Of a stretch of DNA of 64,000 nucleotides, positions 1 through 64,000 are shown in pieces (positions within the stretch are counted from its first letter, which is position 1; each line of letters starts with the position of its first letter). The notes below the pieces were generated by a model. The model was given only the letters and a program-made list of their open reading frames with translations. It made no database searches and was not told where the DNA came from. The translations under genes were made by a program, and so were the position numbers. Source of the stretch: an uncultured Eubacteriales bacterium. Its GTDB lineage: Bacteria; Bacillota; Clostridia; Oscillospirales; Oscillospiraceae. Where the stretch lies: assembly GCA_900319275.1 (NCBI GenBank), contig ONNS01000001.1, positions 19,448 through 83,447 on the forward strand. Direction: 5' to 3'.

Positions 1-148
1 GTTCTACTCGCAAAAGGATGCCGGCGGCAGCATTGCCGACTATATGGCGGCCTATGGGGTAGATGACGTGTATATCGTCTACAGTACAAACTCCATGGTC
101 TGGGACAACGACTTGCAGACCAAGCTGCGTACCTATCTGTACGAATAA
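1..148 (+). CDS. hypothetical protein, C-terminal fragment (gene begins upstream of window)
   Basis: Open frame from window edge to TAA at 146-148 (...TKLRTYLYE*), same strand and 12 nt before the MBOAT gene; no family recognised. Confidence 0.45.
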   Translation, partial: FYSQKDAGGSIADYMAAYGVDDVYIVYSTNSMVWDNDLQTKLRTYLYE

Positions 149-160
149 GGGGGCGTCGGC

Positions 161-1555
161 ATGGTTTTTTCAAGTTTGAGCTTCCTGTTCCTGTTCCTGC
201 CGCTGTTGTATCTGCTGTATTTCATCATCCCCAATCTGCGCTGGCGCAACGGCGTGCTGGTTGCAATGTCGCTGTTGTTTTACGGCTGGGGCGAGCCGGT
301 GTGGATCCTGGCGATGCTGTTTTCCACACTGGTCAACTACTTCTGCGCCCGTACTGTGACGCGAATCGCGGATGTGCGCCGGCGCCGCCTGGTGCTGACG
401 CTCGGTGTGCTGGCCTCGGTCAGTTTTTTGGCCTATTTCAAGTATGCGGCCTTCTTTGCCAACAGCTTTGCCGCGCTCTTCGGCAGCGCCTGGCGTATGA
501 GCGAGCCGCGCCTGCCGATCGGCATTTCGTTTTATACCTTCCAGGTGCTGACCTACACCGTGGACGTCTACCGCGGAAAGGCCGAAGCGCTGGATTCTCC
601 GCTGGATCTGCTGCTGTATGTCAGTTGTTTCCCGCAGCTGATCGCCGGCCCGATCGTCCAGTATGCCGACATTGCACCGGAGCTGCGGCAGCGCGCGGTG
701 CTGCCCGACGACTTTGCCGACGGTTTCAGGCGTTTCGTCAAAGGACTTGCCAAAAAAGTGCTGCTGGCAAACCTCTGCGGTCAGGCACTTGAGGAGCTTG
801 CGCTCGGACAGGCGGGCTGGACCGTCGTCGGCGCGTGGCTGGGCGCGTTTCTCTATGGGCTGCAGATCTACTTCGACTTTTCGGCCTACTCGGATATGGC
901 GATCGGCCTCGGACGGACGCTGGGCTTCCACTACAAAGAGAACTTTGATTTTCCCTTTGCCTCTCAGACCGTCGGCGAGTTCTGGCGGCGCTGGCACATG
1001 TCACTGGGAGCGTTTTTCCGCGATTACGTATACATCCCCCTCGGCGGCAGCCGCTGCAGCACGGCCAGAGCAATCTTCAACACACTGTTCGTCTGGCTGC
1101 TGACAGGTCTGTGGCACGGCGCCAACTGGAACTTTGTGCTTTGGGGACTTTATTTTGGGGTAATACTGCTGCTGGAGCGCTATGTGCTGAAAAAAGCGCT
1201 CAAAAGAGCGCCGAAGCTGCTGCGTCTCGGCTGGACCTCGCTGCTGGTGCTGATCAGCTGGGTGATTTTCTATGAGGTGGATCTGGGGCAGATGGGACGG
1301 CATCTCACCGCGCTTGTCGGCCTGGGCGTGACGGGCTGGATCGACGATACAGCGCGCACGGTGCTGCGCACTTGGACGCTGTTCCCGCTGCTGGCCTGGC
1401 TGCTGAGTCTGCCGACGGTACCGGCTATCCAAAAGCGTCTGCCGAAAAAGCTCGGCGAGGCGTTCGGCATGGTGCTGACGCCGCTGCTGCTGGGCGTTTC
1501 TGTCGTCTTTCTGATCGGACAGAGCTATAATCCGTTTATTTATTTTCGGTTTTAA
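161..1555 (+). CDS. MBOAT-family membrane O-acyltransferase (AlgI/DltB/PatA-like)
   Basis: 464 aa polytopic protein; signature FWRRWHMSLGAFFRDYVYIPLGG and WHGANWNF typical of MBOAT; AAGGGGG RBS before ATG 161. Confidence 0.88.
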   Translation: MVFSSLSFLFLFLPLLYLLYFIIPNLRWRNGVLVAMSLLFYGWGEPVWILAMLFSTLVNYFCARTVTRIADVRRRRLVLTLGVLASVSFLAYFKYAAFFANSFAALFGSAWRMSEPRLPIGISFYTFQVLTYTVDVYRGKAEALDSPLDLLLYVSCFPQLIAGPIVQYADIAPELRQRAVLPDDFADGFRRFVKGLAKKVLLANLCGQALEELALGQAGWTVVGAWLGAFLYGLQIYFDFSAYSDMAIGLGRTLGFHYKENFDFPFASQTVGEFWRRWHMSLGAFFRDYVYIPLGGSRCSTARAIFNTLFVWLLTGLWHGANWNFVLWGLYFGVILLLERYVLKKALKRAPKLLRLGWTSLLVLISWVIFYEVDLGQMGRHLTALVGLGVTGWIDDTARTVLRTWTLFPLLAWLLSLPTVPAIQKRLPKKLGEAFGMVLTPLLLGVSVVFLIGQSYNPFIYFRF

Positions 1556-1573
1556 CCGTGAAAGGCAAGCCAT

Positions 1574-3037
1574 ATGGAACAAAACCAGACAATCAATCTT
1601 CGCGCGGCGGTTATGGGGATGCTGCTGGCAGCGACGCTCGTATTTGCAGCGGCGGTGTACGGCGGTATCCGTCTTAGGCAGGAATTGCCGAGATGGCGGA
1701 TCGAACGGGTGGAGGCTGCAATCAACGCGGGTGACACCGCGGCTGCCCGGCAGCGGATCGAGCGGCTGGATGACGACACACAGCGCAGCCTCTATCTTCC
1801 GCAGTGCGACTATATCGACGGCAAGACGCTGCTGGAAGCGGGCGATACCGTATCTGCCCGTGCGGCATTTGCCGCAGCCGGGGACTATCTCGACGCATCC
1901 GACATGGTGAAGCAATGTGACTACGCCTCTGCGGAAGCGCTGTACAGCCGTGGCGACTGGACGGGCGCGCTGGAGGCCTTTCGCGCGCTCGGCGCTTACG
2001 CCGACGCAGCCGACCGCTGCAGCGACTGCCGTTACCGTATGGCCGAGAGTGCGGCCGACAGCGGCAGCTGGGAGGAGGCTGCTGCGATCTTTTCGGAATT
2101 GGGGGATTACGCCGACGCGCGTGAGCGCTTGACCGAGATCGCCCGGAGCGTCACCGGCCTTTCCGATGGCCAGGAGGCGCTGGCTGCCTTTAACGGCATG
2201 GGCCGTGAGAATGTGGAACTGAATCTTCGTATGAATACGCGCCGTGCCCAATTGAGCCAGGAGAGTATCGCTGTTGGCTTTTATCATACGGTGGGGCTCG
2301 CCGCTGACGGCACGGCTCTGGCCTGCGGCGACAACAGCTACGGTCAGTGTGATGTGGCCGGTGAGAGCAATCTGAAGGCTGTGGCGGCCGGCGCCTATCA
2401 CACACTGCTGCTGCGCGCCGACGGAACGGTCCGCGCGGTAGGACGCAATGAAGAAGGCCAGTGCGAAACGGCTGCATGGAGAGATGTGGTCACCGTGGCG
2501 GCCTCCAACTATGCAAGCTTTGGTCTGACCGCCGACGGGCACGTCCTGTGCGCAGGCTTCGGAGATTTTGCCGAGGTCGAGAGCTGGAGCGGTATCGCGC
2601 AGCTTGCCGGAGGCTCGTATAACCTGGCCGGACTGCGCGCCGACGGCACGGTATGGGTCTGGCCGTCGCTTCCCGGCAGTGAGGTGCTCAACGGCGCGGC
2701 GCGCGTCGCTGTCAACAGCGGCTTTGCTGCCGCCGTGTTGCCGGACGGATCGCTATGCTGCACTGCCCCTGGCTTGCCGGAAGGGCAGGGACTCGTCAGT
2801 CTGTCGGTCTCGGGCACCTGTGTGCTCGCACTCGACGCCGACGGTCAGATCCTGCCGCACTTTTTCCGTGCAGGCGATGCCTATGACCTCTCCGCGGTCC
2901 GTGACGCGGTGGCCGTCGCTGCCGGCGGAACCCACAGCGCGGTTGTCTATGCCGACGGCAGCACCGCAGTCTTCGGCCGCACCGAGGAAGGGCAGGGGAA
3001 CACCGCCGCCTGGCGTCTGAAGGTCAACGAAGACTGA
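1574..3037 (+). CDS. membrane-anchored protein with RCC1-like beta-propeller repeats
   Basis: N-terminal TM (MGMLLAATLVFAAAVYGGI), then repeated motifs GDNSYGQCDV / GRNEEGQCET / GRTEEGQGNT alternating with YHT..L..DG blades typical of RCC1/ATS1 repeats. Confidence 0.78.
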   Translation: MEQNQTINLRAAVMGMLLAATLVFAAAVYGGIRLRQELPRWRIERVEAAINAGDTAAARQRIERLDDDTQRSLYLPQCDYIDGKTLLEAGDTVSARAAFAAAGDYLDASDMVKQCDYASAEALYSRGDWTGALEAFRALGAYADAADRCSDCRYRMAESAADSGSWEEAAAIFSELGDYADARERLTEIARSVTGLSDGQEALAAFNGMGRENVELNLRMNTRRAQLSQESIAVGFYHTVGLAADGTALACGDNSYGQCDVAGESNLKAVAAGAYHTLLLRADGTVRAVGRNEEGQCETAAWRDVVTVAASNYASFGLTADGHVLCAGFGDFAEVESWSGIAQLAGGSYNLAGLRADGTVWVWPSLPGSEVLNGAARVAVNSGFAAAVLPDGSLCCTAPGLPEGQGLVSLSVSGTCVLALDADGQILPHFFRAGDAYDLSAVRDAVAVAAGGTHSAVVYADGSTAVFGRTEEGQGNTAAWRLKVNED

Positions 3038-3065
3038 AGCTTTCAATAGTATCGGGAGGAATTTG

Positions 3066-3806
3066 ATGTCAAAAATCCAATCCGCCGTTGCTCTGGCGGT
3101 GGAGATGGCGAACGATCCCACGCACGGCTACAGCCAGATAAACCGCTGGGGGCCGGACTACGATTGTTCAAGCTTTCTGATCCACGTCTGGCAGACGGCC
3201 GGCGTGCCGGTGCGTGACGCGGGCGCGAGCTACACCGGCAACATGAAGGCGGCCTTTCTGGCCTGCGGTTTTGCCGACGTGAGCACCTTTGTCAACCTTG
3301 CCACCGGCGAGGGCTGTATGCCCGGGGATATCCTGCTCAACGAGCGCAATCATGTGGCCATGTCGCTCGGCCACGGGCAGATGGTCTGGGCCAGCACTTC
3401 CGGCGGCCATCCCGAGCCGGGCGACCAGACCGGCCGCGAGATTCGCACCGGCGCGTTCTATTCGTTTCCCTGGGACTGCTGCCTGCGCTATCTTGCCGAG
3501 GATGCCGACGCGCCGGAGGAGGATGAGGTTCCCGGCGAGACTGTGCCGGGCGATACCGTCCCGCCCCCGAGTGCTGCCGGCGGCCTGACTATTCGCACGC
3601 TGCGCCGCGGTATGACCGGCGAGGATGTGCGCGCGCTGCAGCTGCTGCTGATCGGGCGGCGCTGCTCCTGCGGCCCGGACGGCGCCGACGGGGATTTTGG
3701 CCCCAATACGCTCGCCGCTGTCCGCAGCGCTCAGCGGCACTATCAGCTCACGGTCGACGGCGAGGCCGGACGCGATACGCTTGGCGCGCTGCTGACGAGA
3801 GCATAA
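3066..3806 (+). CDS. NlpC/P60-like cell-wall hydrolase with C-terminal peptidoglycan-binding (PG_binding_1-like) domain
   Basis: GGGAGGA RBS 5 nt before ATG 3066; catalytic-type motifs DYDCSS and NHVAM; C-terminal GEDVRALQLLL...DGDFGPNTLAAVRSAQ; strongly similar to prophage endolysin 35758..36483. Confidence 0.8.
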   Translation: MSKIQSAVALAVEMANDPTHGYSQINRWGPDYDCSSFLIHVWQTAGVPVRDAGASYTGNMKAAFLACGFADVSTFVNLATGEGCMPGDILLNERNHVAMSLGHGQMVWASTSGGHPEPGDQTGREIRTGAFYSFPWDCCLRYLAEDADAPEEDEVPGETVPGDTVPPPSAAGGLTIRTLRRGMTGEDVRALQLLLIGRRCSCGPDGADGDFGPNTLAAVRSAQRHYQLTVDGEAGRDTLGALLTRA

Positions 3807-3827
3807 TATCCCGCAAGAGTTTATACG

Positions 3828-3870
3828 CACGCGCCGCGGCTCGCCCGCGGCGCGTGTGTCCGTATTTTCT
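3828..3870 (+). terminator. rho-independent terminator
   Basis: 12-bp GC stem cacgcgccgcgg/ccgcggcgcgtg with 5-nt loop followed by T-rich tract (tattttct). Confidence 0.65.
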
Positions 3871-3914
3871 GCTTGCAATTTCCCGGAAAGTACGGTATAC
3901 TGCATCAGTAATAT

Positions 3915-4000
3915 GCCGGTGTGATGGAATGGTAGACGTGACGGACTCAAAATCCGTTGGTGGCGACACCGTGTGGGTTCGAGTCCCACCACCGGCACCA
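3915..4000 (+). tRNA. tRNA-Leu (anticodon CAA), class II with long variable arm, encoded CCA
   Basis: Acceptor GCCGGTG/CACCGGC, anticodon stem ACGGA/TCCGT with loop CTCAAAA, T-arm GTGGG-TTCGAGT-CCCAC, long variable arm, terminal CCA. Confidence 0.93.
3975..4000 (+). repeat. attL core (gggttcgagtcccaccaccggcacca)
   Basis: Identical 26-mer recurs at 55125..55150; here it forms the T-arm/acceptor 3' end of the intact tRNA. Confidence 0.9.
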
Positions 4001-4011
4001 GATTTGAGAGG

Positions 4012-4041
4012 CCCGCGATCCAGAAGGATTGCGGGTTTTTC
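4012..4041 (+). terminator. terminator hairpin supplied by the phage arm downstream of the tRNA
   Basis: cccgcgatcc-agaa-ggattgcggg stem-loop followed by ttttt. Confidence 0.65.
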
Positions 4042-4127
4042 TTTGCTTTTCAACGGTTTTCGGTATTCAAAAAGCAACTTGCAGATTCAAACAAGAGATG
4101 CAAAAATCAATACTTAGCAAAAGAAAA

Positions 4128-4147
4128 TGCTAACTATTTTGCTAACT
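4128..4147 (+). repeat. pair of TGCTAACT direct repeats (candidate integrase arm-type sites, P' arm)
   Basis: tgctaact at 4128-4135 and 4140-4147 (12-bp phasing); same octamer pair with same phasing at 55056..55075. Confidence 0.5.
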
Positions 4148-4312
4148 ATCCACAAGCACTCTTATATGCCTATTTCTTCAATAATCGTCTTTTCCCTCGC
4201 GCGCCTCCTATATTTCGTGCGATTCTTACAGCATGGACGTATTTTTCTTCCAAAATCGTCCAAATATGACGGAATTGCGGTAGAATTGACCGCAGAGAAG
4301 GAGCGTGCCAAA

Positions 4313-4552
4313 ATGATACGGATTCTCTTGTCTGCCCGTCTCGGCGAAAGACGGTGGACACAAGCGCGGCTTGCACAGGAGACAGGCCTCCGGCCAGCGA
4401 CAATCAATGAGCTTTACAATGAGATGGTTGATTCGATCAGCCTTGAAAAGCTCGACAAGATTTGCCGCGCGCTGAACTGTGACGTTGGAGACATCCTGGT
4501 CGTCGAAACTGATCAGTTAAGGCGTACCCTCGCTGACAAGCCCCGCAAGTAA
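4313..4552 (+). CDS. XRE/Cro-CI family HTH DNA-binding protein
   Basis: AAGGAG RBS then ATG 4313; 79 aa, WTQARLAQETGLRPATINELYN HTH; upstream part of the 4127 ORF looks non-coding. Confidence 0.75.
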   Translation: MIRILLSARLGERRWTQARLAQETGLRPATINELYNEMVDSISLEKLDKICRALNCDVGDILVVETDQLRRTLADKPRK

Positions 4553-4600
4553 CAAAGAGCGCAGGTAGTCGTTCATTCGGCTGCCTGCGCTTTTTGCATT

Positions 4601-4831
4601 TTAAAGGTCCTTTTCCGATGTGAACACGATCTGCTCCCCATTCGGCCGGATAATCGCGAGTTTGCTGCCCGTTGCCTCAGCAATCTTGATAACATCGTCC
4701 AGCGACCACCGTTCATTCACAAATTTGTTGCTCAGACTTTGCTTGCTCCCCATTTCGAGAACCGGCATGAGATCAGACTGCTTCATACCGCAGGCGTCGA
4801 TCAGGTATCGGAGCTTTGCAGAATTTGACAT
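4601..4831 (-). CDS. small HTH regulator (repressor-like), divergent from the long plus-strand operon
   Basis: GGAGGTGG RBS before ATG 4831; 76 aa, KLRYLIDACGMKQSDLMPVLEMGSKQSLSNKF HTH-like. Confidence 0.7.
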   Translation of the reverse strand: MSNSAKLRYLIDACGMKQSDLMPVLEMGSKQSLSNKFVNERWSLDDVIKIAEATGSKLAIIRPNGEQIVFTSEKDL

Positions 4832-4873
4832 TGAACCACCTCCATTGACGATAATACACCCGTCTTGCTGAAT

Positions 4874-4950
4874 AGTCAATAATATTTTTTTACTTTTCCA
4901 CGAAAAATATTGATTTTTGTATTGACAAGTCAATAATTTTGGTGTACTAT
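4874..4950 (+). promoter_or_regulatory. promoter (TTGACA-17-TACTAT) with two AGTCAATAAT operator-like repeats
   Basis: -35 ttgaca 4922-4927, -10 tactat 4945-4950, 17-nt spacer; agtcaataat at 4874-4883 and 4928-4937 (second abuts the -35). Confidence 0.65.
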
Positions 4951-4986
4951 GTATACAGAAAAAAGAAAAAACAGGAGGAACGAAAC

Positions 4987-5160
4987 ATGAAATTCACACT
5001 CTGCGACAAAAACGGCAATGGCCGTGAGTTAACCATGGAGGAGGTTCACAAACACCTCTCCGAGGCACAGATCGAAGAAGCGATTCAAGCGAAGATCGCA
5101 GACCCCGGCGAGGATGTAGCATATATGACAATCGGCGGCATAATCTGCCTGGATTTTTAA
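4987..5160 (+). CDS. hypothetical protein
   Basis: AGGAGGAA RBS, ATG 4987; 57 aa; first gene after the promoter. Confidence 0.6.
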   Translation: MKFTLCDKNGNGRELTMEEVHKHLSEAQIEEAIQAKIADPGEDVAYMTIGGIICLDF

Positions 5161-5171
5161 GGAGGGCCAAA

Positions 5172-5411
5172 ATGAACGAATCCTATACCATCAGATGCAC
5201 CTGCCACACCTACGTCACCCTCGAATGGAATGACAAATTCATTGCCTGCTATGACAACGATATGCAGTACATGGAGGAGATCATCGAGAAGATTGAAAAG
5301 CGAACCGGTCAGAAATTCAACACGATCCAGCGTAAAGGCAGCATCCAGAACTTTGACGGTCTCCGTTTTCTCCACGGCGGATTCAAAAAAGGCACCGAGA
5401 TTTTCGGATGA
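5172..5411 (+). CDS. hypothetical protein
   Basis: 79-aa ORF, AAGGAGGG RBS upstream, tightly packed in operon. Confidence 0.6.
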   Translation: MNESYTIRCTCHTYVTLEWNDKFIACYDNDMQYMEEIIEKIEKRTGQKFNTIQRKGSIQNFDGLRFLHGGFKKGTEIFG

Positions 5412-5920
5412 AAGATAAGCCCTCCCGGCCGGGCAAAAGACCGGGAGAAAGGAAAATGAAAATGGCACACGATTGGAACGAATTCGACAGATTTGAGAGC
5501 AAATACATGCCTGATTACGGCGATGGCGATACGATGGCATCCCAGGCAGAAACCGCACTGAACAAGCTGGTTTACAAATGGTTCAACGATGGTGATGTTT
5601 ACGACAACCATTACGGCATGGCCGGATGGGCCAACGATATATCCGGATCTGCGAACTGGCTGGCAAATCACTTTCCCGGAGCAAAGGCAATTCTCGACAG
5701 AATCTATGACATCGGCTGTGACGATGGCAAGTATGAGGACATTCTGTATGACCTCTGCTGCCTGATCCACGATACGCCGAACCTGCTGGACAGTCTGAAC
5801 AACATCCCGAAGATCGGAGACGCATACAGCGATGCAGGACCGTACAAGTTCGAGTATTACGACGAGGATGAGGACGAGTACGAAGAAGAGTACGAAGAAG
5901 ATGAGGAGGACTACGAATGA
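5408..5920 (+). CDS. hypothetical protein with poly-acidic C-terminal tail (alternative start 5456)
   Basis: ATGA overlap with previous stop; better RBS (GAGAAAGGA) before ATG 5456; C-terminus YYDEDEDEYEEEYEEDEEDYE. Confidence 0.6.
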   Translation: MKDKPSRPGKRPGERKMKMAHDWNEFDRFESKYMPDYGDGDTMASQAETALNKLVYKWFNDGDVYDNHYGMAGWANDISGSANWLANHFPGAKAILDRIYDIGCDDGKYEDILYDLCCLIHDTPNLLDSLNNIPKIGDAYSDAGPYKFEYYDEDEDEYEEEYEEDEEDYE

Positions 5921-6372
5921 AATATCTGCACTTCACCCTCACCCAGAACGGTGTGCAGATCGGGACTGCCGCTGTCATGGAGCAGGCAATCAACGCCGCC
6001 AAAGGGTACGCCGAAAAGTACGGTGCCCCGGTCTCAGTGATCGGGCACCGGGACGACGGCAAGGAAAAAGAGGTCATCTACCACCCGGACGGCAGGATAG
6101 AGAAAATCTGGGAGCTGGCGCAGAGCTCCCCCTTCTGCCCCGAAGAGGGGATGACCTACAGGAACGCTGGAGGCGGCGAATATCGCTGTGAATGGGCTTC
6201 CGGCACCGAGGCTCGCATGGTAAACACCAAGAGCGGATGGAGCCTTCGTGCTCACGGTTGCCGGATCTACTTTGACGGCTCCATTGAGTGGGACTACTCA
6301 ACGGACGGCTGCTTCACCCATTTAGTAAGCCCTCCCAGGAGCCGCAAAAACCAGACAGGGAAAGGAAGGTAA
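5917..6372 (+). CDS. hypothetical protein
   Basis: 151-aa ORF, ATGA start/stop overlap with previous gene. Confidence 0.6.
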   Translation: MKYLHFTLTQNGVQIGTAAVMEQAINAAKGYAEKYGAPVSVIGHRDDGKEKEVIYHPDGRIEKIWELAQSSPFCPEEGMTYRNAGGGEYRCEWASGTEARMVNTKSGWSLRAHGCRIYFDGSIEWDYSTDGCFTHLVSPPRSRKNQTGKGR

Positions 6373-6374
6373 GA

Positions 6375-6656
6375 ATGAAAACCAAAGAATACCGGATGGA
6401 GATAAATGTGCTTGACACGATCGAGACTACCGTCAAGATCAGTGAGAGCGTATACAAACAGAAACTCAAGAGTCTAAAGCGTCAGGTTGCTGAGACACAG
6501 GCTGATCGAGATAGAGAGTCCACTTTCGTGGCGCATGAAACCGAGATGGTTGACGAATTCGAGACGTACATCCGGAAGACCTACCGTGCAACGCTCGGAA
6601 CGACCGACATTGAGCTGATCGCAGTCATTTGCAAGTCTGGATATTGCTTCAAATAA
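6375..6656 (+). CDS. hypothetical protein
   Basis: GGAAAGGAAGG RBS then ATG 6375; 93 aa. Confidence 0.55.
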   Translation: MKTKEYRMEINVLDTIETTVKISESVYKQKLKSLKRQVAETQADRDRESTFVAHETEMVDEFETYIRKTYRATLGTTDIELIAVICKSGYCFK

Positions 6657-6693
6657 TCTCTTCCCGCCCCGGAGGTCACGAGGGCAGAAAGGA

Positions 6694-6936
6694 ATGATCA
6701 TGGAAAACCAGAAAGAATTGAAGATCGAAATGCTTTTGAGCGAACGCGGAGGAATGATCCAGTTTCGCCCCCTTGGAATCGGCCATTCCCCGGAAGTGTG
6801 GGAAATCGTCACTGGGAGAAATTTTCCTTATACTTGGAGCGGCTGCTGTTGCGATATGGAGACTACCATTGGAACGATCCGCCAGATCACCGAGAAACTG
6901 CAAAAACTCGGATATAGCCCTGTGTTTGTCCCGTAA
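6694..6936 (+). CDS. hypothetical protein
   Basis: 80-aa ORF with AGAAAGGAA RBS. Confidence 0.5.
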   Translation: MIMENQKELKIEMLLSERGGMIQFRPLGIGHSPEVWEIVTGRNFPYTWSGCCCDMETTIGTIRQITEKLQKLGYSPVFVP

Positions 6937-7011
6937 GCCGAAACGCCCTCCGGGGCGTCCGCCGGAGATCGCCTCCCGGCGCCGATGAAGGCAGGCGAGA
7001 AAGGAGACAAA

Positions 7012-7452
7012 ATGTCACCTATCAGAAATCAATCTGAGTTCCGCAAGGGATATGAATGGCTGTTAATCCTGCAGCAATTGCTCAAGGAGAATGGCTTCGG
7101 AAAGCCAGACGTTGCCCGCGAGGAGATCAACAGCATTAAGCGGGAGCTTCGAGCTTTCGCAAACCGGGACACCGCGGTTGACGTTGGTATGGGCTTTATG
7201 TGTGAGCGCCGGATTGTCAGCAGCGACTTTGACGGCTATATCGAGCTGGTGAGCATTCCGGAAGTGTTCGATACTCTGGACGATGACACGGACGGCAACC
7301 CCGGGGCAAAGACATTTTTTGAGGAGTTCCTTGAGATCCACGCCCGCCCCTCTATGTATGATTGCACAGGGCAAGCCTTTACGAGTTGGTTCAAGCTGTT
7401 CAAGCGCAACGGTCAGTTTTGGGCATACCACAGTGTATGTTTTGACGTGTAA
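7012..7452 (+). CDS. hypothetical protein
   Basis: GAGAAAGGAGA RBS then ATG 7012; 146 aa. Confidence 0.6.
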   Translation: MSPIRNQSEFRKGYEWLLILQQLLKENGFGKPDVAREEINSIKRELRAFANRDTAVDVGMGFMCERRIVSSDFDGYIELVSIPEVFDTLDDDTDGNPGAKTFFEEFLEIHARPSMYDCTGQAFTSWFKLFKRNGQFWAYHSVCFDV

Positions 7453-7462
7453 GGAGGGAAGC

Positions 7463-7846
7463 ATGAAACTGGACAGCACACTTGTGAAAGAAATCCGCGA
7501 GGCGGTGGGCGACGGCAGCCGGGCAGCAAAATTCCGGCTCCTGCGCCGGGTGTCGGATGCCTGTGTGGATCTGAGCAGAGCGGACATACGCTCGACGTTC
7601 CATCAGGTTCTCCGGGAGCACGGGCGGGTGCCGGTGGCGATCTGCGTCGCGGCCACGCTGGAGGCCCGACGGGAGCGGATAGACTACTGGGGCATGGCAT
7701 GGGCGCGGGAAGTCCTCGCCCTGCTGCCCGGATGGACACCAGGCAACAAGGAACGGGCGCACATTGAGGATGGGATTCACCCGACGGCGATATGCGACTA
7801 TGCCGGAGACTTGATTTGTCTTACTTCGGAGAACATAACACGATGA
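7463..7846 (+). CDS. hypothetical protein (possibly DUF3849-like, unverified)
   Basis: TAAGGAGGGAAGC RBS then ATG 7463; 127 aa. Confidence 0.55.
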   Translation: MKLDSTLVKEIREAVGDGSRAAKFRLLRRVSDACVDLSRADIRSTFHQVLREHGRVPVAICVAATLEARRERIDYWGMAWAREVLALLPGWTPGNKERAHIEDGIHPTAICDYAGDLICLTSENITR

Positions 7847-8031
7847 GAGCATGGGAGTGGTTTTTCGTGGCCGAAGATGGGGGACTGAACTGCAGTGGCG
7901 GTGTTCCGATGAAGAGCGAGACCGAGGCCCTGAGAGCCGGAAAACGCTGGCAGCGCGAGACCGACAGAAAGGGAACGATTACGGCGCGGTGGGTTTACTT
8001 CCCCACAGCGAGCTACATCCTGGACTATTAA
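7843..8031 (+). CDS. hypothetical protein
   Basis: ATGA overlap with previous stop; 62 aa. Confidence 0.5.
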   Translation: MRAWEWFFVAEDGGLNCSGGVPMKSETEALRAGKRWQRETDRKGTITARWVYFPTASYILDY

Positions 8032-8074
8032 GAGACAGCTGACCTACCGGCTTTACGGGGAGAAAGGAAAAAAG

Positions 8075-8278
8075 ATGCCTGTTTATGATTTTTGCGGCCT
8101 ATGCACTGACGAATCGGTGGATGTCAGTATCTATGACATGAACGAGAAAGTGGAGGAAGAGGTCTTCACCGGAAGTATGAGGGACGCCATGGAAAGCGAG
8201 TGGGCAGACTTCGAGGTTGACAGCTTTGACCTCACCCCGGACGGGCTTTGCTTGAACATTGACACATCGGAGGACTGA
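8075..8278 (+). CDS. hypothetical acidic protein
   Basis: GAGAAAGGAAAAAAG RBS region, 67 aa. Confidence 0.55.
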   Translation: MPVYDFCGLCTDESVDVSIYDMNEKVEEEVFTGSMRDAMESEWADFEVDSFDLTPDGLCLNIDTSED

Positions 8279-8280
8279 GA

Positions 8281-8622
8281 ATGAGCAGAGACTGGACGCC
8301 TGAGGAGACGCGGGCAGCGTCCGAGGCCATGAAGCGCGCTGGGCAGATGAGCTATGAGGAGGTCGTTGCCGAGGCCACCAGGCAAATGATTGAGCAGTTT
8401 TCGGAGATCCAGCGCGAGGGGCATTTTCCCTGTCCACGCTGTGGTCATTACCGTATGAACGCTGATCCCATCCGAAACGCACTGAGCCGCCGGGTGGCTG
8501 TACAGATCTGCGATCAGTGTGGTATTGCAGAGGCCTTGGAAGACGCTATAGGCGAAAGATCGCCGCTGACCATGTGGAATATAGCCCAAGAGCCGGAAGC
8601 CTATAGAAGAGCCAGAAATTAG
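8281..8622 (+). CDS. hypothetical zinc-ribbon protein
   Basis: 113 aa with CPRCG...CDQCG. Confidence 0.6.
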   Translation: MSRDWTPEETRAASEAMKRAGQMSYEEVVAEATRQMIEQFSEIQREGHFPCPRCGHYRMNADPIRNALSRRVAVQICDQCGIAEALEDAIGERSPLTMWNIAQEPEAYRRARN

Positions 8623-8628
8623 GTTGCA

Positions 8629-8688
8629 ACGCAATGTAACGCAATGTAACGCGGTGTCACTTGATATCGCTCTAAGAATCTGATATCG
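8629..8688 (+). repeat. intergenic short direct repeats (acgcaatgta x2 plus degenerate copy; tgatatcg x2)
   Basis: acgcaatgta 8629-8638 and 8639-8648, acgcggtgtc 8649-8658; tgatatcg at 8662-8669 and 8681-8688 (each contains GATATC). Confidence 0.7.
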
Positions 8689-8710
8689 TTACAATCGCAA
8701 AATCCGTATC

Positions 8711-8760
8711 AAGCACCGAAGCATCGCTGTTCGCCGCAGCGGTGCTTCAATTATTTTCGG
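8711..8760 (+). terminator. terminator/attenuator-like hairpin in the leader of the membrane-protein operon
   Basis: aagcaccg (8711-8718) pairs with cggtgctt (8740-8747), followed by caattatttt. Confidence 0.5.
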
Positions 8761-8784
8761 GAGGAGGAAATCATCACGGCATAG

Positions 8785-8825
8785 CTCCTTTGAATACTGC
8801 CGCCGAAAGGCGAGCTTCAAAGGAG
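8785..8825 (+). promoter_or_regulatory. RBS-sequestering hairpin (10-bp perfect inverted repeat with GAAA-capped apical stem)
   Basis: ctcctttgaa 8785-8794 pairs with ttcaaaggag 8816-8825; 3' arm contains the AAGGAG RBS of ATG 8835; apical cgcc-gaaa-ggcg; upstream GGAGGAGG (8759-8768) could compete for the 5' arm. Confidence 0.55.
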
Positions 8826-8834
8826 GGTGTCACA

Positions 8835-9827
8835 ATGACACTGAAACAACGCTTTACCAGCAATCCGCAGATCTACTACGCGCTGAGCATTGCCGCCACA
8901 TGGGCGGGTATCGGCTCTCTGATGAACGGCGTTACCATGACGCTGACCTACGGGATTATCCCGTCGCTGATCTGGGTACTCGGCAACACCGTGGCCTGCA
9001 TCCTTTTCGGAACGGTGGCCTGTAAGATCCCGAAAGTGCGGGAGGTATTCCGGTCAAGGGTAATGGAAACTGTCTGCGCGATCATGTGCATATTCCAGGC
9101 ATGGCTCAGCATGAACGGTATGCAGACGGTTTTCTCTGACACCGTACTCGGACCGGACTTCGGCAAGTATGTGGCCTATGCACTCGCAGTATTCTTCCTG
9201 ATTATCCTGTTGCGCTTCGGCATGATACGAAATGTGCTGACTGACGGCTTCGGCTGGATCATCGTCTATTTGATGGCTGCCGGCGTCACCGCGGCTGCAC
9301 TGATCTACACCAAGGGCACCGTGAATCATATCGGTCTCGGTCTGGAGCCGGAGCCGATGAAAACCGGAATATGGAAAGCGATCTTGCTTCTCCCCGGTCC
9401 TTTCACCTATCCGTACTTCTTTGAGATCCTGGATTACAACGACCGGAACGAGGACGGAACTGCCAAAGTAAACGTAAAGCGAGCCTTTACCATGGGCGGG
9501 GTATTCTTCGGCCTGTATATGGCGATTGTCTTTCCTCTCGCGTGGACGCAGTTCACGCCGACACTCAATATCGTCAAGGCCGTGCTGATCACAATCATCG
9601 GCACATCCACCCTGTCCTCTTCTATGTACAGCATCTATATCGCTTTCGGGAAAAAGCTGGGACTTGCAATCAATACGGCGCTGATCGCCGGATGGAGCAT
9701 TTTGATTCCTCTGGGCGTCATGGGCATGTGGACGCTCATGGCCTCGGTGCGCATCTATTTTGTTGCCGCCGGCATCCTGGTTGCGCTGATCTGGAACGCC
9801 TGCGAGAAAAAGGCGGTGCGGTCATGA
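8835..9827 (+). CDS. polytopic integral membrane protein (transporter-like), family not recognised
   Basis: 330 aa, roughly 9-10 hydrophobic segments; AAGGAGGG RBS; ATGA-coupled to the next gene. Confidence 0.7.
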   Translation: MTLKQRFTSNPQIYYALSIAATWAGIGSLMNGVTMTLTYGIIPSLIWVLGNTVACILFGTVACKIPKVREVFRSRVMETVCAIMCIFQAWLSMNGMQTVFSDTVLGPDFGKYVAYALAVFFLIILLRFGMIRNVLTDGFGWIIVYLMAAGVTAAALIYTKGTVNHIGLGLEPEPMKTGIWKAILLLPGPFTYPYFFEILDYNDRNEDGTAKVNVKRAFTMGGVFFGLYMAIVFPLAWTQFTPTLNIVKAVLITIIGTSTLSSSMYSIYIAFGKKLGLAINTALIAGWSILIPLGVMGMWTLMASVRIYFVAAGILVALIWNACEKKAVRS

Positions 9828-10609
9828 AACAGGTTCTCGGCCGAAAACAGTCCAGCCGAAATGAGGATTGGCTGTATGCTGTGGCGCACATTGAGGAACT
9901 GATCTCCCCGGATGAAGTTAAAGACTACGCCGATGAGTCCCTGTCGGAGATCCGGCGAGCGACGGACGGCAAAAGGGCAGCTTATGCCTACAGCGCAGGT
10001 AAGGACAGTATTGTCCTTGCCAATCTCTGTGAAAAGGCCGGTATCACTACCGGCTATTTTGCTTACTGCGATCTGGATTACCCGGCTTTCGTGGCATGGG
10101 TCAAGGAGCACAAGCCCGCTGGCGTCCAGATGATGCATACCGGATATGGTCTTGATTGGCTGTACCACCATCAGAATCTGATCTTCGCTGAGGGCGCCCT
10201 TGGGCAGAGATGGCATCAAATCAGCCAGCGAGGGCCTTTTACTCAGATGTTCTTCGAGAATCATCTGGATCTCCTGCTCATGGGGCACCGGTCGATTGAC
10301 GGAAATTTCTGTGGCCCTGACGGATATATCCGGAAGAGCAGCGGCGAGGTTCGCTTTTCTCCCCTCCGGGCATGGCCTCACGAAGCCCTGCTTGGCTACA
10401 TCCATTACAACGGCCTTCCACTGCCGCCCATATACGGCTGGAAAGACGGGTGGGTACAGGGGACACACGCCTGGCCGGAGCGAGAGTTCTGCAGCGAGGA
10501 TATCATGAAGGGCTATCGGGAGATCTATGAGATCGACCCGTCCATTGTCCTGGACGCTGCCAAGAAGATTCCGAGCGCGCGCCGCTTCCTGGAGGAGGTG
10601 GGCGCATGA
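9824..10609 (+). CDS. PAPS reductase-like PP-loop ATP pyrophosphatase family protein
   Basis: 261 aa; PP-loop YSAGKDS (SGGKDS-like); ATGA overlaps at both ends. Confidence 0.7.
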   Translation: MKQVLGRKQSSRNEDWLYAVAHIEELISPDEVKDYADESLSEIRRATDGKRAAYAYSAGKDSIVLANLCEKAGITTGYFAYCDLDYPAFVAWVKEHKPAGVQMMHTGYGLDWLYHHQNLIFAEGALGQRWHQISQRGPFTQMFFENHLDLLLMGHRSIDGNFCGPDGYIRKSSGEVRFSPLRAWPHEALLGYIHYNGLPLPPIYGWKDGWVQGTHAWPEREFCSEDIMKGYREIYEIDPSIVLDAAKKIPSARRFLEEVGA

Positions 10610-11292
10610 ACATCACCATGATTCCGCTGTCTGAGCTGAAGCCGAATCCGCGGAACGTGCGCCTCCACTCCGCAAAGCAGTTGGAGGAATATCGGCGCTC
10701 GGTGGAAAAATTCGGCCAGACCAAGGCCATCGTCTGTGACGAGAGCAAAACCATCCTGATCGGCAATGGACTCTATGAGGCCATGAAAGCTCAGGGCATG
10801 ACCGAGGCTGCCTGCTTCATCAAGACCGGAATGTCCGAGAGCGACAAGCTCAAGATGATGATGGCTGACAACAAGGTGTACTCCCTCGGTGTGGACAATC
10901 TGGACACCATCGAGGGAATCATCGCTGAGCTCGGCGCAATGAAAGACTTCGATATCCCCGGCTATGATGCTGATCTTCTGGAAACGCTCACCTTCGAGCC
11001 GGACGATGCGGATGACTTCATGGGTGGCTATGGCCTTTTGGATGATAGCTCAAAGGCCAACATGGAGAAGGCGGCGGCACGGTACGCGCAGGAGGACGCC
11101 AAATTTGAAGCGTCCGCCGAAAGAATTGCCCCGGCGGCCCCTCCACGGCCTCTGGAATCACCGGGAACGGCCCCAGCGCCTCAGACCGATATTGTAACAG
11201 GCCTTCCCGAAAAGCCCGAGGAAACGTCAGGAAATGCGTTGCAACGGCGTTTCCTTGTCTGCCCGAAATGCGGTGAGAAGATATGGCTGTAA
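10606..11292 (+). CDS. ParB N-terminal-domain-like protein with C-terminal zinc ribbon
   Basis: IPLSELKPNPRNVRLHSAKQLEEYRRSVEKFGQ (ParB/Srx box), acidic linker, C-terminal CPKCGEKIW. Confidence 0.7.
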   Translation: MNITMIPLSELKPNPRNVRLHSAKQLEEYRRSVEKFGQTKAIVCDESKTILIGNGLYEAMKAQGMTEAACFIKTGMSESDKLKMMMADNKVYSLGVDNLDTIEGIIAELGAMKDFDIPGYDADLLETLTFEPDDADDFMGGYGLLDDSSKANMEKAAARYAQEDAKFEASAERIAPAAPPRPLESPGTAPAPQTDIVTGLPEKPEETSGNALQRRFLVCPKCGEKIWL

Positions 11293-12446
11293 AACGGGTA
11301 GAGGGAACGATCGACGTCGTGACTGCTGCCCGGCAGCGCCTCACGAATGTGTTTTCCAATGGCGTCCCGGTCTACATGAGCTTTTCCGCAGGCAAAGACA
11401 GCCTGTGCATGGCACATCTGACCTACAGCCTCATCCAGGAGGGGAAGATCGACGCCCAGCAGCTCACGGTGATCTTCATTGACGAGGAGGCCATCTACGA
11501 CAGCATGTATCAGATGGCGATTCGGTGGCGAAAACGGTTCCTCGCCGTCGGCGCTGAATTCCGATGGTATTGCCTGCCGGTGAAGCAATCCAGCATCCTG
11601 AACTACCTGCAGTCCACGGAATCGTGGATTACCTGGGAGCCTGGGAAAGAGGATTGCTGGGTCAGGCAGCCGCCTCCCTTTGCGATCACGCGCAGCCCCT
11701 ATCTCACTTATCCCGGCGAGATGAACTATCAGGAGTTCTGCCAGACGATCTCCCGCGACGGCATCCAGATCGTTGGCCTGCGAGGCTCCGAATCCATCCA
11801 GCGGGCGGCGCTCCTGGCAAAGATTACTCTCGGCAAGGGCGGGATCACCGGGAAGAACTGCCAGTACCCTATCTATGACTGGCGGGATAAAGACATCTGG
11901 CTCTACATCAAGGAGCACAATCTGGACTTCCCGGACGCATACATACATCTGTTTCAGGTCGGAGTGCCAAGGCGGCAGCTCCGGCTTTGCAATTTCTTCG
12001 GCTCCGAGGGTATTGCCGGCCTGCGCTGGATCGCCGAGACAGATCCTCAACTCTGGCAGCAGGTGGAGAAGCGCGAGCCGAACGCCTATCTCACTCTCCT
12101 GTACTGGGACAGTGAGATGTTCAAGCGCCGGACCAGGAAGCGCCGGGAGCTGGAGGGCAGCGCCCCTCTGAAAGACTACAAGGCAGAGTGTAAGAAGATG
12201 CTCTTCACCGAGGCCGACAAGTATTTCAGCATAGCCAGCATGAAAACGGTACATCGGGCATACCGGGCGTTCTACATCCGGAACAGCGCCGTGATGACCA
12301 ATGAGCATTTCCGCATCATGCACGATGCTATCATAGCCGGCGATCCGAAGCTCCGGTCCCTCCGGGCACTCTACACGACGGTCTACAAGGAGTATGCAGA
12401 CCTCAGCCGTGCAACTTCCCTGAAGAAGGGAGGTGAACAGGCATGA
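11283..12446 (+). CDS. PAPS reductase-like protein with C-terminal extension (IbrA-like)
   Basis: 387 aa; PP-loop FSAGKDSLCMAH; large C-terminal domain as in IbrA/DUF3440-type proteins (recollection). Confidence 0.7.
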   Translation: MAVKRVEGTIDVVTAARQRLTNVFSNGVPVYMSFSAGKDSLCMAHLTYSLIQEGKIDAQQLTVIFIDEEAIYDSMYQMAIRWRKRFLAVGAEFRWYCLPVKQSSILNYLQSTESWITWEPGKEDCWVRQPPPFAITRSPYLTYPGEMNYQEFCQTISRDGIQIVGLRGSESIQRAALLAKITLGKGGITGKNCQYPIYDWRDKDIWLYIKEHNLDFPDAYIHLFQVGVPRRQLRLCNFFGSEGIAGLRWIAETDPQLWQQVEKREPNAYLTLLYWDSEMFKRRTRKRRELEGSAPLKDYKAECKKMLFTEADKYFSIASMKTVHRAYRAFYIRNSAVMTNEHFRIMHDAIIAGDPKLRSLRALYTTVYKEYADLSRATSLKKGGEQA

Positions 12447-12967
12447 CAGAGGTTGATGTGTTCGGCCCGCTTGCCTCCCTGCAGTGGGTGGATCGCTCGA
12501 TGCTCCACGCAAATGACTACAACCCGAACAAGGTCTCAGAAGAAAACCTGCAGCTGCTGGTGCAGTCGATACTCACGAACGGCTGGACGCTGCCCATCGT
12601 GGTACGGCCAGACTATACGATCATCGACGGCTTTCACCGCTGGACGGTATCCGGACGGGAGCCGCTGTTGTCCAAACTCGGCGGCAAGGTGCCCGTGGTG
12701 ATCGTCAACCATGAGAACGAGGCCGATGATATCTATGGCACCATCACGCACAACCGTGCGCGCGGTACTCACCTGCTGGAGCCGATGAAGGCTATCGTGA
12801 AACGGCTGATCGACGAGGGGAAGACCGTGCAGGAGATCTCCAAGCAGCTCGGCATGAGGCCGGAAGAGATCTTCCGCCTCTCTGATTTCTCCCGTGATGA
12901 ATTTCTCGCCATGATGACGGATGGCGTCACCGGGTATTCCCGCGCTGCCATCTACAAGAGTGTATAA
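12443..12967 (+). CDS. ParB-like nuclease domain protein (IbrB-like)
   Basis: 174 aa; NDYNPNKVSEENLQLLVQSI and IIDGFHRW motif; ATGA overlap with previous gene. Confidence 0.72.
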   Translation: MTEVDVFGPLASLQWVDRSMLHANDYNPNKVSEENLQLLVQSILTNGWTLPIVVRPDYTIIDGFHRWTVSGREPLLSKLGGKVPVVIVNHENEADDIYGTITHNRARGTHLLEPMKAIVKRLIDEGKTVQEISKQLGMRPEEIFRLSDFSRDEFLAMMTDGVTGYSRAAIYKSV

Positions 12968-13113
12968 ACCGAACAAGGGCGCTGGGGAGACCGAGAACGG
13001 CTTCCCTTGCGCCTTTCTGCTTAACCAACGTGGAATATGCCCTGCACCAGAGAACGCAAGGCAGACCCGTTGCAACTGCTCTCAGTGGCAATCCAAGTAA
13101 ATGAGGTGGTGAT

Positions 13114-13710
13114 GTGGCTGAGAAAGCGAATGCTCCGAACTGGAAGAAGATCAAAGCAGAATACCTCCGCGGCGGTACGTCTTACGGAAAGCTCGCCCAG
13201 AAATACGGTATCCCCAAGACCACGATAGCGAGCAAGGCAAAGCGTGAGGGCTGGGGCGAACTGCAGCAGGAAATTTCGGACGAAACTCGTACAAAAGTCG
13301 TACAGAAAATAGCCGAAAAAGAATCCGACCTTCTGGCCGAGCTCACAGATATGCAGGCAAAGGCAGCCCGCGGCCTATACAAGAAGATGCTCAGTGATAT
13401 CAGCGAGTATCCGAACGGTGCCGGTACCCGAATCGTGCGCGAGACGGTGAAGGTCAAAGAGATCGAGCTTGACGGCGGCGTGAAAAAGAAGATCCCGCTG
13501 AGATCATCCATCACAACCGATTTTGAATCTCTTGTGCGGGCGCTGGCCACACTCGGAAAACTGTACGGCCTTGACGCCGGATCAATTCTGGCTAAGGAAC
13601 GGATTGATCTGCAATACAATTCTCACGAGGATGAAGAGCCAGAAGACGACGGATTCCTTGAGGCGCTGAGCGGTACTGCTGCGGAGGACTGGGCGGATGA
13701 AGAAGGGTAA
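13114..13710 (+). CDS. terS: terminase small subunit
   Basis: 198 aa; N-terminal HTH (IKAEYLRGGTSYGKLAQKYGIPKTTIASKAKREGW), acidic tail, directly upstream of and overlapping terL. Confidence 0.8.
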   Translation: MAEKANAPNWKKIKAEYLRGGTSYGKLAQKYGIPKTTIASKAKREGWGELQQEISDETRTKVVQKIAEKESDLLAELTDMQAKAARGLYKKMLSDISEYPNGAGTRIVRETVKVKEIELDGGVKKKIPLRSSITTDFESLVRALATLGKLYGLDAGSILAKERIDLQYNSHEDEEPEDDGFLEALSGTAAEDWADEEG

Positions 13711-14971
13711 GCCTGTATTCAAGTTCAAGCCGTTCAGCAAGAAGCAGCGAAAAGTCCTGAACTGGTGGACGCCTGGAAGCCCGGTCAGAGATGCGGACGG
13801 CATCATTGCGGATGGCGCGATAAGAAGCGGCAAGACGCTTTCCATGTCCCTGTCCTTCGTCCTATGGGCAATGTCCACGTTCAATGGGGAGAGCTTTGCC
13901 ATGTGCGGGAAAACCGTCGGCAGTTTCCGCCGCAACGTTCTCTTTTGGCTTAAAATTATGCTCTATGGGCGAGGGTACCACTGCGAGGAAAAGCGCAGTG
14001 ATAACCTTGTCATCATATCCCGGGGCTCGGTCGAGAATTATTTCTATATCTTCGGTGGCAAGGACGAGAGAAGTCAGGACCTGATTCAAGGTATTACGCT
14101 CGCAGGCGTATTTCTGGACGAAGTTGCACTCATGCCGGAGAGTTTTGTCAACCAAGCAACAGGACGCTGCAGTGTTGACGGTTCGACGATGTGGTTCAAC
14201 TGCAATCCGGAATATCCGTCGCATTGGTTCAAAGTGAACTGGATCGACAAGGCCAAGGAAAAGGGCCTGCTGTATCTCCATTTCACAATGGATGATAACC
14301 TGAGCCTTTCCGAGCGTGTCAAAGAAAGATACAAGCGCATGTATACCGGCGTCTGGTATGAGCGCTTTATCCTCGGCCTCTGGGTGCTTGCCCAGGGGCT
14401 TGTTTTCTCCATGTTCCAGGAGGCGATAGGAGATGCGCCGGAGGGAGAAGCGGAGAAATACTGCCTTTCCATCGACTATGGTACTCAGAACGCCTTTGCC
14501 GCGCTCCTTTGGGGAAAATACGGCGACGTATGGTGGGCAATCCGTGAGTATTACTATTCCGGGCGGGACACCGGCGTACAGAAAACGGATGAAGAATATG
14601 CTGCTGATCTGGACAGCACCTTTGCGGATATAACGCCGGGGCGGGCCATCGAGACGATCATTGACCCGTCTGCAGCGTCTTTCATTGCCCTGCTGCGCAA
14701 GCGCAATGGTAGGTACAAGGTCATCCCGGCAGACAATGCTGTACTTGATGGCATCCGAGAGACGGCCACGGCCCTGAAGACTGGGAAAATCAAGATCAGC
14801 CGCCTTTTGACCGCGTGGCGCAAAGAGGCCGAGGGCTATGTCTGGGACGAAAAAGAGAAAGAGGACAAACCAGTCAAGGTCAATGACCATGCCATGGACG
14901 CAACTCGTTATTTCGTTAAGACAAAGCGAATCTGTATGGTCAAGCGAAAATACACATCTATTTTGAGATGA
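13697..14971 (+). CDS. terL: terminase large subunit
   Basis: 424 aa; Walker A-like ADGAIRSGKT, Walker B VFLDEV, C-terminal nuclease region with DHAMDATRY. Confidence 0.88.
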   Translation: MKKGKPVFKFKPFSKKQRKVLNWWTPGSPVRDADGIIADGAIRSGKTLSMSLSFVLWAMSTFNGESFAMCGKTVGSFRRNVLFWLKIMLYGRGYHCEEKRSDNLVIISRGSVENYFYIFGGKDERSQDLIQGITLAGVFLDEVALMPESFVNQATGRCSVDGSTMWFNCNPEYPSHWFKVNWIDKAKEKGLLYLHFTMDDNLSLSERVKERYKRMYTGVWYERFILGLWVLAQGLVFSMFQEAIGDAPEGEAEKYCLSIDYGTQNAFAALLWGKYGDVWWAIREYYYSGRDTGVQKTDEEYAADLDSTFADITPGRAIETIIDPSAASFIALLRKRNGRYKVIPADNAVLDGIRETATALKTGKIKISRLLTAWRKEAEGYVWDEKEKEDKPVKVNDHAMDATRYFVKTKRICMVKRKYTSILR

Positions 14972-14988
14972 AGGGAGAGTGAGCGGAA

Positions 14989-16428
14989 TTGCTGACATAT
15001 GAGGACTTTCAGCGTTGCGGAGAGGATGAAGCGCTCCGAAAGCAGTTTATCTTAAGCGCCATTCAGGAGCACCAGGCAGACCCGCGTGTTCGCTTCGCCC
15101 TTGACGCGCAAAAATACTATGATGGCGAAAACCCGACAATCAACCGGTATGAGAAGATCCTGTATGACATGGCTGGCCGTGCTCACGTTGATATGTGGAC
15201 TGCAAATCACAAGATCGCAAGCAAGATTTACAAGCGTGTGGTCAATCAGGAGATTGCGTACCTTCTCGGGAACGGCGTCCGGTTCTCTGAAAAGGACACC
15301 AAAAAGAAAGTCGGCAAGCTCTTTGACAGGCGCGTCATGCAGGCCACGCTCTACGCGAGAACTGCCGGTGAAGCCTATGGATTCTGGAACAACGACCATC
15401 TTGAAGTGTTTCGCTTCTGTGAATTCAAGGCGCTGCCCGGCGAGGAAACCGGACTGATCATGGCAGGGATTCGCTATTGGCGTCTTGCACCGGACAAGCC
15501 GCTGCGTGTGACGTTGTTTGAACTGGACGGCTATAGCGAGTATATTCATCGTTCCGGGGAAGAGCTGACAATCCTGCACCCTAAAAGGCCGTACAAGATA
15601 ATTGTGCGCCGCTCCGTAGCGGAGGGCGAACAGGTTATCGGCGGCGGCAACTATGACGGTTTCCCGATTGTCCCAATCTACGCCAATGAAGAGCACAAGT
15701 CATCTCTGAACGGCCAGAGGAACACTATTGACGCATTGGACATTGCCCGTTCCGGCATGGTGAACAACACAAGCGAGGGCGCGTTGATCTATTGGGTCAT
15801 CAAGAACGCCCAGGGCATGGACGATCTGGATGATGCCAAATTCATCGAACGCCTTAAGACGGTACATGTTGCCCATGTGGACGGAGACGGCGGCGTTGAT
15901 GCAGAAGCACACAGCATTGACGCGCCGATAGAATCCACGAAGGCCACAATCTCCGAACTCAAGGATGGCCTGAACGAAGATTTCCAGTCTTTCGACTACA
16001 AAGCCGCTGCTGCCGCCGGTCAGACCGCGACGGGCGTTCTCTTGTCTCAAGCTGATCTTGACCTCAAGTGCGATATGGAGATTGAGCCGCAGGTCACGGA
16101 GTTCATCATCGGGATTCTCACGCTTGCTGGAATTGACGATGAGCCGAGCTATGAGCGCAACCGCTTCGTGAACAAGCTGGAAGAGACGCAGGCAATCATC
16201 ATGCAGGCCGAGTATATGACTGAGGACTACATTACCAAGAAGCTCCTGACCATCAACGGCGACATTGACATGTATGAGGATATGATCCAGCAGAAGGACG
16301 CCGCCGACGCCGAACGGCTTCGGGCTGCAGAAGCGCGGCTGAAAGAAATGGAGAAGAAAAATGACGGAAGCGGAAGCAATAGCGATCTTGGAGGTAATAA
16401 CTCCGGAACAGAGAACAGAGCTGATTGA
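14989..16428 (+). CDS. portal protein
   Basis: 479 aa directly after terL, size and position typical of SPP1-type portals; TTG start with GGGAGAG RBS. Confidence 0.78.
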   Translation: MLTYEDFQRCGEDEALRKQFILSAIQEHQADPRVRFALDAQKYYDGENPTINRYEKILYDMAGRAHVDMWTANHKIASKIYKRVVNQEIAYLLGNGVRFSEKDTKKKVGKLFDRRVMQATLYARTAGEAYGFWNNDHLEVFRFCEFKALPGEETGLIMAGIRYWRLAPDKPLRVTLFELDGYSEYIHRSGEELTILHPKRPYKIIVRRSVAEGEQVIGGGNYDGFPIVPIYANEEHKSSLNGQRNTIDALDIARSGMVNNTSEGALIYWVIKNAQGMDDLDDAKFIERLKTVHVAHVDGDGGVDAEAHSIDAPIESTKATISELKDGLNEDFQSFDYKAAAAAGQTATGVLLSQADLDLKCDMEIEPQVTEFIIGILTLAGIDDEPSYERNRFVNKLEETQAIIMQAEYMTEDYITKKLLTINGDIDMYEDMIQQKDAADAERLRAAEARLKEMEKKNDGSGSNSDLGGNNSGTENRAD

Positions 16429-16648
16429 GGCTGTCCAGAGAATATGCGATAAACTTGCTGAAATAGCATCGACTGTTGTAGAAACTATTAACAGCATTTT
16501 CCCTTATGTGGTCGATGAACTGGCTGAATATGTGAAGGCCATCGAAAGAACAGAGAGGAAACAACACTGGAAACCTGTCAGGAACACGATTCCCAAATAC
16601 TCAAATGTGCCGCACCGAGTAAGACCGTGCGCAAGGAGCTGTTGCTGA
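16361..16648 (+). CDS. hypothetical protein (overlaps the portal 3' end in another frame)
   Basis: 95-aa ORF with GGAGAAG RBS; stop abuts the MuF start; coding status uncertain. Confidence 0.35.
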   Translation: MTEAEAIAILEVITPEQRTELIEAVQRICDKLAEIASTVVETINSIFPYVVDELAEYVKAIERTERKQHWKPVRNTIPKYSNVPHRVRPCARSCC

Positions 16649-18100
16649 ATGCCCGATCAAGGCCACATTCTGACCGACAAAATGCTCAACGATCTGGAAA
16701 ACCGTATCGCTGATGAATATGCCAAGGCGTCCAGGAGCATGCAAAAGAAGTTCCAGGATTACATGGAGCAATTCAAGGCGGGCGAGGCTAAACAGAAAGC
16801 ATTGCTGGACGCTGGGAAGATCACAAAGGATGACTATAATAACTGGCGCTTTCGTCATGAGGCAATGGGTAAGCGATGGGAGCAGATGAAAGACGTTCTC
16901 GCTGCGGATATGGAAAATGCGAGGAACATTGCCCTCAAAATTGCTGGTGAGCGGATGCCCGACGTTTATGCCCTCAACGCGAACTATGCCACCTATCAGA
17001 TCGAGTATGACGGCCGAATCGACACGAGCTTTGTCCTATACAACCATGACGCGGCCGAATATCTCGTAAAGGATACGCGGCAACTCATGCCACCCCCGAG
17101 CGCGAAAAAGGCTGCGGAGATAGCAGCCAACAAAACCATGCAATGGGACAAGCAGAAAATCCAGAGCGCTGTTTTACAAGGGATTCTCCAGGGCGAATCT
17201 CCACACAAGGTTGCCGAGCGGCTGCGTGGTGTTGCTGAGATGGGGTATAATGCATCTGTCCGATATGCCCGAACGATGACTACGAGTGCACAGAATGCTG
17301 GCCGATATGAGAGCTATCGAAGGGCGAAGAGAATGGGCGTTGACCTCACGATAGAATGGGAAGCAACGCTTGATGACCGCACACGTCACGCTCATCGTCA
17401 GATGCATGGTCAGCGCACGACCGTGGACGAACCATTTTATACACCTGACGGATATACGATTTATTATCCGGGCGACTGCACCGGATCGAGTGATGCTCCA
17501 CAGCGGGAAATCTGGAACTGTCGCTGTACTCTTCTGGCGTGGGTCAAGGGCTTCGAGAGCGATACGGTGAAGTCTTCTCCCAAAATGCACGATATGACCT
17601 TTGAAGAGTGGCAGCAGTCCAAGCCAATCCCCGATTCACAGTCGGATAGACAGCAGTTTAAGGAGTATCAGCAGCTCCTTGGGAAAAGAGCTCCGAAAAA
17701 GCTTGAAGAGTTCCGCGACACGAAATATAATAAGCCCGAGGCATGGGAAAAATTGAAAGCAGATGCGAGGCAGCGCCGAAGCGACCTTAATGGCGCAAAT
17801 GCTCCGATCAAATTCAAGGATTCTCAGTTTGGAAAGAAAGCCGGGAAACACGCTGCTGACTATGGTCTTGACCCAAAGAGTACCGAAGACAGGGACAAGT
17901 TAAAGTCGATAATAAGAGACATTAGAGAAAACCGAAGCGAGGTAAGACGTGGGCAGTGGCGAGGGCAGACTGTTGAAGTATTCTTCCATATTAAGGGGGA
18001 AGACGTCGTGATAACAAAACCGGCTGGAGAGTTCATAACCATCATGAAAGTGGGCGTGGAAAATGAGAGGGTTAAGAACGCAAGAAGGATCAAGATTTGA
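16649..18100 (+). CDS. head morphogenesis protein (SPP1 gp7 / Mu F family) with toxin-like C-terminal extension
   Basis: 483 aa; MuF core LDDRTRHAHRQMHGQ...YYPGDC...NCRC; about 130-aa C-terminal module FGKKAGKHAADYGLDP...RRGQWRGQTVEVFFHIKGEDVVITKPAGEFITIMK. Confidence 0.8.
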   Translation: MPDQGHILTDKMLNDLENRIADEYAKASRSMQKKFQDYMEQFKAGEAKQKALLDAGKITKDDYNNWRFRHEAMGKRWEQMKDVLAADMENARNIALKIAGERMPDVYALNANYATYQIEYDGRIDTSFVLYNHDAAEYLVKDTRQLMPPPSAKKAAEIAANKTMQWDKQKIQSAVLQGILQGESPHKVAERLRGVAEMGYNASVRYARTMTTSAQNAGRYESYRRAKRMGVDLTIEWEATLDDRTRHAHRQMHGQRTTVDEPFYTPDGYTIYYPGDCTGSSDAPQREIWNCRCTLLAWVKGFESDTVKSSPKMHDMTFEEWQQSKPIPDSQSDRQQFKEYQQLLGKRAPKKLEEFRDTKYNKPEAWEKLKADARQRRSDLNGANAPIKFKDSQFGKKAGKHAADYGLDPKSTEDRDKLKSIIRDIRENRSEVRRGQWRGQTVEVFFHIKGEDVVITKPAGEFITIMKVGVENERVKNARRIKI

Positions 18101-18365
18101 GCGGTTCTTCTCACTAATCCAGGATGCTGCAGCAACACGCGGTTGCGTTTTTTTCGCAGACGCCGGCGACGGACATGAGTTTTCCACAGCCGAGATGGAT
18201 GGGGAAAATATGATGGGATGGCTGATCCCGTCTGAAAGAGCAGACGAGTTTGAGCAGCTATTCCTTAGTGGGGAAGACATCCCGGAAGAGTGGGAAAACC
18301 TGTTTTGCTGGGCTGAATGGGTAAACGCCGAGAGCCCCGAGATTGCCTTTAACTTCTATGGCTAA
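18063..18365 (+). CDS. small acidic protein, candidate immunity partner of the MuF C-terminal module
   Basis: 100-aa ORF overlapping the MuF 3' end by 38 nt; acidic; weak RBS. Confidence 0.4.
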   Translation: MRGLRTQEGSRFERFFSLIQDAAATRGCVFFADAGDGHEFSTAEMDGENMMGWLIPSERADEFEQLFLSGEDIPEEWENLFCWAEWVNAESPEIAFNFYG

Positions 18366-18780
18366 TTTTACTATCCGAGTTGAAGACCATAGCGACGAAG
18401 TGCTCAAAGAAATGGAAGAGATCAAGGAGCGCATCCTCGAAGCGTGGGGACAGCAGGGCGTCAGCTATGTCAAACAAGTCATCACGGCGACCAGCCGTGT
18501 TGACACTGGTGCAATGCGCAATAGCATCAGTCACCAGGTTGCTGAGGGCGAGAGCGCTGTCTATGTTGGAACGAACGACGAGAAGGCAATCTATCATGAA
18601 TACGGAACCGGCATACACGCCGACAATGGAAGAGGCCGAAAGACGCCGTGGCACTATCAGGATAGACACGGCGAGTGGCATACCACGCGCGGCATGAAGC
18701 CGATCCACATGATAAAGAATGGCATTGGCGACCATGTCAAACAGTTCAAACAGATCGCTGAAAATGAATTGAAGAAATAG
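18358..18780 (+). CDS. HK97 gp10-like phage structural protein
   Basis: 140 aa; VDTGAMRNSISHQV and IYHEYGTG motifs typical of the gp10 family. Confidence 0.6.
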   Translation: MANFTIRVEDHSDEVLKEMEEIKERILEAWGQQGVSYVKQVITATSRVDTGAMRNSISHQVAEGESAVYVGTNDEKAIYHEYGTGIHADNGRGRKTPWHYQDRHGEWHTTRGMKPIHMIKNGIGDHVKQFKQIAENELKK

Positions 18781-18815
18781 CAACTGTCCGGTTTTTCAGG
18801 ATAGTTGCTTTTTTG
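18779..18815 (+). terminator. rho-independent terminator
   Basis: agcaact...agttgct stem with inner tcc/gga pairing followed by tttttg. Confidence 0.55.
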
Positions 18816-18966
18816 TATGTGTATTTAACATTGTTAAGCGGGGCGCCTGGAACGGAAAAACTGGCGCCTCGCTCGTTATCAAGGTAAAAACCGCGAGACA
18901 CAGCGGCTTTTATAAATAAATCGAATGGGCGAGACACAGCCCACCGAGACAAAGGAGATTTACGTT

Positions 18967-19584
18967 ATGGCATTTTCTATCAAGCAGATCAAAGCGATTC
19001 TGTCCAGCCACAACATGCCTGTTGATGACCTGGACGCTGCCGCCGAGGATATTTGCGCGAGACACAGCGCAGACCTCGACAGTATCAAGGAAGAGCGCGA
19101 CACCCTCAAGAAGGACGCCGAGACACTGGCGGACGCGAAGAAAGAGCTTGACGCGCTCAAGGCAAACACCGGCGACGATTTCAAGGCCAAGTGGGAAAAG
19201 GAGAAGCAGGACTTCGCTGCCTACAAGGCCGGGGTCGAAAAGGAAAAGGCATTGGATGCAAAACGCGCTGTGCTGCGCGAAATCGCCAAGGACGCCGGAC
19301 TTTCCGACGCCGGAATTGCCAAGGCCGTCAAGTACCACGACTTCGACAAGATGGAGCTTGACGAGAAGGGCGCGGCAAAGGAAAAAGCCGCTATTTTGAA
19401 GGGCCTCAAAGAGGAATGGGCTGACTATGTTCAGACCACCGAAACCAGAGGCGCAAGCACTGCCACGCCGCCCGTCAATGCGGGCGCGGGCAGAATGACT
19501 GCCGACCAGATCATGGCTATTAAGGACGACGCAGAGCGGCAAACCGCTATTGCGCAGAACCTTGACCTGTTCGGCGGCATGTAA
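18967..19584 (+). CDS. capsid scaffolding protein
   Basis: AAGGAG RBS then ATG 18967; 205 aa, charged K/E/D/A-rich coiled-coil sequence immediately upstream of the capsid gene. Confidence 0.7.
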   Translation: MAFSIKQIKAILSSHNMPVDDLDAAAEDICARHSADLDSIKEERDTLKKDAETLADAKKELDALKANTGDDFKAKWEKEKQDFAAYKAGVEKEKALDAKRAVLREIAKDAGLSDAGIAKAVKYHDFDKMELDEKGAAKEKAAILKGLKEEWADYVQTTETRGASTATPPVNAGAGRMTADQIMAIKDDAERQTAIAQNLDLFGGM

Positions 19585-19603
19585 ATAAGAAAGGAGCCGA
19601 AAA

Positions 19604-20536
19604 ATGGCTAATGTAGTCACTACCCCCGAAACCAACGTTATCACCACCCAGCAGATGAGCAAGGCGCGCGAGATCGACTTCGTCCGCCGCTTTACCGGTG
19701 CGTCCCTCCAGAAGCTGATCGAGGTCCTCGGTGTAACCCGGAAGATCCCCATGATCGACGGCACCAAGCTCTACTACTACGTCACCACCGGCACGCTGCA
19801 GAGCGGCATCGTTCCCGAGGGTGAAATTATCCCCCTGTCCCAGTACAAGCGGGACAAGGTTCCTGTCGGCGACATCACGCTGAAGAAATGGCGCAAGGCT
19901 GCCACCGCCGAAGCGATCCTTAAATCCGGCTATGACGAGGCCGTGCGCGAGACCGATAAGAAACTGCTGGCTGACGTGCAGAACGGCATCCGCGCGGACT
20001 TCTTCACCTATCTGACCGGCATCGTGCAGCCTGCGAGCGGCACCGAGGGCCAGGACGGATATGTGCCCGCCGTCGGCACTGCCGTAACCGGCAGCACACT
20101 GCAGGCGGTTATCGCCAAGACCTGGGGCAACCTGCAGGTTCTGTTCGAGAACGACAGCGCGGACATCGTCCACTTCATCCACCCGCTGACAATTGCAGAC
20201 TATCTTGCCGCTGCCAACATCACGGCGCAGACCGCATTCGGCTTCTCCTACGTCGAGAACTTCCTCGGTATGGGTACGGTCATCATGAACAGCCGTGTTC
20301 CTGCCAATGCCGTGTACAGCACGGCCAAGGAAAACCTGATCATGTACTATATCCCTGTGACCGCTGATGCCATGAAGGCATTCACCATGACTGCCGATCG
20401 GACCGGCTATGTTGGCATCAAGAGCGGCTACCAGACCGAGGAGCGCGCCCAGATCGAGTCTCTGGTCATGTCCGGCATTCAGTTCCTCGTAGAGTACGCG
20501 AACGGAGTGGTCAAAGGAACCATTGCCAACGGCTGA
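19604..20536 (+). CDS. major capsid protein
   Basis: 310 aa, AAGGAG RBS, position after scaffold; family not confirmed. Confidence 0.7.
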   Translation: MANVVTTPETNVITTQQMSKAREIDFVRRFTGASLQKLIEVLGVTRKIPMIDGTKLYYYVTTGTLQSGIVPEGEIIPLSQYKRDKVPVGDITLKKWRKAATAEAILKSGYDEAVRETDKKLLADVQNGIRADFFTYLTGIVQPASGTEGQDGYVPAVGTAVTGSTLQAVIAKTWGNLQVLFENDSADIVHFIHPLTIADYLAAANITAQTAFGFSYVENFLGMGTVIMNSRVPANAVYSTAKENLIMYYIPVTADAMKAFTMTADRTGYVGIKSGYQTEERAQIESLVMSGIQFLVEYANGVVKGTIANG

Positions 20537-20538
20537 TC

Positions 20539-20763
20539 ATGGCGCGGTCTAAGAAGAACACCGCCGTTGAATTGTCAGCAGTGACAGCAATTGTGCATTC
20601 TGCGCCGGGTCTCAACCTCCGCAAAAGCCCGGCGCTCAATGCGCCCGTTCTGCGCATTTTGCAGGATGGCGAGCAGATCACCCTTGACAGTAGTTTGGAA
20701 GCGCCCAACGGATGGAAAGCCGTTGCAGGCGGCGGTTTTGTGATGGCGCAGTATATCCAGTAA
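20539..20763 (+). CDS. SH3b-like domain protein (possible head decoration)
   Basis: 74 aa; LNLRKSPALNAPVLRILQDGEQITL...GWKAV...GFV pattern of bacterial SH3 domains. Confidence 0.5.
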   Translation: MARSKKNTAVELSAVTAIVHSAPGLNLRKSPALNAPVLRILQDGEQITLDSSLEAPNGWKAVAGGGFVMAQYIQ

Positions 20764-20775
20764 AGGAGTGGTGAC

Positions 20776-21231
20776 ATGGAGATCGAACTGACCGAGGTCT
20801 GCCAAGAGCTTCGAAATTGGTTTGACCGTGAACACTATTTTGGGCGAATCACGCTTGCCGCCAATGGAGACGTGTACTGCAACGGCGTTGCAATCGGCCT
20901 GTTGGATGGACAGTATTTCCGAGTCACAGGCTCGGTGTTTGCTGACGGGGTACACAAATATCCAGACACACAGACGGTCGGAGAAACCTTCGACGGCGCT
21001 GTGTGGGCGATGGCCGTTCCCGCATCTGTCATTAAACTTGCGACAGAGATCGCAGAATGGCGGGCGAAGTATGAGGCGCCTGACGCAGCCTCCATGTCAC
21101 CGTATATGGCTGAGAGCTTTGGTGGCTATTCATATTCAAAGGGGAGTTCTTACACAGGGGCCGGCAGCGGGGGAGGCACAAGTTGGAAAAGTGCCTTTGC
21201 CGCGAAGCTAAACGCTTGGAGGAAAATCTGA
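20776..21231 (+). CDS. hypothetical head-tail connector-region protein
   Basis: 151-aa ORF between capsid and tail genes. Confidence 0.45.
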   Translation: MEIELTEVCQELRNWFDREHYFGRITLAANGDVYCNGVAIGLLDGQYFRVTGSVFADGVHKYPDTQTVGETFDGAVWAMAVPASVIKLATEIAEWRAKYEAPDAASMSPYMAESFGGYSYSKGSSYTGAGSGGGTSWKSAFAAKLNAWRKI

Positions 21232-21590
21232 TGAGCCTGCTTGATGATAAAATGGAGCCCTTTGTCATGATGGGCAAGCAAAGCGGGCTCGACGGAAATG
21301 GCGGTATTGTGCGAGAGTGGGCCGATGGCGAGGAATTCAAGGCCGCGGCTGTGCCAAATAAGTCCACAACTGTCCGCGTCGGCACTGTTCAGAGCGTGAC
21401 CGGCTCATACACGATCACAACATCGCGCGCCGTCAATCTGCAGCCGTTCGATGTGTGCAAGCGGGTCCGCGATGGAAAGGTCTTTCTTGTCAAGTCGGAT
21501 GGCGACGATAACGCTACACCCTCGACCGCGACGCTTGATATGCGTCAGGTGACTGCGGAAGAGTGGAAGCCTCAAAAATCCGAGGAATGA
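21231..21590 (+). CDS. putative head closure / head-tail adaptor protein
   Basis: 119 aa; TGATG junction with previous gene; size and position only. Confidence 0.4.
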   Translation: MSLLDDKMEPFVMMGKQSGLDGNGGIVREWADGEEFKAAAVPNKSTTVRVGTVQSVTGSYTITTSRAVNLQPFDVCKRVRDGKVFLVKSDGDDNATPSTATLDMRQVTAEEWKPQKSEE

Positions 21591-21600
21591 GGTGTGGAGC

Positions 21601-21984
21601 ATGACAAAACGCCAAGCAATACACACCTTCTGGTCCTCTTTCGACTGGCCGGCGATCAATGAGCAAAGCGATATCGATGAGGATACCGCGAAAGAGCTTG
21701 GATTTGATACAAGGCGTATCGAATACGAATTCCGTTCGGGGGATTACTCTGAACCCGTCGCTTTGACGGCCTCACTTTTCCAGCGGTCTGATTCCTGGAC
21801 AGACATTGATGCCAAAGCGCGGGAAATCCGGGCGTTTATCAACCATGGCTACCGTGAGCCTATTGACGGCGGCTATCTCTGGATAACGGCCGGGAACCCA
21901 TTTACAAATGACGAGGCCCCGGCCGAAACCGGATGGAGGCGCGTCATTCTCAATATCAACGCACATTTTTTAACATCAACCTAA
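21601..21984 (+). CDS. hypothetical head-tail joining-region protein
   Basis: GGTGTGGAG RBS then ATG 21601; 127 aa. Confidence 0.4.
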   Translation: MTKRQAIHTFWSSFDWPAINEQSDIDEDTAKELGFDTRRIEYEFRSGDYSEPVALTASLFQRSDSWTDIDAKAREIRAFINHGYREPIDGGYLWITAGNPFTNDEAPAETGWRRVILNINAHFLTST

Positions 21985-22009
21985 AGGACGGCATCTGCCG
22001 TCCTTTTTG
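21985..22009 (+). terminator. rho-independent terminator
   Basis: aggacggca/tgccgtcct stem followed by ttttt. Confidence 0.7.
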
Positions 22010-22029
22010 CACATTGAAAGGAGAATCAT

Positions 22030-22863
22030 ATGGGACGCTTTACCCGTATCGCGGCTGACGCGATGGACGCTCTTCAGGTCGACGCCGGTGTACTTCTGAG
22101 CAATTTCGACCCGGAGAATCCCTACAAGACCCCGAGTGACGCTGACATCATTGCCACGACCACCGGCGGCATCAACCCGACCTGCGAGCCGCAGTACAGT
22201 GACTACGGTGAGGATGTGGATAATGTGCCGAACAACGTGATGGAGTTCAAGCACCTGGACGGTTGGAACTGCGCTATGGGCTTTTCCTCCATCAAGTTCA
22301 ACGCTGCGAATACCGTTTGGGCGCTCGGCGCCGCCGACAAGACCACGCTTGACAATGGCGTGACCAAGATTGTCCCGCGCCGCAATGTGAAGCTGACGGA
22401 CTTCAAGGATCTCTGGTGGGTGGGCGATAAAGCCAACGGTGGCGCGTATGCCGTGTGCTTAAAAAATGCTATTTCCACGGGCGGTCTCAACATCAAGAGC
22501 AGCAAAAACGGCAAGGGCACCAATCAGCAGACGATCACCGGCCATGTGTCCATCAACGATCAGGACAAGATGCCGATGGAATTCTATGATATCCCGCCCG
22601 AGGACGGCGCAGGCGTTCAGCCTGAGGTTCAGCTCGAACAGCACCGGGCGACCGTAGCTGAGGGCGGCACCGTTGTGCTTCACGGCTATAGATATCCTAT
22701 CGACGCGGAGATCACGTGGAGCAGCAGCAATACAGATGTGGCGACCGTGTCCGACGGAACAGTAACAGGCGTCGCCACTGGCAATTGCATCGTAACCGCA
22801 TCGATCACGGTTGACGGTGTGACCTATAACGACACCTGCACAGTGATCGTAACGGAGGGCTAA
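22030..22863 (+). CDS. major tail protein with C-terminal Ig-like (Big_2-type) domain
   Basis: 277 aa; C-terminal ITWSSSNTDVATVSDGTVTGVATGNCIVTASITVDGVTYNDTCTVIV; followed by chaperone and tape measure. Confidence 0.75.
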   Translation: MGRFTRIAADAMDALQVDAGVLLSNFDPENPYKTPSDADIIATTTGGINPTCEPQYSDYGEDVDNVPNNVMEFKHLDGWNCAMGFSSIKFNAANTVWALGAADKTTLDNGVTKIVPRRNVKLTDFKDLWWVGDKANGGAYAVCLKNAISTGGLNIKSSKNGKGTNQQTITGHVSINDQDKMPMEFYDIPPEDGAGVQPEVQLEQHRATVAEGGTVVLHGYRYPIDAEITWSSSNTDVATVSDGTVTGVATGNCIVTASITVDGVTYNDTCTVIVTEG

Positions 22864-22866
22864 CAC

Positions 22867-23220
22867 ATGGATAGGACCAACGAAGAGCGGCTGGACTTTC
22901 TGGCCGACATGATGGAACCGGCCGCGGAGATTTTCTCGGATCCGGAATTGCAGAAGATCATCAACTCCGGCGTTGCTCCGCTCAAGGCCGTTAAACCGGC
23001 CATCAAGAATCACAAGACAGCCTGTATCTCCATCCTCGCGGCGCTGGAGGAAACGCCTGTTGAGGAATACCACGTTCCGGCTCCCGGTGCTTTCTTCTTG
23101 AAAGTGCTCGGCCTGTTTTCTCGCCCGGAGGTCAAGGCGCTTTTTACTTCGCAGAGTCAGCAGAACGACAACGGCTCTTCTGGCTCTGCTACGGAGAATA
23201 CCGCGGACGGCGGCAAATAA
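22867..23220 (+). CDS. tail assembly chaperone (gpG-like)
   Basis: 117 aa between major tail and tape measure genes; -1 frame stays open past its stop. Confidence 0.7.
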   Translation: MDRTNEERLDFLADMMEPAAEIFSDPELQKIINSGVAPLKAVKPAIKNHKTACISILAALEETPVEEYHVPAPGAFFLKVLGLFSRPEVKALFTSQSQQNDNGSSGSATENTADGGK

Positions 23221-23510
23221 AGCACTTTTTACATTACGCGCAAGCCCGGGAATGGCAAGAGGCTGAGGATAGACTGCGGCACATCTATACGACAGATGCG
23301 CTGAAGCTGATTGCCGAGAACACCTCAAAAACTGTCATTCCCGGCGTCGGTGTGGTGGATATTGGATCAATCCTCGCAAAACGATGGATCGAGCTGGCGC
23401 AGCCGCGAAAAGAGCCGGAGAAGGCGGAGGACACTCGGGATTGCCGAGAAATAGCAGACGATATCTGGAAACGGATGAGAGGTGGCAAGCATGGCGTTCA
23501 GCGTTTTTGA
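23064..23510 (+). other. -1 frame extension of the tail chaperone (gpGT-like programmed frameshift product)
   Basis: Frame -1 relative to 22867..23220 is open from 23064 to TGA 23508-23510, with no ATG/GTG/TTG until about 23352; best slip candidate is CTTTTTA at 23140-23146 (non-canonical). Confidence 0.55.
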
Positions 23511-26445
23511 TCTATTTGCCAAGTTATCCTTAGATTCAAGTGAATATGAAAGAGGGCTTGCCGAGGCAAAGGGTAGCGCCACAAGCGCAGGCAGCGGAAT
23601 TGGAAACGCACTGAAAACAGGCGTTAAAGTGGCCGGCGCCGTGCTTGCGGCCGCTGGTACCGCTGTCGTCGCTTTTGGTAAAACGTCTGTTAATGCCGGT
23701 GTGCAGTTTGACACCGCTATGTCCCAAGTCGCCGCGACCATGGGCAAGACCGTTGAGGAGCTCGTGCAGAGCACAGGGACTGCCGAGACGTCGTTCGGAC
23801 ACTTTGAAGGCAATCTCCGAGATTTTGCACAATTCCTTGGTGCCAATACAGCCTTTTCAGCAACGCAAGCCGCCGAGGCTCTAAACTATATGGCCCTCGC
23901 CGGGTATGACGTGCAGCAGAGCATGGATATGCTGCCGAATGTGCTCTCCCTTGCCGCTGCCGGTAACTTTGACCTTGCCAGAGCCTCGGATATGGTGACC
24001 GACGCTCAAACAGCGTTTGGCATCAATGCGGGGCGCACAACGCAGATGGTCGATGAGATGGCGAAAGCGGCATCGACTGGCAATACGTCAGTTGAACAAC
24101 TCGGTGATGCTTTCCTCGTGGTCGGCGGTCTTGCGCAAGAGCTGAACGGCGGTCTTGTTACCTTGGCAAATGGAACCACAACTTCAGTTGATGGACTGCA
24201 GGAACTCGAGATTGCATTGACAGCCATGGCAAACGCTGGCGTGAAAGGCAGCGAAGCCGGCACGCACATGCGGAACATGCTGCTGAAACTGTCCTCACCG
24301 ACAAAGGAAGGACGGGAAGCGTTTGAGGCGCTCGGCGTGTCTGTCTTTGATGCCAACGGGGAAATGAAATCCCTTGAGGAAATCTTCGGGGATTTGAATA
24401 GAGCCATGTCCACCCTCACGCAGGAGGAAAAGATACAGGCTATTTCCGACATCTTCAATGTCCGCGATGTTGCTTCTGCCGAAGCGCTGCTCAATGCGGT
24501 GGGCCAGGACTGGAACAAGATCGGCGCAGCAATCCTTGACGCGCAAGGCGCGGCCGCACAGATGGCGGCAACACAGCTTGACAACCTTGCCGGCGATATG
24601 ACCCTGTTTCAGTCAGCGCTTGAAGGAGCAAAGATCGCAATATCCGACAGCCTGACACCTACGCTGCGTAACTTTGTTAAGTTTGGCACGTCAGCCGTTT
24701 CTGAGCTCGGAACAGCGTTCAAAGAGGACGGGCTACAGGGCGCCTTGAATGCTCTTGGCCCTGTCATCAATCAGGGCGTCGAGCTTATCTTCTCGGCACT
24801 TCCGAATGTCTTGAACGCCGCGACGAGTTTGCTGACTTCTTTTGGCTCTGCCATAATCCAGAACCTCCCGAAACTTATCCCTGCTGGCATTCAGATCGTT
24901 ACAACGCTTGTGGCGTCACTCGTTTCCGGCTTCCCAGAATTGCTGTCGTCAGCAACTCAAATAATCAAGCAGATCTCGGATGGAATCATGCAGGTTCTTC
25001 CGCAGCTCATACCGGCTGCAATTCAGATTATATCCACTCTTGGGCAGGGGATTATGACGATGCTCCCGGAACTCGCAACATCAGCGATTGACATGATCTC
25101 TACGCTGACCAAAGGGATCCAGGAAAATCTCCCGCAGCTTATCCCGGCAGCAATGAACGCTATCATGCAATTCTCAGGTTCGCTGCGCGAGAACTTCGGG
25201 AATATTGTGGACGCCGGCTTGCAGCTGATTATGACGTTGGCTGACGCTTTGATTCAGAATTTGCCGGTCTTCATCGAGACTGTTCCGACCATCGTTTCCA
25301 ATATTGCCGGACTAATAAACGACAACGCGCCGAAGCTACTTGAAAGCGGCATCCAGCTGATCATTCAGCTTGTTGCCGGAATTGTCCAGGCGGTCCCGAC
25401 GCTTATCGCGGAATTTCCCAAGATCATTCGAGCCATTTTCGACGTGATCACTGCGGTCAACTGGATCAATCTCGGCGGAACTATCATCACCGGAATAAAA
25501 AACGGCATTTCCGGACTGGCAAAAAGTGTGCCGGAAACGCTTAAAAAAATCGGCGAAGAGGCACGAGATTGGCTTAAGGCAATCGACTGGAAAACTCTCG
25601 GCGCTGACATTATCGACCTGATCAAAATAGGAGTGCAGTCGCTTATCAATGTGATTCCGAACCTTCTGAAAAGCATTGGAGCGACAGCAGTGAAACTGTT
25701 TAAGGAAATCGATTGGCTCGATCTCGGCATCAATGTTATCAATGGCATTGTCGCGGGGCTGAACGGCATTTCTAACTTCCTGTGGGAGGCTATCAAGGCA
25801 ATAGGGCAGGGGATTATAGATGGATTCAAGGGCATCCTTGGAATCCATAGCCCCTCTACCGTTATGGCAGAACTCGGCAAATATCTAATCCTCGGCTTTA
25901 TAAACGGCATCAGCGAAAAAGTCGGTGCAATAACTGAGCAGATCAAAAACCTGACCGGATCGATCAGCAATATTTTCAGCAACCTCGGCAGTAGTGCTGC
26001 ACAATGGGGCCGCGATCTGATCGGGAATTTTGTCGACGGCCTGAACCAGAAGCTGCAAAACCTGAAAGACAAAGCCGTCGGTATCGCACAGCAGATCAAA
26101 GATGTTATCGGCTTCTCGGAACCGAAAGAAGGCCCGTTGTCGAATTTCCACACCTATGCGCCGGATATGATGGAACTGTTTGCAAAGGGCATTCGGGACA
26201 ATGAGAACCTCATTACGGACGCAATCAGCAGCAGTTTCAACTTGCACGACCAGATCGGCGCGAGTTTCAACGGCGGGCGCGTGGTCAGCAGTGGAGCGCC
26301 GCGCAGCATTTCCGGCAGCAACGGCAACACGACCGTTATTTTGCAGGTTGACCGCACTGAGCTTGGCCGCGTGGTTTTCCAGCTCAACGATGAGGAGACG
26401 CAGCGCGTTGGCGTCCGTCTCGCTACGGGAGGAGCTTACGCATGA
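23482..26445 (+). CDS. tail tape measure protein
   Basis: 987 aa, Ala/Leu-rich helical repeats (LPQLIPAAIQII-type repeats); GTG 23482 or ATG 23491 start. Confidence 0.88.
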   Translation: MASMAFSVFDLFAKLSLDSSEYERGLAEAKGSATSAGSGIGNALKTGVKVAGAVLAAAGTAVVAFGKTSVNAGVQFDTAMSQVAATMGKTVEELVQSTGTAETSFGHFEGNLRDFAQFLGANTAFSATQAAEALNYMALAGYDVQQSMDMLPNVLSLAAAGNFDLARASDMVTDAQTAFGINAGRTTQMVDEMAKAASTGNTSVEQLGDAFLVVGGLAQELNGGLVTLANGTTTSVDGLQELEIALTAMANAGVKGSEAGTHMRNMLLKLSSPTKEGREAFEALGVSVFDANGEMKSLEEIFGDLNRAMSTLTQEEKIQAISDIFNVRDVASAEALLNAVGQDWNKIGAAILDAQGAAAQMAATQLDNLAGDMTLFQSALEGAKIAISDSLTPTLRNFVKFGTSAVSELGTAFKEDGLQGALNALGPVINQGVELIFSALPNVLNAATSLLTSFGSAIIQNLPKLIPAGIQIVTTLVASLVSGFPELLSSATQIIKQISDGIMQVLPQLIPAAIQIISTLGQGIMTMLPELATSAIDMISTLTKGIQENLPQLIPAAMNAIMQFSGSLRENFGNIVDAGLQLIMTLADALIQNLPVFIETVPTIVSNIAGLINDNAPKLLESGIQLIIQLVAGIVQAVPTLIAEFPKIIRAIFDVITAVNWINLGGTIITGIKNGISGLAKSVPETLKKIGEEARDWLKAIDWKTLGADIIDLIKIGVQSLINVIPNLLKSIGATAVKLFKEIDWLDLGINVINGIVAGLNGISNFLWEAIKAIGQGIIDGFKGILGIHSPSTVMAELGKYLILGFINGISEKVGAITEQIKNLTGSISNIFSNLGSSAAQWGRDLIGNFVDGLNQKLQNLKDKAVGIAQQIKDVIGFSEPKEGPLSNFHTYAPDMMELFAKGIRDNENLITDAISSSFNLHDQIGASFNGGRVVSSGAPRSISGSNGNTTVILQVDRTELGRVVFQLNDEETQRVGVRLATGGAYA

Positions 26446-27056
26446 GTTTTTCGATTGATGGCGCACGCTGGGAATACCCCTGTCAGATCGAGCGCACCGC
26501 CAAAGTAACGTCAAGTGGCTTGTCCGGCTTGATGCTGGACAAGTCATATTTTAATGACGTACTCGGTACATGGCTGCGTTACAGTCTGACGCTTGCTGTG
26601 CCTATCGGCAGCGAGCCGGACTATTACGCGATCTATGACGCGCTGACGGCCCCGGTTGGGGGGCACACTTTCATACTTCCGTACAACAAAACGGACATTG
26701 AATTTTTCGGGCGTGTCGAATCCGTTTCTGATGTCTGGATACAGATGACGGACGGCAACTACTGGAAAGGCACTCGGTTCGAGATCATAGCAAGCGAGCC
26801 GAGCAAAGAGGCGACGCTTGATGAGGTGGTGACGCGCGGCCATAACCCTGTAGCGCCGCTGCCGTGGAGCGGTATCGTCAAGCTTTATATCGACGATGAC
26901 GGCTACCTGCATCAAGTCAAAACCGAGGGGCAAGACCTTGATTTTTACATTGACGATGACGGTATGCTGCATAAGGTCACGCACGGAACGTACATTGAAT
27001 ACACACCCTACGGCTGGGAGCGCGTGTTGTTCAGCGGCGACGATCTATATTTTTAA
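26442..27056 (+). CDS. distal tail protein-like tail component
   Basis: 204 aa, ATGA-coupled to the tape measure gene; position only. Confidence 0.45.
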   Translation: MSFSIDGARWEYPCQIERTAKVTSSGLSGLMLDKSYFNDVLGTWLRYSLTLAVPIGSEPDYYAIYDALTAPVGGHTFILPYNKTDIEFFGRVESVSDVWIQMTDGNYWKGTRFEIIASEPSKEATLDEVVTRGHNPVAPLPWSGIVKLYIDDDGYLHQVKTEGQDLDFYIDDDGMLHKVTHGTYIEYTPYGWERVLFSGDDLYF

Positions 27057-27071
27057 GGCCGGAGGCGCAGT

Positions 27072-28343
27072 ATGAAACTGACTGTTGGTGAAAAAACATA
27101 CACAAAGCTTCGTGACTTGAAATTTGATCCCGCCGCTGATGTGCGCGGAAGCGAAGTCCCGATCAATGAATTTTCTGTCAGTGTCGTAACGGTGGACGAT
27201 ATAGACGCTATGCAGTATGCATGGCTGTATGATGATACAGACAAGCTTTGGGCAAAATACTGGATTGTTTATGCTGATCGAGCCGACAAGAACACTGTGA
27301 CCGTCAAGGCTCAGTCCAGCCTGAAGTTGCTGGAGCGCCGGATGCTTGACGCTCACATGTACCAAGCGCAGCCCGCCGCTGCTGTGATCGCTGACATTTT
27401 CGACGAGCTGGGCGCCGATTCCTATGTGCTGGATTCGTCCTTTGCGTCCGCCACACTAACCGGCCTCGTGCCTTATCAGAGCTGCAAAACCCGTTTGCAA
27501 TGGGTTTGTTTTGTGTTGGGCGCTTACATCAAAAGTTTTTTCTCGGAGAAGATCGAGATTCTACCCGTTCAGCAAACGCCTAAAATTATTCCGATGGAGC
27601 GCGTTTATCACAAGCCGAACCTTGTATATGCTGAGTACATCACACGAATCAGTGTGACAGCCTACAGCTACCAGCAAGGAACACCGGCGACAACAGATAC
27701 ATGGGTGGAGGCTGACGGTAACGTTTATATCCAGACACAGCTCAATCACGGAATCAGAAATCCCGATGTGCCGACTGAAGCGCTGACACACGAAACGCAC
27801 TTCACCGGCATTACGCTTGTCAATGATGACAATGTGGACGAAATACTCGCGCGGCTCGGCCCGTCGTATTTCCGGCGCGTCTCGGCTGAGTTCCAGGCGA
27901 TCAACAACGGCGATTATTTGCCGGGAGACCGTGTTATGGTTTTCACCGACCAGTCGCACGTTGTCGAGGGATTTATTGAACAAATAGACTGCTCTTTCGG
28001 CTTGCAGGCTGCATCAAAAATGACCATAACGCCCGCTGTGTCGGTGGAATGCGCCTTGCTTACCGTTGTCAGCAAGTACGGCAATATCACGATCTCCCGC
28101 GCCGAATATTGGTGGCCGATTGGCTATCCCTATGATATTGAAATCCCGTGGCTTGATGAAACGTGGCTCGGAACGCGCTATATTCTGAAGCCCTCACAGG
28201 ACAGCATAACCGGCACGCTGACAGAAGACGGCGCAACGGTCGAGATCGAATATACCCCGGCGCTGGAATTCCACGACGGCGATTTACGCATCGTTTTCGT
28301 TGACGATTACAGCGTGACAGATGGGACGGTGAAGATTGAATGA
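27072..28343 (+). CDS. tail hub / tail-associated (Tal-like) structural protein
   Basis: 423 aa following the Dit-like gene; position only. Confidence 0.45.
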   Translation: MKLTVGEKTYTKLRDLKFDPAADVRGSEVPINEFSVSVVTVDDIDAMQYAWLYDDTDKLWAKYWIVYADRADKNTVTVKAQSSLKLLERRMLDAHMYQAQPAAAVIADIFDELGADSYVLDSSFASATLTGLVPYQSCKTRLQWVCFVLGAYIKSFFSEKIEILPVQQTPKIIPMERVYHKPNLVYAEYITRISVTAYSYQQGTPATTDTWVEADGNVYIQTQLNHGIRNPDVPTEALTHETHFTGITLVNDDNVDEILARLGPSYFRRVSAEFQAINNGDYLPGDRVMVFTDQSHVVEGFIEQIDCSFGLQAASKMTITPAVSVECALLTVVSKYGNITISRAEYWWPIGYPYDIEIPWLDETWLGTRYILKPSQDSITGTLTEDGATVEIEYTPALEFHDGDLRIVFVDDYSVTDGTVKIE

Positions 28344-28651
28344 TCCATGTTATTGTTACAGACACAGATATGACCGCTATTGCTGACAAGATCAGAGAAA
28401 AAACACAGCTTGCGCAGAAATTCCGTGTGTCTGACATGGCGGACGCTATCGGCACACTGCACGGCTATTACAGCGAGGCAACAGGACAAACCCTGTCACC
28501 GGCCGCCGCCGGAACCGGAGCTTTTGCGCTATCTGAACTGGCACAGGCCACCACAGCACAGCGAGCGATGGATTATCCACACGCCGAACCGCTTACAGCT
28601 TTTGCATTATCCGAACTGATCTTTTCCGCCACAGGTGCAAAGACAGAATAA
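28340..28651 (+). CDS. hypothetical tail-module protein
   Basis: 103-aa ORF, ATGA overlap. Confidence 0.5.
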   Translation: MIHVIVTDTDMTAIADKIREKTQLAQKFRVSDMADAIGTLHGYYSEATGQTLSPAAAGTGAFALSELAQATTAQRAMDYPHAEPLTAFALSELIFSATGAKTE

Positions 28652-28663
28652 GGAGGACAGACT

Positions 28664-29191
28664 ATGAGAACAAAAAACTTTAAAAACTTTATGGCGATGA
28701 TTTTTGAGCGCTGCGGCACGGCCAAGGGGCTGCTGCCCGTCAAGGATACGAACGGAACGACCTATTATGTCGGCCCGTCCTCTCCGGGGGCGCAGTTCCC
28801 TTATTCCGTCACGACTACCCTGCAAACGAGCGTTTCAAGCGCGGGCTTTTGCGTTGGCTCCGGATCGACAGCACCGACCGAGGATGACTATAACCTTGCC
28901 AATCAAATCACGTCCGGTCTGTCTGCATCCATTGTAACAAACGTTTACCTTGACGACGATGGTAACCCCGCCGTGGACTATGACCTTATGATTACCAACA
29001 CCGGCTCCGCGCCTGTCACTATTGCCGAGATTGGCTATAAGCAAACCCTTTACACGACCAACGCAAATGGCGGAACGTCCTTTGGCGGCCATACGTGTTT
29101 ACTTGACCGCACTGTACTGTCTGAGCCTGTTACCATCGAGGCGGGCGCTTATGCGGTGATCCGCTACACAATGAAAACCACGATATCATGA
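28664..29191 (+). CDS. hypothetical tail-module protein
   Basis: 175-aa ORF with AAGGAGGA RBS. Confidence 0.55.
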   Translation: MRTKNFKNFMAMIFERCGTAKGLLPVKDTNGTTYYVGPSSPGAQFPYSVTTTLQTSVSSAGFCVGSGSTAPTEDDYNLANQITSGLSASIVTNVYLDDDGNPAVDYDLMITNTGSAPVTIAEIGYKQTLYTTNANGGTSFGGHTCLLDRTVLSEPVTIEAGAYAVIRYTMKTTIS

Positions 29192-29484
29192 GTAACAATA
29201 TCATCATGCGCCGGAATAACGGCGCAGAGGCCGCTGTGAACGGTGTAAACCGCTTGCAGGTCGGCGCCGCATGGCTGCCCGAAGACGAAACCAGCAGGAC
29301 AGCGGGAGTTACTATTGATACGCTGGGCAGCTACCCCGCCGCCCGTGCCGGGCTGTACGGATTTTCTGAAGCCAATGTTGACGTGCAGTTGCCGCAATCT
29401 GGCACCACGCGCGCCGGTGTCGGGTTTACAATCTATGTAGACAGCACGGGCAAGCCACATATCGCCGTGGAGGGCAAGAAATGA
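29188..29484 (+). CDS. hypothetical tail-module protein
   Basis: 98-aa ORF, ATGA overlaps at both ends. Confidence 0.5.
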   Translation: MSNNIIMRRNNGAEAAVNGVNRLQVGAAWLPEDETSRTAGVTIDTLGSYPAARAGLYGFSEANVDVQLPQSGTTRAGVGFTIYVDSTGKPHIAVEGKK

Positions 29485-31217
29485 GCCAAAACCTGAAAAT
29501 CACAGAGGGCGGCGGAGAGCGCAATTTTACTGGCGTCAAGCGCTTAAAGACGGACAAGACGGACGGCGGCGCTTGCTACTGGGTGCCGGAAGAGGAACGC
29601 CGCCTCGAAACGCTCCATGCGTCGAGAAACGGCGTCTATCTTCCGGGCCAAGGCTATTACGCTTTTGATGAAGTGGACGCCCGGTCTATCAGCGGCATCA
29701 AAGCGGGCGGCCATGAATACACTGTGAATCTTGATGACGCTGGCAACCCTCATATCAGCACGGGCGGCCTTGACGTCTCTATTGACGAAGCGGGAAACCC
29801 GATTGCCACTTATGACGACACGCCAATAGACATAGATGACATATCACAGTATCTTGACCTCAACAGCGATTTGGACATTTCTTTTGACCTTGACGATTTA
29901 AACATATCCGGGCTTGACCTTAGCGGGCTGTCGGCGGATTTATCAATTGATCTTGACGGCCTAAACATGGAATTGTACGACCTCCCCGATGAAATAAGAA
30001 TCACCAAAGAGCCGCCATACATCGACGGGAAAACGGTCACTGTAAAAGATTTTGTTGTGCAAGCCTATCGCGGCGGCAAAGTCTGGGAAGGCGAGAACAT
30101 TGATTATCCGAACGGCATCATTCCGCCGAACGAGCTGACATTGACATTCACAGAAAAGCGAGAGAACAAGTTTAACGTTGCTGATTCTGTACTGTGGAGG
30201 AAAGAGGAATACACTTTCGACGGCGGAGAGGGAACAATTGGCGATGAATCATACACGGTGAAATCGTCAATCCCGTTTTTAACTGGCGGGGAAGCAACAT
30301 TTAAAACGCGCTATAAAGAGCGCTTTGTTGCTCAGGTGCATGGCGAGCTTTATAATACCTATGAAAAGGATTATAATTTGGGCGCGAAGATAAACACCGG
30401 TTATGGTAAAATAGTGCTTTTAAAGTTCAAGTCTATTACAAATCGAGTTGACAATGGCGTAAATAACCCCGCGACGGTTACTCGAATTGTGCCATACTTT
30501 TTTTACACGTATCTCCCTCCAGATCCCAGCCGCCCGTATTATTACTTCCAGCCCGAAGCGATCGTTGATGCGCGTGAATTGGACAACTCCAAGAAATTCG
30601 AGGAAAAAATACAAGCAAAAGTTGAATCCAGATTAGGGATACAGTCTGATTATTTGCCGTATTGGTACCGGAAACCTGACGGAGCGTATAACATTAACTG
30701 GTATACGTACGGTTTTGGAAACCATAACTGGCGTTTTGAGTATGATTCTGCACAAAATTTATTCTATGAGCATGATTTTGAAATTTTAGACGGTAAATGC
30801 GTCAGAAACCGGTATTGGGTTGAAGACGGCTCTCTCGCGTACACGTACAAGTATGAATGGAGCACAGAGGAAGGGAATCTCCCGTTCTTTGACGTTGACG
30901 AGATACTGAACTATCCGACAGCCGAAGACGAACCGCGGCATTATAACAAGCCCAACTTTTCAGATGTTCTCGACAGGATCGCCCTATCGCTTTTTTTTAC
31001 GGACGATGGCGAGCGGCGGGACGACAAAGAATTTGAGCTTTATCACCCGGCTATGGTAACTATCGCATGGGATCGACCGCGCGACAATAGAACGTTGAAG
31101 GCTGTGAAAGAAGTCTATGTTGAAGAAAACGAAACAAGCGCGCAGTTGGACACCGCCGCTCACCCCGGCACAACCGTTAACGAAGAGGGCTTTTCACACC
31201 ATTCAGGCAAGTTTTAG
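29481..31217 (+). CDS. large tail/baseplate structural protein (possible host-specificity protein)
   Basis: 578 aa; D/L-rich repeat stretch LDLNSDLDISFDLDDLNISGLDLSGLSADLSIDLDGL. Confidence 0.5.
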   Translation: MSQNLKITEGGGERNFTGVKRLKTDKTDGGACYWVPEEERRLETLHASRNGVYLPGQGYYAFDEVDARSISGIKAGGHEYTVNLDDAGNPHISTGGLDVSIDEAGNPIATYDDTPIDIDDISQYLDLNSDLDISFDLDDLNISGLDLSGLSADLSIDLDGLNMELYDLPDEIRITKEPPYIDGKTVTVKDFVVQAYRGGKVWEGENIDYPNGIIPPNELTLTFTEKRENKFNVADSVLWRKEEYTFDGGEGTIGDESYTVKSSIPFLTGGEATFKTRYKERFVAQVHGELYNTYEKDYNLGAKINTGYGKIVLLKFKSITNRVDNGVNNPATVTRIVPYFFYTYLPPDPSRPYYYFQPEAIVDARELDNSKKFEEKIQAKVESRLGIQSDYLPYWYRKPDGAYNINWYTYGFGNHNWRFEYDSAQNLFYEHDFEILDGKCVRNRYWVEDGSLAYTYKYEWSTEEGNLPFFDVDEILNYPTAEDEPRHYNKPNFSDVLDRIALSLFFTDDGERRDDKEFELYHPAMVTIAWDRPRDNRTLKAVKEVYVEENETSAQLDTAAHPGTTVNEEGFSHHSGKF

Positions 31218-31227
31218 GAGGCAAAGC

Positions 31228-32214
31228 ATGAACGCACCTCAACATGAAACAATTGATCAGGTCATCGGTCGCGTCAGAGGGCAGGACGGCGTTTCGCCCT
31301 CCATAACAGTCACGGACATTGATGGCGGGCACAGAATCACCATAATCGATGCGGCACATCCCAGCGGCCAAACAGTCGATGTGATGGATGGCACCGATGG
31401 GACAAGCCCAACGATCACAGTGACCGCTATCACCGGAGGTTACCGCATCACGATCACTGACGTCCAGCATCCCGAGGGACAATCCGTTGACATTCTGCAC
31501 GGGGCCAAGGGCGACAAGGGGGATAAAGGAGATACCGGCAACGGCATCGACCATATTGCCCTGACGAGTAGCGCTGGTGTTGTTGACACCTATACGGTGT
31601 ACTACACCAACGGCGACACATGGACCTATACAGTGGCAAATTCCTCCGAGTCGAGTGCTGATCGAATCATTTACCGAGAAGAAGATCCTCACCCGTCCGG
31701 CTATCTCGGCAACGCTGTCAACGATCTGCAGACGGCTCTTGCGCTTATCATCACCTGGATTACTCAAACAGAGGCAGACTGGGGCGATAGAATCAGCAGC
31801 CTCGAATCTTCGAGGACTACCGACGAGGGAAGAATCTCGACCCTGGAAAGCACGGCAACCAGCCATGGAACGCGCTTGACCACAGCAGAAGGGAAGATCG
31901 TTTCCCTGGAGGGCAGAGCAACCACCGCCGAGGGGAATATCACGAAGCTCATGTCCCGGACAGAGATCGAGGCCGGCAGCGTAACACTGACGAACTCGCA
32001 GGCTTTCCCATTCAATGACAGTCAGGTGACGGTTCCGCTGGTGACGGAGCGGGCAAGTCAGAATTACATAGTGGACTATGAGGTGACGGCTGCCGTCGGC
32101 AACGTGGGAGACATTATCGTGTCGGCCAAGTTGGTCAATGGCTTCAAGTTGGAGTATACGGGGTCGGCATCGTCCGTCACTGTGAAATATCAGGTATTTG
32201 GAGGTATGGCGTAA
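31228..32214 (+). CDS. tail fibre protein with short collagen-like stretch and internal tandem repeat
   Basis: TAGGAGG RBS then ATG 31228; GAKGDKGDKGDTGNG; two ~31-aa repeats (SPSITVTDIDGGHRITIIDAAHPSGQTVDV / SPTITVTAITGGYRITITDVQHPEGQSVDI). Confidence 0.65.
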   Translation: MNAPQHETIDQVIGRVRGQDGVSPSITVTDIDGGHRITIIDAAHPSGQTVDVMDGTDGTSPTITVTAITGGYRITITDVQHPEGQSVDILHGAKGDKGDKGDTGNGIDHIALTSSAGVVDTYTVYYTNGDTWTYTVANSSESSADRIIYREEDPHPSGYLGNAVNDLQTALALIITWITQTEADWGDRISSLESSRTTDEGRISTLESTATSHGTRLTTAEGKIVSLEGRATTAEGNITKLMSRTEIEAGSVTLTNSQAFPFNDSQVTVPLVTERASQNYIVDYEVTAAVGNVGDIIVSAKLVNGFKLEYTGSASSVTVKYQVFGGMA

Positions 32215-32577
32215 ATGATCATCGTGCATAAGAATGAGGGGCCGAAGATCCCCTATAGCGTCCGGAACAAGAAGATCACCTTTGACGATGACCTGACAAT
32301 TAACCTGGTCAAGCGCGAGCGGGACGATCCCGTTCATATCGACGTATGCGCGGACAGAGATGGGGAGCTGGTGATCGGCGCAGCCGCAGGGCGGCGCTAT
32401 GTGGCCGAGATCGACATCCCGGCCAGACAGTACGAACAGCCGGAAACCGTAGTGATCGGCGCGGATGTCGAACTCGGAGATCCTGGAGAGGAAGAGGGCG
32501 GGGGAGAGGCCCCTGTCCCTGTGCCCCTGGACATGGACACTGTCACGCTTAGCCTGTGGGCGATTGAGGAGGAATGA
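32215..32577 (+). CDS. hypothetical tail-fibre-associated protein
   Basis: 120-aa ORF abutting flanking genes. Confidence 0.5.
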   Translation: MIIVHKNEGPKIPYSVRNKKITFDDDLTINLVKRERDDPVHIDVCADRDGELVIGAAAGRRYVAEIDIPARQYEQPETVVIGADVELGDPGEEEGGGEAPVPVPLDMDTVTLSLWAIEEE

Positions 32578-32580
32578 TCT

Positions 32581-33663
32581 ATGGCAAACAACAACTTTGA
32601 CCTGACCAACCTGGCGCTGCAGTGCATTTGCCCCAACAATGAGCTTTTGTATGACGATGTGGGCAAGCCGTCGGTGATGGTGAAGATTCCCAAGATGACC
32701 TATGCTCAGCTCGGCCTCGGAACCTCCACCGAAATCTTCCCGGCATTTAAGGTGGATGATGTGGAGAAAGACGCGATCTGGATCTCGAAATATCAGAACA
32801 TCGTGCAGAATAGCAGAGCGTATTCCCTGCCCGCCCGGGATCCGCGCGCCTCGATCACCTTCGATCAGGCGATATCGGCCTGTACGGCCAAGGGTGCTGG
32901 ATGGCATCTGATGACCAAAACGGAATGGGCGCTGCTGGCTTGGTGGTGCAAGCAGAACGGAACTATGCCCTATGGCAACAACGACTACGGCAAAGATACG
33001 CGAGAATCTGTCTACCGGGCCATCCCGTCTATGGCCCGTGACAGCAGCAATCGCATCCAGCGTGTCGCTACCGGTACCGGCCCTCTGACATGGAGCCATG
33101 ACCGGACGCCCTCTGGCATCTGGGATTTGAACGGCAATGTGTGGGAATGGACCGGCGGTGTGCGGATGGTGTACGGCGAGATTCAGCTTCTTGCGAACAA
33201 CAACGCCGCGAACAAGGATCACTCCCAGGCGGCCAACTCCGCGCTTTGGATGGCGATCAATGCAGCCGACGGCAGTCTCATTGCCCCGGACGGCAGAGGC
33301 ACGACCGAGGGCTCTGTGAAGATGGATTTCGTCAACAGCCACGTCCAGTATTCCACTACGATCACCAGCAAGTCCGATAGCGGGCGCGGATGCCCGTGGA
33401 ATGCTGTGAGCTGCGACAGTACAATCAGCGATGCGGCCAGACTTGTACTGGCTTCGATCGGGCTCTGCCGTTATGATCTGAGTGTCACTGACTTTGATAG
33501 TGATTACTTCTATTTCAACAACGGCGCCGCCGACCGTTGTTGGTTATGCGGCGGCGCCTGGAACAACGGCACGGACGCCGGTGTGTTCTACTCGTACGGC
33601 AACAGCTCCCGCGGCCACTCGAGCGCGTCCATCGGCTTCCGCTCCGCTTATTATGTACCCTGA
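32581..33663 (+). CDS. DGR target protein: FGE-sulfatase / C-type-lectin-fold receptor-binding protein carrying the VR
   Basis: 360 aa; GWHLMTKTEWALLAWW and DLNGNVWEWTGG motifs; C-terminal 39 codons correspond to the TR with A-specific differences. Confidence 0.88.
   Translation: MANNNFDLTNLALQCICPNNELLYDDVGKPSVMVKIPKMTYAQLGLGTSTEIFPAFKVDDVEKDAIWISKYQNIVQNSRAYSLPARDPRASITFDQAISACTAKGAGWHLMTKTEWALLAWWCKQNGTMPYGNNDYGKDTRESVYRAIPSMARDSSNRIQRVATGTGPLTWSHDRTPSGIWDLNGNVWEWTGGVRMVYGEIQLLANNNAANKDHSQAANSALWMAINAADGSLIAPDGRGTTEGSVKMDFVNSHVQYSTTITSKSDSGRGCPWNAVSCDSTISDAARLVLASIGLCRYDLSVTDFDSDYFYFNNGAADRCWLCGGAWNNGTDAGVFYSYGNSSRGHSSASIGFRSAYYVP
33531..33648 (+). repeat. DGR variable region (VR)
   Basis: 118-bp gapless alignment to 34220..34337; 107 identities; all 11 mismatches lie opposite TR adenines. 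Confidence 0.92.
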
Positions 33664-33687
33664 GTACTGACCCACTGTGTGCTGTTT

Positions 33688-33707
33688 TGCTCCGCGGTAG
33701 CGGAGCA
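33688..33707 (+). promoter_or_regulatory. hairpin downstream of VR (8-bp GC-rich stem, GGTA loop), candidate DGR target-recognition element
   Basis: tgctccgc-ggta-gcggagca, 25 nt after the target stop codon. Confidence 0.55.
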
Positions 33708-33717
33708 TCGCGATTTC

Positions 33718-33745
33718 TTCGCCCGAAGGGCGAAAAAAATTTTTA
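33718..33745 (+). terminator. rho-independent terminator
   Basis: ttcgccc-gaa-gggcgaa followed by aaaaattttt (possibly bidirectional). Confidence 0.65.
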
Positions 33746-33840
33746 TGAAAATTACGGTATTCCGTAATAAAATTCCATTTTGCTCTTCCCTCCGCTCAGC
33801 AGTGGTAGAATTGCCACACTTGGACGGAGGAAAGAGCAAA

Positions 33841-34215
33841 ATGGGAGAGATCAGCGAAACAAAAGAATTTCTGCTGCTTCAAAGAATCCTTGACATGATG
33901 GAATATGGCTATGTGTGTCTCCGGCAATTCCCTAAGTCCGAGAAGTACGCTCTGGCAACGGATATCAAGCGATGCATGGATGAAATGGTGTCGCTTGCGA
34001 TTACAGCTCAGAAACGATACTACAAAAAGACCACTTTGCAGGATCTGGACATAGAGATTATGAAGCTCCGTATCTATATCCGGTTGGCGTATAGGCTACG
34101 ATTTCTTCCAATGGAGAAGTACGAGAACTGGTCAGCTATGGTGGTCGAAATCGGTAAAATGCTCGGCGGCTGGATCAAGACCGTCAATGAACGGGCCGCA
34201 AAGCAGAGGGAATAG
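33841..34215 (+). CDS. avd: DGR accessory variability determinant (four-helix-bundle Avd)
   Basis: GGAGGAAAG RBS then ATG 33841; 124 aa; FPKSEKYALATDIKR motif of the Avd / 23S-IVS four-helix-bundle family; TR starts 4 nt after its stop. Confidence 0.82.
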   Translation: MGEISETKEFLLLQRILDMMEYGYVCLRQFPKSEKYALATDIKRCMDEMVSLAITAQKRYYKKTTLQDLDIEIMKLRIYIRLAYRLRFLPMEKYENWSAMVVEIGKMLGGWIKTVNERAAKQRE

Positions 34216-34219
34216 TCCA

Positions 34220-34337
34220 CGAACGTTGTTGGTTATGCGGCGGCAACTGGAACAACGGCACGAACGCCGGTGTGTTCTACTCGAACGGCAACAACTCCCG
34301 CGGCAACTCGAACACGAACATCGGCTTCCGCTCCGCT
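34220..34337 (+). repeat. DGR template repeat (TR)
   Basis: 27 adenines, many as AAC codons in the VR reading frame; 11 differ in the VR, no non-A differences. Confidence 0.92.
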
Positions 34338-34512
34338 CATGCCCAAAAGTCTCATGTTGCAGGCTCAAGGGCCTGCAATCAGTACCGGGCATAAGGGGAC
34401 TATCCCCGGGGTTATATCGTAGCCCAAAAACATTCTCTTCGGTAATCCGACGTTCCGGCGGTGTCCAAAGCCGCACGGCGTCTGATAGGCCGGGGATAAG
34501 AGGAGTGGCAGA

Positions 34513-35631
34513 ATGGAAAAATACTCTCATGTTTTCGAAGAGTTTGACACTTTCGAGAATATGTATGACGGCTATCTGTTGGCGCGCAAATCCAAGCGCG
34601 AGCGCCCGGAGGTATTACGCTATTCTGCCAACCTTGAAGAAAATATCATCAACGATGTGAACCGCCTGTACTGGCAGACATATACCCCCGGAGAACTGCG
34701 GCCATTCTACGAGTATTTTCCGAAGCTCAGACTGATTCACTCTCAACAATTCGGCGATCGGGTGGTCAACTGCGCAGCATATAACGTCCTTTGGCCGATC
34801 TATTCCAAGTCTTTCTATGAACACAGTTACGGGAGCATCCCCGGAGGCGGTCAAATCAATGCAGTTAATACCCTGCAGCAGTGGATGAAAATGCTGGACG
34901 GAAAGCAAGAGCGGTGGTACATAGGCAAGCTCGATATAGCAAAGTTCTTTTTCCGCATTCCTATTGAAGTTCAGATGCGAGAACTGCTGCGGCCTCTGGA
35001 CGATCCCCGTATGGCATGGTTCCTCAATGTGGCGATCCGCTGCGACGGCCGGCCATTTGGCTTGCCACTCCATTGCACCGACGTCACTACCGCCGAAAGA
35101 ATCTGCGGCCGAGGGATGCAGGTCGGCAGCCTGATCTCCCAGACAACGGCCAATGTGGTGCTGACACCGCTCGACCATTACATCAAGCGCGTTATGCGCA
35201 TCCCGTACTATATCCGGTACATGGACGACATGATGATTCTTTTGCCGGGGAAAGACGAGTGCTGGGAGGCGATCGCAGAGATAGATGATTTCATGCAGGA
35301 ACACCTTGGGCTTCAGTTGAACAAAAAGACTGCTGTAATGCCTGTCGGTACCGGCGTGGAATTCATTGGGCGCATGGTGTGGCCGGGGCGAACGACGCTG
35401 AGAAAAAGCACCAGCCTAAATATGAAGCGGCATCTCCGGTTTGTCATGGAGCACTACAGTACCGGCGAGTTGCCCCTGGAATACTGCGAAAGCGTGATCA
35501 CCAGCTATCTTGGGCTAATGAGTCATTGTGACTGTGAGGATCTGAGAAACAAAACCTTAGAAGACTTCGTCCTTGTCCGACGACATTTCGGAGAGGACGA
35601 GGAAATTATCGAAGAAGATCAGTTCATGTGA
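34513..35631 (+). CDS. DGR reverse transcriptase
   Basis: 372 aa; YIRYMDDMMIL (YxDD) catalytic box and QVGSLISQTTANV motif characteristic of DGR RTs; AGAGGAG RBS. Confidence 0.9.
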   Translation: MEKYSHVFEEFDTFENMYDGYLLARKSKRERPEVLRYSANLEENIINDVNRLYWQTYTPGELRPFYEYFPKLRLIHSQQFGDRVVNCAAYNVLWPIYSKSFYEHSYGSIPGGGQINAVNTLQQWMKMLDGKQERWYIGKLDIAKFFFRIPIEVQMRELLRPLDDPRMAWFLNVAIRCDGRPFGLPLHCTDVTTAERICGRGMQVGSLISQTTANVVLTPLDHYIKRVMRIPYYIRYMDDMMILLPGKDECWEAIAEIDDFMQEHLGLQLNKKTAVMPVGTGVEFIGRMVWPGRTTLRKSTSLNMKRHLRFVMEHYSTGELPLEYCESVITSYLGLMSHCDCEDLRNKTLEDFVLVRRHFGEDEEIIEEDQFM

Positions 35632-35664
35632 GCTGGTCTTCTTTCTCTTTGGAGGTGTTTACCG

Positions 35665-35757
35665 ATGGATGAAGAGAACACTGATCTGACCGGCAAGGAG
35701 GTCGAGATCGCGGACAATGACGAACACACACATTCCGGATTGTTGGAGGATGAGTAA
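35665..35757 (+). CDS. possible 30-aa acidic micro-ORF
   Basis: GGAGGTG RBS 7 nt before ATG 35665; TAA abuts the endolysin ATG; MDEENTDLTGKEVEIADNDEHTHSGLLEDE. Confidence 0.3.
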   Translation: MDEENTDLTGKEVEIADNDEHTHSGLLEDE

Positions 35758-36483
35758 ATGAACACGATAGAAAATGCGGTACAGTGGGCAATCGACATTG
35801 CCAACAATAATTCGCACGGCTACAGCCAGGCCAACCGCTGGGGGCCGGACTATGACTGCTCGTCGCTGGTAATTTCGGCGTGGCAGCAGGCGGGCGTGCC
35901 GGTGCGCAGCGCCGGCGCGAGCTATACGGGCAATATGAAGACGGCGTTCCTCGCCTGCGGTTTTGCCGACGTGAGCGGCAGCGTGAACCTGACGACCGGT
36001 GACGGCCTTCAGCGCGGCGACGTGCTGCTGAACGAGCGCAATCACACTGCGATGTGCATCGGCGGTGGCCGTATCGTTCACGCACGCAGCAGTGAGGGGA
36101 ATTCTATACAGGGCGATCAGAGCGGCAATGAGATCCGCGTGCAGCCGTATTACGTCTATTCGAGCGGCTGGGATTGTGTGCTTCGGTACACGGGCGAGCC
36201 CGCGCCGGCCGAACCGGAGCGCGAACTTTTTGCCGTGGTTGTGCAGCTCCCGGAACTGCGGTGCGGTGACACGGGCTATTACGTGCAGGAGATGCAGTCG
36301 CAGCTTGTCTTGCACGGGTGCAGCCCCGAAAACACCATCCGGCGTGACGGCACTTGCGACGGCAAATTTGGAGACGGCACAGAGACCGCGCTGAGGCGAT
36401 TCCAGGCGATGCGCGGTCTGCCAACGACTGGCGTGTGCGACGGGCAGTGCTGGGCCGCGCTTATTAACAAATCGGAGGTATAA
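35758..36483 (+). CDS. endolysin: NlpC/P60-like peptidase with PG_binding_1-like domain
   Basis: 241 aa; DYDCSS / NHTAM catalytic-type motifs; C-terminal DGKFGDGTETALRRFQ; followed by holins. Confidence 0.85.
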   Translation: MNTIENAVQWAIDIANNNSHGYSQANRWGPDYDCSSLVISAWQQAGVPVRSAGASYTGNMKTAFLACGFADVSGSVNLTTGDGLQRGDVLLNERNHTAMCIGGGRIVHARSSEGNSIQGDQSGNEIRVQPYYVYSSGWDCVLRYTGEPAPAEPERELFAVVVQLPELRCGDTGYYVQEMQSQLVLHGCSPENTIRRDGTCDGKFGDGTETALRRFQAMRGLPTTGVCDGQCWAALINKSEV

Positions 36484-36487
36484 CACC

Positions 36488-36991
36488 ATGAATGCGCCAA
36501 CAAAAGCCCAGGAAGTCAAGGCATTTATTGCCGCGGGCTTCGCCTTTTTTACCGCCCTCTGGGGCTGGGTCGGATGGATTGTATTCCTGTTGATCCTTGC
36601 TATAGCTCTGGATTACATCACCGGGACGGCGGCAGCTAAGGCAAATGGCGAGTGGACAAGCAAATTAGCCCGTGAAGGCCTCTGGCACAAACTCGGGGAA
36701 ATATTTGCGCTGCTCGTTGCAGCTCTTTGTGATATTGCTGTCGATGTGATCCTGCACACCGGAGCTGCACAGATTGTCGAGGGCATCCCCTATGGCAATT
36801 ATATTACATTGATCGTTTCCGTGTGGTACTTCTTCACGGAAGTGGGAAGCATCCTCGAAAACGTGAAGCGACTGGGCGCGCCGATCCCTGAATGGCTAAT
36901 TGCCGGAGCAAAAATTCTGAAAGGCAAAACGTCCGATTCAGTGCCGCCCGGCATGCGTGAAATTACAGAAGACACAAACAAAAAAGACTGA
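36488..36991 (+). CDS. holin (phage_holin_4 / TcdE-like family)
   Basis: 167 aa, 3-4 TM segments, LDYITGTAAAKANGEWTSKLAREGLWHKLGEI motif. Confidence 0.8.
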   Translation: MNAPTKAQEVKAFIAAGFAFFTALWGWVGWIVFLLILAIALDYITGTAAAKANGEWTSKLAREGLWHKLGEIFALLVAALCDIAVDVILHTGAAQIVEGIPYGNYITLIVSVWYFFTEVGSILENVKRLGAPIPEWLIAGAKILKGKTSDSVPPGMREITEDTNKKD

Positions 36992-37005
36992 AAAGGAGAA
37001 TTATC

Positions 37006-37374
37006 ATGAGCCAGTACATCAACCAGATTCTGCTTGTCCTGTTCCTTGCTTTCGCCGCCTTCCTCGGAACCCAGGCCAAGCGCCTGTACCAGCAGTTTGT
37101 CACCACGAAGGTGAAACAGGACATTTGCAAGACGGCCGTGCGCTTTGTCGAGCAGGTCTATAAAGATTTTCACGGCCATGAGAAGCTGAAAATGGCCATG
37201 CTGAAAGCCTCGGAGCTGCTGGCCGAGTACGGCATCACCATCTCAGATGTCGAGTTGATTGCCATGCTCGAAGCCGCGGTCAATGAATTCAACAATAGCT
37301 TCAGCAAAACGCAAGCAGACGACAGTCTTGAAATTGGTGCCGATTACGAAACAGAAATGGAGAGAGCAAAATGA
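37006..37374 (+). CDS. LL-H-type holin-like protein
   Basis: 122 aa, single N-terminal TM ([14 protein letters not shown]) then helical domain as in LL-H family holins. Confidence 0.6.
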
Positions 37375-37748
37375 GCGAACAGAAGATTTCAACTATTCAG
37401 ACGCGCAACAACCTGAATGCTGTGTACCGTGATGGTGAGCCCGGCCCCGGCGGTGCATACCACGAGTATGATGTCTATGCGGCAAACGATGATCCTGAGA
37501 ACGGGAATCCCATCTGTGTGATCCAGTTCCAGAAAGGCCCGCGCGATGATCCCAGCTCGCAGCACGGTGTCCTCGACGGCGACTTGCTGGAGATGGTGCG
37601 CGACCGGCTGCGCGCATTCCAGTCCGGTCCGTATGCCTGCCGGGAGAACGCCTGCGCGCTGACCCACATCGAGGAGGCTCTGATGTGGATGAACAGACGT
37701 GCTGAGGATCGCGCTGAACGCTGCGTCCTCGGTACCTACAACAAGTAA
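37371..37748 (+). CDS. conserved hypothetical phage protein
   Basis: 125-aa ORF, ATGA overlap; last gene of the plus-strand operon. Confidence 0.6.
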
Positions 37749-37754
37749 GAAAAG

Positions 37755-37803
37755 CCCCTGCCATTTCGGTGACCACCGATTTGGTAGGGGTTTCTTTTTT
37801 TTT
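37755..37803. terminator. bidirectional terminator between the convergent late (+) and early (-) operons
   Basis: cccctgcca/tggtagggg stem (one G-T pair), T-run on plus strand and A-run upstream. Confidence 0.7.
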
Positions 37804-37908
37804 GACCAGGAAAGCGTTTCCTTCGCGTTTTTGGTGTCGGGGGATATACGAATATAGGGTGCGCGGGTAAAGGCCGTTGCAACGGCTGGAAATGGCCTCT
37901 GGGGCAAA

Positions 37909-38313
37909 CTAAGCGCCGTTCTCTATGTTGAGATACCGATAGCACACTGCTTTTACCGCTTCCTCGCTGTTACGGCCACCGATGGACGCTGCTACGCTCT
38001 CCCAGGAGTTGCCATCGAGAAAGCGCAGGGCAAAGATCACCTTCGTCTGAAAATCCGGGATGCTCATGATCCAGTCCCGGATACCGCTTTCCTCCGACCG
38101 TTTGACAATGCGCTCCAGACGAGCCACGTCGTCAATAGCGATCTGCATGGAGATCGCTATGTTTTCTGTGCCGCGAGTGGCGTTGTGCGCGTGCGGCATC
38201 CCGTCAAAGTGCTGGGCACTGAGGATTTGTCCTTGCATCTTCTGTAAGGTCTCCCTGGCGTCATGAAGTTGGGTAACCATGTCCCGGTGACCGTTCAGAT
38301 CTGCAAGCGTCAT
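37909..38313 (-). CDS. sigma-70 region-4-like / ArpU-RinA-type late transcription regulator (putative)
   Basis: 134 aa; C-terminal KVIFALRFLDGNSWESVAASIGGRNSEEAVKAVCYRYL resembles sigma region-4 HTH; last gene of the early operon. Confidence 0.5.
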   Translation of the reverse strand: MTLADLNGHRDMVTQLHDARETLQKMQGQILSAQHFDGMPHAHNATRGTENIAISMQIAIDDVARLERIVKRSEESGIRDWIMSIPDFQTKVIFALRFLDGNSWESVAASIGGRNSEEAVKAVCYRYLNIENGA

Positions 38314-38581
38314 TGTTCTGCATCACCCCCGTTGAGATCGTAAACTGCTGCATAAAATTTGTCAATTCGACAGTAGAAATACCATCGATAGGCTCAGTGT
38401 CACGTAATACCTGTTCAAACCTGTTATGGATCTGCTCTTCGGTTTCATCGTCAAGAACTAAGGCGAATGTTGGACTGTGCACGAAGCCAATGAGAACCAA
38501 CAGCTTGTGCATACGCCCATCAGCAGATAGCTTTCTCCATTTATTCCAACGATTGAAATGCTTTTTTAGTTTGGAGGTCAT
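38261..38581 (-). CDS. hypothetical protein
   Basis: 106-aa ORF; 3' end overlaps the next gene by 53 nt. Confidence 0.45.
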   Translation of the reverse strand: MTSKLKKHFNRWNKWRKLSADGRMHKLLVLIGFVHSPTFALVLDDETEEQIHNRFEQVLRDTEPIDGISTVELTNFMQQFTISTGVMQNNDACRSERSPGHGYPTS

Positions 38582-38608
38582 TATTTACTGTACTCCTGTG
38601 GCGCGCTG

Positions 38609-38917
38609 TCAATACGGCAAGCCTATATCAACCGGGATCGACACCGGAGACTTGATCCATTTCAGAATATCGTCCACTGTTGTCACAGCATGGCCGCCGG
38701 GAAGAATACAGGTGCCGTCGTAGGCGTTGATATTGCCGATCACATACGAGATAAATGCTGCCAGTTCCGCATCAGAACTGCGCCGGAGTTTGTCACCGTT
38801 GGATGGTGGCGGGGCTTTCATGCCGAACGCGTCATAGCCGGCGGCAAGAACCTTGTCCCTGATCTCTTCCAGCATGGTCTTGTCCATGTTGCGGATGCAG
38901 CAAAGCAGCAACCGCAT
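38609..38917 (-). CDS. hypothetical protein
   Basis: 102-aa ORF; start uncertain (alternative ATG 38887). Confidence 0.5.
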   Translation of the reverse strand: MRLLLCCIRNMDKTMLEEIRDKVLAAGYDAFGMKAPPPSNGDKLRRSSDAELAAFISYVIGNINAYDGTCILPGGHAVTTVDDILKWIKSPVSIPVDIGLPY

Positions 38918-38969
38918 TTCTTCGGCATCTCAATGCCTTTTATCAGAATGCTCAATTCACATTCTCCTT

Positions 38970-39773
38970 TCAAAAGATTTTCATCTGACCGGCAGGCTCG
39001 AAGTTCATCCAAAGAACCTCCCGGCGCTTGGCTGCGGTTTGTGCTCGCACGTCGATCTCCTCACGGTGCCAGTTTTTCAGTGCCTCTCGGTACAGCGGGC
39101 TTTCATATCCTGATAGAAGAACGGGACCGCGGTGCTGCTTGAGTGCATCGAGCAGATCAGCGTGATCGGCATCAGTCATTTCACAAGCGTATTGCTTTCC
39201 GTGCCTGGTACCGAGGAGATACGGCGGGTCTGCGTAGATCAGCACGTTCGGAAAGTTGAACCGGGTGATTACCTCGAGCGCCGGGCGATTCTCGATCTGG
39301 ACCCCGCGCAGCCGTTCCGCGGCCTCTATGATGCGCTGGGGAGTATCACACCATCCCTTGGCAGCATAGGCCGCTTCCCGGCCCTGCACATCGTTTTTCC
39401 AGCCGACCTTGATCTCGTTCGTCCTGAAGCCATGCCCCATCATCAGCTTTGTGCAGAAGACGACGGCTCGTTCAAAACTGCCATTGACACCGGCCTTGTA
39501 TGCATCAATCGCTCGGTCATAGACCTCCCGTGAGTAAGGCGTCCAGTAGATGGCATCGGCCAGACGTTCTGGATCTCGCTTGATCCAGTCGAACAGGTTC
39601 ACCACGTCGCCGTCAAGATCGTTCACCGTTTCGATCGGACTTCGGCTCTTGGTGAACAGCACAGCGCCTGAGCCGAAGAACGGCTCCAGGTAGCTATGGT
39701 GCTGTGGAAAGAAATCGATGATCCACTGTGCAATATTCCACTTTGAGCCAGGGTATTTGACGATAGCGTTCAC
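38970..39773 (-). CDS. dam: DNA N6-adenine methyltransferase (Dam/D12 class), no cognate endonuclease seen
   Basis: KYPGSKW, EPFFGSGAV (motif I) and IYADPPY (motif IV); GTG start forming a GTGA overlap with the upstream stop. Confidence 0.85.
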   Translation of the reverse strand: MNAIVKYPGSKWNIAQWIIDFFPQHHSYLEPFFGSGAVLFTKSRSPIETVNDLDGDVVNLFDWIKRDPERLADAIYWTPYSREVYDRAIDAYKAGVNGSFERAVVFCTKLMMGHGFRTNEIKVGWKNDVQGREAAYAAKGWCDTPQRIIEAAERLRGVQIENRPALEVITRFNFPNVLIYADPPYLLGTRHGKQYACEMTDADHADLLDALKQHRGPVLLSGYESPLYREALKNWHREEIDVRAQTAAKRREVLWMNFEPAGQMKIF

Positions 39774-40081
39774 GGCCTCCCATCCTTGTCCTTTTGAAGA
39801 GCCTGCTCTGCAAGTGCCTGCATAGGCGGAGAAGAAAACAGATCGGCAATCGCTCGCAAGCACTGCCCCATAGCGAAAGCCAGTTCTCTCAACGCGCCTC
39901 CAAGGTTTCGGATTTGCTTCATGCTGCCCTGTATGGCTCGTTCCATCCTCATGGAGTCGTAGTATTTCTGGTACGACCGATCACCGCGCAGATAGTCCGC
40001 CCGAAGAACAGCAGCGTCTCGGCTATAGCCCTCGCTCATAAGGAGCTTGATGAATCTCTTCCTGGTCATGGCATCGATCAC
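39770..40081 (-). CDS. hypothetical protein
   Basis: 103-aa ORF (GTG 40081, or ATG 40069). Confidence 0.5.
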   Translation of the reverse strand: MIDAMTRKRFIKLLMSEGYSRDAAVLRADYLRGDRSYQKYYDSMRMERAIQGSMKQIRNLGGALRELAFAMGQCLRAIADLFSSPPMQALAEQALQKDKDGRP

Positions 40082-40251
40082 TTCCCTTTCTTTGAGATCA
40101 GGTACCGGAAGAGAAAATAGGCCGAGCCTTTCATCCCACAGTTCTCACACTGCTTCTTGAGCGCCGTCGTGGCATTGGTGACCTTCTTGACAGAATAACC
40201 TGACTTCATCGTGTCGGCGCACGTCGGGCATAGGGTAACAATCTTATTCAT
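40078..40251 (-). CDS. small zinc-ribbon protein
   Basis: 57 aa from ATG 40251: CPTC...CENCG; start embedded in an ATGAATAA junction. Confidence 0.5.
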   Translation of the reverse strand: MNKIVTLCPTCADTMKSGYSVKKVTNATTALKKQCENCGMKGSAYFLFRYLISKKGK

Positions 40252-40534
40252 TCTGCAGATCCTCCTCCCAGGGGAATATCCCGTCGAAGTCTCGACAGAA
40301 ATAGTTTGGCGCCGTATAGCAGACGGCGTTCTTGTTGGAGTGCTTTTCGCACATACCACGGTCATCCTCTTTGAACCAGTAGGCGCAGCACCGGCAGCAC
40401 GGGCCGAGCTCGTCATCTTCATCCCATTTCCTGACCAAGACAATCAGGGTAACGGTTAGAGCTACGGCGATAATCAGACAGACCGCCAGTGATATGTTGC
40501 CGGGGGATGATAAAGCTTGCATGATCTTATTCAT
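40244..40534 (-). CDS. small membrane-anchored Cys-rich protein
   Basis: GGAGGAAG RBS, ATG 40534; 96 aa; TM (ISLAVCLIIAVALTVTLIVLV) then CCRCC...C...C. Confidence 0.55.
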   Translation of the reverse strand: MNKIMQALSSPGNISLAVCLIIAVALTVTLIVLVRKWDEDDELGPCCRCCAYWFKEDDRGMCEKHSNKNAVCYTAPNYFCRDFDGIFPWEEDLQNE

Positions 40535-40724
40535 TGGTTGCTTCCTCCTGTTCCTGATCTTTACGCGGAATGATCTTTCTCCGCAGGCCGTCGCGGCATA
40601 AAACAAGCGGCAATTCTTTCCGCCTTTCGTTCTCAGCATCGTCAAAGCCGCAGCGAGAGCAAAAACCTATCGTACTGCAGCCGCCAGCCAGACAGTTCGT
40701 CGGCGGCATTATGCGTTTGCTCAT
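40527..40724 (-). CDS. small Cys-rich protein
   Basis: 65-aa ORF, C..C...CSRCG; second ATGAATAA junction with the downstream gene. Confidence 0.45.
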   Translation of the reverse strand: MSKRIMPPTNCLAGGCSTIGFCSRCGFDDAENERRKELPLVLCRDGLRRKIIPRKDQEQEEATNE

Positions 40725-40733
40725 GTAGTCCTC

Positions 40734-41012
40734 CTATAAGTAATTTTTACCGAACTCCCTGTGCCAGTCCTCCATGGTCCAGCCGTTTTCCTCCATGGCT
40801 TTGCGCTGGGCCCATTGCTTGAGCATCAGGGCAGTTTCCTCGCATTTGTGGGCAGATTTTTTTCCCAGGCGGTGGCAGCGATTTCCGCACAGGGGAACGA
40901 CAAGCCCGTACCTTTCCGATTTCTCCCGGAGAGAACCGGGGAATACATGGTGAATCTCCAATGCATCCCCGTTCCCGTTCCGTCCGCAGAGAAAGCACCT
41001 CTGCTCGTCCAT
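40734..41012 (-). CDS. HNH-motif small nuclease-like protein
   Basis: 92 aa from ATG 41012: CFLCGRNGNGDALEIHHVFPG...CGNRCH. Confidence 0.55.
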   Translation of the reverse strand: MDEQRCFLCGRNGNGDALEIHHVFPGSLREKSERYGLVVPLCGNRCHRLGKKSAHKCEETALMLKQWAQRKAMEENGWTMEDWHREFGKNYL

Positions 41013-41017
41013 GCTGA

Positions 41018-41260
41018 CTACCTCTTTCGATGCTGCCGGGCATTCGGGCAGGTGGCGAAGTGAGACATACGGGCTTTCCCGGTCGGCGGCCCGGTAAAGG
41101 TGAGATCGCAGCGGACGGCATCGCCCCAGTCTGTGATCAGGATCTGCTTTCCGTTTGGATTTGCCTTGTACGGGATCAGCCCCGCATTGCAGGGCATTGA
41201 CTTTCCGGCTTTTGTGCGCAGCCATACAATCGGTGCGCCGCAGGATCTGCAGGTGTCCAT
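41018..41260 (-). CDS. small zinc-ribbon protein
   Basis: 80 aa from ATG 41260 (CRSCGAPIVW...); GAAGGAGGG RBS inside the upstream gene end. Confidence 0.5.
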   Translation of the reverse strand: MDTCRSCGAPIVWLRTKAGKSMPCNAGLIPYKANPNGKQILITDWGDAVRCDLTFTGPPTGKARMSHFATCPNARQHRKR

Positions 41261-41261
41261 G

Positions 41262-42674
41262 TTAATTGCCCTCCTTCTTGTAGAACAGATTGTGCGTACC
41301 GCCGCGCAGCTCCACTTCCTCGGTGCTGCTGACATAGCCAAGACTACCCAGGAGGCGGTAAACCATATCCAGGTCGGGGTCTTCGCTGTAGACGATATGC
41401 CACTGGCTTTCCTCGGCGTCCCATGTTTCACGCCAGTATTTACCCGTGTCGAGGATCCACATTGCGGTAATCAGCGCCGTCCGCTCCGGATGCTGCATTT
41501 TGGCAGAAAGGAACTCCGCGTAATCCAGTTTTTTGGGGCCGCTGCCTTCCTGCATTTTTACACCGAGCATAGCAGCCAGCTCCGTGATGCTCGCATTGTT
41601 GGAATAACCACCGCCGTTCTGCTTCGCGTCGATCATGGCCTCTGTGACGAACTCCAATACGTTCACGTCACGCTTCTGGTACTGATTGAAGTTTTTGACA
41701 AAATCAAGGCGAAGTTTTCTGTGCCGCTCGGTCATTTCTGTGAACTGCCCTTTGAGTTTCTGATAGGCATCCGCACGAATTTTGTCCTCGATTTGCTTTC
41801 GCTCCGCCTCGGGATTTCGCTTCCACTTTTTGTAGAGGGTGATTTCCGTTTCTTTCTGTACGAAGAAATACTCCTCGGCGCCGTCGTCCTCAGGCTTGAT
41901 GGCGTCCTTGCCCTTGTCTCCATATTTGCTATAGTTGGTGACATACTCTACAGGGAAAGTCCGATCACCGATAAATCCGGTTTTCTGGCTGCCCTGCCAT
42001 TCAACCTTGTCAATCTTTGTGGCAAAGGCAGAAACCTGTCCGGCCCATTTGTCGAGCAGAGCCTTGGTCTTCTGATTTTCAATTGCGGCTGAGAGGGCGT
42101 TTTTCCAGTCCTTTGTTCCCAGTTTCCCAAGCAGATCGTCTTTGACGGCCGGATCGTCGATCTTGTCCATCTCGGCAAAATCGAAGAGGGTAGCACCGCG
42201 CTCCACGGCCTTCTTGAATTTCTTCTCGTCCAGTTCGGCGAGCTTTACGCGGCGCCTGACGGTGGCCTCGGAGAAGCCGGACATTGCCGATACATCCTGT
42301 ATCGTTTTTCCGAGATCCAGCATCATCTGGAAGCCCTTGGCCTCCTCATAGATGGACAGGTCAGACCGCTGCATATTCTCTACAAGCATGGTGGCAATCT
42401 GGTCCTCATAGCTCATGTCCACGATGGTGCAGGGCAGTTCTGTGAGCCCGGCCAGCTTCGCCGCACTTGCCCGCCGGTGGCCAATCAGGATGGTATACAG
42501 GCCGTCCATCACACGCTTATGCACCTTCGAGTAATAGGGAACGACCGTCAGATTTTGAAGGACGCCTTTGGCCTTGATGCTCTCTGCCAGCTCGGACAGA
42601 TCGCCGAGCTCTTTTCTGGGATTGTCCGGGTGAGGATTGAGTTTATCAATCGGGATCATCACAATGTCGGCCAT
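41262..42674 (-). CDS. ParB/Srx N-terminal-domain protein with large C-terminal domain
   Basis: 470 aa; IPIDKLNPHPDNPRKELGDLSELAESIKAKGVLQNL, ILIGHRRASAAKLAG, HTH region QDVSAMSGFSEATVRRRV. Confidence 0.8.
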   Translation of the reverse strand: MADIVMIPIDKLNPHPDNPRKELGDLSELAESIKAKGVLQNLTVVPYYSKVHKRVMDGLYTILIGHRRASAAKLAGLTELPCTIVDMSYEDQIATMLVENMQRSDLSIYEEAKGFQMMLDLGKTIQDVSAMSGFSEATVRRRVKLAELDEKKFKKAVERGATLFDFAEMDKIDDPAVKDDLLGKLGTKDWKNALSAAIENQKTKALLDKWAGQVSAFATKIDKVEWQGSQKTGFIGDRTFPVEYVTNYSKYGDKGKDAIKPEDDGAEEYFFVQKETEITLYKKWKRNPEAERKQIEDKIRADAYQKLKGQFTEMTERHRKLRLDFVKNFNQYQKRDVNVLEFVTEAMIDAKQNGGGYSNNASITELAAMLGVKMQEGSGPKKLDYAEFLSAKMQHPERTALITAMWILDTGKYWRETWDAEESQWHIVYSEDPDLDMVYRLLGSLGYVSSTEEVELRGGTHNLFYKKEGN

Positions 42675-42677
42675 GGC

Positions 42678-43355
42678 TTAATCCTCCGGAACGTCATAGG
42701 GAAGCACCTCACGCGGCTCAGCACCGCGATAGGGGCCAACCACACCGCGCTCTTCCAGCATATCCATAAGCCGCGCGGCCTTGGAATAGCCGAGGTTCAG
42801 ACGGCGCTGCAGCAGGCTCACAGTCGCTTTGTTTTCCTGCCTGACCAGGAGCGTGGACGCGGTGATCAGATCCTCGTCGGGATCGCTGCCGTCGCTCGCC
42901 GGATAATCCTCGCTGCCCTCGTCCGATTCATCCGGCTCGAAATCCTCATCCCCGCTGTCGTCGGCCTCAGCTTCATCGATGACGGGCATGGATCCGCTGG
43001 AGAGACCGCGATTGACCATTTCCCGGAAGAAATACAGGAGCCAGTAATCGCACATCTTCGAATAGATGTTTACGAACTTGCTCTGCAGAGCCTTGCTGAT
43101 CGTAAAGGTTCCGTTGAACTTCGTCTTGACGTCCTCGCCGTCCTTGCGGTAGATAACCATGGATGCGTCCGGCGAGATGTAGTCATTCTGCTCAGCGTCC
43201 GCGAGAAGCGAAAGCTGCTCGGTCACGCCCTGAATGGGACGGACGGTCATCGTGATCGGATAGCTCTTGTTGCGGAAGCGATAGGTCAGATCGTGCTCTT
43301 TGCAGAGGTCATCCAGTTTCTTTTTCTGGGCCTCATACTTGCTGATTTCACTCAT
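42678..43355 (-). CDS. protein with C-terminal FtsK-gamma-like winged helix
   Basis: 225 aa; acidic linker; C-terminal KATVSLLQRRLNLGYSKAARLMDMLEERGVVGPYRGAEPREVL matches the FtsK gamma pattern. Confidence 0.6.
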   Translation of the reverse strand: MSEISKYEAQKKKLDDLCKEHDLTYRFRNKSYPITMTVRPIQGVTEQLSLLADAEQNDYISPDASMVIYRKDGEDVKTKFNGTFTISKALQSKFVNIYSKMCDYWLLYFFREMVNRGLSSGSMPVIDEAEADDSGDEDFEPDESDEGSEDYPASDGSDPDEDLITASTLLVRQENKATVSLLQRRLNLGYSKAARLMDMLEERGVVGPYRGAEPREVLPYDVPED

Positions 43356-43367
43356 AGTTTTCTCCTT

Positions 43368-43637
43368 TCAGTTCTGATCTGCCAGCGTCACAATACGTTC
43401 GCAGATGTTTGAGTGCAGATACTCGCGGAAAGCCTCCATGGTTTCCTCCATACAATCAAGACGAATCTTGTCGAGAACAACGTCTTCGGACAAATCAAAA
43501 TATTCGATGAAGAAGGATTCAAACGAATCAATCAATTCTTCGACATTCTCCATCCCCTCAATTCTTTTCCTCTGATCATCGGAGAGCATTTCCTTAGAGT
43601 ACTTTCCGGTGTCCACCAATTGTGTAAATCTGCTCAT
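43368..43637 (-). CDS. hypothetical protein
   Basis: 89-aa ORF in operon. Confidence 0.5.
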   Translation of the reverse strand: MSRFTQLVDTGKYSKEMLSDDQRKRIEGMENVEELIDSFESFFIEYFDLSEDVVLDKIRLDCMEETMEAFREYLHSNICERIVTLADQN

Positions 43638-43647
43638 ATATCTCCTT

Positions 43648-44178
43648 TTATTCCAGTATCAGGAGCAGATCGTTCCATGACGTCTGAACCTGATATTTCT
43701 TCAATTGCTCTTCGGTCACATACTTGTGGCCGAAGATTCTTTTCATGTCGGCCCACGCCGACCAGGGGATGCGGTAGACGCTACCTGACTTATAACCGGC
43801 GAGGACATAGCATCGGGCACCGAGCGCCGACGCCTTCGTCATATAGTCTGCCTGCACATCGCTCACCCTGTCCTGCTCGATCCGGTCGCTCGTGGTGTGT
43901 TTGGCTTCAAAGATCACCGATCGCCCGCCCTTGACGGTGCCCTTGTAATCCGGCTGCGCCTTTTTGAGAAAGCAGCCGATGAAGCGGGTATGCTCCAGGC
44001 GCTTGATGATTTTGAACGGTTCCGGCGTCTTGTCGATCAGGGCAAAGCCGCGCTCCGCGTAATAGGCAAAGCTGCGGTCAAGCCGGTCCTCAAAGGCTTT
44101 TCCCTCGGCCCTGTTCTTCCAGCCCCGGATCAGATTCTCTGGCTTCGGCTGAGGCAGCGGCGGCAATTTATCCAGCAT
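43648..44178 (-). CDS. recU: RecU-like Holliday junction resolvase
   Basis: GAGGAGGAA RBS then ATG 44178; 176 aa; PDYKGTVKGGRSVIFEAKHT matches the RecU catalytic D..E.K region. Confidence 0.72.
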   Translation of the reverse strand: MLDKLPPLPQPKPENLIRGWKNRAEGKAFEDRLDRSFAYYAERGFALIDKTPEPFKIIKRLEHTRFIGCFLKKAQPDYKGTVKGGRSVIFEAKHTTSDRIEQDRVSDVQADYMTKASALGARCYVLAGYKSGSVYRIPWSAWADMKRIFGHKYVTEEQLKKYQVQTSWNDLLLILE

Positions 44179-44189
44179 TTGATTCCTCC

Positions 44190-45131
44190 TCAAAAGAACA
44201 TGAGCTGTCCGTATTTGTTTTCGTTGTAGGCCGTTTCCTCGGCTTCCACGGGTGGTTCCGGCTCGGGGGATATAGTTACAGGGGGTGTGGGGTCCTCGGG
44301 CTCTGGAAGCGGTTGCAACGGGGCAGCAGCGGCCTCGGCGGGCAGCTCCTCGGCTTTCTCTGTCGTAGGGAGCTTGCTGAAGAGCAGCGCCATTGATGCA
44401 GCCAGCCGCCGGATGTGCCATTCTTCCCGGAAATAGAACGGCGTGTACCAGATGTTTCCGTCGCCGCATGGGATCAGGCCGCGGGGATCGTGGAATGTGG
44501 TTGGATTTGCGAGGCTGTCACCGATCTTCACATATCCCGCACAGCCGAGGATGCTCAGCTGCAGGTAGCACATACACCCGACGAGGTAATCGATGTCCTG
44601 GGCAACGAACAGCACCGAAGTCTGGTAGTTGATATCCTTCCTCAGACAGTCATTGGCGAAAGCAACCAGGAGCGCCCCCGCGCCGCAGGCCGGGTCCAGC
44701 ACGGAGACGAAGCCCTTTTGCTCAATCTCGGCCTTGAGTAGATCGAAGTTTGAAACGATCTCGCTCATGCAGCGGCATACATCGTATGGGGTGAAGAACT
44801 GCCCGGCGTGCTCGTTGCCCATCCCGACAGCCATGTACATTTCCCCAAGGAAATCCTGATCGGGATTTCTGTCCATGGCATTGACGAAATCCACGAACAG
44901 CTCAGAGAAAACGAGCAGCTCCTGCGGCTGGTATTTGCTGGCCAGCGTCCTGTAGTGCTTCTCCCTCTCCGTGGCGTGAACCTGATCGACGACGTTGGAG
45001 ATACTGATCGCAGACATGACCACCCAGTCCTCCCAGATTTGCCGGATGGAATACCGCCCGGACAAGGACTCAAACTTTTTGATAAATTCTGCCTGGACGC
45101 CGGTTCTGACGGCGCGTGCTGCCTTTCCCAT
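44190..45131 (-). CDS. N6-adenine methyltransferase-like protein lacking a recognisable (D/N/S)PP(Y/F/W) motif
   Basis: 313 aa; GQFFTPYDVCRCM and LDPACGAGALLV (motif I) present, no PPY/PPF/PPW anywhere; Pro/Glu-rich C-terminal tail. Confidence 0.6.
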   Translation of the reverse strand: MGKAARAVRTGVQAEFIKKFESLSGRYSIRQIWEDWVVMSAISISNVVDQVHATEREKHYRTLASKYQPQELLVFSELFVDFVNAMDRNPDQDFLGEMYMAVGMGNEHAGQFFTPYDVCRCMSEIVSNFDLLKAEIEQKGFVSVLDPACGAGALLVAFANDCLRKDINYQTSVLFVAQDIDYLVGCMCYLQLSILGCAGYVKIGDSLANPTTFHDPRGLIPCGDGNIWYTPFYFREEWHIRRLAASMALLFSKLPTTEKAEELPAEAAAAPLQPLPEPEDPTPPVTISPEPEPPVEAEETAYNENKYGQLMFF

Positions 45132-45172
45132 ATCCCGCGCCTCCTATATCTGTGCGAGATTGTGCAGATGCT

Positions 45173-45850
45173 TCATTCCGGGAACCTCCAGTAATTCGTG
45201 CGGCTATGTTTATCCCATGTATCACGGATAACATAGTCATACTCGCTCCATTCGCCGTATACGAACGCACTGGAAAGGCCGGCGGGGTAACGGCCATCGT
45301 GCCAGATGCGCAGCTGCTCAAGAGCCAACTGCACATCATCCTCGCTGATCGGGTTGTTTTCCCGATAGAAAACCCACTGCGAGGGCTGCTCGATGACTTC
45401 CTCCACGCTTCCCGGATAGAGCGGATTATCTACGCGGCACAGGATGTTCCAACAGAGAGTGCCCTTCATGCGCTTGGTGTTCATGGTGCCAATGACGCGG
45501 GCAATCGCCTCGGCCTCTCTCTGCATCTGGGCCTCCGCAGTCCGCGAGGCCTCGTCTTTGGCCCTGGCCGCCTCGGCCTGCTCGTCATAGAATGCATTGA
45601 TTTTCTTCTCGTACTCGGCGGCATACTGGGCGGAGATCTGTTCTGTGACATCCTTTTTCACACGGTGGGCGGTCACAGCGGAGACACCCAAGGACCAGGC
45701 TACGATCAGGAGCAGTGCGGCGATCAGAATGCCATGCTGTCGGATGAACCGGACAGCCCAGCGTTTTGCAGTGGACGGCAGGGGATTGTTCATGCGGGAA
45801 AAATACGGGTTCCCTTCGCTCCTCACGACAGGGACGGGATAACTCTTCAT
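45173..45850 (-). CDS. membrane-anchored protein, C-terminal SleB-like (cell wall hydrolase) domain suspected
   Basis: 225 aa; TM ILIAALLLIVAWSLGV; coiled region; CRVDNPLYPGSVEEVIEQPSQW resembles the Hydrolase_2 motif. Confidence 0.4.
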   Translation of the reverse strand: MKSYPVPVVRSEGNPYFSRMNNPLPSTAKRWAVRFIRQHGILIAALLLIVAWSLGVSAVTAHRVKKDVTEQISAQYAAEYEKKINAFYDEQAEAARAKDEASRTAEAQMQREAEAIARVIGTMNTKRMKGTLCWNILCRVDNPLYPGSVEEVIEQPSQWVFYRENNPISEDDVQLALEQLRIWHDGRYPAGLSSAFVYGEWSEYDYVIRDTWDKHSRTNYWRFPE

Positions 45851-46422
45851 TTGTGTCCTCCTTTTTCTTTTTCGCCCGGTTCGGGCATTTTCATCATTTC
45901 GGCAAGGGCGGCAATTTGAGGTGCCGCCCTCACGGCCTGTAATCGCTCTTGCGTTCCGGGTGAGAGCAACCTGTTTTCCTGCAGACGGCGGGAGAGGGTT
46001 TCATAGACCATGCGGAAGTTTGCCCGCAGCGCATCAATGTTCTCGCTCTCACAGATCTGCTGCCAGCCGATTCGGCGCACTGTCTCGGCGGTAAGCTCGT
46101 CCATCGAGGCCAGAGCCGCCTCCCCACGCATATAGCCGTATCTACCGACTGCCCTATGTACCTGTTCCCACCCATCGGCCCACGTGGGAGGCAGACCGTT
46201 TACAACGATATCCGCCTCCTGACGGAGAGCGGCAATGGTCGGCGGCTGTGTCTTGGTTTCGAGCCATCGGTTGACAACTGCCGCCATGACGTCGTAGGGG
46301 ATATCTCCCAATTTGCGGTACCAGATTTCCACGGCTTCGGGATTGGGAAAGAGATTCGCCCAGGGAAAGGCCGTCGTGATGCCCTTGGTGATCTTCTCAA
46401 ATTCCTTCACTGTCATTGGCAC
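45847..46422 (-). CDS. replication-associated protein (possible G39P-like helicase loader)
   Basis: 191 aa directly after the replisome organizer; family assignment tentative. Confidence 0.35.
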   Translation of the reverse strand: MPMTVKEFEKITKGITTAFPWANLFPNPEAVEIWYRKLGDIPYDVMAAVVNRWLETKTQPPTIAALRQEADIVVNGLPPTWADGWEQVHRAVGRYGYMRGEAALASMDELTAETVRRIGWQQICESENIDALRANFRMVYETLSRRLQENRLLSPGTQERLQAVRAAPQIAALAEMMKMPEPGEKEKGGHK

Positions 46423-47278
46423 GTTCTTCAGCCCACCTCTCTATGGTGTTATAGGTCTCTTTCATTTCCCGACCGTGCCGCGTGTCGGATTCCCGGCCAG
46501 TCCGGTTGTCATACTTGCCGTTCACAATGTTCAGGAAATTATTGGGGCGCACAAACCAGTCAAAGGTGATTTGAAAATCCTTGACCTTGCCCATCAGGAA
46601 ATCGCTGTTCCTGACGATCTCCACGGCCTCCAGCACAGAACTGATACCGTAATCCTTGATACGGGCGCGGAGCATCTTTCCGGTGGAAGTGGTCGCGTCG
46701 GGGATCTTCCGAAGCCTCTGAATGCCCAAACTCTGCCATGCATCAAAGACTTGTCGCACGTCCTGCGGGCGACAAACATTTTCGTCAGAAAATGTCTCGT
46801 CTTCTTTCTCTTGCTCTTTCTCTGGTTCTTTCTCTATCTCTGGATCTATCTCTATATCTTGGGGACAATCGGGGGACAGTCGGGGGACATTGTCCCCCGC
46901 GCCCTCGATTTTGCGCTGCTCACGCTTTCTTCTGGCAGCATAGGTTTCGCTATCCAATAGCTTTGCGACCTCGGTCATGAATAAAGTTTTATCGTCAAAG
47001 ACTTCCACCATGCCCAGTTCCGTCAAAACCTTTAGAGCAGAGCGAACGACATCAACATTTGTATGCGTCACGCTGGCGAGCATCGTTTCCGAATATGGGA
47101 TAGTGTCTGAAAAGCGAAGCGCCCCTTCGTGATCCACGCTTTCAAGCATGAGTTTGAGATAAAAGAGCACATAGTCCTTGCCGTTTGGCATATCCTCAAT
47201 GACCGTGATATCATGCCGTTTGAAGAAATCCTTGTGGAGTTTCAGCCAGTAGTACCGCTCTGTATCTCGTGCTGCCAT
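46397..47278 (-). CDS. phage replisome organizer (N-terminal organizer domain plus DnaD/DnaB_2-like C-terminal domain)
   Basis: 293 aa; YYWLKLHKDFFKRHDITVIEDMPNGKDYVLFYLKLMLES...; C-terminal ITFDWFVRPNNFLNIVNGKYDN. Confidence 0.82.
   Translation of the reverse strand: MAARDTERYYWLKLHKDFFKRHDITVIEDMPNGKDYVLFYLKLMLESVDHEGALRFSDTIPYSETMLASVTHTNVDVVRSALKVLTELGMVEVFDDKTLFMTEVAKLLDSETYAARRKREQRKIEGAGDNVPRLSPDCPQDIEIDPEIEKEPEKEQEKEDETFSDENVCRPQDVRQVFDAWQSLGIQRLRKIPDATTSTGKMLRARIKDYGISSVLEAVEIVRNSDFLMGKVKDFQITFDWFVRPNNFLNIVNGKYDNRTGRESDTRHGREMKETYNTIERWAEERANDSEGI
46861..46898. repeat. iteron-like GGGGACA repeats ending in a palindrome (candidate origin of replication)
   Basis: ggggacaatc / gggggacagtc / gggggacat tandem; gggggaca-t-tgtccccc palindrome 46882-46898; inside the interdomain linker of the organizer gene. 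Confidence 0.5.
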
Positions 47279-47291
47279 AGGCTACCTCCGA

Positions 47292-47759
47292 TCAGAACGG
47301 CAGCTCGCCGTCGTCATCGTCCAGCTCCTGGAACTGCTGCGGAGGGGTGACGTCTACGCCGCGATCGGGAGCACGGGAGGACCGTTGATAACCGCCTGGC
47401 TGCTGCGTCTGCCGCTGGTAGCTGCTGTTTTCACTGTCCCGCTTGGATTCCCCAAAATAGCAGCTGTCGGCGAGGATCTCCCACGAGGTACGCTTGTTGT
47501 TGTCTTTATCTGTCCACCTGCGGGATTGGAGCCGGCCAGAGGCGACGACCATTCCGCCTTTGCGGAAATACTTGGACACGAATTCCGCGGTGCTGCGCCA
47601 TGCTACACAGTCGATGAAGTCCGTCTCCCGGTCACCGCCGCCTGCGGCGTAATCACGCTCGCAGGCCACGGTGAAGGAAGCAACGGGAATCTGAGACTGC
47701 GTATAGCGCAGTTCGGGATCACGGGTCAGGCGGCCCATGATTGTGATGTGGTTAAGCAT
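47292..47759 (-). CDS. ssb: single-stranded DNA-binding protein
   Basis: 155 aa; ITIMGRLTRDPELRYT OB-fold start, Gly/Gln-rich linker, C-terminal DDDDGELPF. Confidence 0.92.
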   Translation of the reverse strand: MLNHITIMGRLTRDPELRYTQSQIPVASFTVACERDYAAGGGDRETDFIDCVAWRSTAEFVSKYFRKGGMVVASGRLQSRRWTDKDNNKRTSWEILADSCYFGESKRDSENSSYQRQTQQPGGYQRSSRAPDRGVDVTPPQQFQELDDDDGELPF

Positions 47760-48093
47760 CTGTGTGTTCCTCCGGCTCCGAGGAAGCGGCCTTATTGAGT
47801 GCCTCTTTCAGCCGCTCGACATCCGCCGTGAGCTCTCCAACCGTCTCATCGCGGGCTTCTACCAGCTCGCTGTAGTGTTCCTCGGCGATCGTCAGAGCCT
47901 TGCTGTACTCGTCCAGACTGCGGGCACCCTTGACGATATCGGCACAGCCGTAACCGCTCTTATCGGCGACGGAGAGGATCATATCGATCTGCACTTTCGC
48001 AGCGAGCAGCTTGTTGTATTCGCTGCGGGGGATGGTGACAGTATCAGTGGCGTGGATAACGATTCCGCTCTTGGTAACAATGGTCTTGCTCAT
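47752..48093 (-). CDS. hypothetical protein
   Basis: 113 aa from ATG 48093 (ATGA overlap with the upstream stop). Confidence 0.5.
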   Translation of the reverse strand: MSKTIVTKSGIVIHATDTVTIPRSEYNKLLAAKVQIDMILSVADKSGYGCADIVKGARSLDEYSKALTIAEEHYSELVEARDETVGELTADVERLKEALNKAASSEPEEHTDA

Positions 48094-48623
48094 TTTTTGT
48101 CTCCTTTCAGACTTTCCCACCAACCGGCCCGGTCGGGCGTGTCGGTGTCGATGTTTAATTCCTGGGCAACCTGTACCGCGCCATCGATCAGATGGGAAAA
48201 CTCCTTGGTGTCCATGAGGCGCGTCTGCTTGTATACGAGGTAGCACTTGAAGAGCTTTCCGTTCTCCTCAACCTCTTTGTACATGCGGGTATAGGGGTAG
48301 ATCGTGCTCACATCGACAGAGGCCGGGAGCTTGAACCCAACGATCATCCCATCATCGTCGCGGGCATAGGTGCCATACTGTGTGACCAGATCGATTTTGA
48401 CCTGATCATCGGAGATCCCGCGCGCAGCGGCGATTTCATTGACCAGCAGGTGGAAATACTTGTTGGCGTCGTTGCTGCGCTTGGCTCTCCACTTTTTGAT
48501 GGTGATCTCCAGCACCGCCTCCTTGAGGGCTTCGTAGCCCTCGCGGAAGTCGGTGTCGAGCTCCAGCGTGACACGCTGTTTCCCGCCGAAGCTCATGGAG
48601 AAGTCGATGATCCGGCCCTTCAT
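48090..48623 (-). CDS. hypothetical recombination-module protein
   Basis: 177-aa ORF between the nuclease and SSB genes. Confidence 0.55.
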   Translation of the reverse strand: MKGRIIDFSMSFGGKQRVTLELDTDFREGYEALKEAVLEITIKKWRAKRSNDANKYFHLLVNEIAAARGISDDQVKIDLVTQYGTYARDDDGMIVGFKLPASVDVSTIYPYTRMYKEVEENGKLFKCYLVYKQTRLMDTKEFSHLIDGAVQVAQELNIDTDTPDRAGWWESLKGDKK

Positions 48624-49252
48624 GACCGGGCCTGCCAGTGTTCCAGGTATGTGTCCATCAGGTTGTTGGCCTTGAGGAACTGAACGAACTGGAGGATCAG
48701 ATCAGCGGCAGAGAGGCAATCTTCCGGTTCATACTGCTCCATGTAGAGGTCCTGACCGTCAGAAACCATGTACCGGAACTGTCTGGCCTCCGGGACGAGG
48801 TAGAAGTAAAGCGGGTGCTGGGGGCTGTTGAGATAGTCTCCGGCGAGATCCAGCGACCCGAAGCTCTTATTCTTGAACTTCACGTCGTAGATCGTGCCCT
48901 CTCGCAGTGCGTCCAGAATGCCGTAGACCAGGAAGGTGATACCGTCGACTTCAATTTCACGCGATGCTGTGACCTGGAACTGAGCGCCTTTGAGAAAATC
49001 GGCGATCTCGCAGATGCCGCGCTCCCATTTGGGGTGCGGTGCGCGAAGCTGACCGGAGGCCTCCTTATAGACCTCGTTCTCGAAGTCATGGCCGTTCTGA
49101 ATCCTTTGCCGCTGTTCAGCGTCCAGATCTTCCGGCTCACGGCGCAGTGCATGCAAGAAAGAAGCCATGGCTTCGTCTTCCTTTTCCTCACGGCACTCAT
49201 AGATATACAGCCACGAGGAGAGCAGAGACTGCGTAATCAGGTATCTGGCCAT
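48620..49252 (-). CDS. PD-(D/E)xK nuclease family protein (Cas4/RecB-like exonuclease)
   Basis: 210 aa; VYGILDALREGTIYDVKFK (D...D-x-K). Confidence 0.65.
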   Translation of the reverse strand: MARYLITQSLLSSWLYIYECREEKEDEAMASFLHALRREPEDLDAEQRQRIQNGHDFENEVYKEASGQLRAPHPKWERGICEIADFLKGAQFQVTASREIEVDGITFLVYGILDALREGTIYDVKFKNKSFGSLDLAGDYLNSPQHPLYFYLVPEARQFRYMVSDGQDLYMEQYEPEDCLSAADLILQFVQFLKANNLMDTYLEHWQARS

Positions 49253-49255
49253 GCT

Positions 49256-50209
49256 TTATGCCTCCTTTTCCTCCTTGCGGATAAAGCCGCCGGCGCTCTT
49301 ACTGTAGGTCAGGCCGATACTCTTGGCGCGTTCATTGAGCATGGCCGAGGCCTCCTTTTTGCTTGTGAGAGCGTGGGCAAGGTTGGGAATGTCGTTCAGT
49401 GCGCGGTTGGCCGTTTCAACGTCCTTAACGGTATCGAGAATCTGGTGTACCGCTCCCATCACCCGGTCATACTGCTCTTTCAGTGGGGCGTATTCCTCCG
49501 CCTCAGCGGCGATGTTTGCCTTTGCCTTGTCGAACAGTCTGGTGATGAAGTCGTTGGTGTCGGTGGGGCCGAGCTCCGGGACCGTATAGTGTCCCTTGAT
49601 ACCATGGCAGCCCTTGGCAAAGTATTCCTGCTCCGGGGTAAAGCCAATATCGCGCCGGTCACCGATCATCTGGACATAGCCGCCGAAATCGCAGGGCGTC
49701 CAGACAATATTCTTGGCCGCTCCCTCACACATGAGGCGGACTTGGGGATTCCCGTCTTTGTCCGTCTGTTCCAGACTGTGGAACACATAAATCAGATTCT
49801 TGTTGAGTGTGTCCTTGACATAGCTGGTAAAGCGGCTGAACTCCATCTTCACCGCGCCGAAGCCCTTGAGAGAGATCGCGCCGTTCTTCTGGCAGTTGGC
49901 CTTGGGATCGGCCCTCATCGCCCAGTCCTGCAGATAGGTGATGAAACTGCCGCCGGTATCGACCACAATAGTCTGGAACTGCTTCATATCCGGAGAGCCC
50001 AGGTCTGTCAGGACATCCTCATAGGTGTCGCAGAAGATGGCCGCTTTGCGGTGCTGAGAGCGGACGCGGCTCATGCCGCGGTCAAAGTCGATCAGGACAG
50101 GATCGGGAGCGGAGAGCGCAAGGGTGGTTTTTCCGACGCCGGGGGAACCGTAGAGGATCATGCTGAACTTCTTTCCGTCGAAGCTCATGTTTTCGGGGTT
50201 GACAATCAT
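49256..50209 (-). CDS. Sak4-like RecA-fold AAA ATPase (phage recombination protein)
   Basis: 317 aa; Walker A ILYGSPGVGKTT, Walker B TIVVD; next to nuclease and SSB. Confidence 0.75.
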   Translation of the reverse strand: MIVNPENMSFDGKKFSMILYGSPGVGKTTLALSAPDPVLIDFDRGMSRVRSQHRKAAIFCDTYEDVLTDLGSPDMKQFQTIVVDTGGSFITYLQDWAMRADPKANCQKNGAISLKGFGAVKMEFSRFTSYVKDTLNKNLIYVFHSLEQTDKDGNPQVRLMCEGAAKNIVWTPCDFGGYVQMIGDRRDIGFTPEQEYFAKGCHGIKGHYTVPELGPTDTNDFITRLFDKAKANIAAEAEEYAPLKEQYDRVMGAVHQILDTVKDVETANRALNDIPNLAHALTSKKEASAMLNERAKSIGLTYSKSAGGFIRKEEKEA

Positions 50210-50256
50210 AATGGGGTGCTCCTTTCAATTTGTGCTCGATATGAGCGTATTTATGG

Positions 50257-50622
50257 TCAGCGGCTTTCGCCGGGTACCATGCAGAATGCTTTGAGTGAGG
50301 CGGTAAGCTCCTCAACTTCCTGGTCGTCCAGACCAACAATGTCGGGGCCGTCGTCTGTCCAGCCAGTTTTCATGATGACGAGATTTCCAACGATGGGGGC
50401 ACCGTGAATATGGGTGCCGTAGAGCAGGGAACCGATGGTGTTCATCGGTAGTTCCAGGATCAGTCCCTCCTCGTTGACGATCATCACCAGAGGCTCGGCA
50501 AGGCCGATCGGATGCACAATCTCGATATAGCCGCCCACGACGTCGCCGACTGTCCGATGCATCGGGGCCTCAAAGTCTTTGACCTCGATCTGGTTGTCAG
50601 ACGTGACAACAATTCCTTTCAT
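50257..50622 (-). CDS. DUF3846-like protein
   Basis: GGAAAGGAGAA RBS then ATG 50622; 121 aa; family from memory. Confidence 0.45.
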   Translation of the reverse strand: MKGIVVTSDNQIEVKDFEAPMHRTVGDVVGGYIEIVHPIGLAEPLVMIVNEEGLILELPMNTIGSLLYGTHIHGAPIVGNLVIMKTGWTDDGPDIVGLDDQEVEELTASLKAFCMVPGESR

Positions 50623-50837
50623 TCGTTCTCCTTTCCGGGAAAGCACTCCGGCGTTTCCCATGCGTCTTTCCGGCAGAGGCATTCGTCACAGCCGACGATC
50701 TCTCCGGATGCATCACAGTAGACTGTTTCACACTCTTGCCCGCACACCGGACAAATAGGCGTGGCCTGCTTCTCCCATGGCGGGAATCCGGTACGCTCGA
50801 TGCAGGCAACGATCGGATCATCGGGGATCAGTCCCAT
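50619..50837 (-). CDS. small zinc-ribbon protein
   Basis: 72 aa; CPVCG...CDEC; ATGA coupling to the next gene. Confidence 0.5.
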   Translation of the reverse strand: MGLIPDDPIVACIERTGFPPWEKQATPICPVCGQECETVYCDASGEIVGCDECLCRKDAWETPECFPGKENE

Positions 50838-51328
50838 GTGTGCCTCCTGTTCTCTACAACGAACCATTTGATCAGCGATTCGAGCCAGTCCTGTACGGTA
50901 TTGAATCCTTTCCTGCGAATGATAGGCAGGAGATCCTGATAAACATTCTCGTCGAGCCTGCAGCGGATGCTCCGCTTTCGGCGGTGACGGTCTCTGCTTC
51001 TACGCTTTTTCCACGCTTCGGGCGCGTATTTCATATAGAGACGCTCCAAAGCGTTGGGCCTTATCTCAATGCCATACAGCTCAGGCGCTTCGCATTTGCT
51101 CAGCAGATACCGATCAAAGCGGGGATACAGCCCCTGTACCGTCTCGGCCATATCCCGTGCGGCAAGGGCATGAGAAACGCGGAGGTTCGTGATCTCATTA
51201 CCCGAAGAACCTCCGCTTGACAAATCCGTCGTATTCTGGTATTTTGATTCTCGGGTAATCATGTTTGGGTGATCTCCGCCGCCGTCCTCGGTCTTGCACA
51301 CCGAGGGCGGCTCTTTTTTTACGTCCAT
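50828..51328 (-). CDS. hypothetical protein
   Basis: AAGGAGGACAC RBS then ATG 51328; 166 aa. Confidence 0.55.
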   Translation of the reverse strand: MDVKKEPPSVCKTEDGGGDHPNMITRESKYQNTTDLSSGGSSGNEITNLRVSHALAARDMAETVQGLYPRFDRYLLSKCEAPELYGIEIRPNALERLYMKYAPEAWKKRRSRDRHRRKRSIRCRLDENVYQDLLPIIRRKGFNTVQDWLESLIKWFVVENRRHTWD

Positions 51329-51339
51329 GTGTCCTCCTT

Positions 51340-51657
51340 TCACGCGCCGCTTGCACCGGCGCGATAGCCGGTTTCAAACCGGCATTTTTCTTTTGCCCCA
51401 CACAGGGCTGCCCTGCACTGACCATCCAGACCGAGAGCGTCGGAGATCCTGCAAAGCTCAGGCATCCGGAAATCTGACTCGCAGCGCATGCGGCGGTTGA
51501 GAGCTTGGACATCCATACAGGACTTCTTTGCCAGCGTCTGGCGGTCGAAACCGCGAGACTCAGCTGCCGTGCTGATGATCCTGACTACGCGTTGCCGCTG
51601 TGTTAGCTCCGCTTCGGCCTTGCGTGCGGCCTCAGTCAGAGGGCGTACTTTAGGCAT
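51340..51657 (-). CDS. hypothetical HTH-like early protein
   Basis: 105-aa ORF; GGAAGGAGGAGC RBS. Confidence 0.5.
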   Translation of the reverse strand: MPKVRPLTEAARKAEAELTQRQRVVRIISTAAESRGFDRQTLAKKSCMDVQALNRRMRCESDFRMPELCRISDALGLDGQCRAALCGAKEKCRFETGYRAGASGA

Positions 51658-51795
51658 TTATGCTCCTCCTTCCTCTTCGGACTCGATGCCCCTGGCAAGG
51701 GCTTCCTTTTTGCACAGCCCATTTTCGAGCAATTTCTGAACCAGCATCTCGATCGAGAAGCCGGTCAGGATTGCGGTGATCTGTACTAACACCAT
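51658..51795 (-). CDS. possible 45-aa early protein (below the ORF-track cutoff)
   Basis: AAGGAG RBS 10 nt before ATG 51795; TAA abuts the next ATG; MVLVQITAILTGFSIEMLVQKLLENGLCKKEALARGIESEEEGGA. Confidence 0.4.
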   Translation of the reverse strand: MVLVQITAILTGFSIEMLVQKLLENGLCKKEALARGIESEEEGGA

Positions 51796-51809
51796 TGATT
51801 GAATTCTCC

Positions 51810-52079
51810 TTATTCAGAGATCGGAAGTTTAGTTTCTTGAACTTTTACTGTAAAAAAATAATCAGGGATGTCCATAGGGGTCAGTCCGAGTAGCTCTATT
51901 GATCTGCTGATTTCGTTTGGCTTGAAATACCTTTCTCCGTTGAGCTTTAATGACAATGAGCGCTCAGAAGTTCCAAGAGCCCGCGCAAAAGCCTCCTGCT
52001 TTCCAAACTTATCCCCAATTCGCCCTGTCAAGCGGCTTAGATCATAAACAAGCCGCGGTGTAGATGTCCGCTTCATCAT
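51810..52079 (-). CDS. Cro-like HTH regulator, first gene of the early operon
   Basis: GGAAGGAGGTGA RBS then ATG 52079; 89 aa; QEAFARALGTSERSLSLKLNG HTH. Confidence 0.75.
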   Translation of the reverse strand: MMKRTSTPRLVYDLSRLTGRIGDKFGKQEAFARALGTSERSLSLKLNGERYFKPNEISRSIELLGLTPMDIPDYFFTVKVQETKLPISE

Positions 52080-52120
52080 TTCACCTCCTTCCAGCAAATC
52101 ATTTCAAAAAGTTCTGTTTC

Positions 52121-52225
52121 TTGAACTTCTGTACAAATAGTAACACAAGCACTTACCAATTGCAACACCAAATTTGAACTTTTGTTTTACTTTCTCTTGA
52201 ACTTTTGTTCAAATGATGATATGAT
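52121..52225. promoter_or_regulatory. lysis-lysogeny switch: divergent promoters with TTGAAC-N4-GTTCAA-type operators
   Basis: Operators 52121-52136, 52174-52189, 52197-52212 (perfect ttgaac-tttt-gttcaa), fourth copy 51837-51852; minus promoter TTGCAA(52160-65)-17-TACTAT(52137-42); plus promoter TTGAAC(52197-202)-17-TATGAT(52220-25). Confidence 0.65.
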
Positions 52226-52251
52226 AACTGTGCTTGAAGGGGGGTGTCTTG

Positions 52252-52629
52252 ATGAAGCCATACACAACATCGCAAAGACTTCGACAAATCATGGATGAAC
52301 GAGGATTGAAGCAGGTCGATATTTTACGGCTCGCAAAACCATATTGTGAAATGTACAATGTAAAGCTTAGCAAAGGAGCATTGAATCAGTATCTATCCGG
52401 CGTGGTTAAAGAACCCCGAAATGACAAGTTATCAGTTTTGGCTTTTGCGCTTGGTGTCAGCGAAGCTTGGCTTATGGGATTTGATGTCCCTTTAGAAAGA
52501 ACAACGCCCATCCCCGGAACAAGCGAAGATGGGCGAAGATCGAGATTATTAAACCTCTATGATAGGCTAACCGATTCAGAGCAGGACGAAATTATCTCTT
52601 TGATAGAATGGAAACTATCAAAGAAATGA
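52252..52629 (+). CDS. CI-like XRE-family repressor
   Basis: 125 aa from ATG 52252; SQRLRQIMDERGLKQVDILRLAK HTH; divergent from the cro-like gene, same strand as the integrase. Confidence 0.8.
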   Translation: MKPYTTSQRLRQIMDERGLKQVDILRLAKPYCEMYNVKLSKGALNQYLSGVVKEPRNDKLSVLAFALGVSEAWLMGFDVPLERTTPIPGTSEDGRRSRLLNLYDRLTDSEQDEIISLIEWKLSKK

Positions 52630-52840
52630 TATACTCCTGCTCCTGTTCAGACAAGTGCGTAAAAAGTTCCATTGCAAGACGGCATTTAAGCGTATCGTTC
52701 ATTATTACAGCTCCTTTAATAAGTTGCTGCCGACAGTGACAACAGTATAGCATAGATTACAAATTTGTGACAGACTCGGAAGATTATTACGGATTAAAAT
52801 CCCCAGCCTATAGGCAAGGGACAAAGGAGGTGAAAAACAA

Positions 52841-53008
52841 ATGAGTAGGATTACAAACAATACTATTGTTGAAATGGTCAAAGAGATAACCGTGGCTGCG
52901 CTTTCTTCGACTACGAGAACAGCAAATGAAGCAAATGGCAAAGATGTTGCTGCTTTTATGCAAGCCATCTATGATAAACTGAACGAATTTGCTTCTAAGG
53001 ATCAGTGA
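52841..53008 (+). CDS. 55-aa hypothetical protein (below the ORF-track cutoff)
   Basis: AAAGGAGGTGA RBS 8 nt before ATG 52841; followed by an 11-bp inverted repeat hairpin 53038..53078. Confidence 0.55.
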   Translation: MSRITNNTIVEMVKEITVAALSSTTRTANEANGKDVAAFMQAIYDKLNEFASKDQ

Positions 53009-53288
53009 ATACCCCATAGTTTTGTGATGACCTGGCCCATCGCCGGAATTTTCGCGAGTTATCCGACTTCCGGCGATGACTTTGCGATTGTGCGCTCTAT
53101 ATAGGACAGAAGCGCCTATTCAAGTCTGCCCTGGGGGTCTTTCTTTTGCTTTCCACTATTTTTGCCTCCTACCTCTCGGATTTCAATGTGGTTTTGATTT
53201 CTTGAATTTCTTTTTGGATGAAAAAAGAATAGCATTTTTGTATTTTTTTCAAGATACAACAATATAAGAGTGCATAAAGGAGAATAAT

Positions 53289-53837
53289 ATGAAACGGACG
53301 ATTGCGTTTGTAATAACGTTTGTTCTGGTTTTTTCACTCTGCGCATGTGGCTCGTCCACAAGCTCAAATCCTTCAGCAACAGCGATGCCTACCGCAGAAC
53401 CTACACCAGAACCAACGCCTGAGCCTACTGCAGAGCCGACACCTGAACCTACGCCGGAGCCGATCAGGGATAAGGAATGGCTTCGTAATATTACAGTTGA
53501 TGATCTCAAGACAAATACCGGCGAGATCTTGGAAGTCATCTATAATGGGACAGATCTGGTCGTAAAGCAGAAGATAAACGCTCAACTCACCAACAAGATG
53601 ACGATCGATCAGAATTATTACAATGCCTGTGAGATTATTCGCTCTTTGGGCGGCGCAGAGATTCACGACCTCCAATATTGGGCTGTTGCAGATATGAGGG
53701 ATGGCTCGGAGGGCAAGGTGATCAGTTTCACTGTTCCGGCGGCCACCGTAAAGATCATTCAGACTCAAGAGTTTCCAGACAATACCCTTGGTAATTATGT
53801 AACGGACCTGTGGATCCTTCCGTCTCTGAAAGGATAG
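53289..53837 (+). CDS. prophage-encoded lipoprotein with Pro/Thr/Glu repeat linker
   Basis: Signal peptide plus lipobox (VFSLCAC), then PTAEPTPEPTPEPTAEPTPEPTPEP; sits in the lysogeny module. Confidence 0.75.
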   Translation: MKRTIAFVITFVLVFSLCACGSSTSSNPSATAMPTAEPTPEPTPEPTAEPTPEPTPEPIRDKEWLRNITVDDLKTNTGEILEVIYNGTDLVVKQKINAQLTNKMTIDQNYYNACEIIRSLGGAEIHDLQYWAVADMRDGSEGKVISFTVPAATVKIIQTQEFPDNTLGNYVTDLWILPSLKG

Positions 53838-53885
53838 AAGTGGAAGGAAAGCCGCGACCATCCAGTACAAGAAGAGAGTGAAAAC

Positions 53886-54059
53886 GTGCTTCCGTTTGAT
53901 CTATCCAAGTATTCAGATACGGCTCGACATGACCTATGTATGTCTTTTTACCGGGAGTTGGAACGCCTGATGGCCATTCCAGAGGAACGGGAGATTATTG
54001 AGCTAATGACCGCCGAGCGGTTGGCTCGGCAAAAGGAGCAGTCTCGTGAAAGTACCTGA
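53886..54059 (+). CDS. possible 57-aa protein overlapping the integrase start (excisionase role not supported)
   Basis: GTG start, weak RBS; open frame to TGA 54057-54059; no HTH recognised. Confidence 0.25.
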   Translation: MLPFDLSKYSDTARHDLCMSFYRELERLMAIPEEREIIELMTAERLARQKEQSREST

Positions 54060-55065
54060 GCCACGGAAAATGACATCTGGGAACTGGTTTATTCAGCTCC
54101 GCCTCGGCGGCCAAAGCATTCCTGTCACGGCTGCGACGAAAAAGGAGTGCATCCGGCAGGCTGAGCTTATCAAGGCAGAACACCGAACGGGGAAGCGGAC
54201 GGAGATCAAGAAAGAATCGGAGCTCACGCTGGGAGAGGCGCTGGATCGATATATCAATACATATTCCAAAACGCTTTCCCCATCCACGATCCGCGGGTAC
54301 AAGATGTATCGGAAGGCTCGTTTCCTCGCATACCAGGACAAGCGACTGGACACCATCAACTGGCAACGTATGATCGACGACGAGCTGGCGTCCAAGAGCG
54401 AGAAGACGGTCAAAAACGGATGGGGCCTTGTCCATGCAGCTCTGGACCACATAGGCTATCCGATCCCGAAGATAAAGCTTGCCAAAGCGCCGGTCAACGA
54501 GATCGCTTTTCTGCAGCCGGAGGAGATTAAGCCATTCTGCGCTGCTGTCAAAGGCCGGAGCTATGAGATCGCGGCCTTGTTAGAGCTTCACGGCTTGCGT
54601 CTATCTGAAGTACGCGGCCTGAAATGGGAGAACATCGACACGGAGAGGGAGATAATCACCATCCGGGGCGCAATGGTGCGGGGCATGGACGGACAGACGC
54701 TGAAGAAGACGAATAAAAACGAGGCGTCTTCCCGTGATGTGCCAATCCTTATTCCGCAGCTCAAGGAAGCTCTGGAAGCAGTCGAGGACAAAATCGGCTT
54801 TGTAGTGAAGATATACCCGAACACTCTTCTGGACGATGTAAAACGGGCGTGCAAGCGTGCCAGGGTAACAGAGGTAACAAACCACGGCCTGCGCCATTCG
54901 TTTGCGAGTCTCTGCTACTTTCTCGGTATCCCCGAGCGCCAGACCATGAAATGGGGCGGGTGGAGCGACTACACGACCATGCACAAGATATATATCCGTC
55001 TTGCAGCAGTGGCAGAGACCGAGGCAAAGCAAAAGATGGTTTCTTTTTTTGAAAGTGCTAACTAA
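54046..55065 (+). CDS. int: tyrosine-type site-specific integrase
   Basis: 339 aa; AAGGAG RBS 7 nt before GTG 54046; HGLRLSE, HGLRHSFAS and TMHKIYIRL catalytic-region motifs; about 60 bp from attR. Confidence 0.9.
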   Translation: MKVPEPRKMTSGNWFIQLRLGGQSIPVTAATKKECIRQAELIKAEHRTGKRTEIKKESELTLGEALDRYINTYSKTLSPSTIRGYKMYRKARFLAYQDKRLDTINWQRMIDDELASKSEKTVKNGWGLVHAALDHIGYPIPKIKLAKAPVNEIAFLQPEEIKPFCAAVKGRSYEIAALLELHGLRLSEVRGLKWENIDTEREIITIRGAMVRGMDGQTLKKTNKNEASSRDVPILIPQLKEALEAVEDKIGFVVKIYPNTLLDDVKRACKRARVTEVTNHGLRHSFASLCYFLGIPERQTMKWGGWSDYTTMHKIYIRLAAVAETEAKQKMVSFFESAN

Positions 55066-55075
55066 AATGCTAACT
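55056..55075 (+). repeat. pair of TGCTAACT direct repeats (candidate integrase arm-type sites, P arm)
   Basis: tgctaact at 55056-55063 and 55068-55075; same 12-bp phasing and orientation as 4128..4147. Confidence 0.5.
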
Positions 55076-55124
55076 GATTTTGATTTTGAATTGATATTAC
55101 TTTGCTTTTTGGACTTTTTATGAC

Positions 55125-55150
55125 GGGTTCGAGTCCCACCACCGGCACCA
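55125..55150 (+). repeat. attR core (displaced original tRNA-Leu 3' end)
   Basis: 26/26 identity with 3975..4000; followed by a native-looking tRNA terminator. Confidence 0.9.
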
Positions 55151-55157
55151 AACCAAC

Positions 55158-55210
55158 AAAATCCGAACCAGATCTTCCCTATGGGAGACGGGTTCGGATT
55201 TTGTGTTTTC
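55158..55210 (+). terminator. ancestral tRNA-Leu terminator on the host side of attR
   Basis: aaatccgaacc/ggttcggattt stem followed by tgtgttttc. Confidence 0.6.
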
Positions 55211-55310
55211 TACAGGAATCAGTATTTCCTCAATGGTGTACTCCGCCGACCTGAATCCAAACCGAGAGGGCCACGAAAGAAGAAAACTAATTGATTTGGA
55301 GGTATCTATT

Positions 55311-55565
55311 ATGAGAAAACTGATTTCCTGCTCCTATAATGAGGATTCCCAGATTGTAGAGCTTTGCTACTCCGATGGAACGCTAATAAACATTGACTGT
55401 ATAGCCATTGAGGATACTGTTGCCCGAAACATGTATGAGCGTTCAGAGCTGGACTATCTGCTCTACCACGACCCCTTGAGCTATGCCGACTTGGTTTTGA
55501 AAGGAGACATTGAAGCTTATCTGCGGAATGTGACCGATTACCGGCCACTAGATGAAAGAGAATGA
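55311..55565 (+). CDS. hypothetical protein
   Basis: GGAGGT RBS then ATG 55311; 84 aa. Confidence 0.55.
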   Translation: MRKLISCSYNEDSQIVELCYSDGTLINIDCIAIEDTVARNMYERSELDYLLYHDPLSYADLVLKGDIEAYLRNVTDYRPLDERE

Positions 55566-55654
55566 ACAAAACACGCATGATGGCATATAGGGCTTAACCG
55601 TTAAGAAAGGATAGACTTAATCAACTGTAGGAATCTATCAAAACGGTTGCCGAC

Positions 55655-55704
55655 AAGAAGCCGGAGAGTTGGGTACAGAGGTGTACACAACTCTCCGGCT
55701 TCTT
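55655..55704. terminator. bidirectional terminator (17-bp perfect inverted repeat) between convergent genes
   Basis: aagaagccggagagttg (55655-55671) pairs with caactctccggcttctt (55688-55704). Confidence 0.75.
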
Positions 55705-55716
55705 AATGACCACTCA

Positions 55717-56811
55717 TTACAGCTTTTTCTTATTATAATGTAATTCCTCAATGTCATATACATCAACTGATATACATTGAAATAATTCTGGATTGAATAT
55801 TGCTAAATTGAAGCCGCCTGGGTTTGTCGTACTATTATACTCAATGCCATCATATTCTGGAGCCCCGTCGTGTTCAATGCTCTTTATGAAATCGACGATA
55901 TACTGGGTTGGAATATAATCTAAAGTGCTATCACTTCTGCGGAGAGGACGACTCATTTCAAAGTTTAGCTTTTCTAAGTACTGCTTGTTAATAGCGTGGT
56001 CAATAAAATCCAAACCTTCAATAAAAGGACTAATTGTATTTAACGCTTTTAAGTCCACAATAGTGATGTCTCGTTTTAGCTGGAATGTTCCAACGGTTAC
56101 GTAATCAAAGACACCCGCGCGAACCTCGTGCAAAGTTGTATCAATGTCATTAGCCACATATAGGCATGTGATGCCTCGTGCATTTGCACGTCCTTCTGAA
56201 CTTTTCCCAGCTGGAGGTGCCGACATTTCTGCTACAGGGAAGCCCCGGCTATCTGAGATTCTAGCACGGTAAAAACAATCACCGGTTTTATACTTCTTTC
56301 GAATAAACGAGCAATACTTTTCTAAGATGCCAAAGTTTACCAATTTGGAATGATACCTGTTTTTAGTCTTTATTTCGTCTACAAATTCCTCCCAACTACT
56401 ATTCTTGAGAAGGGCGTGATCACGCAAATAGGACGAGTCGTGAAGCTCAGGAATACCAATCAAGTCATCAAATAATGCCGGTGCAGTAGAGTATAAATCA
56501 TGACAGATTGCAGTAATGATTTCATATTGAGATGCACGAGATATGCCTGAAAAAACACTCCATCGATCATTGAGTTCATCAATAAGTGTGCGTCGTTCAG
56601 CTACTGGATAGTAGTCAGGCAATGAAGAGGTTGGAGAATAAACACTTATTAAATCCTCAAAATATGGCGTCAAATCATTTTGCAAAGCAGTATCATAAAG
56701 AAATACGTCATCGCTGCCACAAACAGGGCATTTCCCTTTTGTTCCACCAGAAACAGCTCCAATAATTGAGGATATTTCTCTATCTTTAAAACAATGATCA
56801 CAGAAAATCAT
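55717..56811 (-). CDS. zinc-ribbon N-terminal domain plus RES-domain protein (putative NAD-targeting effector)
   Basis: ATG 56811 in an ATGA overlap with the upstream stop; 364 aa; CDHC...CPVCG; RES triad context GRANARG / LHEVRAG / EYNSTTNPGGFNLAIF. Confidence 0.78.
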   Translation of the reverse strand: MIFCDHCFKDREISSIIGAVSGGTKGKCPVCGSDDVFLYDTALQNDLTPYFEDLISVYSPTSSLPDYYPVAERRTLIDELNDRWSVFSGISRASQYEIITAICHDLYSTAPALFDDLIGIPELHDSSYLRDHALLKNSSWEEFVDEIKTKNRYHSKLVNFGILEKYCSFIRKKYKTGDCFYRARISDSRGFPVAEMSAPPAGKSSEGRANARGITCLYVANDIDTTLHEVRAGVFDYVTVGTFQLKRDITIVDLKALNTISPFIEGLDFIDHAINKQYLEKLNFEMSRPLRRSDSTLDYIPTQYIVDFIKSIEHDGAPEYDGIEYNSTTNPGGFNLAIFNPELFQCISVDVYDIEELHYNKKKL

Positions 56812-57746
56812 TCTTTTGCTCCATCCAGAAACCTGCTCATAAGCTCTAAGTGATGCATAATTGAGTATTTTTTTAGAACGCCTAAGCCGGGATACGTTTG
56901 GCTCCAATACGCTGACTCAAAGGCTTTTATTCCAGCAGTATCTAATCTCATCGTTTGATTCCAATCAACGAGTTTTTTTGCTGCCTCAGAGAACTTCCTG
57001 GCGGGGTCAGAAATATCATCGTTAGAATCAGAGACAAAATGAGCTATGCGAAGAGTTTTTTTGTCATCAAAGAAAACAATGTGAATTGCGACTGCATAAG
57101 GAGCAAAACCGGTCTCACTATATTCATCGCCTACTACAGAGTAGTCAGAGAAACCTTTGTATCCGTCATCTGAATAGAATAAATGATCGTTGGAAAAAAA
57201 CTCTGTTTCGATTCCTGAATAATCTACATTTCTGCTTTGCTTTGGAAAATGATCCTCACACAGGACGCGATTTGGCCGAATTCGGCGTCTAAAATCCCCT
57301 TTGTCTGGAATTAGATTATATAGAGGAATTGCATCACCAATAGCATTCTCATAAAAACCAATACTATCAGGGTTGTTGCAAATGAGTATCAGATTATCGC
57401 GATTAAGGCCTTGCTCTTTCATTTGCTCAACAAAAGATTTCAAGTGAGAATCAACATAAAGCGCTGAAATCAAATGTTGATCAGCCATAAGCGCAGAAAC
57501 AGCATCTTTTATTCCTTGATTGCTTTCTTTCTTCAAGTCTTTAACGAAACTTCCTACATGTGGGTTGCGAATAACAGAGACTCGCCTATCGGCACGAATA
57601 AAAGAGTCTAAGGTTTTAACAAAAGTTGAAGATGCCTTAACTGGCTCAATTATCGGAAGTACTCTTTCGCTCAGCAGATTCCCCGTAATGCATTCACGCA
57701 GAGCAAGCAGTTCAAATTGACGACCACGTAAAATGGGAAAATACAT
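56808..57746 (-). CDS. sce7725 / Beta-protein-like family protein
   Basis: 312 aa; N-terminus MYFPILRGRQFELLALRE, which I recognise as the family signature (recollection, not searched); GGAGGA RBS 10 nt after the upstream stop. Confidence 0.6.
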   Translation of the reverse strand: MYFPILRGRQFELLALRECITGNLLSERVLPIIEPVKASSTFVKTLDSFIRADRRVSVIRNPHVGSFVKDLKKESNQGIKDAVSALMADQHLISALYVDSHLKSFVEQMKEQGLNRDNLILICNNPDSIGFYENAIGDAIPLYNLIPDKGDFRRRIRPNRVLCEDHFPKQSRNVDYSGIETEFFSNDHLFYSDDGYKGFSDYSVVGDEYSETGFAPYAVAIHIVFFDDKKTLRIAHFVSDSNDDISDPARKFSEAAKKLVDWNQTMRLDTAGIKAFESAYWSQTYPGLGVLKKYSIMHHLELMSRFLDGAKE

Positions 57747-57756
57747 TTTTATCCTC

Positions 57757-58596
57757 CTATGTACACAAGAAGCTTTTTAGCCGGGAATAATCAGCTTTTT
57801 TAAAGTTAGAGAAATAGATGAGAAACTTCAGTTCATACGGCGCTTTCTCAAATTCGTCTATTTCTATTTTAGATCTTCTTTTCAGTGTTTGCGTAAAAAG
57901 AGTGTAGGCTTCTATCACAGGAATAGATTCAAACCAAGACAAGCAAGTTCTATAGTATTCAAACTGAGATACGTTGGGTAACCTACCAAATTTGGATAGA
58001 AGAATGCTTTCATATTCATCCTTCCTAAGCACCTTAAACATCGTAGAAAGCGAAAGCTTCTCAGTATATTCCACCGGCTTCTTTCGTTCGCTAATAGTGT
58101 CCCTCTTGGTTAGAATATATATGCCAACAGGCGTGCCCTCTAAGCGACTTGAAATCTCTTCAAAATTGCTTTCAGAAGTCACGACAGCAACACGCGAAAA
58201 AGCTTTATAGTAGTCGGCTATCTGCCCGTCAAGGCGCTCAAAGTTATCTAATTCAGTTTTTATCTCATATACAACGGCTTTTCCATTAATCAAAATGAAA
58301 TCTGCTTTTGAATTTCCTATTGGAACTTCGGTGAGAGCCGTAGTGGTATGAGGATTATGGATGCCCAGGAGGAGTTTGTTTAGAAGCGTGTTTTTGTAGT
58401 AGTATTCATTTTGATATTGTGATTTCAGGAAAAAGTATATTTCGCTAATACACTCCAGATTTGATAGATTAGATGAGTCGGCAACATAGCGTCGAATAGC
58501 GGCAGAATAAGTTGCACTTTCTCCTTCATTAATCAATTCTTTTAAGGTGTTTCGTGTAAAAAAGCGATTAATCAAAATTGAGTTGTTGCCGTCCAT
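57757..58596 (-). CDS. sce7726-like PD-(D/E)xK nuclease-fold protein
   Basis: GGGAGGTG RBS 6 nt before ATG 58596; 279 aa; TEVPIGNSKADFILINGKAVVYEIKTELD = E...D...E-x-K endonuclease-type motif. Confidence 0.6.
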   Translation of the reverse strand: MDGNNSILINRFFTRNTLKELINEGESATYSAAIRRYVADSSNLSNLECISEIYFFLKSQYQNEYYYKNTLLNKLLLGIHNPHTTTALTEVPIGNSKADFILINGKAVVYEIKTELDNFERLDGQIADYYKAFSRVAVVTSESNFEEISSRLEGTPVGIYILTKRDTISERKKPVEYTEKLSLSTMFKVLRKDEYESILLSKFGRLPNVSQFEYYRTCLSWFESIPVIEAYTLFTQTLKRRSKIEIDEFEKAPYELKFLIYFSNFKKADYSRLKSFLCT

Positions 58597-58665
58597 CCAA
58601 AACACCTCCCTCTAAAAGAATTCGATACAGAAATAGTCCTCAAAATCACATACTCTTTCAACTTA

Positions 58666-58694
58666 AATATATTCGTTTGAATGAATTATGTCAA
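58666..58694 (-). promoter_or_regulatory. promoter of the three-gene operon (TTGACA-17-TATATT)
   Basis: On the minus strand: ttgaca (58689-58694), 17-nt spacer, tatatt (58666-58671); about 70 nt upstream of ATG 58596. Confidence 0.65.
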
Positions 58695-58739
58695 GTAAAG
58701 AAGGGCGCTACAGCTAGAGCTAAATGCTTTCTTCCATAA

Positions 58740-59561
58740 TCATTTACGTCTCGGCTTGTTCTTCCCGCGTTTGTTGGGCTGGGCTTTAAGCAGCGAGGAC
58801 TTCTTTAAAATGTTGATCAAGCTCGCGAACTCTTCCTTCGTTAGCTTATCGTAATTGATGCCGAGCTGCTTGCAGAACAGGCGCGCCTGGCGTTCCTCTG
58901 GGCTGCCCTCGTAACTCATGGCTGCTTCCAGCTCCTGCCGCGCGGTGTCGGAGGGGTTGACCGCATCTGCGGTGGTCGTATCCTTCTTGTGCGCTTCCCG
59001 GATATCCGCGATGATCTTGTCGAGATCTTCATGCACGACCCGGCTGAAATACTCGTCCTCATCGATCTGAGCCAGCTCCAGCGTCCGCATATACAGATCG
59101 TTCTCGCCGGGGTTGTGCTTTTCCATGACGGTTTTCCGTGCTTCCGCAAGCACGACATTCATATCATGAACCCGCATTGCTGCGATCCGATCCACGCAGA
59201 TCTCCGTATCCACTATCAGACGCTGAAAATCCGGATGCGTGGCGATCTCACATAGCAGGCGGTTGTTGATCTTCCCGCTTGCCAATAGCTTCAGCATTTC
59301 ATCACTCAGATGCAGACCAGCCAGGTCTGTGTCTGGGTGATTTTTCATTTCCGAGACTCCCAGCAGGTAATCCGTGGAGACCCCATAGTACTCCGCCAGC
59401 GTCACGATGCTGAACGGGCTGATGTCTTTATAATCATCGGTCTCATAGCTGCCAAGGGCAGACTTGGACAAACCGGTGAGTTCAGCAAGCTCCTCCAGTT
59501 TCAACTTGCGCTCTGTACGCAAATCCTTCAACCGTTCGGGAACAGACAGTTTTACATACAT
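58740..59561 (-). CDS. XRE-family HTH protein with about 200-aa C-terminal domain
   Basis: 273 aa; LKDLRTERKLKLEELAELTGLSKSALGSYE HTH; GAAGGAGAG RBS; extended -10 (TGtgaTATAAT) upstream. Confidence 0.78.
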   Translation of the reverse strand: MYVKLSVPERLKDLRTERKLKLEELAELTGLSKSALGSYETDDYKDISPFSIVTLAEYYGVSTDYLLGVSEMKNHPDTDLAGLHLSDEMLKLLASGKINNRLLCEIATHPDFQRLIVDTEICVDRIAAMRVHDMNVVLAEARKTVMEKHNPGENDLYMRTLELAQIDEDEYFSRVVHEDLDKIIADIREAHKKDTTTADAVNPSDTARQELEAAMSYEGSPEERQARLFCKQLGINYDKLTKEEFASLINILKKSSLLKAQPNKRGKNKPRRK

Positions 59562-60079
59562 TTTCGCTCTCTCCTTCGCTGGAAAACGTTGTTCTTCGGT
59601 ATTATATCACATCATTTCCACGAGCGCGGAATTTTTCGCTTTTCCATGCCGATTTCCTACATCCTGGATATACGGGAGGAGGCCAATTATTTTGGTACGA
59701 TACGGTCAGAACAAGTGAATGACCGTCCGAGCTGAGATAAACCGCCAGGATCTCGAAAGAGGGAGCGCGTCCCGTGAGGGGCGACGGCACAGCGCCGAGC
59801 AGGGTTGCCTGTCAGGAAACAGCGAGGGTAGAACGGCAAAACGGTTGCCAGATTTCAAAGGATGTGAAAACCGCGAACAATCTTTCGGTTTTATGCCGGA
59901 AATCACACTAAACAGCGCTGCACCATTCCGCGAATAACGAATGCGGATCAGTGCGTCTTATCACCGTTCCGTGTGCTATTACGCAGAGCAACGAAACAGC
60001 ACAGCCGCCTATGTGACCAGATGGTCATGGGCGGCTGCGCTATTTCATGACAGTTAGAATGATTATTGTGCTCTGTGGT

Positions 60080-60111
60080 GAAACCGGTACGCATGATCGC
60101 GTACCGGTTTC
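60080..60111. promoter_or_regulatory. perfect 13-bp inverted repeat (operator-like) upstream of the small HTH gene
   Basis: gaaaccggtacgc (60080-60092) - atgatc - gcgtaccggtttc (60099-60111). Confidence 0.5.
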
Positions 60112-60140
60112 GCCAATGAGCGAACAGAAAAGGAGGGATC

Positions 60141-60353
60141 ATTACGGATATACGAAATGAGATCAAAGCCTACATTGTCCGGGAGGGCATGACCATGGGC
60201 GAGGCCGTGAAGCGGCTGGCCGAGGACTATGGTTGGAGCGAAAGTGTCCCCAATCTGTCCGGCAAGTTGCGCCGGGGCTCGCTGCGTTACAGCGAGGCTT
60301 TGGAACTTGCAGATGTGCTTGGCTACGATATTATCTGGCAGAAGCGAAGATAA
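60141..60353 (+). CDS. small HTH-like protein with an apparent non-canonical (ATT) start
   Basis: Frame open from 60120 to TAA 60351-60353; AAAGGAGGG RBS at 60128-60136; no ATG/GTG/TTG before ATG 60189; product ITDIRNEIKAYIVREGMTMGEAVKRLAEDYGW... Confidence 0.45.
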   Translation: MTDIRNEIKAYIVREGMTMGEAVKRLAEDYGWSESVPNLSGKLRRGSLRYSEALELADVLGYDIIWQKRR

Positions 60354-60366
60354 ATCTCCCAGCTAT

Positions 60367-63018
60367 TTATTGTTCCGCATTCCGAAGGCGTTCTACTACG
60401 CTTTGCTTTATTGCGCTCCTATAGAACAGCGCCGGAATCAAACAACCAAGAAGTGCAAATATGGGAATGGCTGCAAATGCAGGCAGGACGGTAAAACGAT
60501 AGCTGAAAAACCAAAAGGCTTTTTCCAATGCTTTCCCAGTTAGAGGGTTCAGTAATACAGATAAAAATAGAGCCAGAACACCGGAGGCAAGTGCATAAAA
60601 CAGCCCTTCATAAATGAGCATTGTTTTGAGCTGTCGATTCGTCATGCCCACTGCCTGTAAAACAGCAAGCTCTCTGCGGCGGGAGAGGATACTGGTCATG
60701 ACTGCATTGAGGAAATTGAGCATCCCCACCAATCCGATGATTGCGCACAGTGCCCCGCCCAGGAGCAGGAACAGCTTTTGAAACCCCTCAAAATCTGTCC
60801 GGAGACTGGCCTTACTCTCATACATCAGTGTGGAGAGAGGATCGTAAGTCATTTCGGACAAAACCCGCTCTGCCTCTGCTTCGGCCTTTTCATCCGGGGT
60901 ATCAAAGAGATAGAAAAGCGGAATGGCCTTTGCACCACTGTCCCGCTCCAGCGTCTCGACGGGAAGTACCGCCTCATAGCCTACAGTCCGATAGCGAAAG
61001 CTCATAGAATGCGGTATAGCAACCAGTGCGCAGACGGTATAATCCACCTCATGACTATCGGGAACCGTCATTTTCATATATTCTATTGGGGTGTTTTCAT
61101 CAATCAATTCACCGCTGCGGCTGTCAACATAAGGCATGTTATTCCCATAGACCAGCGTCAGTGTGTCACCGATGGCCGGATAATACTCCGGGTGCTCCAG
61201 GTTTCCATAGTCATCCAGGACAGCGGAAATGGCAATGCTATGCCCATCTTCACTGTGTAATGGAGCCAGATCACCGTCAAGCAGTATCAGCTTGTCGAGC
61301 AGAGCATCGTCCAGACCCTCAATTGTGATAACTTGCAGAGCAGTATCGTCCCGATGATCCTGATTAGCAAACATCTGCTCTGCCTGTTCAACCCCATAAT
61401 AATGCGAGTTATCCATGAGCCAGGCGCTTTTTGACATCCAGGCAGCAGAAGCTCTCGAATTGCGGTAACCGAATCCGGCAAGCGATGCTTCCGTTTGTGA
61501 ATTTAGCTCCGCAACGAGCTCCTCGGACAGGTATTCCTCTGCACCTATGTTGGATCGAAAATAATCTGGGCTGCTGACGATGAAATCTGCACAGGACTGA
61601 GCAGCAAGATACTTTTCCATATCAAAGCCGCCTACGAATTCGACCAACATGTTCAGTAACACCACCGCCAAGGCAAGGGATATCACTACCAGCGCGGTTT
61701 TGCTCCGGTTTCTTCCAAGATTGGCCCAAGCCATTTGATGAACCTTGGCGCCTCGCCTGCCGAGACGCTTCTTTTTGCCGGAGGAGCCCTCAGTATAACG
61801 GCTCGCTTCCACTGGAGAAACCCGGCCTGCCTGTCTGCCTGGCTTTGCACAAGAAAGCAGCACCGTTCCAAGTGCGAAGAGGGCAGAAAGCAGAAAGATC
61901 AGCGGGGATGTACTGACAGTCAGCGCTGAGTCGCTGAGCGAGCTGCTGGCAATGACCGCAGGCATCACCAGCGCCCCAAGGCCAAAGCCAAGAAGGAGCC
62001 CAATAGGGATGCCGACCGCGCACAGCGTCAGCGCCTGAAGGCGGATGATGCGTCGCAGCTGCCGCGGCGTCACGCCGATGGTTTTCAGCAGCCCGTAATA
62101 GCGGATATCTCCGGCGACAGAGATCTGAAAGATGTTGTAGATGATCAGATATCCGGTAATGATCACAAGGATCAGGAAGGCCGCAACCGCGGCGATGGTC
62201 CCCGCGTCCATTCCCGCGCCGAGCTGCGATGTGGTATAGCCCCAGTTTACGCCAATGCGCACCGCATTGTCCGCATTTCGATCTTCCCAGGTATAGCCGA
62301 GGTCTGTATCCACCTGCTCCATCTGTCCGCGAATGTCTACGGAAGACGCCATCATGACGTTCAGATCGGCCCGGAAAGGATTCATTCCGGCAGACAAGCC
62401 CAGTTCCTCCATCTGCTTGGCGTAATCATGGGAAATATTGATATAGTGGACTGGCATGAGGCCATCATACTCCCACCAGCCTACCAAGGTGAAAGTGTCC
62501 CTAATCTCTGGCCCGGTCTGCATTTTGTCATGGAGGGTAAAGCTCAATGTAATCTCAGCACCTAATTCTGGCGTCACACCGAGTAAATCCAAGGCTTTTG
62601 TGTCCATCGTGATCTCTTTGCCGGACGTCGGGAGCCGCCCTGTTGTCGGCAAAGCATAGCTCCAGCGGGTGCAGTTTTCATCCATATAGCTGATCTCGGC
62701 AGGAGTTTTGGCAAAGACGCCCTCTGCTGTGGTTCCGACGACAATTCGGATGCCAGCTGCTTTTACCAAGCGATGTGCGCTGATGTCCGCGGCCTGCTGC
62801 TCTGTTACCTCCTTGAAAGTACCGTGAGAATAGCCACCCAGCTGCCGGAACTGATAGGTCTGGTAGCTGGCGTTAATGGACGTCACCACTGTAAAAAGGG
62901 CGGTAAAGAGCAGTGTAGTCAAAACAATCGCAGCTGCCGCGATCAGATTTCTCTTCCGCTGTGCCCACAGTGTTCGCACACTTAAGCGGCGGATACATTT
63001 TCCGTTTTTCACACGCAT
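60367..63018 (-). CDS. ABC transporter permease with two FtsX-like domains
   Basis: 883 aa from ATG 63018 (AAAGGAGA RBS); two 4-TM FtsX-type modules separated by large extracytoplasmic regions. Confidence 0.82.
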   Translation of the reverse strand: MRVKNGKCIRRLSVRTLWAQRKRNLIAAAAIVLTTLLFTALFTVVTSINASYQTYQFRQLGGYSHGTFKEVTEQQAADISAHRLVKAAGIRIVVGTTAEGVFAKTPAEISYMDENCTRWSYALPTTGRLPTSGKEITMDTKALDLLGVTPELGAEITLSFTLHDKMQTGPEIRDTFTLVGWWEYDGLMPVHYINISHDYAKQMEELGLSAGMNPFRADLNVMMASSVDIRGQMEQVDTDLGYTWEDRNADNAVRIGVNWGYTTSQLGAGMDAGTIAAVAAFLILVIITGYLIIYNIFQISVAGDIRYYGLLKTIGVTPRQLRRIIRLQALTLCAVGIPIGLLLGFGLGALVMPAVIASSSLSDSALTVSTSPLIFLLSALFALGTVLLSCAKPGRQAGRVSPVEASRYTEGSSGKKKRLGRRGAKVHQMAWANLGRNRSKTALVVISLALAVVLLNMLVEFVGGFDMEKYLAAQSCADFIVSSPDYFRSNIGAEEYLSEELVAELNSQTEASLAGFGYRNSRASAAWMSKSAWLMDNSHYYGVEQAEQMFANQDHRDDTALQVITIEGLDDALLDKLILLDGDLAPLHSEDGHSIAISAVLDDYGNLEHPEYYPAIGDTLTLVYGNNMPYVDSRSGELIDENTPIEYMKMTVPDSHEVDYTVCALVAIPHSMSFRYRTVGYEAVLPVETLERDSGAKAIPLFYLFDTPDEKAEAEAERVLSEMTYDPLSTLMYESKASLRTDFEGFQKLFLLLGGALCAIIGLVGMLNFLNAVMTSILSRRRELAVLQAVGMTNRQLKTMLIYEGLFYALASGVLALFLSVLLNPLTGKALEKAFWFFSYRFTVLPAFAAIPIFALLGCLIPALFYRSAIKQSVVERLRNAEQ

Positions 63019-63032
63019 GTCGCCGTCTCCTT

Positions 63033-63704
63033 TCACCTGCGGCTTACGATGCGCCCATCTTCGATGCGAATTGTGCGATCCGCCATCTGTGCGAGTTCCT
63101 CGTTGTGGGTGATCATGACAATCGTCTGCGAAAACCGTTCGCTGGTGATCTTCAATAGCCCTATAACGTCCTGACTCGTCCGGGAATCCAGATTGCCAGT
63201 AGGTTCATCCGCTAAAATGATCGCAGGCTTTGCGGCGAGGGCGCGAGCAATAGCAACGCGCTGCTGCTGGCCGCCGGAGAGAGTGTTCGGCAGGTTTTCC
63301 AGCTTGTTGTCCAAGCCAAGGGTTTGGACGATCTGATCGATATAGGTTTTATCGAGGTTCCCTCCGTCCAATTCCACCGGCAGGACAATGTTCTCCCATA
63401 CGCTCAGTACCGGGACAAGGTTGTAACTCTGAAACACGAAACCGATCTTGCGCCGACGGAAGATGGTCAGTTCCTCCTCCTTCAAAGCGGACAGGTCCTG
63501 CCCGTCTACGGTCACGGTTCCGGATGTTGGACGATCCAGTCCTCCCAGCATATGAAGGAGCGTCGATTTCCCGGAGCCGGACGATCCGACGACTGCAACA
63601 AACTCACCATTGTTTACAGTCAAATCAATACCATCGAGGGCTCGGACTTCTGCTTCGCCGGAGCCATATACTTTTCTCAAGTCTTTTGTCTCTAAAATTG
63701 TCAT
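63033..63704 (-). CDS. ABC transporter ATP-binding protein (MacB/LolD-type)
   Basis: GSSGSGKST Walker [16 protein letters not shown] signature, [11 protein letters not shown] Walker B; GGAGGT RBS before ATG 63704. Confidence 0.92.
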
Positions 63705-63808
63705 AGATACCTCCATAGTGAAAAAGTCTGTATTGCCTTATGACAGTACAGACTTTAGCACACGAATCTTTCCAGGTTCTTTCTTAAATCTAACAGTTTT
63801 GAAAGATT

Positions 63809-64000
63809 CTATTCTCCGGGAAGAAAAATGGAAAACGTTGAACCCTCACCGGGTTTGCTCGTCAGCTTGATATAGCCTCCCTGCCCGGTAATGATCTGTC
63901 TGGTGAGATACAGGCCAATGCCCACGCCCTCCGCATCCGCAACGGATGGGGAGCGATAGAAACGCTGAAACACCTTTGCCTGTTCCTCCTCCTGGATACC
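63809..64000 (-). CDS. sensor histidine kinase, C-terminal HATPase_c fragment (gene continues beyond window)
   Basis: Reverse translation ...FQRFYRSPSVADAEGVGIGLYLTRQIITGQGGYIKLTSKPGEGSTFSIFLPGE* ending at TAG 63809-63811. Confidence 0.8.
   Translation of the reverse strand, partial: GIQEEEQAKVFQRFYRSPSVADAEGVGIGLYLTRQIITGQGGYIKLTSKPGEGSTFSIFLPGE

What the first reader, a model, noticed from the sequence alone, without database searches (positions are those of the whole stretch)
8835..12967. Phage operon joining a polytopic membrane protein to two tandem PAPS-reductase-like/ParB-like pairs, directly upstream of the terminase
Seen in sequence: five translationally coupled genes (ATGA overlaps). 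They are a 330-aa multi-TM protein, a PP-loop enzyme (YSAGKDS), a ParB-N protein with a zinc ribbon, a second larger PP-loop enzyme (FSAGKDS), and a ParB-like protein with DGFHRW. Established knowledge: PAPS-reductase-fold plus ParB-fold pairs occur as IbrA/IbrB and as DndC/DndB in phosphorothioation, and a PAPS-reductase gene is a BREX type 4 component. These links suggest DNA modification or regulation of prophage genes. A duplicated pair fused to a transporter-like gene is something I do not recognise. Inference: a substrate-import-coupled nucleic-acid modification or anti-restriction module.
Basis: partly seen in the sequence, partly recalled or inferred. Interest (0 to 1): 0.65.

Follow-up and report, generated by a model that had tools for sequence, protein, structure and literature searches.

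The report
Phage transporter plus ParB/PP-loop enzyme module
A rumen-bacterium prophage starts its late operon with a small membrane transporter tightly linked to two ATP-using "PAPS-reductase-like" enzymes and two ParB-like DNA-binding proteins; the set is conserved in over 100 related phages, and it most likely modifies phage DNA before packaging, although its chemistry is unknown.

Summary
Five co-directional, overlapping genes (8835-12967) encode a 10-TM membrane protein, a small PP-loop enzyme, a ParB-N protein ending in CPKCG, an IbrA-like PP-loop enzyme and an IbrB-like ParB/HTH protein. They sit directly upstream of terS/terL.

It is not a duplicated pair. g2/g4 and g3/g5 are distinct families (BLAST E 0.1 and 1.9).

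The core is a widespread, uncharacterised phage trio: g3-type ParB, IbrA-like, IbrB-like. It also occurs next to the terminase in Mycobacterium and Arthrobacter phages, and at a genome end in a Bacillus phage.

The new part is the membrane protein. Its model matches only LeuT-fold/APC transporters. In about 120 viral and MAG loci it is almost always followed by (g2)-g3-g4-g5, even at about 23% identity. It is therefore part of the module, not a moron.

Neither PP-loop enzyme has an Fe-S cysteine set or CysH's catalytic cysteine, so DndC-type and CysH-type chemistry are unlikely.

The module follows a promoter, a terminator and a structured leader, whose longer form in relatives shows covariation and matches no Rfam family.

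Best guess (about 0.35): ParB-guided, ATP-dependent modification of phage DNA using an imported metabolite. This is a new variant of a known but functionally unsolved kind.

The parts
8628..8657 (+). Three tandem 10-bp direct repeats (AACGCAATGT x2, AACGCGGTGT) just upstream of the -35. Probable activator sites.
   Evidence: Read from the sequence. Related loci have three 10-bp-spaced repeats of different sequence at the same place.
8661..8689 (+). Promoter-like site TTGATA-17-(TG)TATCGT.
   Evidence: Consensus scan. Conserved in position in relatives.
8718..8758 (+). Intrinsic-terminator-like 13-bp hairpin plus U-rich tail, between the promoter and g1.
   Evidence: In the relatives aligned the stem sequence differs on both arms while the hairpin is kept.
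8759..8834 (+). Leader: GGGAGGAGGA (8759-8768), then anti-SD GCUCCUUUGAA (8784-8794) pairing with the g1 SD UUCAAAGGAGGG (8816-8827).
   Evidence: MFE -56.9 kcal/mol, z -4.5. A longer homologous leader in relatives has covarying helices and is found only in front of g1.
8835..9827 (+). g1: 330-aa, 10-TM LeuT-fold (APC-superfamily, SSS-like) secondary transporter. Substrate unknown.
   Evidence: AF2 pLDDT 75.7. Foldseek hits CHT1, Nramp, ApcT, AdiC and CodB. The invariant motifs ATWAGIGS and LLPGPFTYPYFF lie at the breaks in TM1 and TM6. No Pfam, PHROG, NCBIfam or PADLOC hit.
9824..10609 (+). g2: 261-aa divergent PP-loop ATP pyrophosphatase (PAPS_reduct family). Optional member of the module.
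   Evidence: PF01507 1.3e-6, phrog_424 4e-12. SxGKDS conserved and no invariant Cys. Present in about half of the loci. One hit in 50,697 phage records.
10606..11292 (+). g3: 228-aa ParB-N domain protein with a variable acidic/proline-rich linker and an invariant C-terminal CPxCGexIxL.
   Evidence: phrog_620 3e-38. The same ParB-N type is found in ParB-methyltransferase fusions (phrog_498 2e-21; PADLOC MTase_II 2e-9). Conservation. Orthologs in LiSara gp5, 022DV001 gp78 and GlenHope gp1.
11283..12446 (+). g4: 387-aa IbrA-like PP-loop ATP pyrophosphatase with a C-terminal helical domain.
   Evidence: PF01507, phrog_2302 8e-81. 31% identity, E 4e-31 to phage PhiR5_2 IbrA. The AF2 model matches generic PP-loop enzymes. 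One invariant Cys (C97) and no Fe-S motif.
12443..12967 (+). g5: 174-aa IbrB-like ParB/Srx-type N domain (DGFHRW, THNRARGTH) plus HTH. The most conserved gene of the module.
   Evidence: PF02195, phrog_2159 8e-69. 38% identity, E 1e-28 to IbrB. 77-79% identity to relatives whose g1 is 44% or less identical. PDB ParB hits and HTH.
13114..14971 (+). Context: terminase small (13114-13710) and large (13697-14971) subunits, with no terminator-like site between g5 and terS.

Best explanation
This is a late-operon module of temperate phages of rumen and gut Oscillospiraceae/Clostridia. It is built on a widespread phage trio: g3-type ParB-N protein, IbrA-like PP-loop ATP pyrophosphatase, and IbrB-like ParB/Srx+HTH protein. 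In this clade the trio has gained a minimal 10-TM LeuT-fold transporter and, in half of the members, a second divergent PP-loop enzyme.

Most likely mechanism:
1. The ParB-like proteins bind phage DNA, with NTP-dependent loading as in other ParB/Srx proteins.
2. They position or activate the PP-loop enzyme(s).
3. The PP-loop enzymes use ATP (giving AMP + PPi) to adenylate an oxygen on the DNA, or on a precursor.
4. That oxygen is replaced by a nucleophile derived from a metabolite that the transporter imports late in infection.
5. DNA is thereby marked just before or during packaging, probably to escape host restriction.

Shown here: the gene set, the families, the predicted folds, the conserved PP-loops, the strict synteny, the position at the head of the late operon and the structured leader.

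Inferred: DNA as the target, the imported co-substrate, the chemistry and the anti-restriction benefit.
For: - Synteny: g1 is followed by (g2)-g3-g4-g5 in 114 of 116 phage-type loci with enough downstream sequence, not counting 3 loci scored g1-g4-g5. This includes P0227-type g1 at about 23% identity and a P0160-type locus (L153).
- Transporter fold: only LeuT-fold/APC hits in PDB and BFVD. Invariant motifs lie at the unwound TM1 and TM6 segments. Distant members carry an SSS-like D..QR motif.
- Catalysis: the PP-loops SxGKDS are invariant in g2 and g4.
- Link to DNA: the g3 and g5 ParB-N domains match the type fused to DNA methyltransferases (phrog_498 2e-21 and 1e-14; PADLOC MTase_II 2e-9). 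g5 has an HTH and matches ParB structures.
- The trio elsewhere: it lies next to the terminase in GlenHope and LiSara and at a genome end in 022DV001, with a small SAM methyltransferase beside it in LiSara and 022DV001. Orthology was checked by profile.
- Variants of the module hold a glucosyltransferase-like gene or an NAD(P)-Rossmann-like gene, as expected of a multi-step modification pathway.
- No terminator-like site lies between g5 and terS.
Against: - No modification has been observed. No raw-read or nanopore data for this phage were available.
- The only genetic evidence for the family, recalled from memory (E. coli IbrAB, Sandt et al. 2002), is activation of prophage eib expression. 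That is a regulatory phenotype.
- In S. thermophilus and E. coli phages the IbrAB pair is not next to the terminase.
- g5 is extremely conserved (77-79% identity), which fits a universal partner better than phage-specific DNA sites.
- No parS-like repeats were found in or near the module.
- The substrate of the transporter is unknown. Cellular relatives sit in unrelated contexts.
- The fold of g4 does not discriminate between DNA, tRNA and small-molecule PP-loop enzymes.
Confidence: 0.35

Rival explanations
1. Gene-expression control. As with E. coli IbrA/IbrB, the pair acts as a co-activator of prophage or late transcription, for example by acting on DNA at the late promoter/terminator, on RNA polymerase, or as a ParB-like sliding clamp. 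The transporter and extra enzymes would supply or sense a metabolite.
For: g4/g5 are IbrA/IbrB homologs, and the family is annotated as a co-activator of prophage gene expression. The module sits behind a promoter, terminator and structured leader that demand read-through or unmasking. In E. coli and S. thermophilus phages the pair lies beside antirepressor or early genes. The extreme conservation of g5 suits a conserved host target.
Against: The genes lie downstream of the terminator they would have to overcome. Two conserved ATP-pyrophosphatase active sites and a transporter are an odd toolkit for a pure regulator. Methyltransferase, glycosyltransferase and dehydrogenase companions point to chemistry.
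Confidence: 0.2
2. Small-molecule pathway or anti-defence. The transporter imports a precursor, and the PP-loop enzymes (adenylyl-transferases like CysD or FAD synthase) and ParB/Srx-fold proteins (phosphotransferases like sulfiredoxin, SerK or SbnI) convert it to a nucleotide-linked metabolite. That metabolite would support infection or neutralise a host immune signal.
For: g4's model matches FAD synthase, CysD and APS/PAPS reductase as well as it matches tRNA enzymes. g5 has the DGxHR Srx/SerK-type motif and weakly matches 1vk1. An NAD(P)-Rossmann-like gene sits between g1 and g2 in L122 and L153. Cellular g1 relatives sit next to ligase-type metabolic genes.
Against: g5 carries an HTH and g3 has the ParB-N type of DNA methyltransferases. 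The trio lies next to the terminase in phages that lack any transporter.
Confidence: 0.15
3. RNA (tRNA) modification. The PP-loop enzymes modify host or phage tRNA bases, as TilS, TtuA and NcsA do, using an imported amine or sulfur source to retune translation of late genes.
For: The top structural hits of g4 include NcsA, TilS and TtuA. TilS-type chemistry needs an amino-acid co-substrate, which would fit an APC-type transporter.
Against: No RNA-binding domain (PUA, THUMP, TilS C-terminal) was detected. The partners are ParB/HTH proteins. There are no Fe-S cysteines for TtuA/NcsA-type thiolation.
Confidence: 0.1
4. Packaging accessory. The ParB-like proteins recognise or nick DNA near pac/cos and assist the terminase, in the way HNH proteins do in cos phages. 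The PP-loop enzymes would be auxiliary.
For: The module lies immediately upstream of terS/terL here, upstream of the terminase in GlenHope and LiSara, and between terL and the portal gene in FCL-2. The family is often annotated as a ParB-like nuclease.
Against: A separate TerS is present here. The idea does not explain a transporter or two PP-loop enzymes. The position is not universal.
Confidence: 0.08
5. Auxiliary metabolic genes for sulfur assimilation (cysH/cysD-like), as phage 'PAPS reductases' are usually annotated.
For: Pfam PAPS_reduct hits. This is the common reading in the virome literature (bioRxiv 10.64898/2026.02.18.706556).
Against: Scores are far below the CysH and CysD cut-offs (19 vs 254 bits; 29 vs 195 bits). 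There is no CysH-type C-terminal catalytic Cys and no conserved Cys set. The genes are obligately coupled to ParB-like proteins. No other sulfur genes are in the module.
Confidence: 0.04

Closest known systems
IbrA/IbrB (E. coli 'immunoglobulin-binding regulator' pair; SEED 'co-activators of prophage gene expression') and their phage homologs (phrog_2302 + phrog_2159)
   Same: g4 and g5 are homologs (31% identity, E 4e-31 and 38% identity, E 1e-28 to the phage PhiR5_2 proteins). The order is the same (PP-loop gene then ParB gene) and the ORFs overlap.
   Different: g4 lacks a detectable DUF3440 domain. Here the pair is embedded with a g3-type ParB, a transporter and a second PP-loop enzyme, behind a late promoter/terminator. 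The molecular function of IbrAB itself is unknown.
Actinobacteriophage and Bacillus phage 'ParB-like nuclease domain / PAPS reductase-like / ParB-like' clusters (e.g. Mycobacterium phage GlenHope gp1, gp4, gp5; Arthrobacter phage LiSara gp5-7; Bacillus phage 022DV001 gp78, 79, 83)
   Same: The three families are the same by profile search (g3-type E 1e-14 to 2e-8; g4-type 1e-35 to 1e-49; g5-type 1e-33 to 1e-39). In GlenHope and LiSara the cluster lies just before the terminase; in 022DV001 it lies at the end of the linear record.
   Different: Those clusters have no membrane protein and no g2. LiSara and 022DV001 carry a small SAM methyltransferase instead.
DndB/DndC and SspD/BrxP (DNA phosphorothioation; BREX type 4)
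   Same: A PAPS-reductase-family ATP pyrophosphatase is paired with a ParB/DGxHR-type protein. There are weak sub-threshold hits to DndC and BrxP.
   Different: No Fe-S or catalytic cysteine set. No DndA/D/E, SspA-C, PglZ or BrxC/L genes in the module. Scores are far below family cut-offs (14.9 vs 290 bits).
ParB-N::DNA methyltransferase fusions of phages (phrog_498; PADLOC MTase_II)
   Same: The ParB-N domains of g3 and g5 match the N-terminal domain of these fusions. Both sit near packaging genes.
   Different: Here the ParB-N domain is a separate protein, and the adjacent enzyme is a PP-loop ATPase rather than a methyltransferase.
LeuT-fold (APC superfamily) secondary transporters, closest to SSS/SLC5, Nramp, APC and NCS1
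   Same: Predicted 5+5 TM core with broken TM1 and TM6 (TMq about 0.6 to CHT1, CodB and AdiC). An SSS-like D..QR motif is present in distant family members.
   Different: Only 330 aa. No sequence-level match to any Pfam, NCBIfam or PDB transporter. Substrate unknown. The family is mostly phage-borne.

Membership tests
IbrA/IbrB-like phage pair | PAPS_reduct (PP-loop) domain protein homologous to IbrA | tested here: met
   PF01507 6.8e-11, phrog_2302 8e-81. BLASTP 31% identity, E 4e-31 to PhiR5_2 IbrA.
IbrA/IbrB-like phage pair | C-terminal DUF3440 domain on IbrA | tested here: not met
   DUF3440 is found in PhiR5_2 IbrA (5e-33) and CHPC1230 IbrA (2e-52). It is not found in g4, its C-terminal 143 aa, Taranis gp37 or GlenHope gp4. 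The BLAST alignment reaches only the first ~48 residues of that domain.
IbrA/IbrB-like phage pair | Immediately downstream, overlapping ParB-N/HTH partner homologous to IbrB | tested here: met
   g5 PF02195, phrog_2159 8e-69. 38% identity, E 1e-28 to IbrB. ATGA overlap with g4.
IbrA/IbrB-like phage pair | Trans-activation of prophage gene expression | not testable with these tools
   Needs genetics. Only annotation notes were seen.
DndC / DNA phosphorothioation | DndC equivalog score | tested here: not met
   TIGR03183 14.9 bits against a cut-off of 290.
DndC / DNA phosphorothioation | Conserved [4Fe-4S]/persulfide cysteines | tested here: not met
   Only C97 is invariant in g4 and no Cys is invariant in g2.
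DndC / DNA phosphorothioation | Neighbouring DndA/D/E or SspA-C genes | tested here: not met
   The module holds only g1-g5. The extra genes seen in variants are Rossmann-like, GT-like or HNH.
CysH/CysD (assimilatory sulfate reduction) | Curated family score | tested here: not met
   TIGR02057 19 bits against 254. NF003587 (CysD) 29 bits against 195.
CysH/CysD (assimilatory sulfate reduction) | C-terminal catalytic Cys (ECGLH) for CysH | tested here: not met
   No conserved C-terminal Cys in g2 or g4.
BREX type 4 BrxP | BrxP-length protein with DUF4007/BrxA-like module, next to PglZ, BrxC and BrxL | tested here: not met
   Partial PADLOC hit of 26 bits over the PP-loop core only. No such neighbours.
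Canonical ParB (CTP-dependent partition clamp) | GERRxRA arginine patch in the N domain | tested here: not met
   g3 has GNGLYEA and g5 has DGFHRWT at that position (alignments; conservation).
Canonical ParB (CTP-dependent partition clamp) | parS repeats nearby | tested here: not met
   No parS-like repeats were found in 8200-14000.
Canonical ParB (CTP-dependent partition clamp) | ParA partner | tested here: not met
   No ParA-type gene among the called genes of the module or its immediate flanks.
LeuT-fold / APC-superfamily transporter | 5+5 inverted-repeat TM core with discontinuous TM1 and TM6 | tested here: met
   AF2 model (pLDDT 75.7) with breaks at residues 24-25 and 185-192. All significant Foldseek hits are LeuT-fold transporters. 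This is a prediction only.
LeuT-fold / APC-superfamily transporter | Sequence membership in a described transporter family (SSS, NCS1, APC, Nramp ...) | tested here: not met
   No Pfam or NCBIfam hit for g1 or nine distant homologs, and no PDB sequence hit. Only an SSS-like D..QR motif in distant members.
LeuT-fold / APC-superfamily transporter | Demonstrated transport and substrate | not testable with these tools
   Needs uptake assays.

The most novel reading that the evidence does not exclude
The module is a self-contained, transporter-fed DNA hypermodification pathway of a chemically new kind. A phage-encoded LeuT-fold importer brings in a metabolite late in infection. Two different PP-loop enzymes activate and attach it to phage DNA under the guidance of two ParB/Srx proteins. 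The conserved leader RNA in front of the transporter gene is a riboswitch-like sensor of the same metabolite. The simpler ParB / IbrA-like / IbrB-like trio found in hundreds of phages would then be the core of a widespread, so far unrecognised class of DNA-modifying enzymes.
Probability: 0.2. Interest if true: 0.85.

Novelty: new variant of a known kind. Interest (0 to 1): 0.6.

Why it matters
'PAPS reductase' is among the genes most often annotated in phage and virome studies. It is usually read as a sulfur-metabolism AMG or a 'co-activator', and I found no biochemical study of it.

This work shows three things:
- The IbrA-like enzyme is part of a conserved trio with two different ParB-like proteins across Actinobacteria, Bacilli and Clostridia phages.
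- It lacks the CysH and DndC catalytic features.
- In one large gut and rumen clade it is obligately coupled to a dedicated transporter behind a structured leader.

This turns a vague annotation into a testable hypothesis with cultivable models: FP_Taranis, LiSara and B1 mycobacteriophages. If the product is a new DNA modification, it bears on phage-defence biology, on errors in nanopore or enzymatic handling of virome DNA, and on enzyme discovery. If it is regulatory, it explains the old IbrAB phenotype.

Tried and rejected
- Riboswitch identity of the leader: Rfam at permissive thresholds on the window and on two longer relatives gave nothing relevant. The only hit was a sub-threshold 'sar' match over the terminator hairpin.
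- Sequence-level family for g1: Pfam, PHROGs, NCBIfam, PADLOC, a PDB profile search, and Pfam on nine distant homologs were all negative.
- Substrate from the cellular context of g1 relatives: the contexts are inconsistent. One is a polysaccharide cluster. Three are a Peptidase_S66 / mem / HisZ-like / PanC-like / PurD / HisS operon. No substrate could be assigned.
- parS-like or pac-like repeats in 8200-14000: only chance-level short repeats.
- Recent duplication of the pairs: rejected.
- Dnd/Ssp/BREX and CysH membership: rejected.
- Direct evidence of modification or expression from public runs: only Logan contigs of bovine gut metagenomes hold the sequence, with no raw or nanopore reads. Metatranscriptome contigs cover the operon only patchily at depth 1-5 and may include DNA.
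- Literature: seven full-text searches found no functional study of phage IbrAB or of PAPS-reductase + ParB modules. The FP_Taranis paper does not mention these genes.
- A profile search with the distant g1 alignment in IMG/VR failed because no stretch was conserved enough. Single-protein scans with P0160, P0212 and P0242 found no viral loci.

Full report
**1. Observation**

The five ORFs are present exactly as described:
- g1 8835-9827, 330 aa.
- g2 9824-10609, 261 aa, with YSAGKDS.
- g3 10606-11292, 228 aa, ending RRFLVCPKCGEKIWL.
- g4 11283-12446, 387 aa, with FSAGKDS.
- g5 12443-12967, 174 aa, with IIDGFHRWTV.

The g1/g2, g2/g3 and g4/g5 junctions are ATGA overlaps. The g3/g4 junction is a 10-nt overlap.

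- g2 and g4 are PAPS_reduct (PF01507) proteins.
- g5 is ParB_N (PF02195) and phrog_2159 (8e-69).
- g3 has no Pfam hit but is phrog_620 'ParB-like' (3e-38).
- g4 is phrog_2302 (8e-81).

TerS (phrog_1206, 1e-10) and TerL follow. No terminator-like site lies between g5 and terS.

**2. Not a duplication**

g2 and g4 are barely alignable (BLASTP E 0.1), and so are g3 and g5 (E 1.9). The two 'pairs' are four different families.

g4 and g5 are genuine IbrA/IbrB homologs. They show 31% identity (E 4e-31) and 38% identity (E 1e-28) to the IbrA and IbrB of Escherichia phage PhiR5_2. g4 does lack the DUF3440 domain that the E. coli and S. thermophilus phage IbrA proteins carry.

**3. The core is an old, widespread trio**

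Homologs of g4 occur in 216 of 50,697 phage records, from Flavobacterium, Mycobacterium, Streptococcus, Arthrobacter, Bacillus and other hosts.

Profile searches show that the upstream ParB in several of these phages is g3-type and the downstream one is g5-type:
- Arthrobacter phage LiSara: gp5-gp6-gp7, then a small methyltransferase, TerS and TerL.
- Bacillus phage 022DV001: gp78, gp79, a methyltransferase, and gp83.
- Mycobacterium phage GlenHope: gp1, gp4, gp5, then the terminase.

Flavobacterium FCL-2 and Microcystis Mwe-JY13 have reduced or rearranged versions. The position before the terminase is common but not universal. In S. thermophilus CHPC1230 and E. coli PhiR5_2 the IbrAB pair lies near lysis or antirepressor genes.

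Seven literature searches found no functional study of this trio. It is annotated as a 'co-activator', a 'ParB-like nuclease', or a cysH-type AMG.

**4. The membrane protein is part of the module and is transporter-like**

g1 has no hit in Pfam, PHROGs, NCBIfam, PADLOC or PDB sequences. It nevertheless has 984 relatives in the 5.8-billion-protein collection and about 180 clusters at 50% identity.

An AlphaFold2 model was built (pLDDT 75.7, pTM 0.73).
- In the PDB it matches only LeuT-fold/APC-superfamily transporters: CHT1/SLC5A7 (E 3e-4, TMq 0.60), Nramp, ApcT, AdiC and CodB.
- In BFVD it matches an uncharacterised gut-virome family member (TM 0.79) and then viral amino-acid transporters.
- The model has ten TM helices. 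TM1 and TM6 are broken exactly at the invariant motifs ATWAG|IGS and LL|PGPFTY|PYFF. In LeuT-fold proteins that is where the substrate site lies (established knowledge).
- Distant members (21-30% identity) carry GPxxDxQxWQRA, which resembles the D..QR motif of the SSS family (the comparison is from memory).

Synteny is decisive. Among IMG/VR and GTDB loci encoding g1 relatives, the tally was as follows:

| Gene order | Loci |
|---|---|
| g1-g2-g3-g4-g5 | 58 |
| g1-g3-g4-g5 | 56 |
| g1-g2 only | 2 |

Three more loci scored g1-g4-g5, which may be ORF-assignment artefacts, and the rest are truncated contigs. The P0227-type g1 homologs, about 23% identical, are also followed by (g2)-g3-g4-g5, and so is a P0160-type homolog (L153).

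FP_Taranis, a cultured Faecalibacterium phage, has the four-gene form between a RinA-like activator and terS.

The family is not exclusively viral. P0160-type members also lie in a polysaccharide cluster and, three times, in a Peptidase_S66 / mem / HisZ-like / PanC-like / PurD / HisS operon. This supports 'transporter' but gives no consistent substrate.

Hosts are rumen and gut Oscillospiraceae and other Clostridia MAGs. The exact sequence is in bovine gut metagenomes.

**5. What the enzymes can and cannot be**

In alignments of 59-121 family members:
- The PP-loops are invariant.
- g4 has a single invariant Cys (C97).
- g2 has no invariant Cys.
- Neither has a CysH-type C-terminal Cys or a three- or four-Cys Fe-S set.

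Scores against CysH, CysD, DndC and BrxP models are far below cut-offs. The g4 model (pLDDT 81) matches generic PP-loop ATP pyrophosphatases about equally: NcsA, APS/PAPS reductase, FAD synthase, TilS, CysD, TtuA and LarE. Its helical C-terminal domain is unmatched.

So ATP-pyrophosphatase (adenylating) chemistry is well supported. PAPS reduction and DndC- or TtuA-type Fe-S sulfur transfer are not.

g5 is strikingly conserved, at 77-79% identity between phages whose g1 proteins are 44% or less identical. It combines a DGxHR/Srx-type ParB-N domain with an HTH.

g3 has the ParB-N type found fused to phage DNA methyltransferases (phrog_498 2e-21, PADLOC MTase_II 2e-9). It also has a variable linker and an invariant terminal CPxCG. 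Both ParB-like proteins lack the GERRxRA patch of partition ParB.

g2 is rare, with one hit among the phage records, and optional.

Variants of the module contain additional genes:
- an NAD(P)-Rossmann-like gene between g1 and g2 (L122, L153; weak Pfam hits);
- a glucosyltransferase-like gene (L034; phrog_854, 3e-8);
- an HNH insertion (L093).

**6. Regulation**

Upstream of g1 lie, in order:
- three 10-bp direct repeats (8628-8657);
- a promoter-like site (8661-8689);
- a 13-bp hairpin with a U-tail (8718-8758);
- a leader in which GCUCCUUUGAA pairs with the g1 Shine-Dalgarno sequence, preceded by GGGAGGAGGA (MFE z -4.5).

This layout is conserved in divergent relatives. The repeats differ between phages, and the terminator stem differs on both arms while the hairpin is kept.

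Most relatives carry a longer leader with two or three helices and conserved loops UUUCUCCUUUG and UCGCCA. On 37 sequences:
- 82% of cells pair.
- Every one of the 19 pairs shows changes on both sides.
- The covariation score is 0.457, against 0.208 for shuffles and at most 0.133 for slid controls.

A covariance model finds 58 copies in 1.1 Mb. All are on the + strand and all but one run up to the g1 start (the L074 match is partial and ends about 120 nt upstream). There are none in the window itself (which has the short variant), in distant g1 clades, in cellular loci or in IbrAB-only phages. No Rfam family matches.

The module therefore heads the late operon under a promoter / terminator / SD-masking leader. 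Whether a ligand, an antiterminator or one of the module's own proteins opens it is unknown.

**7. Mechanism**

I commit, at about 0.35, to ParB-guided, ATP-dependent covalent modification of phage DNA using a metabolite brought in by g1, occurring around packaging.

The arguments are:
- the DNA-methyltransferase-type ParB-N domains and the HTH;
- the recurrent methyltransferase companions and the location beside the terminase;
- the pathway-like accessory genes;
- the obligate coupling of a transporter to the trio.

The steps 'DNA is the substrate', 'the imported compound is the co-substrate' and 'the benefit is anti-restriction' are inferences.

The main rival (0.2) is the regulatory role suggested by the E. 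coli IbrAB phenotype and by the extreme conservation of g5. A small-molecule or anti-defence pathway (0.15), tRNA modification (0.1), a packaging accessory role (0.08) and sulfur AMG (0.04) follow.

**8. Verdict**

The thing is a new variant, extended by a transporter and a second PP-loop enzyme and controlled by a leader RNA, of a known but functionally unsolved kind of phage module. Interest is moderate to high because cultivable models exist and the answer would re-annotate a very common virome gene.

Noticed in passing
window 8628-8834; related loci e.g. L069:5874-6000, L056:431-557, L001:4349-4485: A conserved promoter / terminator / structured-leader unit sits in front of the transporter gene. 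The longer form in relatives has covarying helices (82% paired; covariation 0.457 against 0.208 for shuffles). It matches no Rfam family, and a covariance model finds it only directly upstream of g1. It is a candidate new cis-regulatory RNA.
   Followed up: partly
window 6936-7000 (+): Type II hammerhead ribozyme match (RF02276, 45 bits against a gathering score of 37) in the intergenic gap before ORF 6985-7452 of the prophage early region. A metatranscriptome contig aligns exactly over 6936-7005.
   Followed up: no
window 6662-6697 and 8037-8072 (+): Two ~35-nt intergenic elements, each ending in GAAAGGAA just before a start codon, occur in many different metatranscriptome contigs with unrelated flanks. 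Depth reaches about 300 at the first site and is low (about 2-5 per contig) at the second. They look like short conserved 5' leader or RBS elements of unknown nature.
   Followed up: no
window 3915-3997 (+) and 1-4000: A tRNA gene (57 bits) lies at the point where G+C drops from 59-65% to about 48-55%. This is probably the prophage attachment site and left boundary. A Cro/C1-type HTH protein (4127-4552) follows.
   Followed up: no
window 38970-50400 (- strand): A block of replication-type genes is read on the minus strand, the opposite strand to the late genes: DNA methyltransferase (38970-39863, phrog_56 3e-71), a third, 470-aa ParB-like protein (41262-42674, phrog_6218 2e-69, like FP_Taranis gp25), a replisome organizer, SSB and NinB. 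Whether this is the same phage inverted or a second element was not resolved.
   Followed up: partly
window 8281-8622 (+): A 113-aa protein with CPRCG...CDQCG zinc-finger motifs lies immediately upstream of the late promoter. Its C-terminal coding sequence is conserved in several relatives, and it weakly matches FmdB-like regulators (phrog_1076, 1e-4). It is a possible late activator acting on the 10-bp repeats.
   Followed up: no
L149:5973-12993, L151:6001-11970, L152:4804-12493: Cellular relatives of the membrane protein lie in a recurring operon: (Peptidase_S66) / mem / HisRS-paralog (HisZ-like) / pantoate-ligase-like / PurD-like / HisS. Another relative (L147) lies in a polysaccharide-biosynthesis cluster. 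The substrate of this transporter family is unknown.
   Followed up: partly
L122:7990-8832, L153:4244-5113, L034:7818-8639, L093:9761-10192: Extra genes are inserted inside module variants. There is a 280-289-aa NAD(P)-Rossmann-like protein between g1 and g2 (two divergent loci), a glucosyltransferase-like protein between g2 and g3, and an HNH endonuclease.
   Followed up: partly
L160:5559-6137 (LiSara gp8), L158:4594-5145 (022DV001 gp80): A small class-I SAM methyltransferase-like protein, homologous between an Arthrobacter and a Bacillus phage (shared ARRVFPEIY...IILEGR), accompanies the ParB / PAPS-reductase / ParB trio where the transporter is absent.
   Followed up: no

Follow-up and report, generated by a model that had tools for sequence, protein, structure and literature searches.

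A complete and apparently active diversity-generating retroelement on a probable temperate phage of an uncultured gut Clostridia bacterium

Results

Gene order and prophage setting

The window, which is the whole stretch of 64,000 nucleotides analysed here, carries on its plus strand a cassette in the order target gene, avd, template repeat (TR), structured spacer of 175 nt and reverse transcriptase (RT), in which every ORF is intact. An earlier note on this DNA had described a complete diversity-generating retroelement (DGR) at this place, and the presence of all the parts it named bears this out. The target gene (32581..33663) encodes a TaqVP-like variable protein of 360 aa and is preceded directly by g120 (32215..32577, plus strand), a conserved ORF of 120 aa whose product may serve the variable protein as an adaptor or partner. 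This small gene accompanies the target-avd-TR-RT cassette in 19 of 25 distant loci and in the four close relatives L026-L029, while other tail genes do not travel with the cassette.

Identical 26-bp att repeats at a tRNA-Leu (3975-4000 and 55125-55150), one of them beside an integrase gene (54046-55065), support the prophage location that had been proposed. Upstream of the cassette are genes for TerL, portal, major capsid, major tail and tape-measure proteins, and a collagen-like, coiled-coil ORF of the fibre type (31228-32214) lies two genes 5' of the target. The target gene follows the tape-measure and fibre-like genes and precedes those for endolysin and holins on the late-gene strand, at the end of the tail-fibre block where the earlier note had placed it. 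A nucleotide search of 50,697 records of deposited phages returned no match, and in a protein search with the RT the closest deposited phages were BalMu-1 (39.9%), Saumur (38.5%) and Lagaffe (35.2%), all below 40% identity. The lineage is so far known solely from metagenomes and MAGs, mostly from ruminant and other animal-gut samples.

The repeat pair

The variable repeat (VR, 33531..33648, plus strand, 118 nt) lies at the 3' end of the target ORF and in its reading frame, spanning codons 318-356 of 360. The TR (34220..34337, plus strand) is non-coding, being situated between the avd stop and the RT start and having no long ORF in the VR frame, in which it holds 10 AAC codons. Realignment placed the two repeats against each other without gaps over 118 nt at an offset of 689, with 11 mismatches, each an A in the TR and a non-A in the VR; these take up 11 of the 27 TR adenines, and non-A differences number 0. 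The probability that 11 random mismatches would all fall on 27 A sites among 118 is 1.4e-8. Homology stops at 33649/34338 (T versus C) and, when A-to-N changes are tolerated, gains one base leftward (33530 C / 34219 A), which gives 119 nt and 12 A-mismatches. The avd stop ends at 34215 and is separated from the TR by 4 nt (34216-34219). The coordinates and gapless alignment of the repeats, the adenine-only mismatches, the 4-nt distance from avd and the AAC-rich frame had all been read in the same way before, and each stood up to this reanalysis. An A-tolerant scan of both strands of the 64-kb window with the TR and its 40-nt pieces found no second or remote VR besides the known one.

The target protein

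The target matches the Pfam FGE-sulfatase family (E 1e-6) and, by phmmer, the Thermus variable protein TaqVP (PDB 5vf4; E 8.6e-47, 30% identity). Its AF2 model (pLDDT 88, pTM 0.91) retrieved 5vf4 first in Foldseek (TM 0.87/0.82, E 2.5e-35), with PvdO, Mtd and TvpA next in rank, and the VR aligns with that of TaqVP (query 317-357 to TaqVP 343-383). The C-type-lectin fold suggested in the earlier note can be specified as the FGE subtype, and on the predicted model the target is confidently assigned to the TaqVP-type FGE/C-type-lectin fold, the C-terminal segment of which holds the variable residues. In an alignment of 75 homologues the 12 columns of highest entropy are exactly the A-templated codons, all inside the VR, and they are flanked by the invariant scaffold residues G324, G334, F336, G352, R354 and A356. 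The protein also belongs to PHROG 2889 (E 5e-121), a family without annotated function, and its domain fold recurs in BFVD viral models annotated as tail-collar proteins or tail fibres (Foldseek). No virion-attachment domain was recognised in the target, and its N-terminus, as read from the sequence, has no signal peptide.

Avd and the reverse transcriptase

The accessory variability determinant avd (33841..34215, plus strand, 124 aa) matches Pfam bAvd (PF22296, E 2.5e-32) over 104 of its 124 residues. The DGR RT (34513..35631, plus strand, 372 aa) matches RVT_1 (E 3e-20), and its best match among solved structures is the Bordetella bRT 8ub7 (E 2.8e-25, over residues 3-315), which ranks above retron-type and group II intron RTs among its PDB matches. 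The YMDD box and LISQ motif that had been noticed lie at residues 236-239 and, as SLISQ, at 206-210; the longer VGSLISQ also ends at 210. The box aligns to bRT D215/D216 and the (V)GxxxSQ motif to bRT I181-Q187, while K28, F65, R73, I75 and D141 align to bRT K29, F66, R74, I76 and D138. The enzyme falls within the DGR clade by its YxDD box and by [LIV]GxxxSQ in place of the QGxxxSP of group II introns. A truncated or inactive RT would have spoken against the earlier interpretation; the protein is full length, with the catalytic residues present.

DNA elements between VR and avd

The VR ends in a GC-rich, adenine-free, IMH-like segment (TCGGCTTCCGCTCCGCT, 33632..33648, plus strand), read directly from the sequence, whose 17 nt are identical to TR 34321-34337. 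VR and TR diverge only past it, and the last mutated VR site in any allele is 33629. The usual description of a DGR has an IMH at the VR 3' end and an IMH* of different sequence at the TR 3' end, but identity of the two is reported for some DGRs (PMC5758913). With the segment the same in both repeats, discrimination between donor and target must rest on the downstream sequence and on a hairpin located there. This putative target-recognition hairpin or cruciform (33688..33707, plus strand), with an 8-bp GC-rich stem (TGCTCCGC/GCGGAGCA) and the 4-nt loop GGTA, lies 39 nt past the VR end and has no equivalent downstream of the TR. It occurs at the same relative position in most of 22 related loci, where the stems differ with compensatory changes and the loops read GGTA, GATA, GGCA or GAAA. 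The published consensus is a GC stem of 7-10 bp with a GRNA loop, 4-34 nt beyond the VR (PMC3240598); the hairpin fits this stem and loop, its distance of 39 nt being slightly outside the published range.

Further downstream, a terminator scan identified an intrinsic-terminator-like stem-loop (TTCGCCC-GAA-GGGCGAA, then an A/T run; 33718..33744, plus strand) that would close the target transcription unit, and related loci have an equivalent second hairpin with a T run. It is followed by a conserved palindrome (ATTACGG-TATT-CCGTAAT, 33751..33768, assigned to neither strand), a candidate operator upstream of the putative avd promoter. In the form TWACG-N5-CGTWA it is found in 17 loci, mostly as one copy each and about 75-100 nt 5' of avd where the position was compared, against a chance expectation of 0.06 per 64 kb. 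The N6 variant has a single exact match in the window, at the site itself, which rules out an operator shared across the phage.

The avd gene is led by an inverted repeat with arms of 31 nt (33775..33844, plus strand), found by repeat detection and RNA folding (-43.8 kcal/mol, z = -8.25). Its right arm contains the avd RBS (GGAGG) and ATG, and its loop an extended -10-like box (TGGTAGAAT, 33803-33811). Equivalent avd-leader hairpins of different sequence were present in 8 of 12 lineages tested (z -3.1 to -8.9).

RNA structure around the TR

Alignment folding predicted a long-range duplex that brackets the TR, its 5' strand (AGGGAAUAGUCC, 34207..34218, plus strand) overlapping the avd stop codon and its 3' strand (34397-34408) lying within the spacer. 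Across 17 loci its 12 pairs are paired in 95.6% of cells, and 8 of them have changed on both sides. The duplex matches in position the cPRT Stop duplex of the Bordetella DGR RNP (bioRxiv 10.1101/2023.10.23.563531). The spacer (Sp) RNA between TR and RT (34338..34512, plus strand, 175 nt) further contains on the same strand a stem-loop just 3' of the TR (34357-34378), which is a candidate for Avd binding, a helix (34409-34413 paired with 34421-34425) and a 3' domain (34446-34460 paired with 34472-34485). Over all 42 pairs of the DGR RNA in the 17 loci, 91.4% of cells are paired versus 33-44% when the partners are slid, 31 of the 42 pairs have changed on both sides, and 0 of 500 shuffles reached any of the observed measures. 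Judged from these sequence comparisons, purifying or compensatory selection acts on the cis elements, both RNA and DNA. Rfam offered no family for the DGR RNA, its matches in the window being one tRNA and one hammerhead ribozyme only.

A further helix closing the 3' end of the TR (CATGCC with GGGCAT) is visible by eye in several loci and was excluded from the formal covariation test owing to inconsistent alignment columns. A local GGGG/CCCC hairpin, which appeared in an alignment of the spacer only, was dropped, as the long-range duplex wins when upstream sequence is included.

Natural alleles and related loci

The evidence for activity consists of three VR alleles in the closest group, compared between contigs. 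The identical Avd protein was found in 11 contigs from other samples, and the TR is identical in L027, L028 and L029. The VR of L028 has 14 differences, all at TR-A sites (P about 4e-11), amounting to a divergence of 11.9% versus 1.5% in the remainder of the target gene. In L026 the TR carries ACG>GGC at 34314-34316 and the same 3-nt change occurs in its own VR, the remaining 13 VR differences being all at A sites. Compared each with its own TR, the three alleles differ at adenines only, at 11, 11 and 13 positions. Pooled over the alleles, mutations touch 20 of the 27 TR adenines. Between cassettes that are 95.5-98.5% identical and share the same Avd, the VRs differ at 14-16 of 118 positions versus 0.8-1.5% in the adjacent target CDS. 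The expectation that VR polymorphism would be confined to TR-adenine positions is thus borne out in alleles from other samples.

Since the TR is the same in L028 while the VR differs, and since the TR substitution of L026 is mirrored in its own VR, unidirectional transfer from TR to VR with A-to-N mutagenesis apparently is active in nature, as far as can be told by comparing alleles. The VR allele of the window is also that of L027 and L029, contigs from at least two other samples, which means either that turnover is not rapid or that those samples are related. Among more distant relatives with upstream sequence included (RT 64-85% identical), 21 of 22 possess their own A-only VR/TR pair. Wider searches added few close copies: an exact search of metagenome and viral contigs for the VR 3' junction gave 0 matches, the 90% cluster of the target has 3 members only, and a metagenome scan for the TR-spacer junction returned only L002-type copies with the same VR, plus one contig without a VR.

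Discussion

A BPP-1-type retroelement and its likely mode of action

Taken together, the locus very probably represents a complete DGR of the BPP-1 type, residing on a temperate tailed phage of about 51 kb integrated at a tRNA-Leu gene of a gut bacterium of the Clostridia (probably Oscillospiraceae). By homology with the Bordetella system, from which the biochemical steps of retrohoming are transferred here, a dedicated promoter 5' of avd would drive a transcript of avd, TR, spacer and RT, in which the RNA around the TR, with its 12-bp bracketing duplex and spacer stem-loops, would assemble with Avd and RT. The RT would then make a cDNA of the TR that is faithful except opposite adenines, where any nucleotide could be inserted. 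This cDNA would take the place of the VR, in the final part of the target gene, and leave the TR unchanged; the GC-rich VR 3' end and, downstream of it, the GC-rich GGTA-loop hairpin would presumably guide homing. In this manner about 15 codons, of which 10 are AAC and which would map to one face of the TaqVP-like C-type-lectin domain, could be re-randomised to yield up to about 1e15 protein variants by our own arithmetic. Synteny and the fold resemblance to fibre tips suggest that the target is a virion tail protein, and by analogy with BPP-1 its diversification would switch receptor specificity.

The Bordetella BPP-1 element (mtd-avd-TR-brt) shares the order of target, avd, TR, spacer and RT, an Avd of the bAvd family, and an RT that is the closest match of the present one among solved structures, with catalytic and adenine-mutagenesis-related residues aligned. 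Likewise common to both are a VR located C-terminally in an FGE-subtype CLec domain, a GC-rich GRNA-tetraloop hairpin past the VR, the TR-bracketing duplex and the stem-loop just 3' of the TR. The element described here differs in that its target, of the TaqVP type, has a single domain and 360 aa, its IMH-like segment is identical in VR and TR, its hairpin stands 39 nt from the VR and not immediately after it, and its host is a Gram-positive anaerobe. A conserved ORF of 120 aa before the target and a long inverted repeat in the avd leader also set it apart. In the Thermus aquaticus prophage DGR (TaqVP, PDB 5VF4) the target is a clear homologue and the element is equally prophage-borne with the same cassette order (PMC6328139), whereas the host there is a thermophile of the Deinococcota instead of a mesophilic gut Clostridia bacterium and the target here is 21 residues shorter. 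DGRs of phages of Faecalibacterium and other gut Clostridia (among them Lagaffe, Mushu, Roos, Pioen and Lelie, and Clostridium phage Saumur) are on temperate phages of the same broad hosts and adjoin tail genes, and for two of these phages read-level activity has been demonstrated (PMC11792537); the RT here is only 35-40% identical to those of the closest deposited phages. Chromosomal DGRs such as those of Treponema denticola TvpA and Legionella LdtA also direct adenine-specific diversification to a C-terminal CLec surface, but act on bacterial surface lipoproteins and not on phage genes, and the fold match of TvpA (2y3c) to the target is weak (E 0.07, TM 0.35-0.44).

Alternative explanations

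The most substantial alternative accepts a functional DGR but denies that the variable protein decides which host receptor is used. The protein might instead recognise a different ligand, for example mucus or dietary glycans or a co-receptor, or be a non-virion protein produced late in infection, in which case diversification would tune something besides tropism. TaqVP, the closest structural relative, is monomeric and has no known ligand (PMC6328139), and a lack of annotated function in PHROG 2889, of a recognised virion-attachment domain and of an informative fold match for the partner g120 would agree with such a role. In addition, conservation of the cassette does not extend to the tail genes upstream, from which it follows that the module moves between tail architectures. 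Against this stand the position of the target on the late-gene strand, with fibre-like genes on one side and the lysis cassette on the other, the recurrence of its domain fold in viral models of annotated tail-collar and tail-fibre proteins, the absence of a signal peptide, and a DGR survey in which viral targets are mostly tail proteins (PMC8144416). On this evidence a non-receptor role is unlikely, and a switch of receptor specificity is the preferred reading.

Two further alternatives concern the activity and the nature of the element itself. The cassette could be a relic in which genes and repeats survive while retrohoming has ceased in the lineage, the A-specific differences stemming from an active ancestor; the VR allele shared by contigs of several samples would be in line with this. 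The near-identical cassettes with VRs that differ at A sites only, far beyond the adjacent CDS, the recent TR mutation of L026 copied into the VR of the same genome, the intact ORFs with their catalytic residues and the selection on the cis RNA and DNA elements all argue for recent activity instead, leaving a relic highly improbable. An ordinary duplication or gene-conversion tract near an unrelated retron-type or group-II-type RT, with a coincidental adenine pattern, has in its favour only the general point that phages often carry RT genes as well as short repeats. This explanation is effectively refuted by the statistics of the A-only pattern (a chance of about 1e-8), by the natural alleles and by the related loci, 21 of which show the pattern independently. 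It would moreover have to account for an RT with the DGR-specific GxxxSQ motif and bRT as best match, for the presence of Avd, and for a non-coding TR that templates an in-frame VR through AAC-rich codons, and its probability is negligible.

Significance and a possible regulated module

Gut phages are rich in DGRs built in this way, which the literature describes well (PMC8144416, PMC11792537), and the element, a clean and apparently active case of a familiar type of system, leaves the current understanding of DGRs unchanged. With it, an uncultured lineage of gut Clostridia prophages gains a well-documented DGR that is apparently active, its natural alleles showing both turnover at A sites and the passage of a new TR mutation into the VR. 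The covariation independently supports the RNA architecture seen by cryo-EM in Bordetella as conserved in phages of Bacillota. As a compact single-domain scaffold with about 15 variable codons, the TaqVP-like target could be of interest for the engineering of phage host range or for protein display.

Only g120, the promoter palindrome and the RBS-covering inverted repeat might lead to anything new. A tentative and rather doubtful reading is that the element forms a regulated module of five parts, not the classical four, in which g120 always goes with the variable protein and avd-TR-RT has its own control region. Perhaps g120 docks the monomeric TaqVP-like head onto unrelated tail architectures. 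The control region would consist of the DGR-specific palindrome (33751-33768) and the extended -10 box inside the loop of the inverted repeat, whose 31-bp arms would hide the avd RBS only in read-through transcripts of the late operon. Production of Avd, and with it mutagenesis, would in that case proceed independently of late-gene expression. For g120 itself no Pfam match was found, its PHROG match (8734) is without annotated function and none of its 788 homologues is named. Its AF2 model is beta-rich (pLDDT 81) and gave no significant fold match against the PDB, and a weak resemblance to SPP1 gp22 (TM 0.40, probability 0.15) may be taken as a lead only.

Adenine-specific differences between the repeats

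On all sequence-level criteria applied except the distinction between IMH and IMH*, the element is a diversity-generating retroelement (DGR) whose cassette is of the BPP-1 type and whose target is of the TaqVP type (TaqVP is the protein diversified by a DGR in a Thermus aquaticus prophage). It very probably works by mutagenic retrohoming. A repeat finder and direct comparison independently aligned the variable repeat (VR, 33531-33648) with the template repeat (TR, 34220-34337) without gaps at an offset of 689, matching the extent described in the earlier note. The two copies differ at 11 positions, all of them adenine in TR and another base in VR. Because TR holds 27 adenines in 118 nt, the probability that all 11 mismatches would fall on adenines by chance is 1.4e-8, which bears out the earlier claim of adenine-only mismatches. 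Homology ends abruptly on the right at 33649/34338, and one further base on the left (33530/34219) could be included if A-to-N changes are tolerated, giving 119 nt with 12 A-mismatches. The last base of the avd stop codon is 34215, leaving the 4-nt gap before TR that had been reported. Within the 360-codon target ORF (32581-33663), VR corresponds to codons 318-356. Translated in this frame, TR reads HERCWLCGGNWNNGTNAGVFYSNGNNSRGNSNTNIGFRSA and is, as had been noticed, rich in AAC codons (10 in total); the VR of the window differs from it at nine residues. No further TR copy was found on either strand of the window, even with an A-tolerant search.

Natural VR alleles in other samples

Exact-protein look-up of Avd and the reverse transcriptase (RT) retrieved contigs from other samples that encode Avd or the RT unchanged; samples carrying the phage are SRR33718324, ERR2027900, ERZ27291899, ERZ1029110 and ERR3275109. 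Over the cassette, two of the contigs (L027 and L029) match the window at 100% identity, while two others carry different VR alleles. L028 has an overall identity of 95.5% and an identical TR, and its VR differs from that of the window at 14 positions, all at TR adenines (P about 4e-11); divergence reaches 11.9% in VR versus 1.5% in the 950 nt of the target gene upstream. In L026 (98.5% identity), 13 of 16 VR differences lie at A sites and the other three make up a single codon, at which the TR of L026 has changed from ACG to GGC and its VR likewise carries GGC at the position corresponding to 33625-33627. A new non-A mutation of TR has thus been copied faithfully into the VR of its own genome, which is the hallmark of one-way transfer from TR to VR. 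Compared with their own TRs, the three alleles show adenine-only differences at 11, 11 and 13 sites, so that the expected restriction of VR polymorphism to TR adenines holds in this contig comparison. Altogether 20 of the 27 TR adenines are altered in at least one of the three alleles. The sample of alleles is small, with the 90% cluster of the target containing three members, and further searches gave no additional VR alleles.

The cassette of L028 is also mosaic. Its RT gene (L028 5299-6365 versus window 34513-35579) contains 96 nt differences (~9%), whereas outside this gene the Avd protein and TR are identical and the spacer is nearly so. This pattern suggests recombination within the cassette between related phages.

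Reverse transcriptase and Avd

The avd gene (33841-34215) encodes a bAvd domain (Pfam PF22296, E 2.5e-32) and the RT gene (34513-35631) an RVT_1 domain (Pfam E 3e-20). The YMDD box and LISQ motif previously recognized in the RT were located at residues 236-239 and, as SLISQ, at residues 206-210. Among all solved structures, the top match is the Bordetella phage RT (bRT, 8ub7, E 2.8e-25, residues 3-315), followed by retron-type and group II intron RTs. Residues K28, F65, R73, I75 and D141 align with bRT K29, F66, R74, I76 and D138, the V(G)xxxSQ stretch with bRT I181-Q187, and YMDD with bRT D215/D216; according to the cryo-EM study, these bRT residues contact the template, the incoming nucleotide or the catalytic metal. 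Given the extent of this alignment and the matching key residues, the RT is full length and shows no visible inactivation.

Relatives of the RT at 64-85% identity occur in 15 viral contigs and 10 MAGs. The latter bear the labels Oscillospiraceae, Oscillibacter, Clostridia and Eubacteriales, besides a few others; several were obtained from deer and one from rabbit, and one has a Hadza (human) sample label. In 21 of the 22 loci that extend upstream of the RT, a VR/TR pair of the locus itself is present, with A-only mismatches in long runs. No deposited phage is close to the element, the RT being at most 40% identical to all of them.

DNA and RNA elements of the cassette

The final 17 nt of the repeat are GC-rich, A-free and identical between VR and TR. 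This would place the element in the class of DGRs with identical IMH and IMH* (the 3'-end segments of VR and TR), a class already described (PMC5758913), and discrimination between the two copies would then have to lie downstream. A hairpin, TGCTCCGC-GGTA-GCGGAGCA, lies at 33688-33707, 39 nt after VR, and is followed by a terminator-like hairpin at 33718-33744. Most related loci have a hairpin at the matching relative position, with stems of 7-10 bp that differ in sequence through compensatory changes and with GGTA, GATA, GGCA or GAAA loops. This is the element that BPP-1 requires for efficient retrohoming; its consensus in phage DGRs has a GC-rich stem of 7-10 bp and a 4-nt GRNA loop, and the spacing is flexible (4-34 bp) (PMC3240598).

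For 17 loci, the sequences between the 3' end of avd and the start of the RT gene were aligned and folded. The predicted RNA contains a 12-bp duplex bracketing TR, in which AGGGAAUAGUCC (34207-34218, overlapping the avd stop) pairs with the spacer at 34397-34408, a stem-loop at 34357-34378 beginning 20 nt after TR, a short helix (34409-34413 with 34421-34425) and a 3' domain (34446-34460 with 34472-34485). Across the 17 loci, standard pairs make up 91.4% of cells, a share that drops to 33-44% if partners are shifted by 1-3 columns. Both sides have changed in 31 of the 42 pairs, and no observed pairing measure was reached in any of 500 shuffles. The bracketing duplex is 95.6% paired, with covariation in 8 of its 12 pairs. 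By position, this duplex and the stem-loop match the cPRT Stop duplex and the Avd-binding stem-loop of the Bordetella RNP, which have been predicted in 207 of 278 Avd-containing DGRs (bioRxiv 10.1101/2023.10.23.563531).

Fold and variability of the target

A C-type-lectin fold had been proposed for the target, and structure prediction supports it. The AlphaFold model built on a 75-sequence alignment (pLDDT 88, pTM 0.91) superposes on TaqVP with TM 0.87/0.82 (E 2.5e-35), and further fold matches are PvdO, Mtd variants and, weakly, TvpA. The sequence itself matches TaqVP (PDB 5VF4) with E 8.6e-47, and the two VRs align with each other (query 317-357 to TaqVP 343-383). Residues 72-192 additionally give an FGE-sulfatase Pfam match (E 1e-6). 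The predicted viral structure that matches best is that of a 689-aa phage protein (47% identity); many weaker viral matches are annotated as tail-collar or tail fibres. The target family comprises 3,742 proteins at E <= 1e-10, some with the NCBI names SUMF1/EgtB/PvdO.

In the 75-member alignment, the 12 columns with the highest variability in the entire protein (residues 322, 326, 328, 329, 332, 337, 339, 341, 342, 346, 348 and 350; 2.87-3.32 bits) are all templated by TR codons that contain adenine, and G324, G334, F336, G352, R354 and A356 between them are invariant. Outside VR, variability reaches at most 2.70 bits. According to surveys, viral DGRs mostly target tail proteins whose VR regions have a CLec fold (PMC8144416). 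Variation of receptor recognition or tropism is the probable biological role here, held with less confidence than retrohoming itself. As DGR-bearing prophages of gut Clostridia have also been described, including Faecalibacterium prophages with demonstrated activity (PMC11792537), the DGR is correctly recognized and well supported, yet ordinary for the field. It differs from BPP-1 in target architecture, IMH identity, hairpin distance and an extra conserved ORF.

The avd leader and g120

Across the DGR family, the conserved unit consists of target, avd, TR and RT preceded by g120, a 120-aa ORF (32215-32577, +) directly upstream of the target; conservation does not extend to the other tail genes. 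None of the 788 homologues of g120 is named, and its model is beta-rich (pLDDT 81) with no significant fold match. Possibly, g120 is a fifth component of the cassette.

An inverted repeat with 31-nt arms (33775-33805 and 33814-33844) extends over the RBS and start codon of avd; its RNA fold reaches -43.8 kcal/mol (z = -8.25). Equivalent hairpins of different sequence occur in 8 of 12 lineages tested (z -3.1 to -8.9). When leaders were read by eye, most loci showed a TGnTATAAT-like box 24-32 nt upstream of the avd ATG, placed in the loop wherever the inverted repeat exists. If this box is a promoter, the left arm is missing from the element's own transcript, and the avd RBS would be hidden solely in read-through RNA from the target gene. 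In addition, 17 loci contain a palindrome, TWACG-N5/6-CGTWA, mostly once per locus and, where compared, about 75-100 nt upstream of avd. It lies at 33751-33768 in the window, with a single exact match at 33752-33767 (chance expectation 0.06 per 64 kb), and at 5258-5272 in the related locus L004, with equivalent sites in 16 other loci. The palindrome is a candidate operator, to which a regulator of the DGR operon could bind.

The prophage and its surroundings

Exact 26-bp direct repeats (GGGTTCGAGTCCCACCACCGGCACCA) occur at 3975-4000, the 3' end of a tRNA-Leu(CAA) gene (3915-4000), and at 55125-55150, which adjoins a tyrosine integrase gene (54046-55065). These are the att sites of a prophage of ~51 kb. 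The left host flank (1-4000) has a higher G+C content than the prophage interior, while the G+C scan gave no clear shift at the right junction. On the + strand, genes for the terminase large subunit (13697), portal (14989), head morphogenesis protein (16649), major capsid protein (19604), major tail protein (22030) and a 987-aa tape-measure protein (23482-26445) are followed by several unannotated tail-region ORFs and a 328-aa protein with collagen-like GDKGDKGDTG and coiled-coil repeats (31228-32214). After g120, the target and the DGR come an endolysin, two holins and an Acb2/Tad1-like gene, also on the + strand. Synteny thus supports the earlier placement of the target at the end of the tail-fibre block.

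Several other features of the prophage were recorded. A type II hammerhead ribozyme (RF02276, 6936-7000, +) lies upstream of the packaging genes and matches the full-length model at 45 bits versus a gathering score of 37. The 125-aa gene immediately after the two holins (37371-37748, +; PHROG 2428) carries, in precomputed Pfam matches of identical contigs, Acb2_Tad1_hairpin, a family of anti-CBASS/anti-Thoeris nucleotide sponges. A PAPS-reductase-like gene (11283-12446, +; PHROG 2302, E 8e-81) and a 470-aa ParB-like nuclease or partition protein (41262-42674, -; PHROG 6218, E 2e-69) are present as well. Outside the prophage, a gene for a 396-aa protein with a RES domain, a toxin-type domain, lies about 570 nt past attR (55717-56907, -) in a stretch of low G+C (39-48%). 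Upstream of the tRNA, an endolysin-like gene (ELLD + PG_binding_1; 3063-3806, +) shares 47% identity with the prophage endolysin (35758-36483) and may have been left behind by a phage that occupied this site earlier.

Follow-up and report, generated by a model that had tools for sequence, protein, structure and literature searches.

Within a 64,000-nucleotide stretch of DNA from an uncultured Eubacteriales bacterium (the window), three closely packed genes adjoin a 51-kb prophage, and the question they raise is what kind of system they could form together. The GC content of the triad (0.385) differs sharply from that of the whole window (0.529), bearing out the AT-richness that an earlier reading of the DNA, the first-pass annotation, had judged by eye; the three-gene cassette is foreign, AT-rich and horizontally transferred. 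An exact 26-nt copy of the tRNA-Leu 3′ end (attR) occurs at 55125-55150, where shuffles gave 0 such matches, and the stop codon of the RES gene lies 567 bp from this copy, close to the 0.5 kb first estimated. MobA/MobL-type mobilisation genes lie beside the cassette in the source organism.

Table 1. Coordinates of the triad, its predicted signals and two reference features in the window.
Feature	Position	Strand	Description
tRNA-Leu(caa)	3915-4000
Palindromic hairpin, operon end	55655..55704	.	arms 55655-55677 and 55682-55704
Gene 3	56811..55717	-	Zn-ribbon + HEPN/RES-NTD1-like + RES domain protein, 364 aa
Gene 2	57746..56808	-	sce7725 family protein, 312 aa
Gene 1	58596..57757	-	sce7726 / phage P4 cII family protein, 279 aa from ATG
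Promoter, sigma-70-type, predicted	58694..58666	-	TTGACA-17-TATATT, 11/12 consensus matches
XRE-family HTH gene	58740..59561	-	273 aa; HTH_3 5.5e-13

All three genes lie on the minus strand and, with their predicted promoter, occupy positions 55717-58694 (Table 1). Gene 1 is preceded by GAGGGAGG 8 nt upstream of its start; a GTG at 58605 offers an alternative start, and the 279-aa form is also the choice of gene callers in public data. Its TAG stop codon overlaps GGAGGA, with 10 nt to the ATG of gene 2, and the start codon of gene 3 and the stop codon of gene 2 overlap as ATGA. The predicted promoter precedes the ATG of gene 1 by about 70 nt and is the top-scoring promoter-like site in a 5-kb scan (55000-60200), which overall held no enrichment of such sites (15 versus 11.0 ± 3.4 in shuffles). 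At the opposite end of the operon, the hairpin has 23-nt arms of 96% complementarity (17 perfect pairs, one mismatch and five more pairs) and a ΔG of -41.1 kcal/mol (z = -7.3 against shuffles). No T-tract directly follows it, and it could serve as an end for both convergent units, the triad and a DUF6061 gene. An Rfam search returned no structured RNA in or near the operon. The gene packing, promoter and 17-bp perfect hairpin described in the first-pass annotation are thus all present in the DNA.

Two neighbouring genes were considered as further members and rejected. The triad has a predicted promoter of its own downstream of the XRE-family gene, which has a GC content of 0.532 against 0.385 for the triad and lacks a DUF2384-type antitoxin domain in a profile search; 5 of 80 related loci contain a homologue, four times immediately upstream and in the same orientation. 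Rather than an Xre-type antitoxin or other cassette member, this gene is probably context, outside the cassette. The DUF6061 gene is encoded on the opposite strand and was found in one of the 80 loci.

The product of gene 1 belongs to the sce7726 family (NCBIfam sce7726_fam NF033832, 186 bits against a cutoff of 70). Its precomputed Pfam assignment (PF26915 Phage_P4_cII), a match to the PADLOC 'cll' model (4e-16) and BLASTP against P4 cII (1e-11) place it with a component of Gop-β-cII, a validated system of phage satellite P4 that protects against λ and P1 (PMC9122126). The motifs TEVP, KADF and YEIK coincide with invariant columns of the family alignment, and a set of 12 diverse members, P4 cII among them, shows no variation at E90, D99, E111 or K113. 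In the AF2 model (pLDDT 81), residues 100-172 form a β-sheet core; the leading Foldseek matches of the model are PD-(D/E)xK proteins, at non-significant scores (E ≥ 0.097, TM about 0.2-0.3), and names among the matches include AF2093, Cas4-like ACE1, YaeQ, CdiA-CT, PA endonuclease and CinB. No Pfam nuclease model was matched. The endonuclease-type motif noted in the first pass is therefore invariant as a motif, while the fold is best described as a putative PD-(D/E)xK core, to which that motif and the non-significant structural matches point. Searching the PDB with each of the three proteins, by sequence and by profile, yielded no usable match.

A score of 341 bits (cutoff 60) places protein 2 in NCBIfam sce7725_fam NF033831, a family with relatives in no fewer than 584 species genomes and, at 50% identity, 1,226 clusters; MYFPILRGRQFELLALRE of gene 2 lies on invariant columns of its alignment. 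The link to Beta that the first-pass annotation gave this protein is weak: Pfam Beta_protein PF14350 is matched by 25 of 61 family members at E ≤ 1 (best 1.1e-6) and is the only Pfam family to recur among the 61, whereas the window protein reaches E = 0.22 and 11.4 bits, below the GA of 27. Nor was protein 2 matched by the PADLOC beta model. Direct comparison of sce7725 with P4 Beta by hhalign aligned the N-terminal 46 columns only (E = 0.0023, probability 12.6%), BLASTP gave a weak match at the N-terminus only, and the N-terminal signature Y-[FY]-P-x-L-R-x-R-x-x-E…P-[IL]-I is common to protein 2 and Beta. On this weak sequence support, the sce7725 protein may be a distant relative of P4 Beta. 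Because the homology is weak, the analogy in which sce7725 restrains a toxin as β restrains Gop, which is toxic without β (PMC9122126), is fragile. The AF2 model of protein 2 (pLDDT 74) has an N-terminal half of alternating β/α elements. Foldseek searches returned nothing significant in the PDB (best E = 0.025, one of a diffuse set of TIM-barrel enzyme hits) or in BFVD (best match an uncharacterised Gordonia phage protein, E = 1e-3, TM 0.44). Many invariant polar residues of the sce7725 family lie at the ends of predicted β-strands.

Protein 3 carries a RES domain (Pfam PF08808, 61.7 bits against a GA of 23.2; 1.1e-16, residues 187-349), and the same model is matched by 28 of 28 family members. 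The sce7726, sce7725 and RES assignments of the first-pass annotation are accordingly all above the cutoffs of their models, and the motifs it quoted from the three proteins are all present on invariant family columns. In protein 3 these motifs are CxxC…CxxC, GRANARG, LHEVRAG and YNS…NLAIF; R208, E229 and S327, together with the Zn-ribbon cysteines C4, C7, C28 and C31, are invariant in the 28 members. HEPN/RES NTD1 (PF18870) scores below its GA of 27.4 in the window protein (E = 0.023, 15.5 bits) and is matched by 22 of the 28 members (best 6.1e-5). The protein 3 profile aligns with a standalone NTD1+RES plasmid protein over 309 columns (hhalign probability 99.2, E = 1.4e-19), spanning the whole NTD of that protein, including its N-terminal CxxC…CxxC; the plasmid protein itself matches PF18870 (E = 2.5e-4, below GA) and RES. 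Standalone full-length homologues of protein 3 occur on plasmids with no cII/sce7725 pair nearby. This architecture recalls aRES, standalone RES proteins described in January 2026 as acting in phage defence (Osterman et al., bioRxiv 10.64898/2026.01.28.702374). Protein 3 gave no sequence-level match to solved RES toxins, and because its RES domain is too diverged for such a match, its exact chemistry is extrapolated. Protein 3 is the predicted NAD+-degrading effector.

The order cII→sce7725→RES is kept in 73 of the 80 best-matching species genomes, contig ends cutting four of the remaining seven. The same arrangement is found in Cohnella, in a MAG of the Spirochaetales and at a capsule-gene locus from a metagenome; in plasmids of Moraxella and Rhizobium and a Salmonella ICE (Pseudomonadota); in MAGs that carry the labels Odoribacter and Anaerolinea; and on viral contigs of IMG/VR. 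Across related loci the junction of genes 2 and 3 is an ATGA overlap or near-abutting, and the three proteins vary together in their identity to the window copies (Pearson 0.87-0.94, 73 loci), with r = 0.94 between sce7725 and RES divergence. Together with the one predicted promoter and one putative terminator that bracket the three genes, this adjacency, junction and correlated divergence argue against two independent systems that travel together, namely a cII and sce7725 pair with cII as a nuclease effector, and an autonomous aRES-type gene. Such an arrangement would account for loci with the pair and no RES gene (L110, L112, L134, L135 and L137), for reverse-order pairs with an HSDR_N/PD-(D/E)xK gene (L114 and L127), and for standalone RES homologues on plasmids and aRES proteins that act alone. 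Since pairs exist alone or with another third gene, and standalone aRES is self-sufficient, RES may not need the pair, nor the pair RES. We nevertheless consider two separate systems quite improbable.

The genes flanking the triad vary: 146 neighbours carry 185 Pfam families between them, each present in at most four neighbours. Being unrelated between loci, these genes indicate that the cassette is self-contained and mobile. Scattered among them are recombinases, integrases, GmrSD, JetC and PDC candidates. Of the two points that the first-pass annotation had proposed to survey, the succession of pair and RES gene held up well; on the defence-island setting, there was no conserved neighbour or strong defence-island signal, and immediate neighbours were only modestly enriched for known defence genes. 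Many copies reside on plasmids, ICEs or IMEs, a distribution that fits addiction as well as defence. Possibly, the cassette acts mainly as a toxin–antitoxin (TA)-like addiction module that stabilises its mobile element, with RES as the toxin and sce7725 and/or cII as labile neutralisers. Its occurrence on conjugative or mobilizable plasmids and an ICE, and here beside MobA/MobL-type genes, would agree with this, as would the role of classical RES proteins as TA toxins and the first description of Gop/β as TA-like (PMC9122126). However, many copies lie in chromosomes, where they sit amid housekeeping or capsule genes and the examined flanks carry no mobility genes, and both of the closest studied relatives, Gop-β-cII and aRES, protect against phage. 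A mainly addictive function appears unlikely, and the addiction and defence roles are mutually compatible.

We favour, with moderate confidence, the reading that the cassette is a Gop-β-cII-type abortive-infection or toxin module in which Gop has been replaced by a RES NAD+ phosphorylase. Its defence role, its NAD+ chemistry, the identity of the RES restrainer and of the trigger, and the 'sensor' and 'controller' roles given to individual proteins are what we infer in the following scheme. A single promoter would drive all three genes, and translational coupling of gene 3 to gene 2 would ensure that the sce7725 and RES proteins are co-produced. In the uninfected cell the RES enzyme would be kept inactive, most likely by the sce7725 protein, in parallel with the neutralisation of Gop by P4 Beta, while the cII-like nuclease-fold protein may belong to the same complex as a nucleic-acid sensor or a second effector. 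Phage infection or another trigger would release the RES domain, which could then phosphorolyse NAD+ to nicotinamide and ADPR-1''-phosphate; the resulting depletion of NAD+ would arrest growth of the infected host before new phage particles had matured.

RES domains belong to the ART superfamily, and ParT modifies Prs. The RES enzyme of the triad might spare bulk NAD+, acting either by ParT-like ADP-ribosylation of a specific protein or nucleic acid or by producing an ADPR-derived signal read by sce7725 or cII. The invariant polar residues at the β-strand ends of sce7725, as in an enzyme or ligand binder, are consistent with such a role, and in one relative Macro and ADP-ribosylglycohydrolase genes fill the RES slot. 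Against it, the closest characterised architecture, that of aRES, depletes NAD+ to ADPR-1''P, and no receptor-type domain was detected in the sce7725 or cII partners; we regard this chemistry as very improbable. As to counter-defence genes, no Macro or ADP-ribosylglycohydrolase homologue was detected by tblastn anywhere in the window, adjacent prophage included.

A broader proposal, which we put forward tentatively and hold somewhat doubtful, is that the cII/Beta-type pair constitutes a general, hitherto unrecognised sensor-regulator chassis with interchangeable effectors, in which the sce7725/Beta protein would be an enzyme or small-molecule-binding, (β/α)-barrel-like gate; the one validated system, that of P4, would then be the tip of a large, phylum-spanning family of defence systems with a new sensing principle. 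Examples under this proposal would be Gop in P4, RES in most sampled members of the sce7725 branch, an HSDR_N/PD-(D/E)xK protein on some viral contigs, and pairs with no third gene. If the Gop-β-cII-type reading of the triad is true, Gop-β-cII would be one member of a widespread family and no longer a P4 curiosity, and because RES has a measurable NAD+ read-out, the triad would offer a tractable entry to the mechanism of the cII/Beta core. The aRES-type NAD+ phosphorylases would be both autonomous sensors and effectors under a two-protein controller, which would bear on the reach of phage counter-measures such as Macro phosphatases and aRad1.

Turning to known systems, a literature search found no paper describing the triad, and the literature on sce7725/sce7726 and the PGAP product names yielded gene-list mentions only. 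The PADLOC 2023 models (v2) matched only the cII part and left proteins 2 and 3 unrecognised, in keeping with the first-pass view of the triad as uncharacterised; current defence finders probably miss it. The NCBIfam pair (NF033831, NF033832) covers the first two genes, which are adjacent, 10 nt apart, and far exceed both cutoffs. The pair is assigned no function, and the RES third gene falls outside the family definitions consulted.

P4 Gop-β-cII, catalogued by PADLOC and DefenseFinder as gop_beta_cll and set off to kill when it meets a phage gene (bioRxiv 10.1101/2023.04.06.535777), shares with the triad a cII/sce7726-family protein with an invariant E…D…ExK, and both are three-gene, toxin-containing cargo of a mobile hotspot beside an integration site. 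They differ in the third gene, a 364-aa RES enzyme in the triad and the 133-aa Gop in P4; protein 3 has no similarity to P4 Gop (E = 14) and is unmatched by the PADLOC gop model. They differ also in layout, the triad being co-directional (cII→β-like→RES) and P4 having gop→β with cII convergent, and in the β-like protein: that of the triad belongs to an NCBIfam family of its own and scores under the Pfam threshold for Beta_protein.

The Xre-RES type II TA systems (MbcTA, Res-Xre, NatRT and ParST) have in common with the triad a RES domain with the R/E/S signature. Unlike them, the triad RES has a 185-aa N-terminal extension (Zn ribbon and NTD1-like), and where those systems have a cognate Xre antitoxin, the XRE gene of the window has no counterpart at 75 of 80 related loci. 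Closer is the NTD1+RES protein aRES, whose defence by depletion of NAD+ to ADPR-1''P has been demonstrated by experiment and which is described as lacking operonic association with other genes (bioRxiv 10.64898/2026.01.28.702374). The triad RES resembles it in R/E/S residues, in length (364 aa, within 300-600 aa) and in a putative HEPN/RES-NTD1 + RES architecture, the NTD1 match of the window protein being below threshold; the likeness is drawn via the standalone NTD1+RES plasmid protein. In contrast to standalone aRES, the triad RES is coupled to sce7725 via the ATGA overlap and nearly always follows the cII/sce7725 pair. Gop-β-cII and RES-mediated phage defence are thus already known; what is new is the joining of a cII/Beta-like core to a RES enzyme.

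The three genes are closely spaced on the minus strand and encode an sce7726/cII-family protein (protein 1), an sce7725-family protein (protein 2) and a RES-domain protein (protein 3), hereafter the triad. The first-pass annotation had described this block as a candidate NAD-targeting defence operon, and the architecture it reported (three packed same-strand genes, a 10-nt gap with GGAGGA, an ATGA overlap, a TTGACA-17-TATATT promoter, a 17-bp perfect terminal hairpin and an AT-rich composition) is present throughout. The gene 1 ATG lies 8 nt downstream of GAGGGAGG, with an in-frame GTG at 58605 as a possible alternative start; its TAG stop overlaps GGAGGA and precedes the gene 2 ATG by 10 nt, and the gene 3 ATG overlaps the gene 2 TGA. 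The promoter-like site ranks best despite the scan as a whole showing no enrichment relative to shuffles, and the hairpin has no T-run directly after it. GC content is 0.385 in the triad, versus 0.532 in the upstream XRE-family gene, 0.529 across the window and 0.62 in its first 3.9 kb.

The approximately 51 kb between two exact copies of the tRNA-Leu 3' end (4001–55124) are a prophage integrated into tRNA-Leu(caa). The RES stop codon lies 567 bp from the right-hand copy, in keeping with the earlier estimate of about 0.5 kb. Two metagenomic contigs (L002 and L006) encode an identical RES protein, with the prophage absent, the site empty and the tRNA-Leu intact; the distance from the tRNA to DUF6061, the next gene after the triad, is ~130–160 bp, with the core genes YabP, YqfD, PhoH, YbeY and Era beyond. 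The triad therefore borders the ancestral tRNA-Leu and is not part of the prophage, as had been proposed for the tRNA-Leu/attR junction. On the other side of the triad, both contigs carry the XRE gene, an FtsX/ABC transporter, a two-component system, DUF3847 and a MobA/MobL relaxase. In related contigs (for example L002, 1–6445), the FtsX permease occurs together with an ABC ATPase, a histidine kinase and response regulator, DUF3847 and the relaxase, and this content suggests that the host segment is a mobilizable element with a peptide-antibiotic-type resistance module. The triad is a cassette acquired separately from that segment, as marked by its much lower GC content.

Features of the triad, its flanks and the prophage (window coordinates)
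Feature	Position	Strand	Details
tRNA-Leu(caa)	3915-4000		
26-nt att repeats	3975-4000 and 55125-55150		tRNA-Leu 3' end, exact copies
Prophage large terminase	13697-14971		
Prophage portal	14989-16428		
Prophage major head protein	19604-20536		
Prophage tape measure	23482-26445		
DGR variable repeat	33531-33651		3' end of ORF 32581-33663
DGR template repeat	34220-34340		
DGR reverse transcriptase	34513-35631		phrog_1423, 5e-99
Prophage integrase	54046-55065		
Hairpin, operon end	55655-55704		17 perfect pairs + one mismatch + 5 pairs; ΔG -41 kcal/mol; z = -7.3
Gene 3 (RES)	56811..55717	minus	364 aa
Gene 2 (sce7725)	57746..56808	minus	312 aa
Gene 1 (sce7726/cII)	58596..57757	minus	279 aa
Promoter-like site, TTGACA-17-TATATT	58694..58666	minus	top match, 5-kb scan
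FtsX-family permease	60367-63036		889 aa; right of triad

Several other features were recorded. In two related contigs (L004 and L005), a different integrase gene adjoins DUF6061. The XRE-family gene (58740–59561) encodes 273 residues, with PADLOC matches to capH (2e-10) and RmrA-type regulators and a C-terminal region of ~200 residues lacking a Pfam match. The prophage carries a diversity-generating retroelement (DGR; 32581–35631), in which the template has A and the variable repeat a different base at 11 of the 12 mismatched positions, as well as a type II hammerhead ribozyme (6936–7000; Rfam, 45 bits, above the gathering score) and, in its early region, a PAPS-reductase-like gene (11283–12446; phrog_2302, 7.9e-81).

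The family assignments made at first pass hold for proteins 1 and 3 and, in part, for protein 2. Protein 1 matches the NCBIfam sce7726_fam model at 186 bits (cutoff 70), the PADLOC 'cll' model (4e-16), PF26915 Phage_P4_cII (precomputed match) and the cII protein of phage satellite P4 (BLASTP, 1e-11), which RefSeq itself annotates as 'sce7726 family protein'. In a 12-sequence alignment spanning Bacillota, a Spirochaetales MAG, Pseudomonadota, viral contigs and P4 cII, residues E90, D99, E111, K113, D117, R121 and Q125 are invariant, and the E…D…ExK spacing reads as the classical PD-(D/E)xK signature. The AF2 model (pLDDT 81) has helical domains flanking a β-sheet core; Foldseek returned no significant match for it (best E = 0.097), and the non-significant top list consists mostly of PD-(D/E)xK proteins (AF2093, Cas4-like ACE1, YaeQ, CdiA-CT, influenza PA endonuclease and CinB). 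A nuclease fold is likely.

Protein 3 contains a Pfam RES domain (residues 187–349; 61.7 bits, GA 23.2). Across 28 homologues of 28–99% identity, the zinc-ribbon cysteines C4, C7, C28 and C31 (CxxC…CxxC) are invariant, as are W140, N151-R152, R182, R184, G207-R208-A209-N210, Y218, E229, S327 and N335. Residues R208, E229 and S327 fit the canonical RES-toxin spacing, R-(21)-E-(~100)-S. That this RES domain performs ADP-ribosylation or signalling rather than NAD+ depletion is a reading we consider very improbable. HEPN_RES_NTD1 is matched by 22 of the 28 members (best 6.1e-5; window protein 0.023), and no solved structure was matched by sequence. A 457-aa standalone RES protein of an Enterobacter IncF plasmid, which matches RES and, below the curated cutoff, PF18870, can be aligned with the family profile across 309 columns that include the zinc ribbon (prob 99.2, E = 1.4e-19). 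Enterobacterial plasmids commonly carry Zn-ribbon–NTD1–RES genes that stand alone (L105 4103–5356; L106 3980–5353, Enterobacter IncF; L107; L108), and in two inspected IncF examples the gene lies between a parA/parB-like operon and umuDC. A tblastn search with the window RES protein matched 306 plasmid records, partial-length matches among them. The enterobacterial standalone genes are probably members of the aRES family of antiphage RES proteins.

Protein 2 matches sce7725_fam over its full length at 341 bits (cutoff 60). Its proposed likeness to P4 Beta is weak in the window sequence itself (Pfam Beta_protein E = 0.22; BLASTP E = 0.006; hhalign E = 0.0023, prob 12.6%), with all three matches limited to the N-terminal YFPxLRGRxxELxAL…PIIEP segment, but gains support from the family: 25 of 61 diverse sce7725 members match Beta_protein (best 1.1e-6), the only Pfam family that recurs among them. 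Since cII homologues also partner both the sce7725 and the Beta family, remote homology between the two is plausible. A 34%-identity alignment shows many polar residues that never or hardly ever vary, including R7, E34, N61, D165, N173, Y176, D201, H222, H236, S239, K251, E254, K292, H299 and E301. In the AF2 model (pLDDT 74; residues 150–217 unmodelled), β and α elements alternate through the N-terminal half and several of the conserved positions directly follow strands, a pattern suggestive of an enzyme or a ligand-binding protein; the fold searches yielded weak TIM-barrel-flavoured matches only.

Turning to conservation, homologues of the RES protein (53–59% identity) revealed the same order of cII, a ~305-aa protein and RES in Cohnella, a Spirochaetales MAG and a metagenomic contig, in the last among capsule-biosynthesis genes. 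A tblastn search with sce7725 found triads on Moraxella and Rhizobium plasmids, annotated as 'sce7726 family', 'sce7725 family' and 'RES family NAD+ phosphorylase', and an identical arrangement, in which RES is the sole named gene, on a Salmonella houtenae ICE; sce7725 identity in these copies is only 31–35%. For genes so carried, the function of an addiction module has to be weighed, and we consider it rather unlikely. Relatives of sce7725 occur in at least 584 genomes (one genome per species scanned). Among the best 80 loci, mostly from Bacillota but including MAGs labelled Odoribacter, Anaerolinea and Spirochaetales, the three genes are colinear in 73; the remainder comprise four at contig ends, one with a truncated RES and two true exceptions (L034 and L096). 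Over the 73 loci, identity to the window copies varies in step among the three proteins (Pearson r = 0.88, 0.87 and 0.94), and the genes are passed on together. In 37 loci, the two closest genes on either side have nothing in common (185 Pfam families, each in at most four of 146 proteins); among housekeeping genes there are occasional resolvases/recombinases, integrases, GmrSD, JetC, PDC-S01/S28 and M78 peptidases. The XRE and DUF6061 genes were ruled out as components, with homologues in only 5 and 1 of the 80 loci, respectively; in four close relatives (L026, L028, L036 and L038) the XRE homologue is directly upstream and co-oriented.

Variant architectures were also found. Of 33 IMG/VR viral contigs with relatives, a majority carry triads. 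Five IMG/VR loci (L110, L112, L134, L135 and L137) have cII and sce7725 without a co-directional third gene, two of them adjoining apparent integrase genes. Four loci (L114, L115, L127 and L128) encode an HSDR_N/PD-(D/E)xK protein, sce7725 and cII, in this reverse order and without RES; on an E. faecium plasmid, sce7725 sits with another partner and a GNAT gene, and a Listeria phage record has an sce7725 match. In the close relative L034 (6941–8912; Lachnospiraceae MAG CANPZE010000026.1; 67% identity), RES is replaced by a Macro-domain gene (1.6e-46), which overlaps the sce7725 stop, and an ADP-ribosylglycohydrolase (2.7e-39), and the sce7725 C-terminus is altered at the Macro junction. The arrangement is striking, since phages are reported to counter the RES product ADPR-1''P with Macro phosphatases; it may equally reflect a chance deletion junction. 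Together with the usual triad, these variants identify the cII/sce7725 pair as the conserved core, with RES a usual, not obligatory, third component. That two independent systems merely travel together we regard as quite improbable.

The best-supported reading is a putative abortive-infection or toxin module of the Gop-β-cII type, with an aRES-type NAD+ phosphorylase in the toxin slot. We infer the roles of the individual proteins as follows. The translational coupling and very tight co-divergence of sce7725 and RES suggest that the two would act as a complex in which RES is held inactive until a trigger comes. The cII-like nuclease-fold protein could be a sensor or a second effector; the pair-only loci favour an activity of its own. 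The original identification of the operon is upheld, and the triad would provide a good experimental handle on the cII/Beta mechanism.

We found no description of the triad in the literature, where sce7725 and sce7726 are named in gene tables only, and PADLOC-DB v2 matched protein 1 and nothing else in it. Previous studies have shown that the P4-hotspot system Gop-β-cII protects E. coli against λ and P1, with Gop toxic when β is absent (PMC9122126), and that a phage accessory gene triggers Gop-β-cII killing (bioRxiv 10.1101/2023.04.06.535777). A January 2026 study showed that defence by standalone PF18870+RES proteins (aRES) works through conversion of NAD+ into nicotinamide and ADPR-1''P, and that phages counter them by a Macro-domain phosphatase and active-site-blocking inhibitors; it describes these proteins as having no operonic association with other genes (bioRxiv 10.64898/2026.01.28.702374). 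The triad shares a cII-family protein with Gop-β-cII, whereas its toxin slot holds RES rather than Gop; unlike aRES, its RES gene has operon partners, overlapping sce7725 in the window and standing within the conserved gene order of the best loci. Judged by its sequences, the triad appears to be not a new category but a widespread variant that joins components of two validated defence systems.
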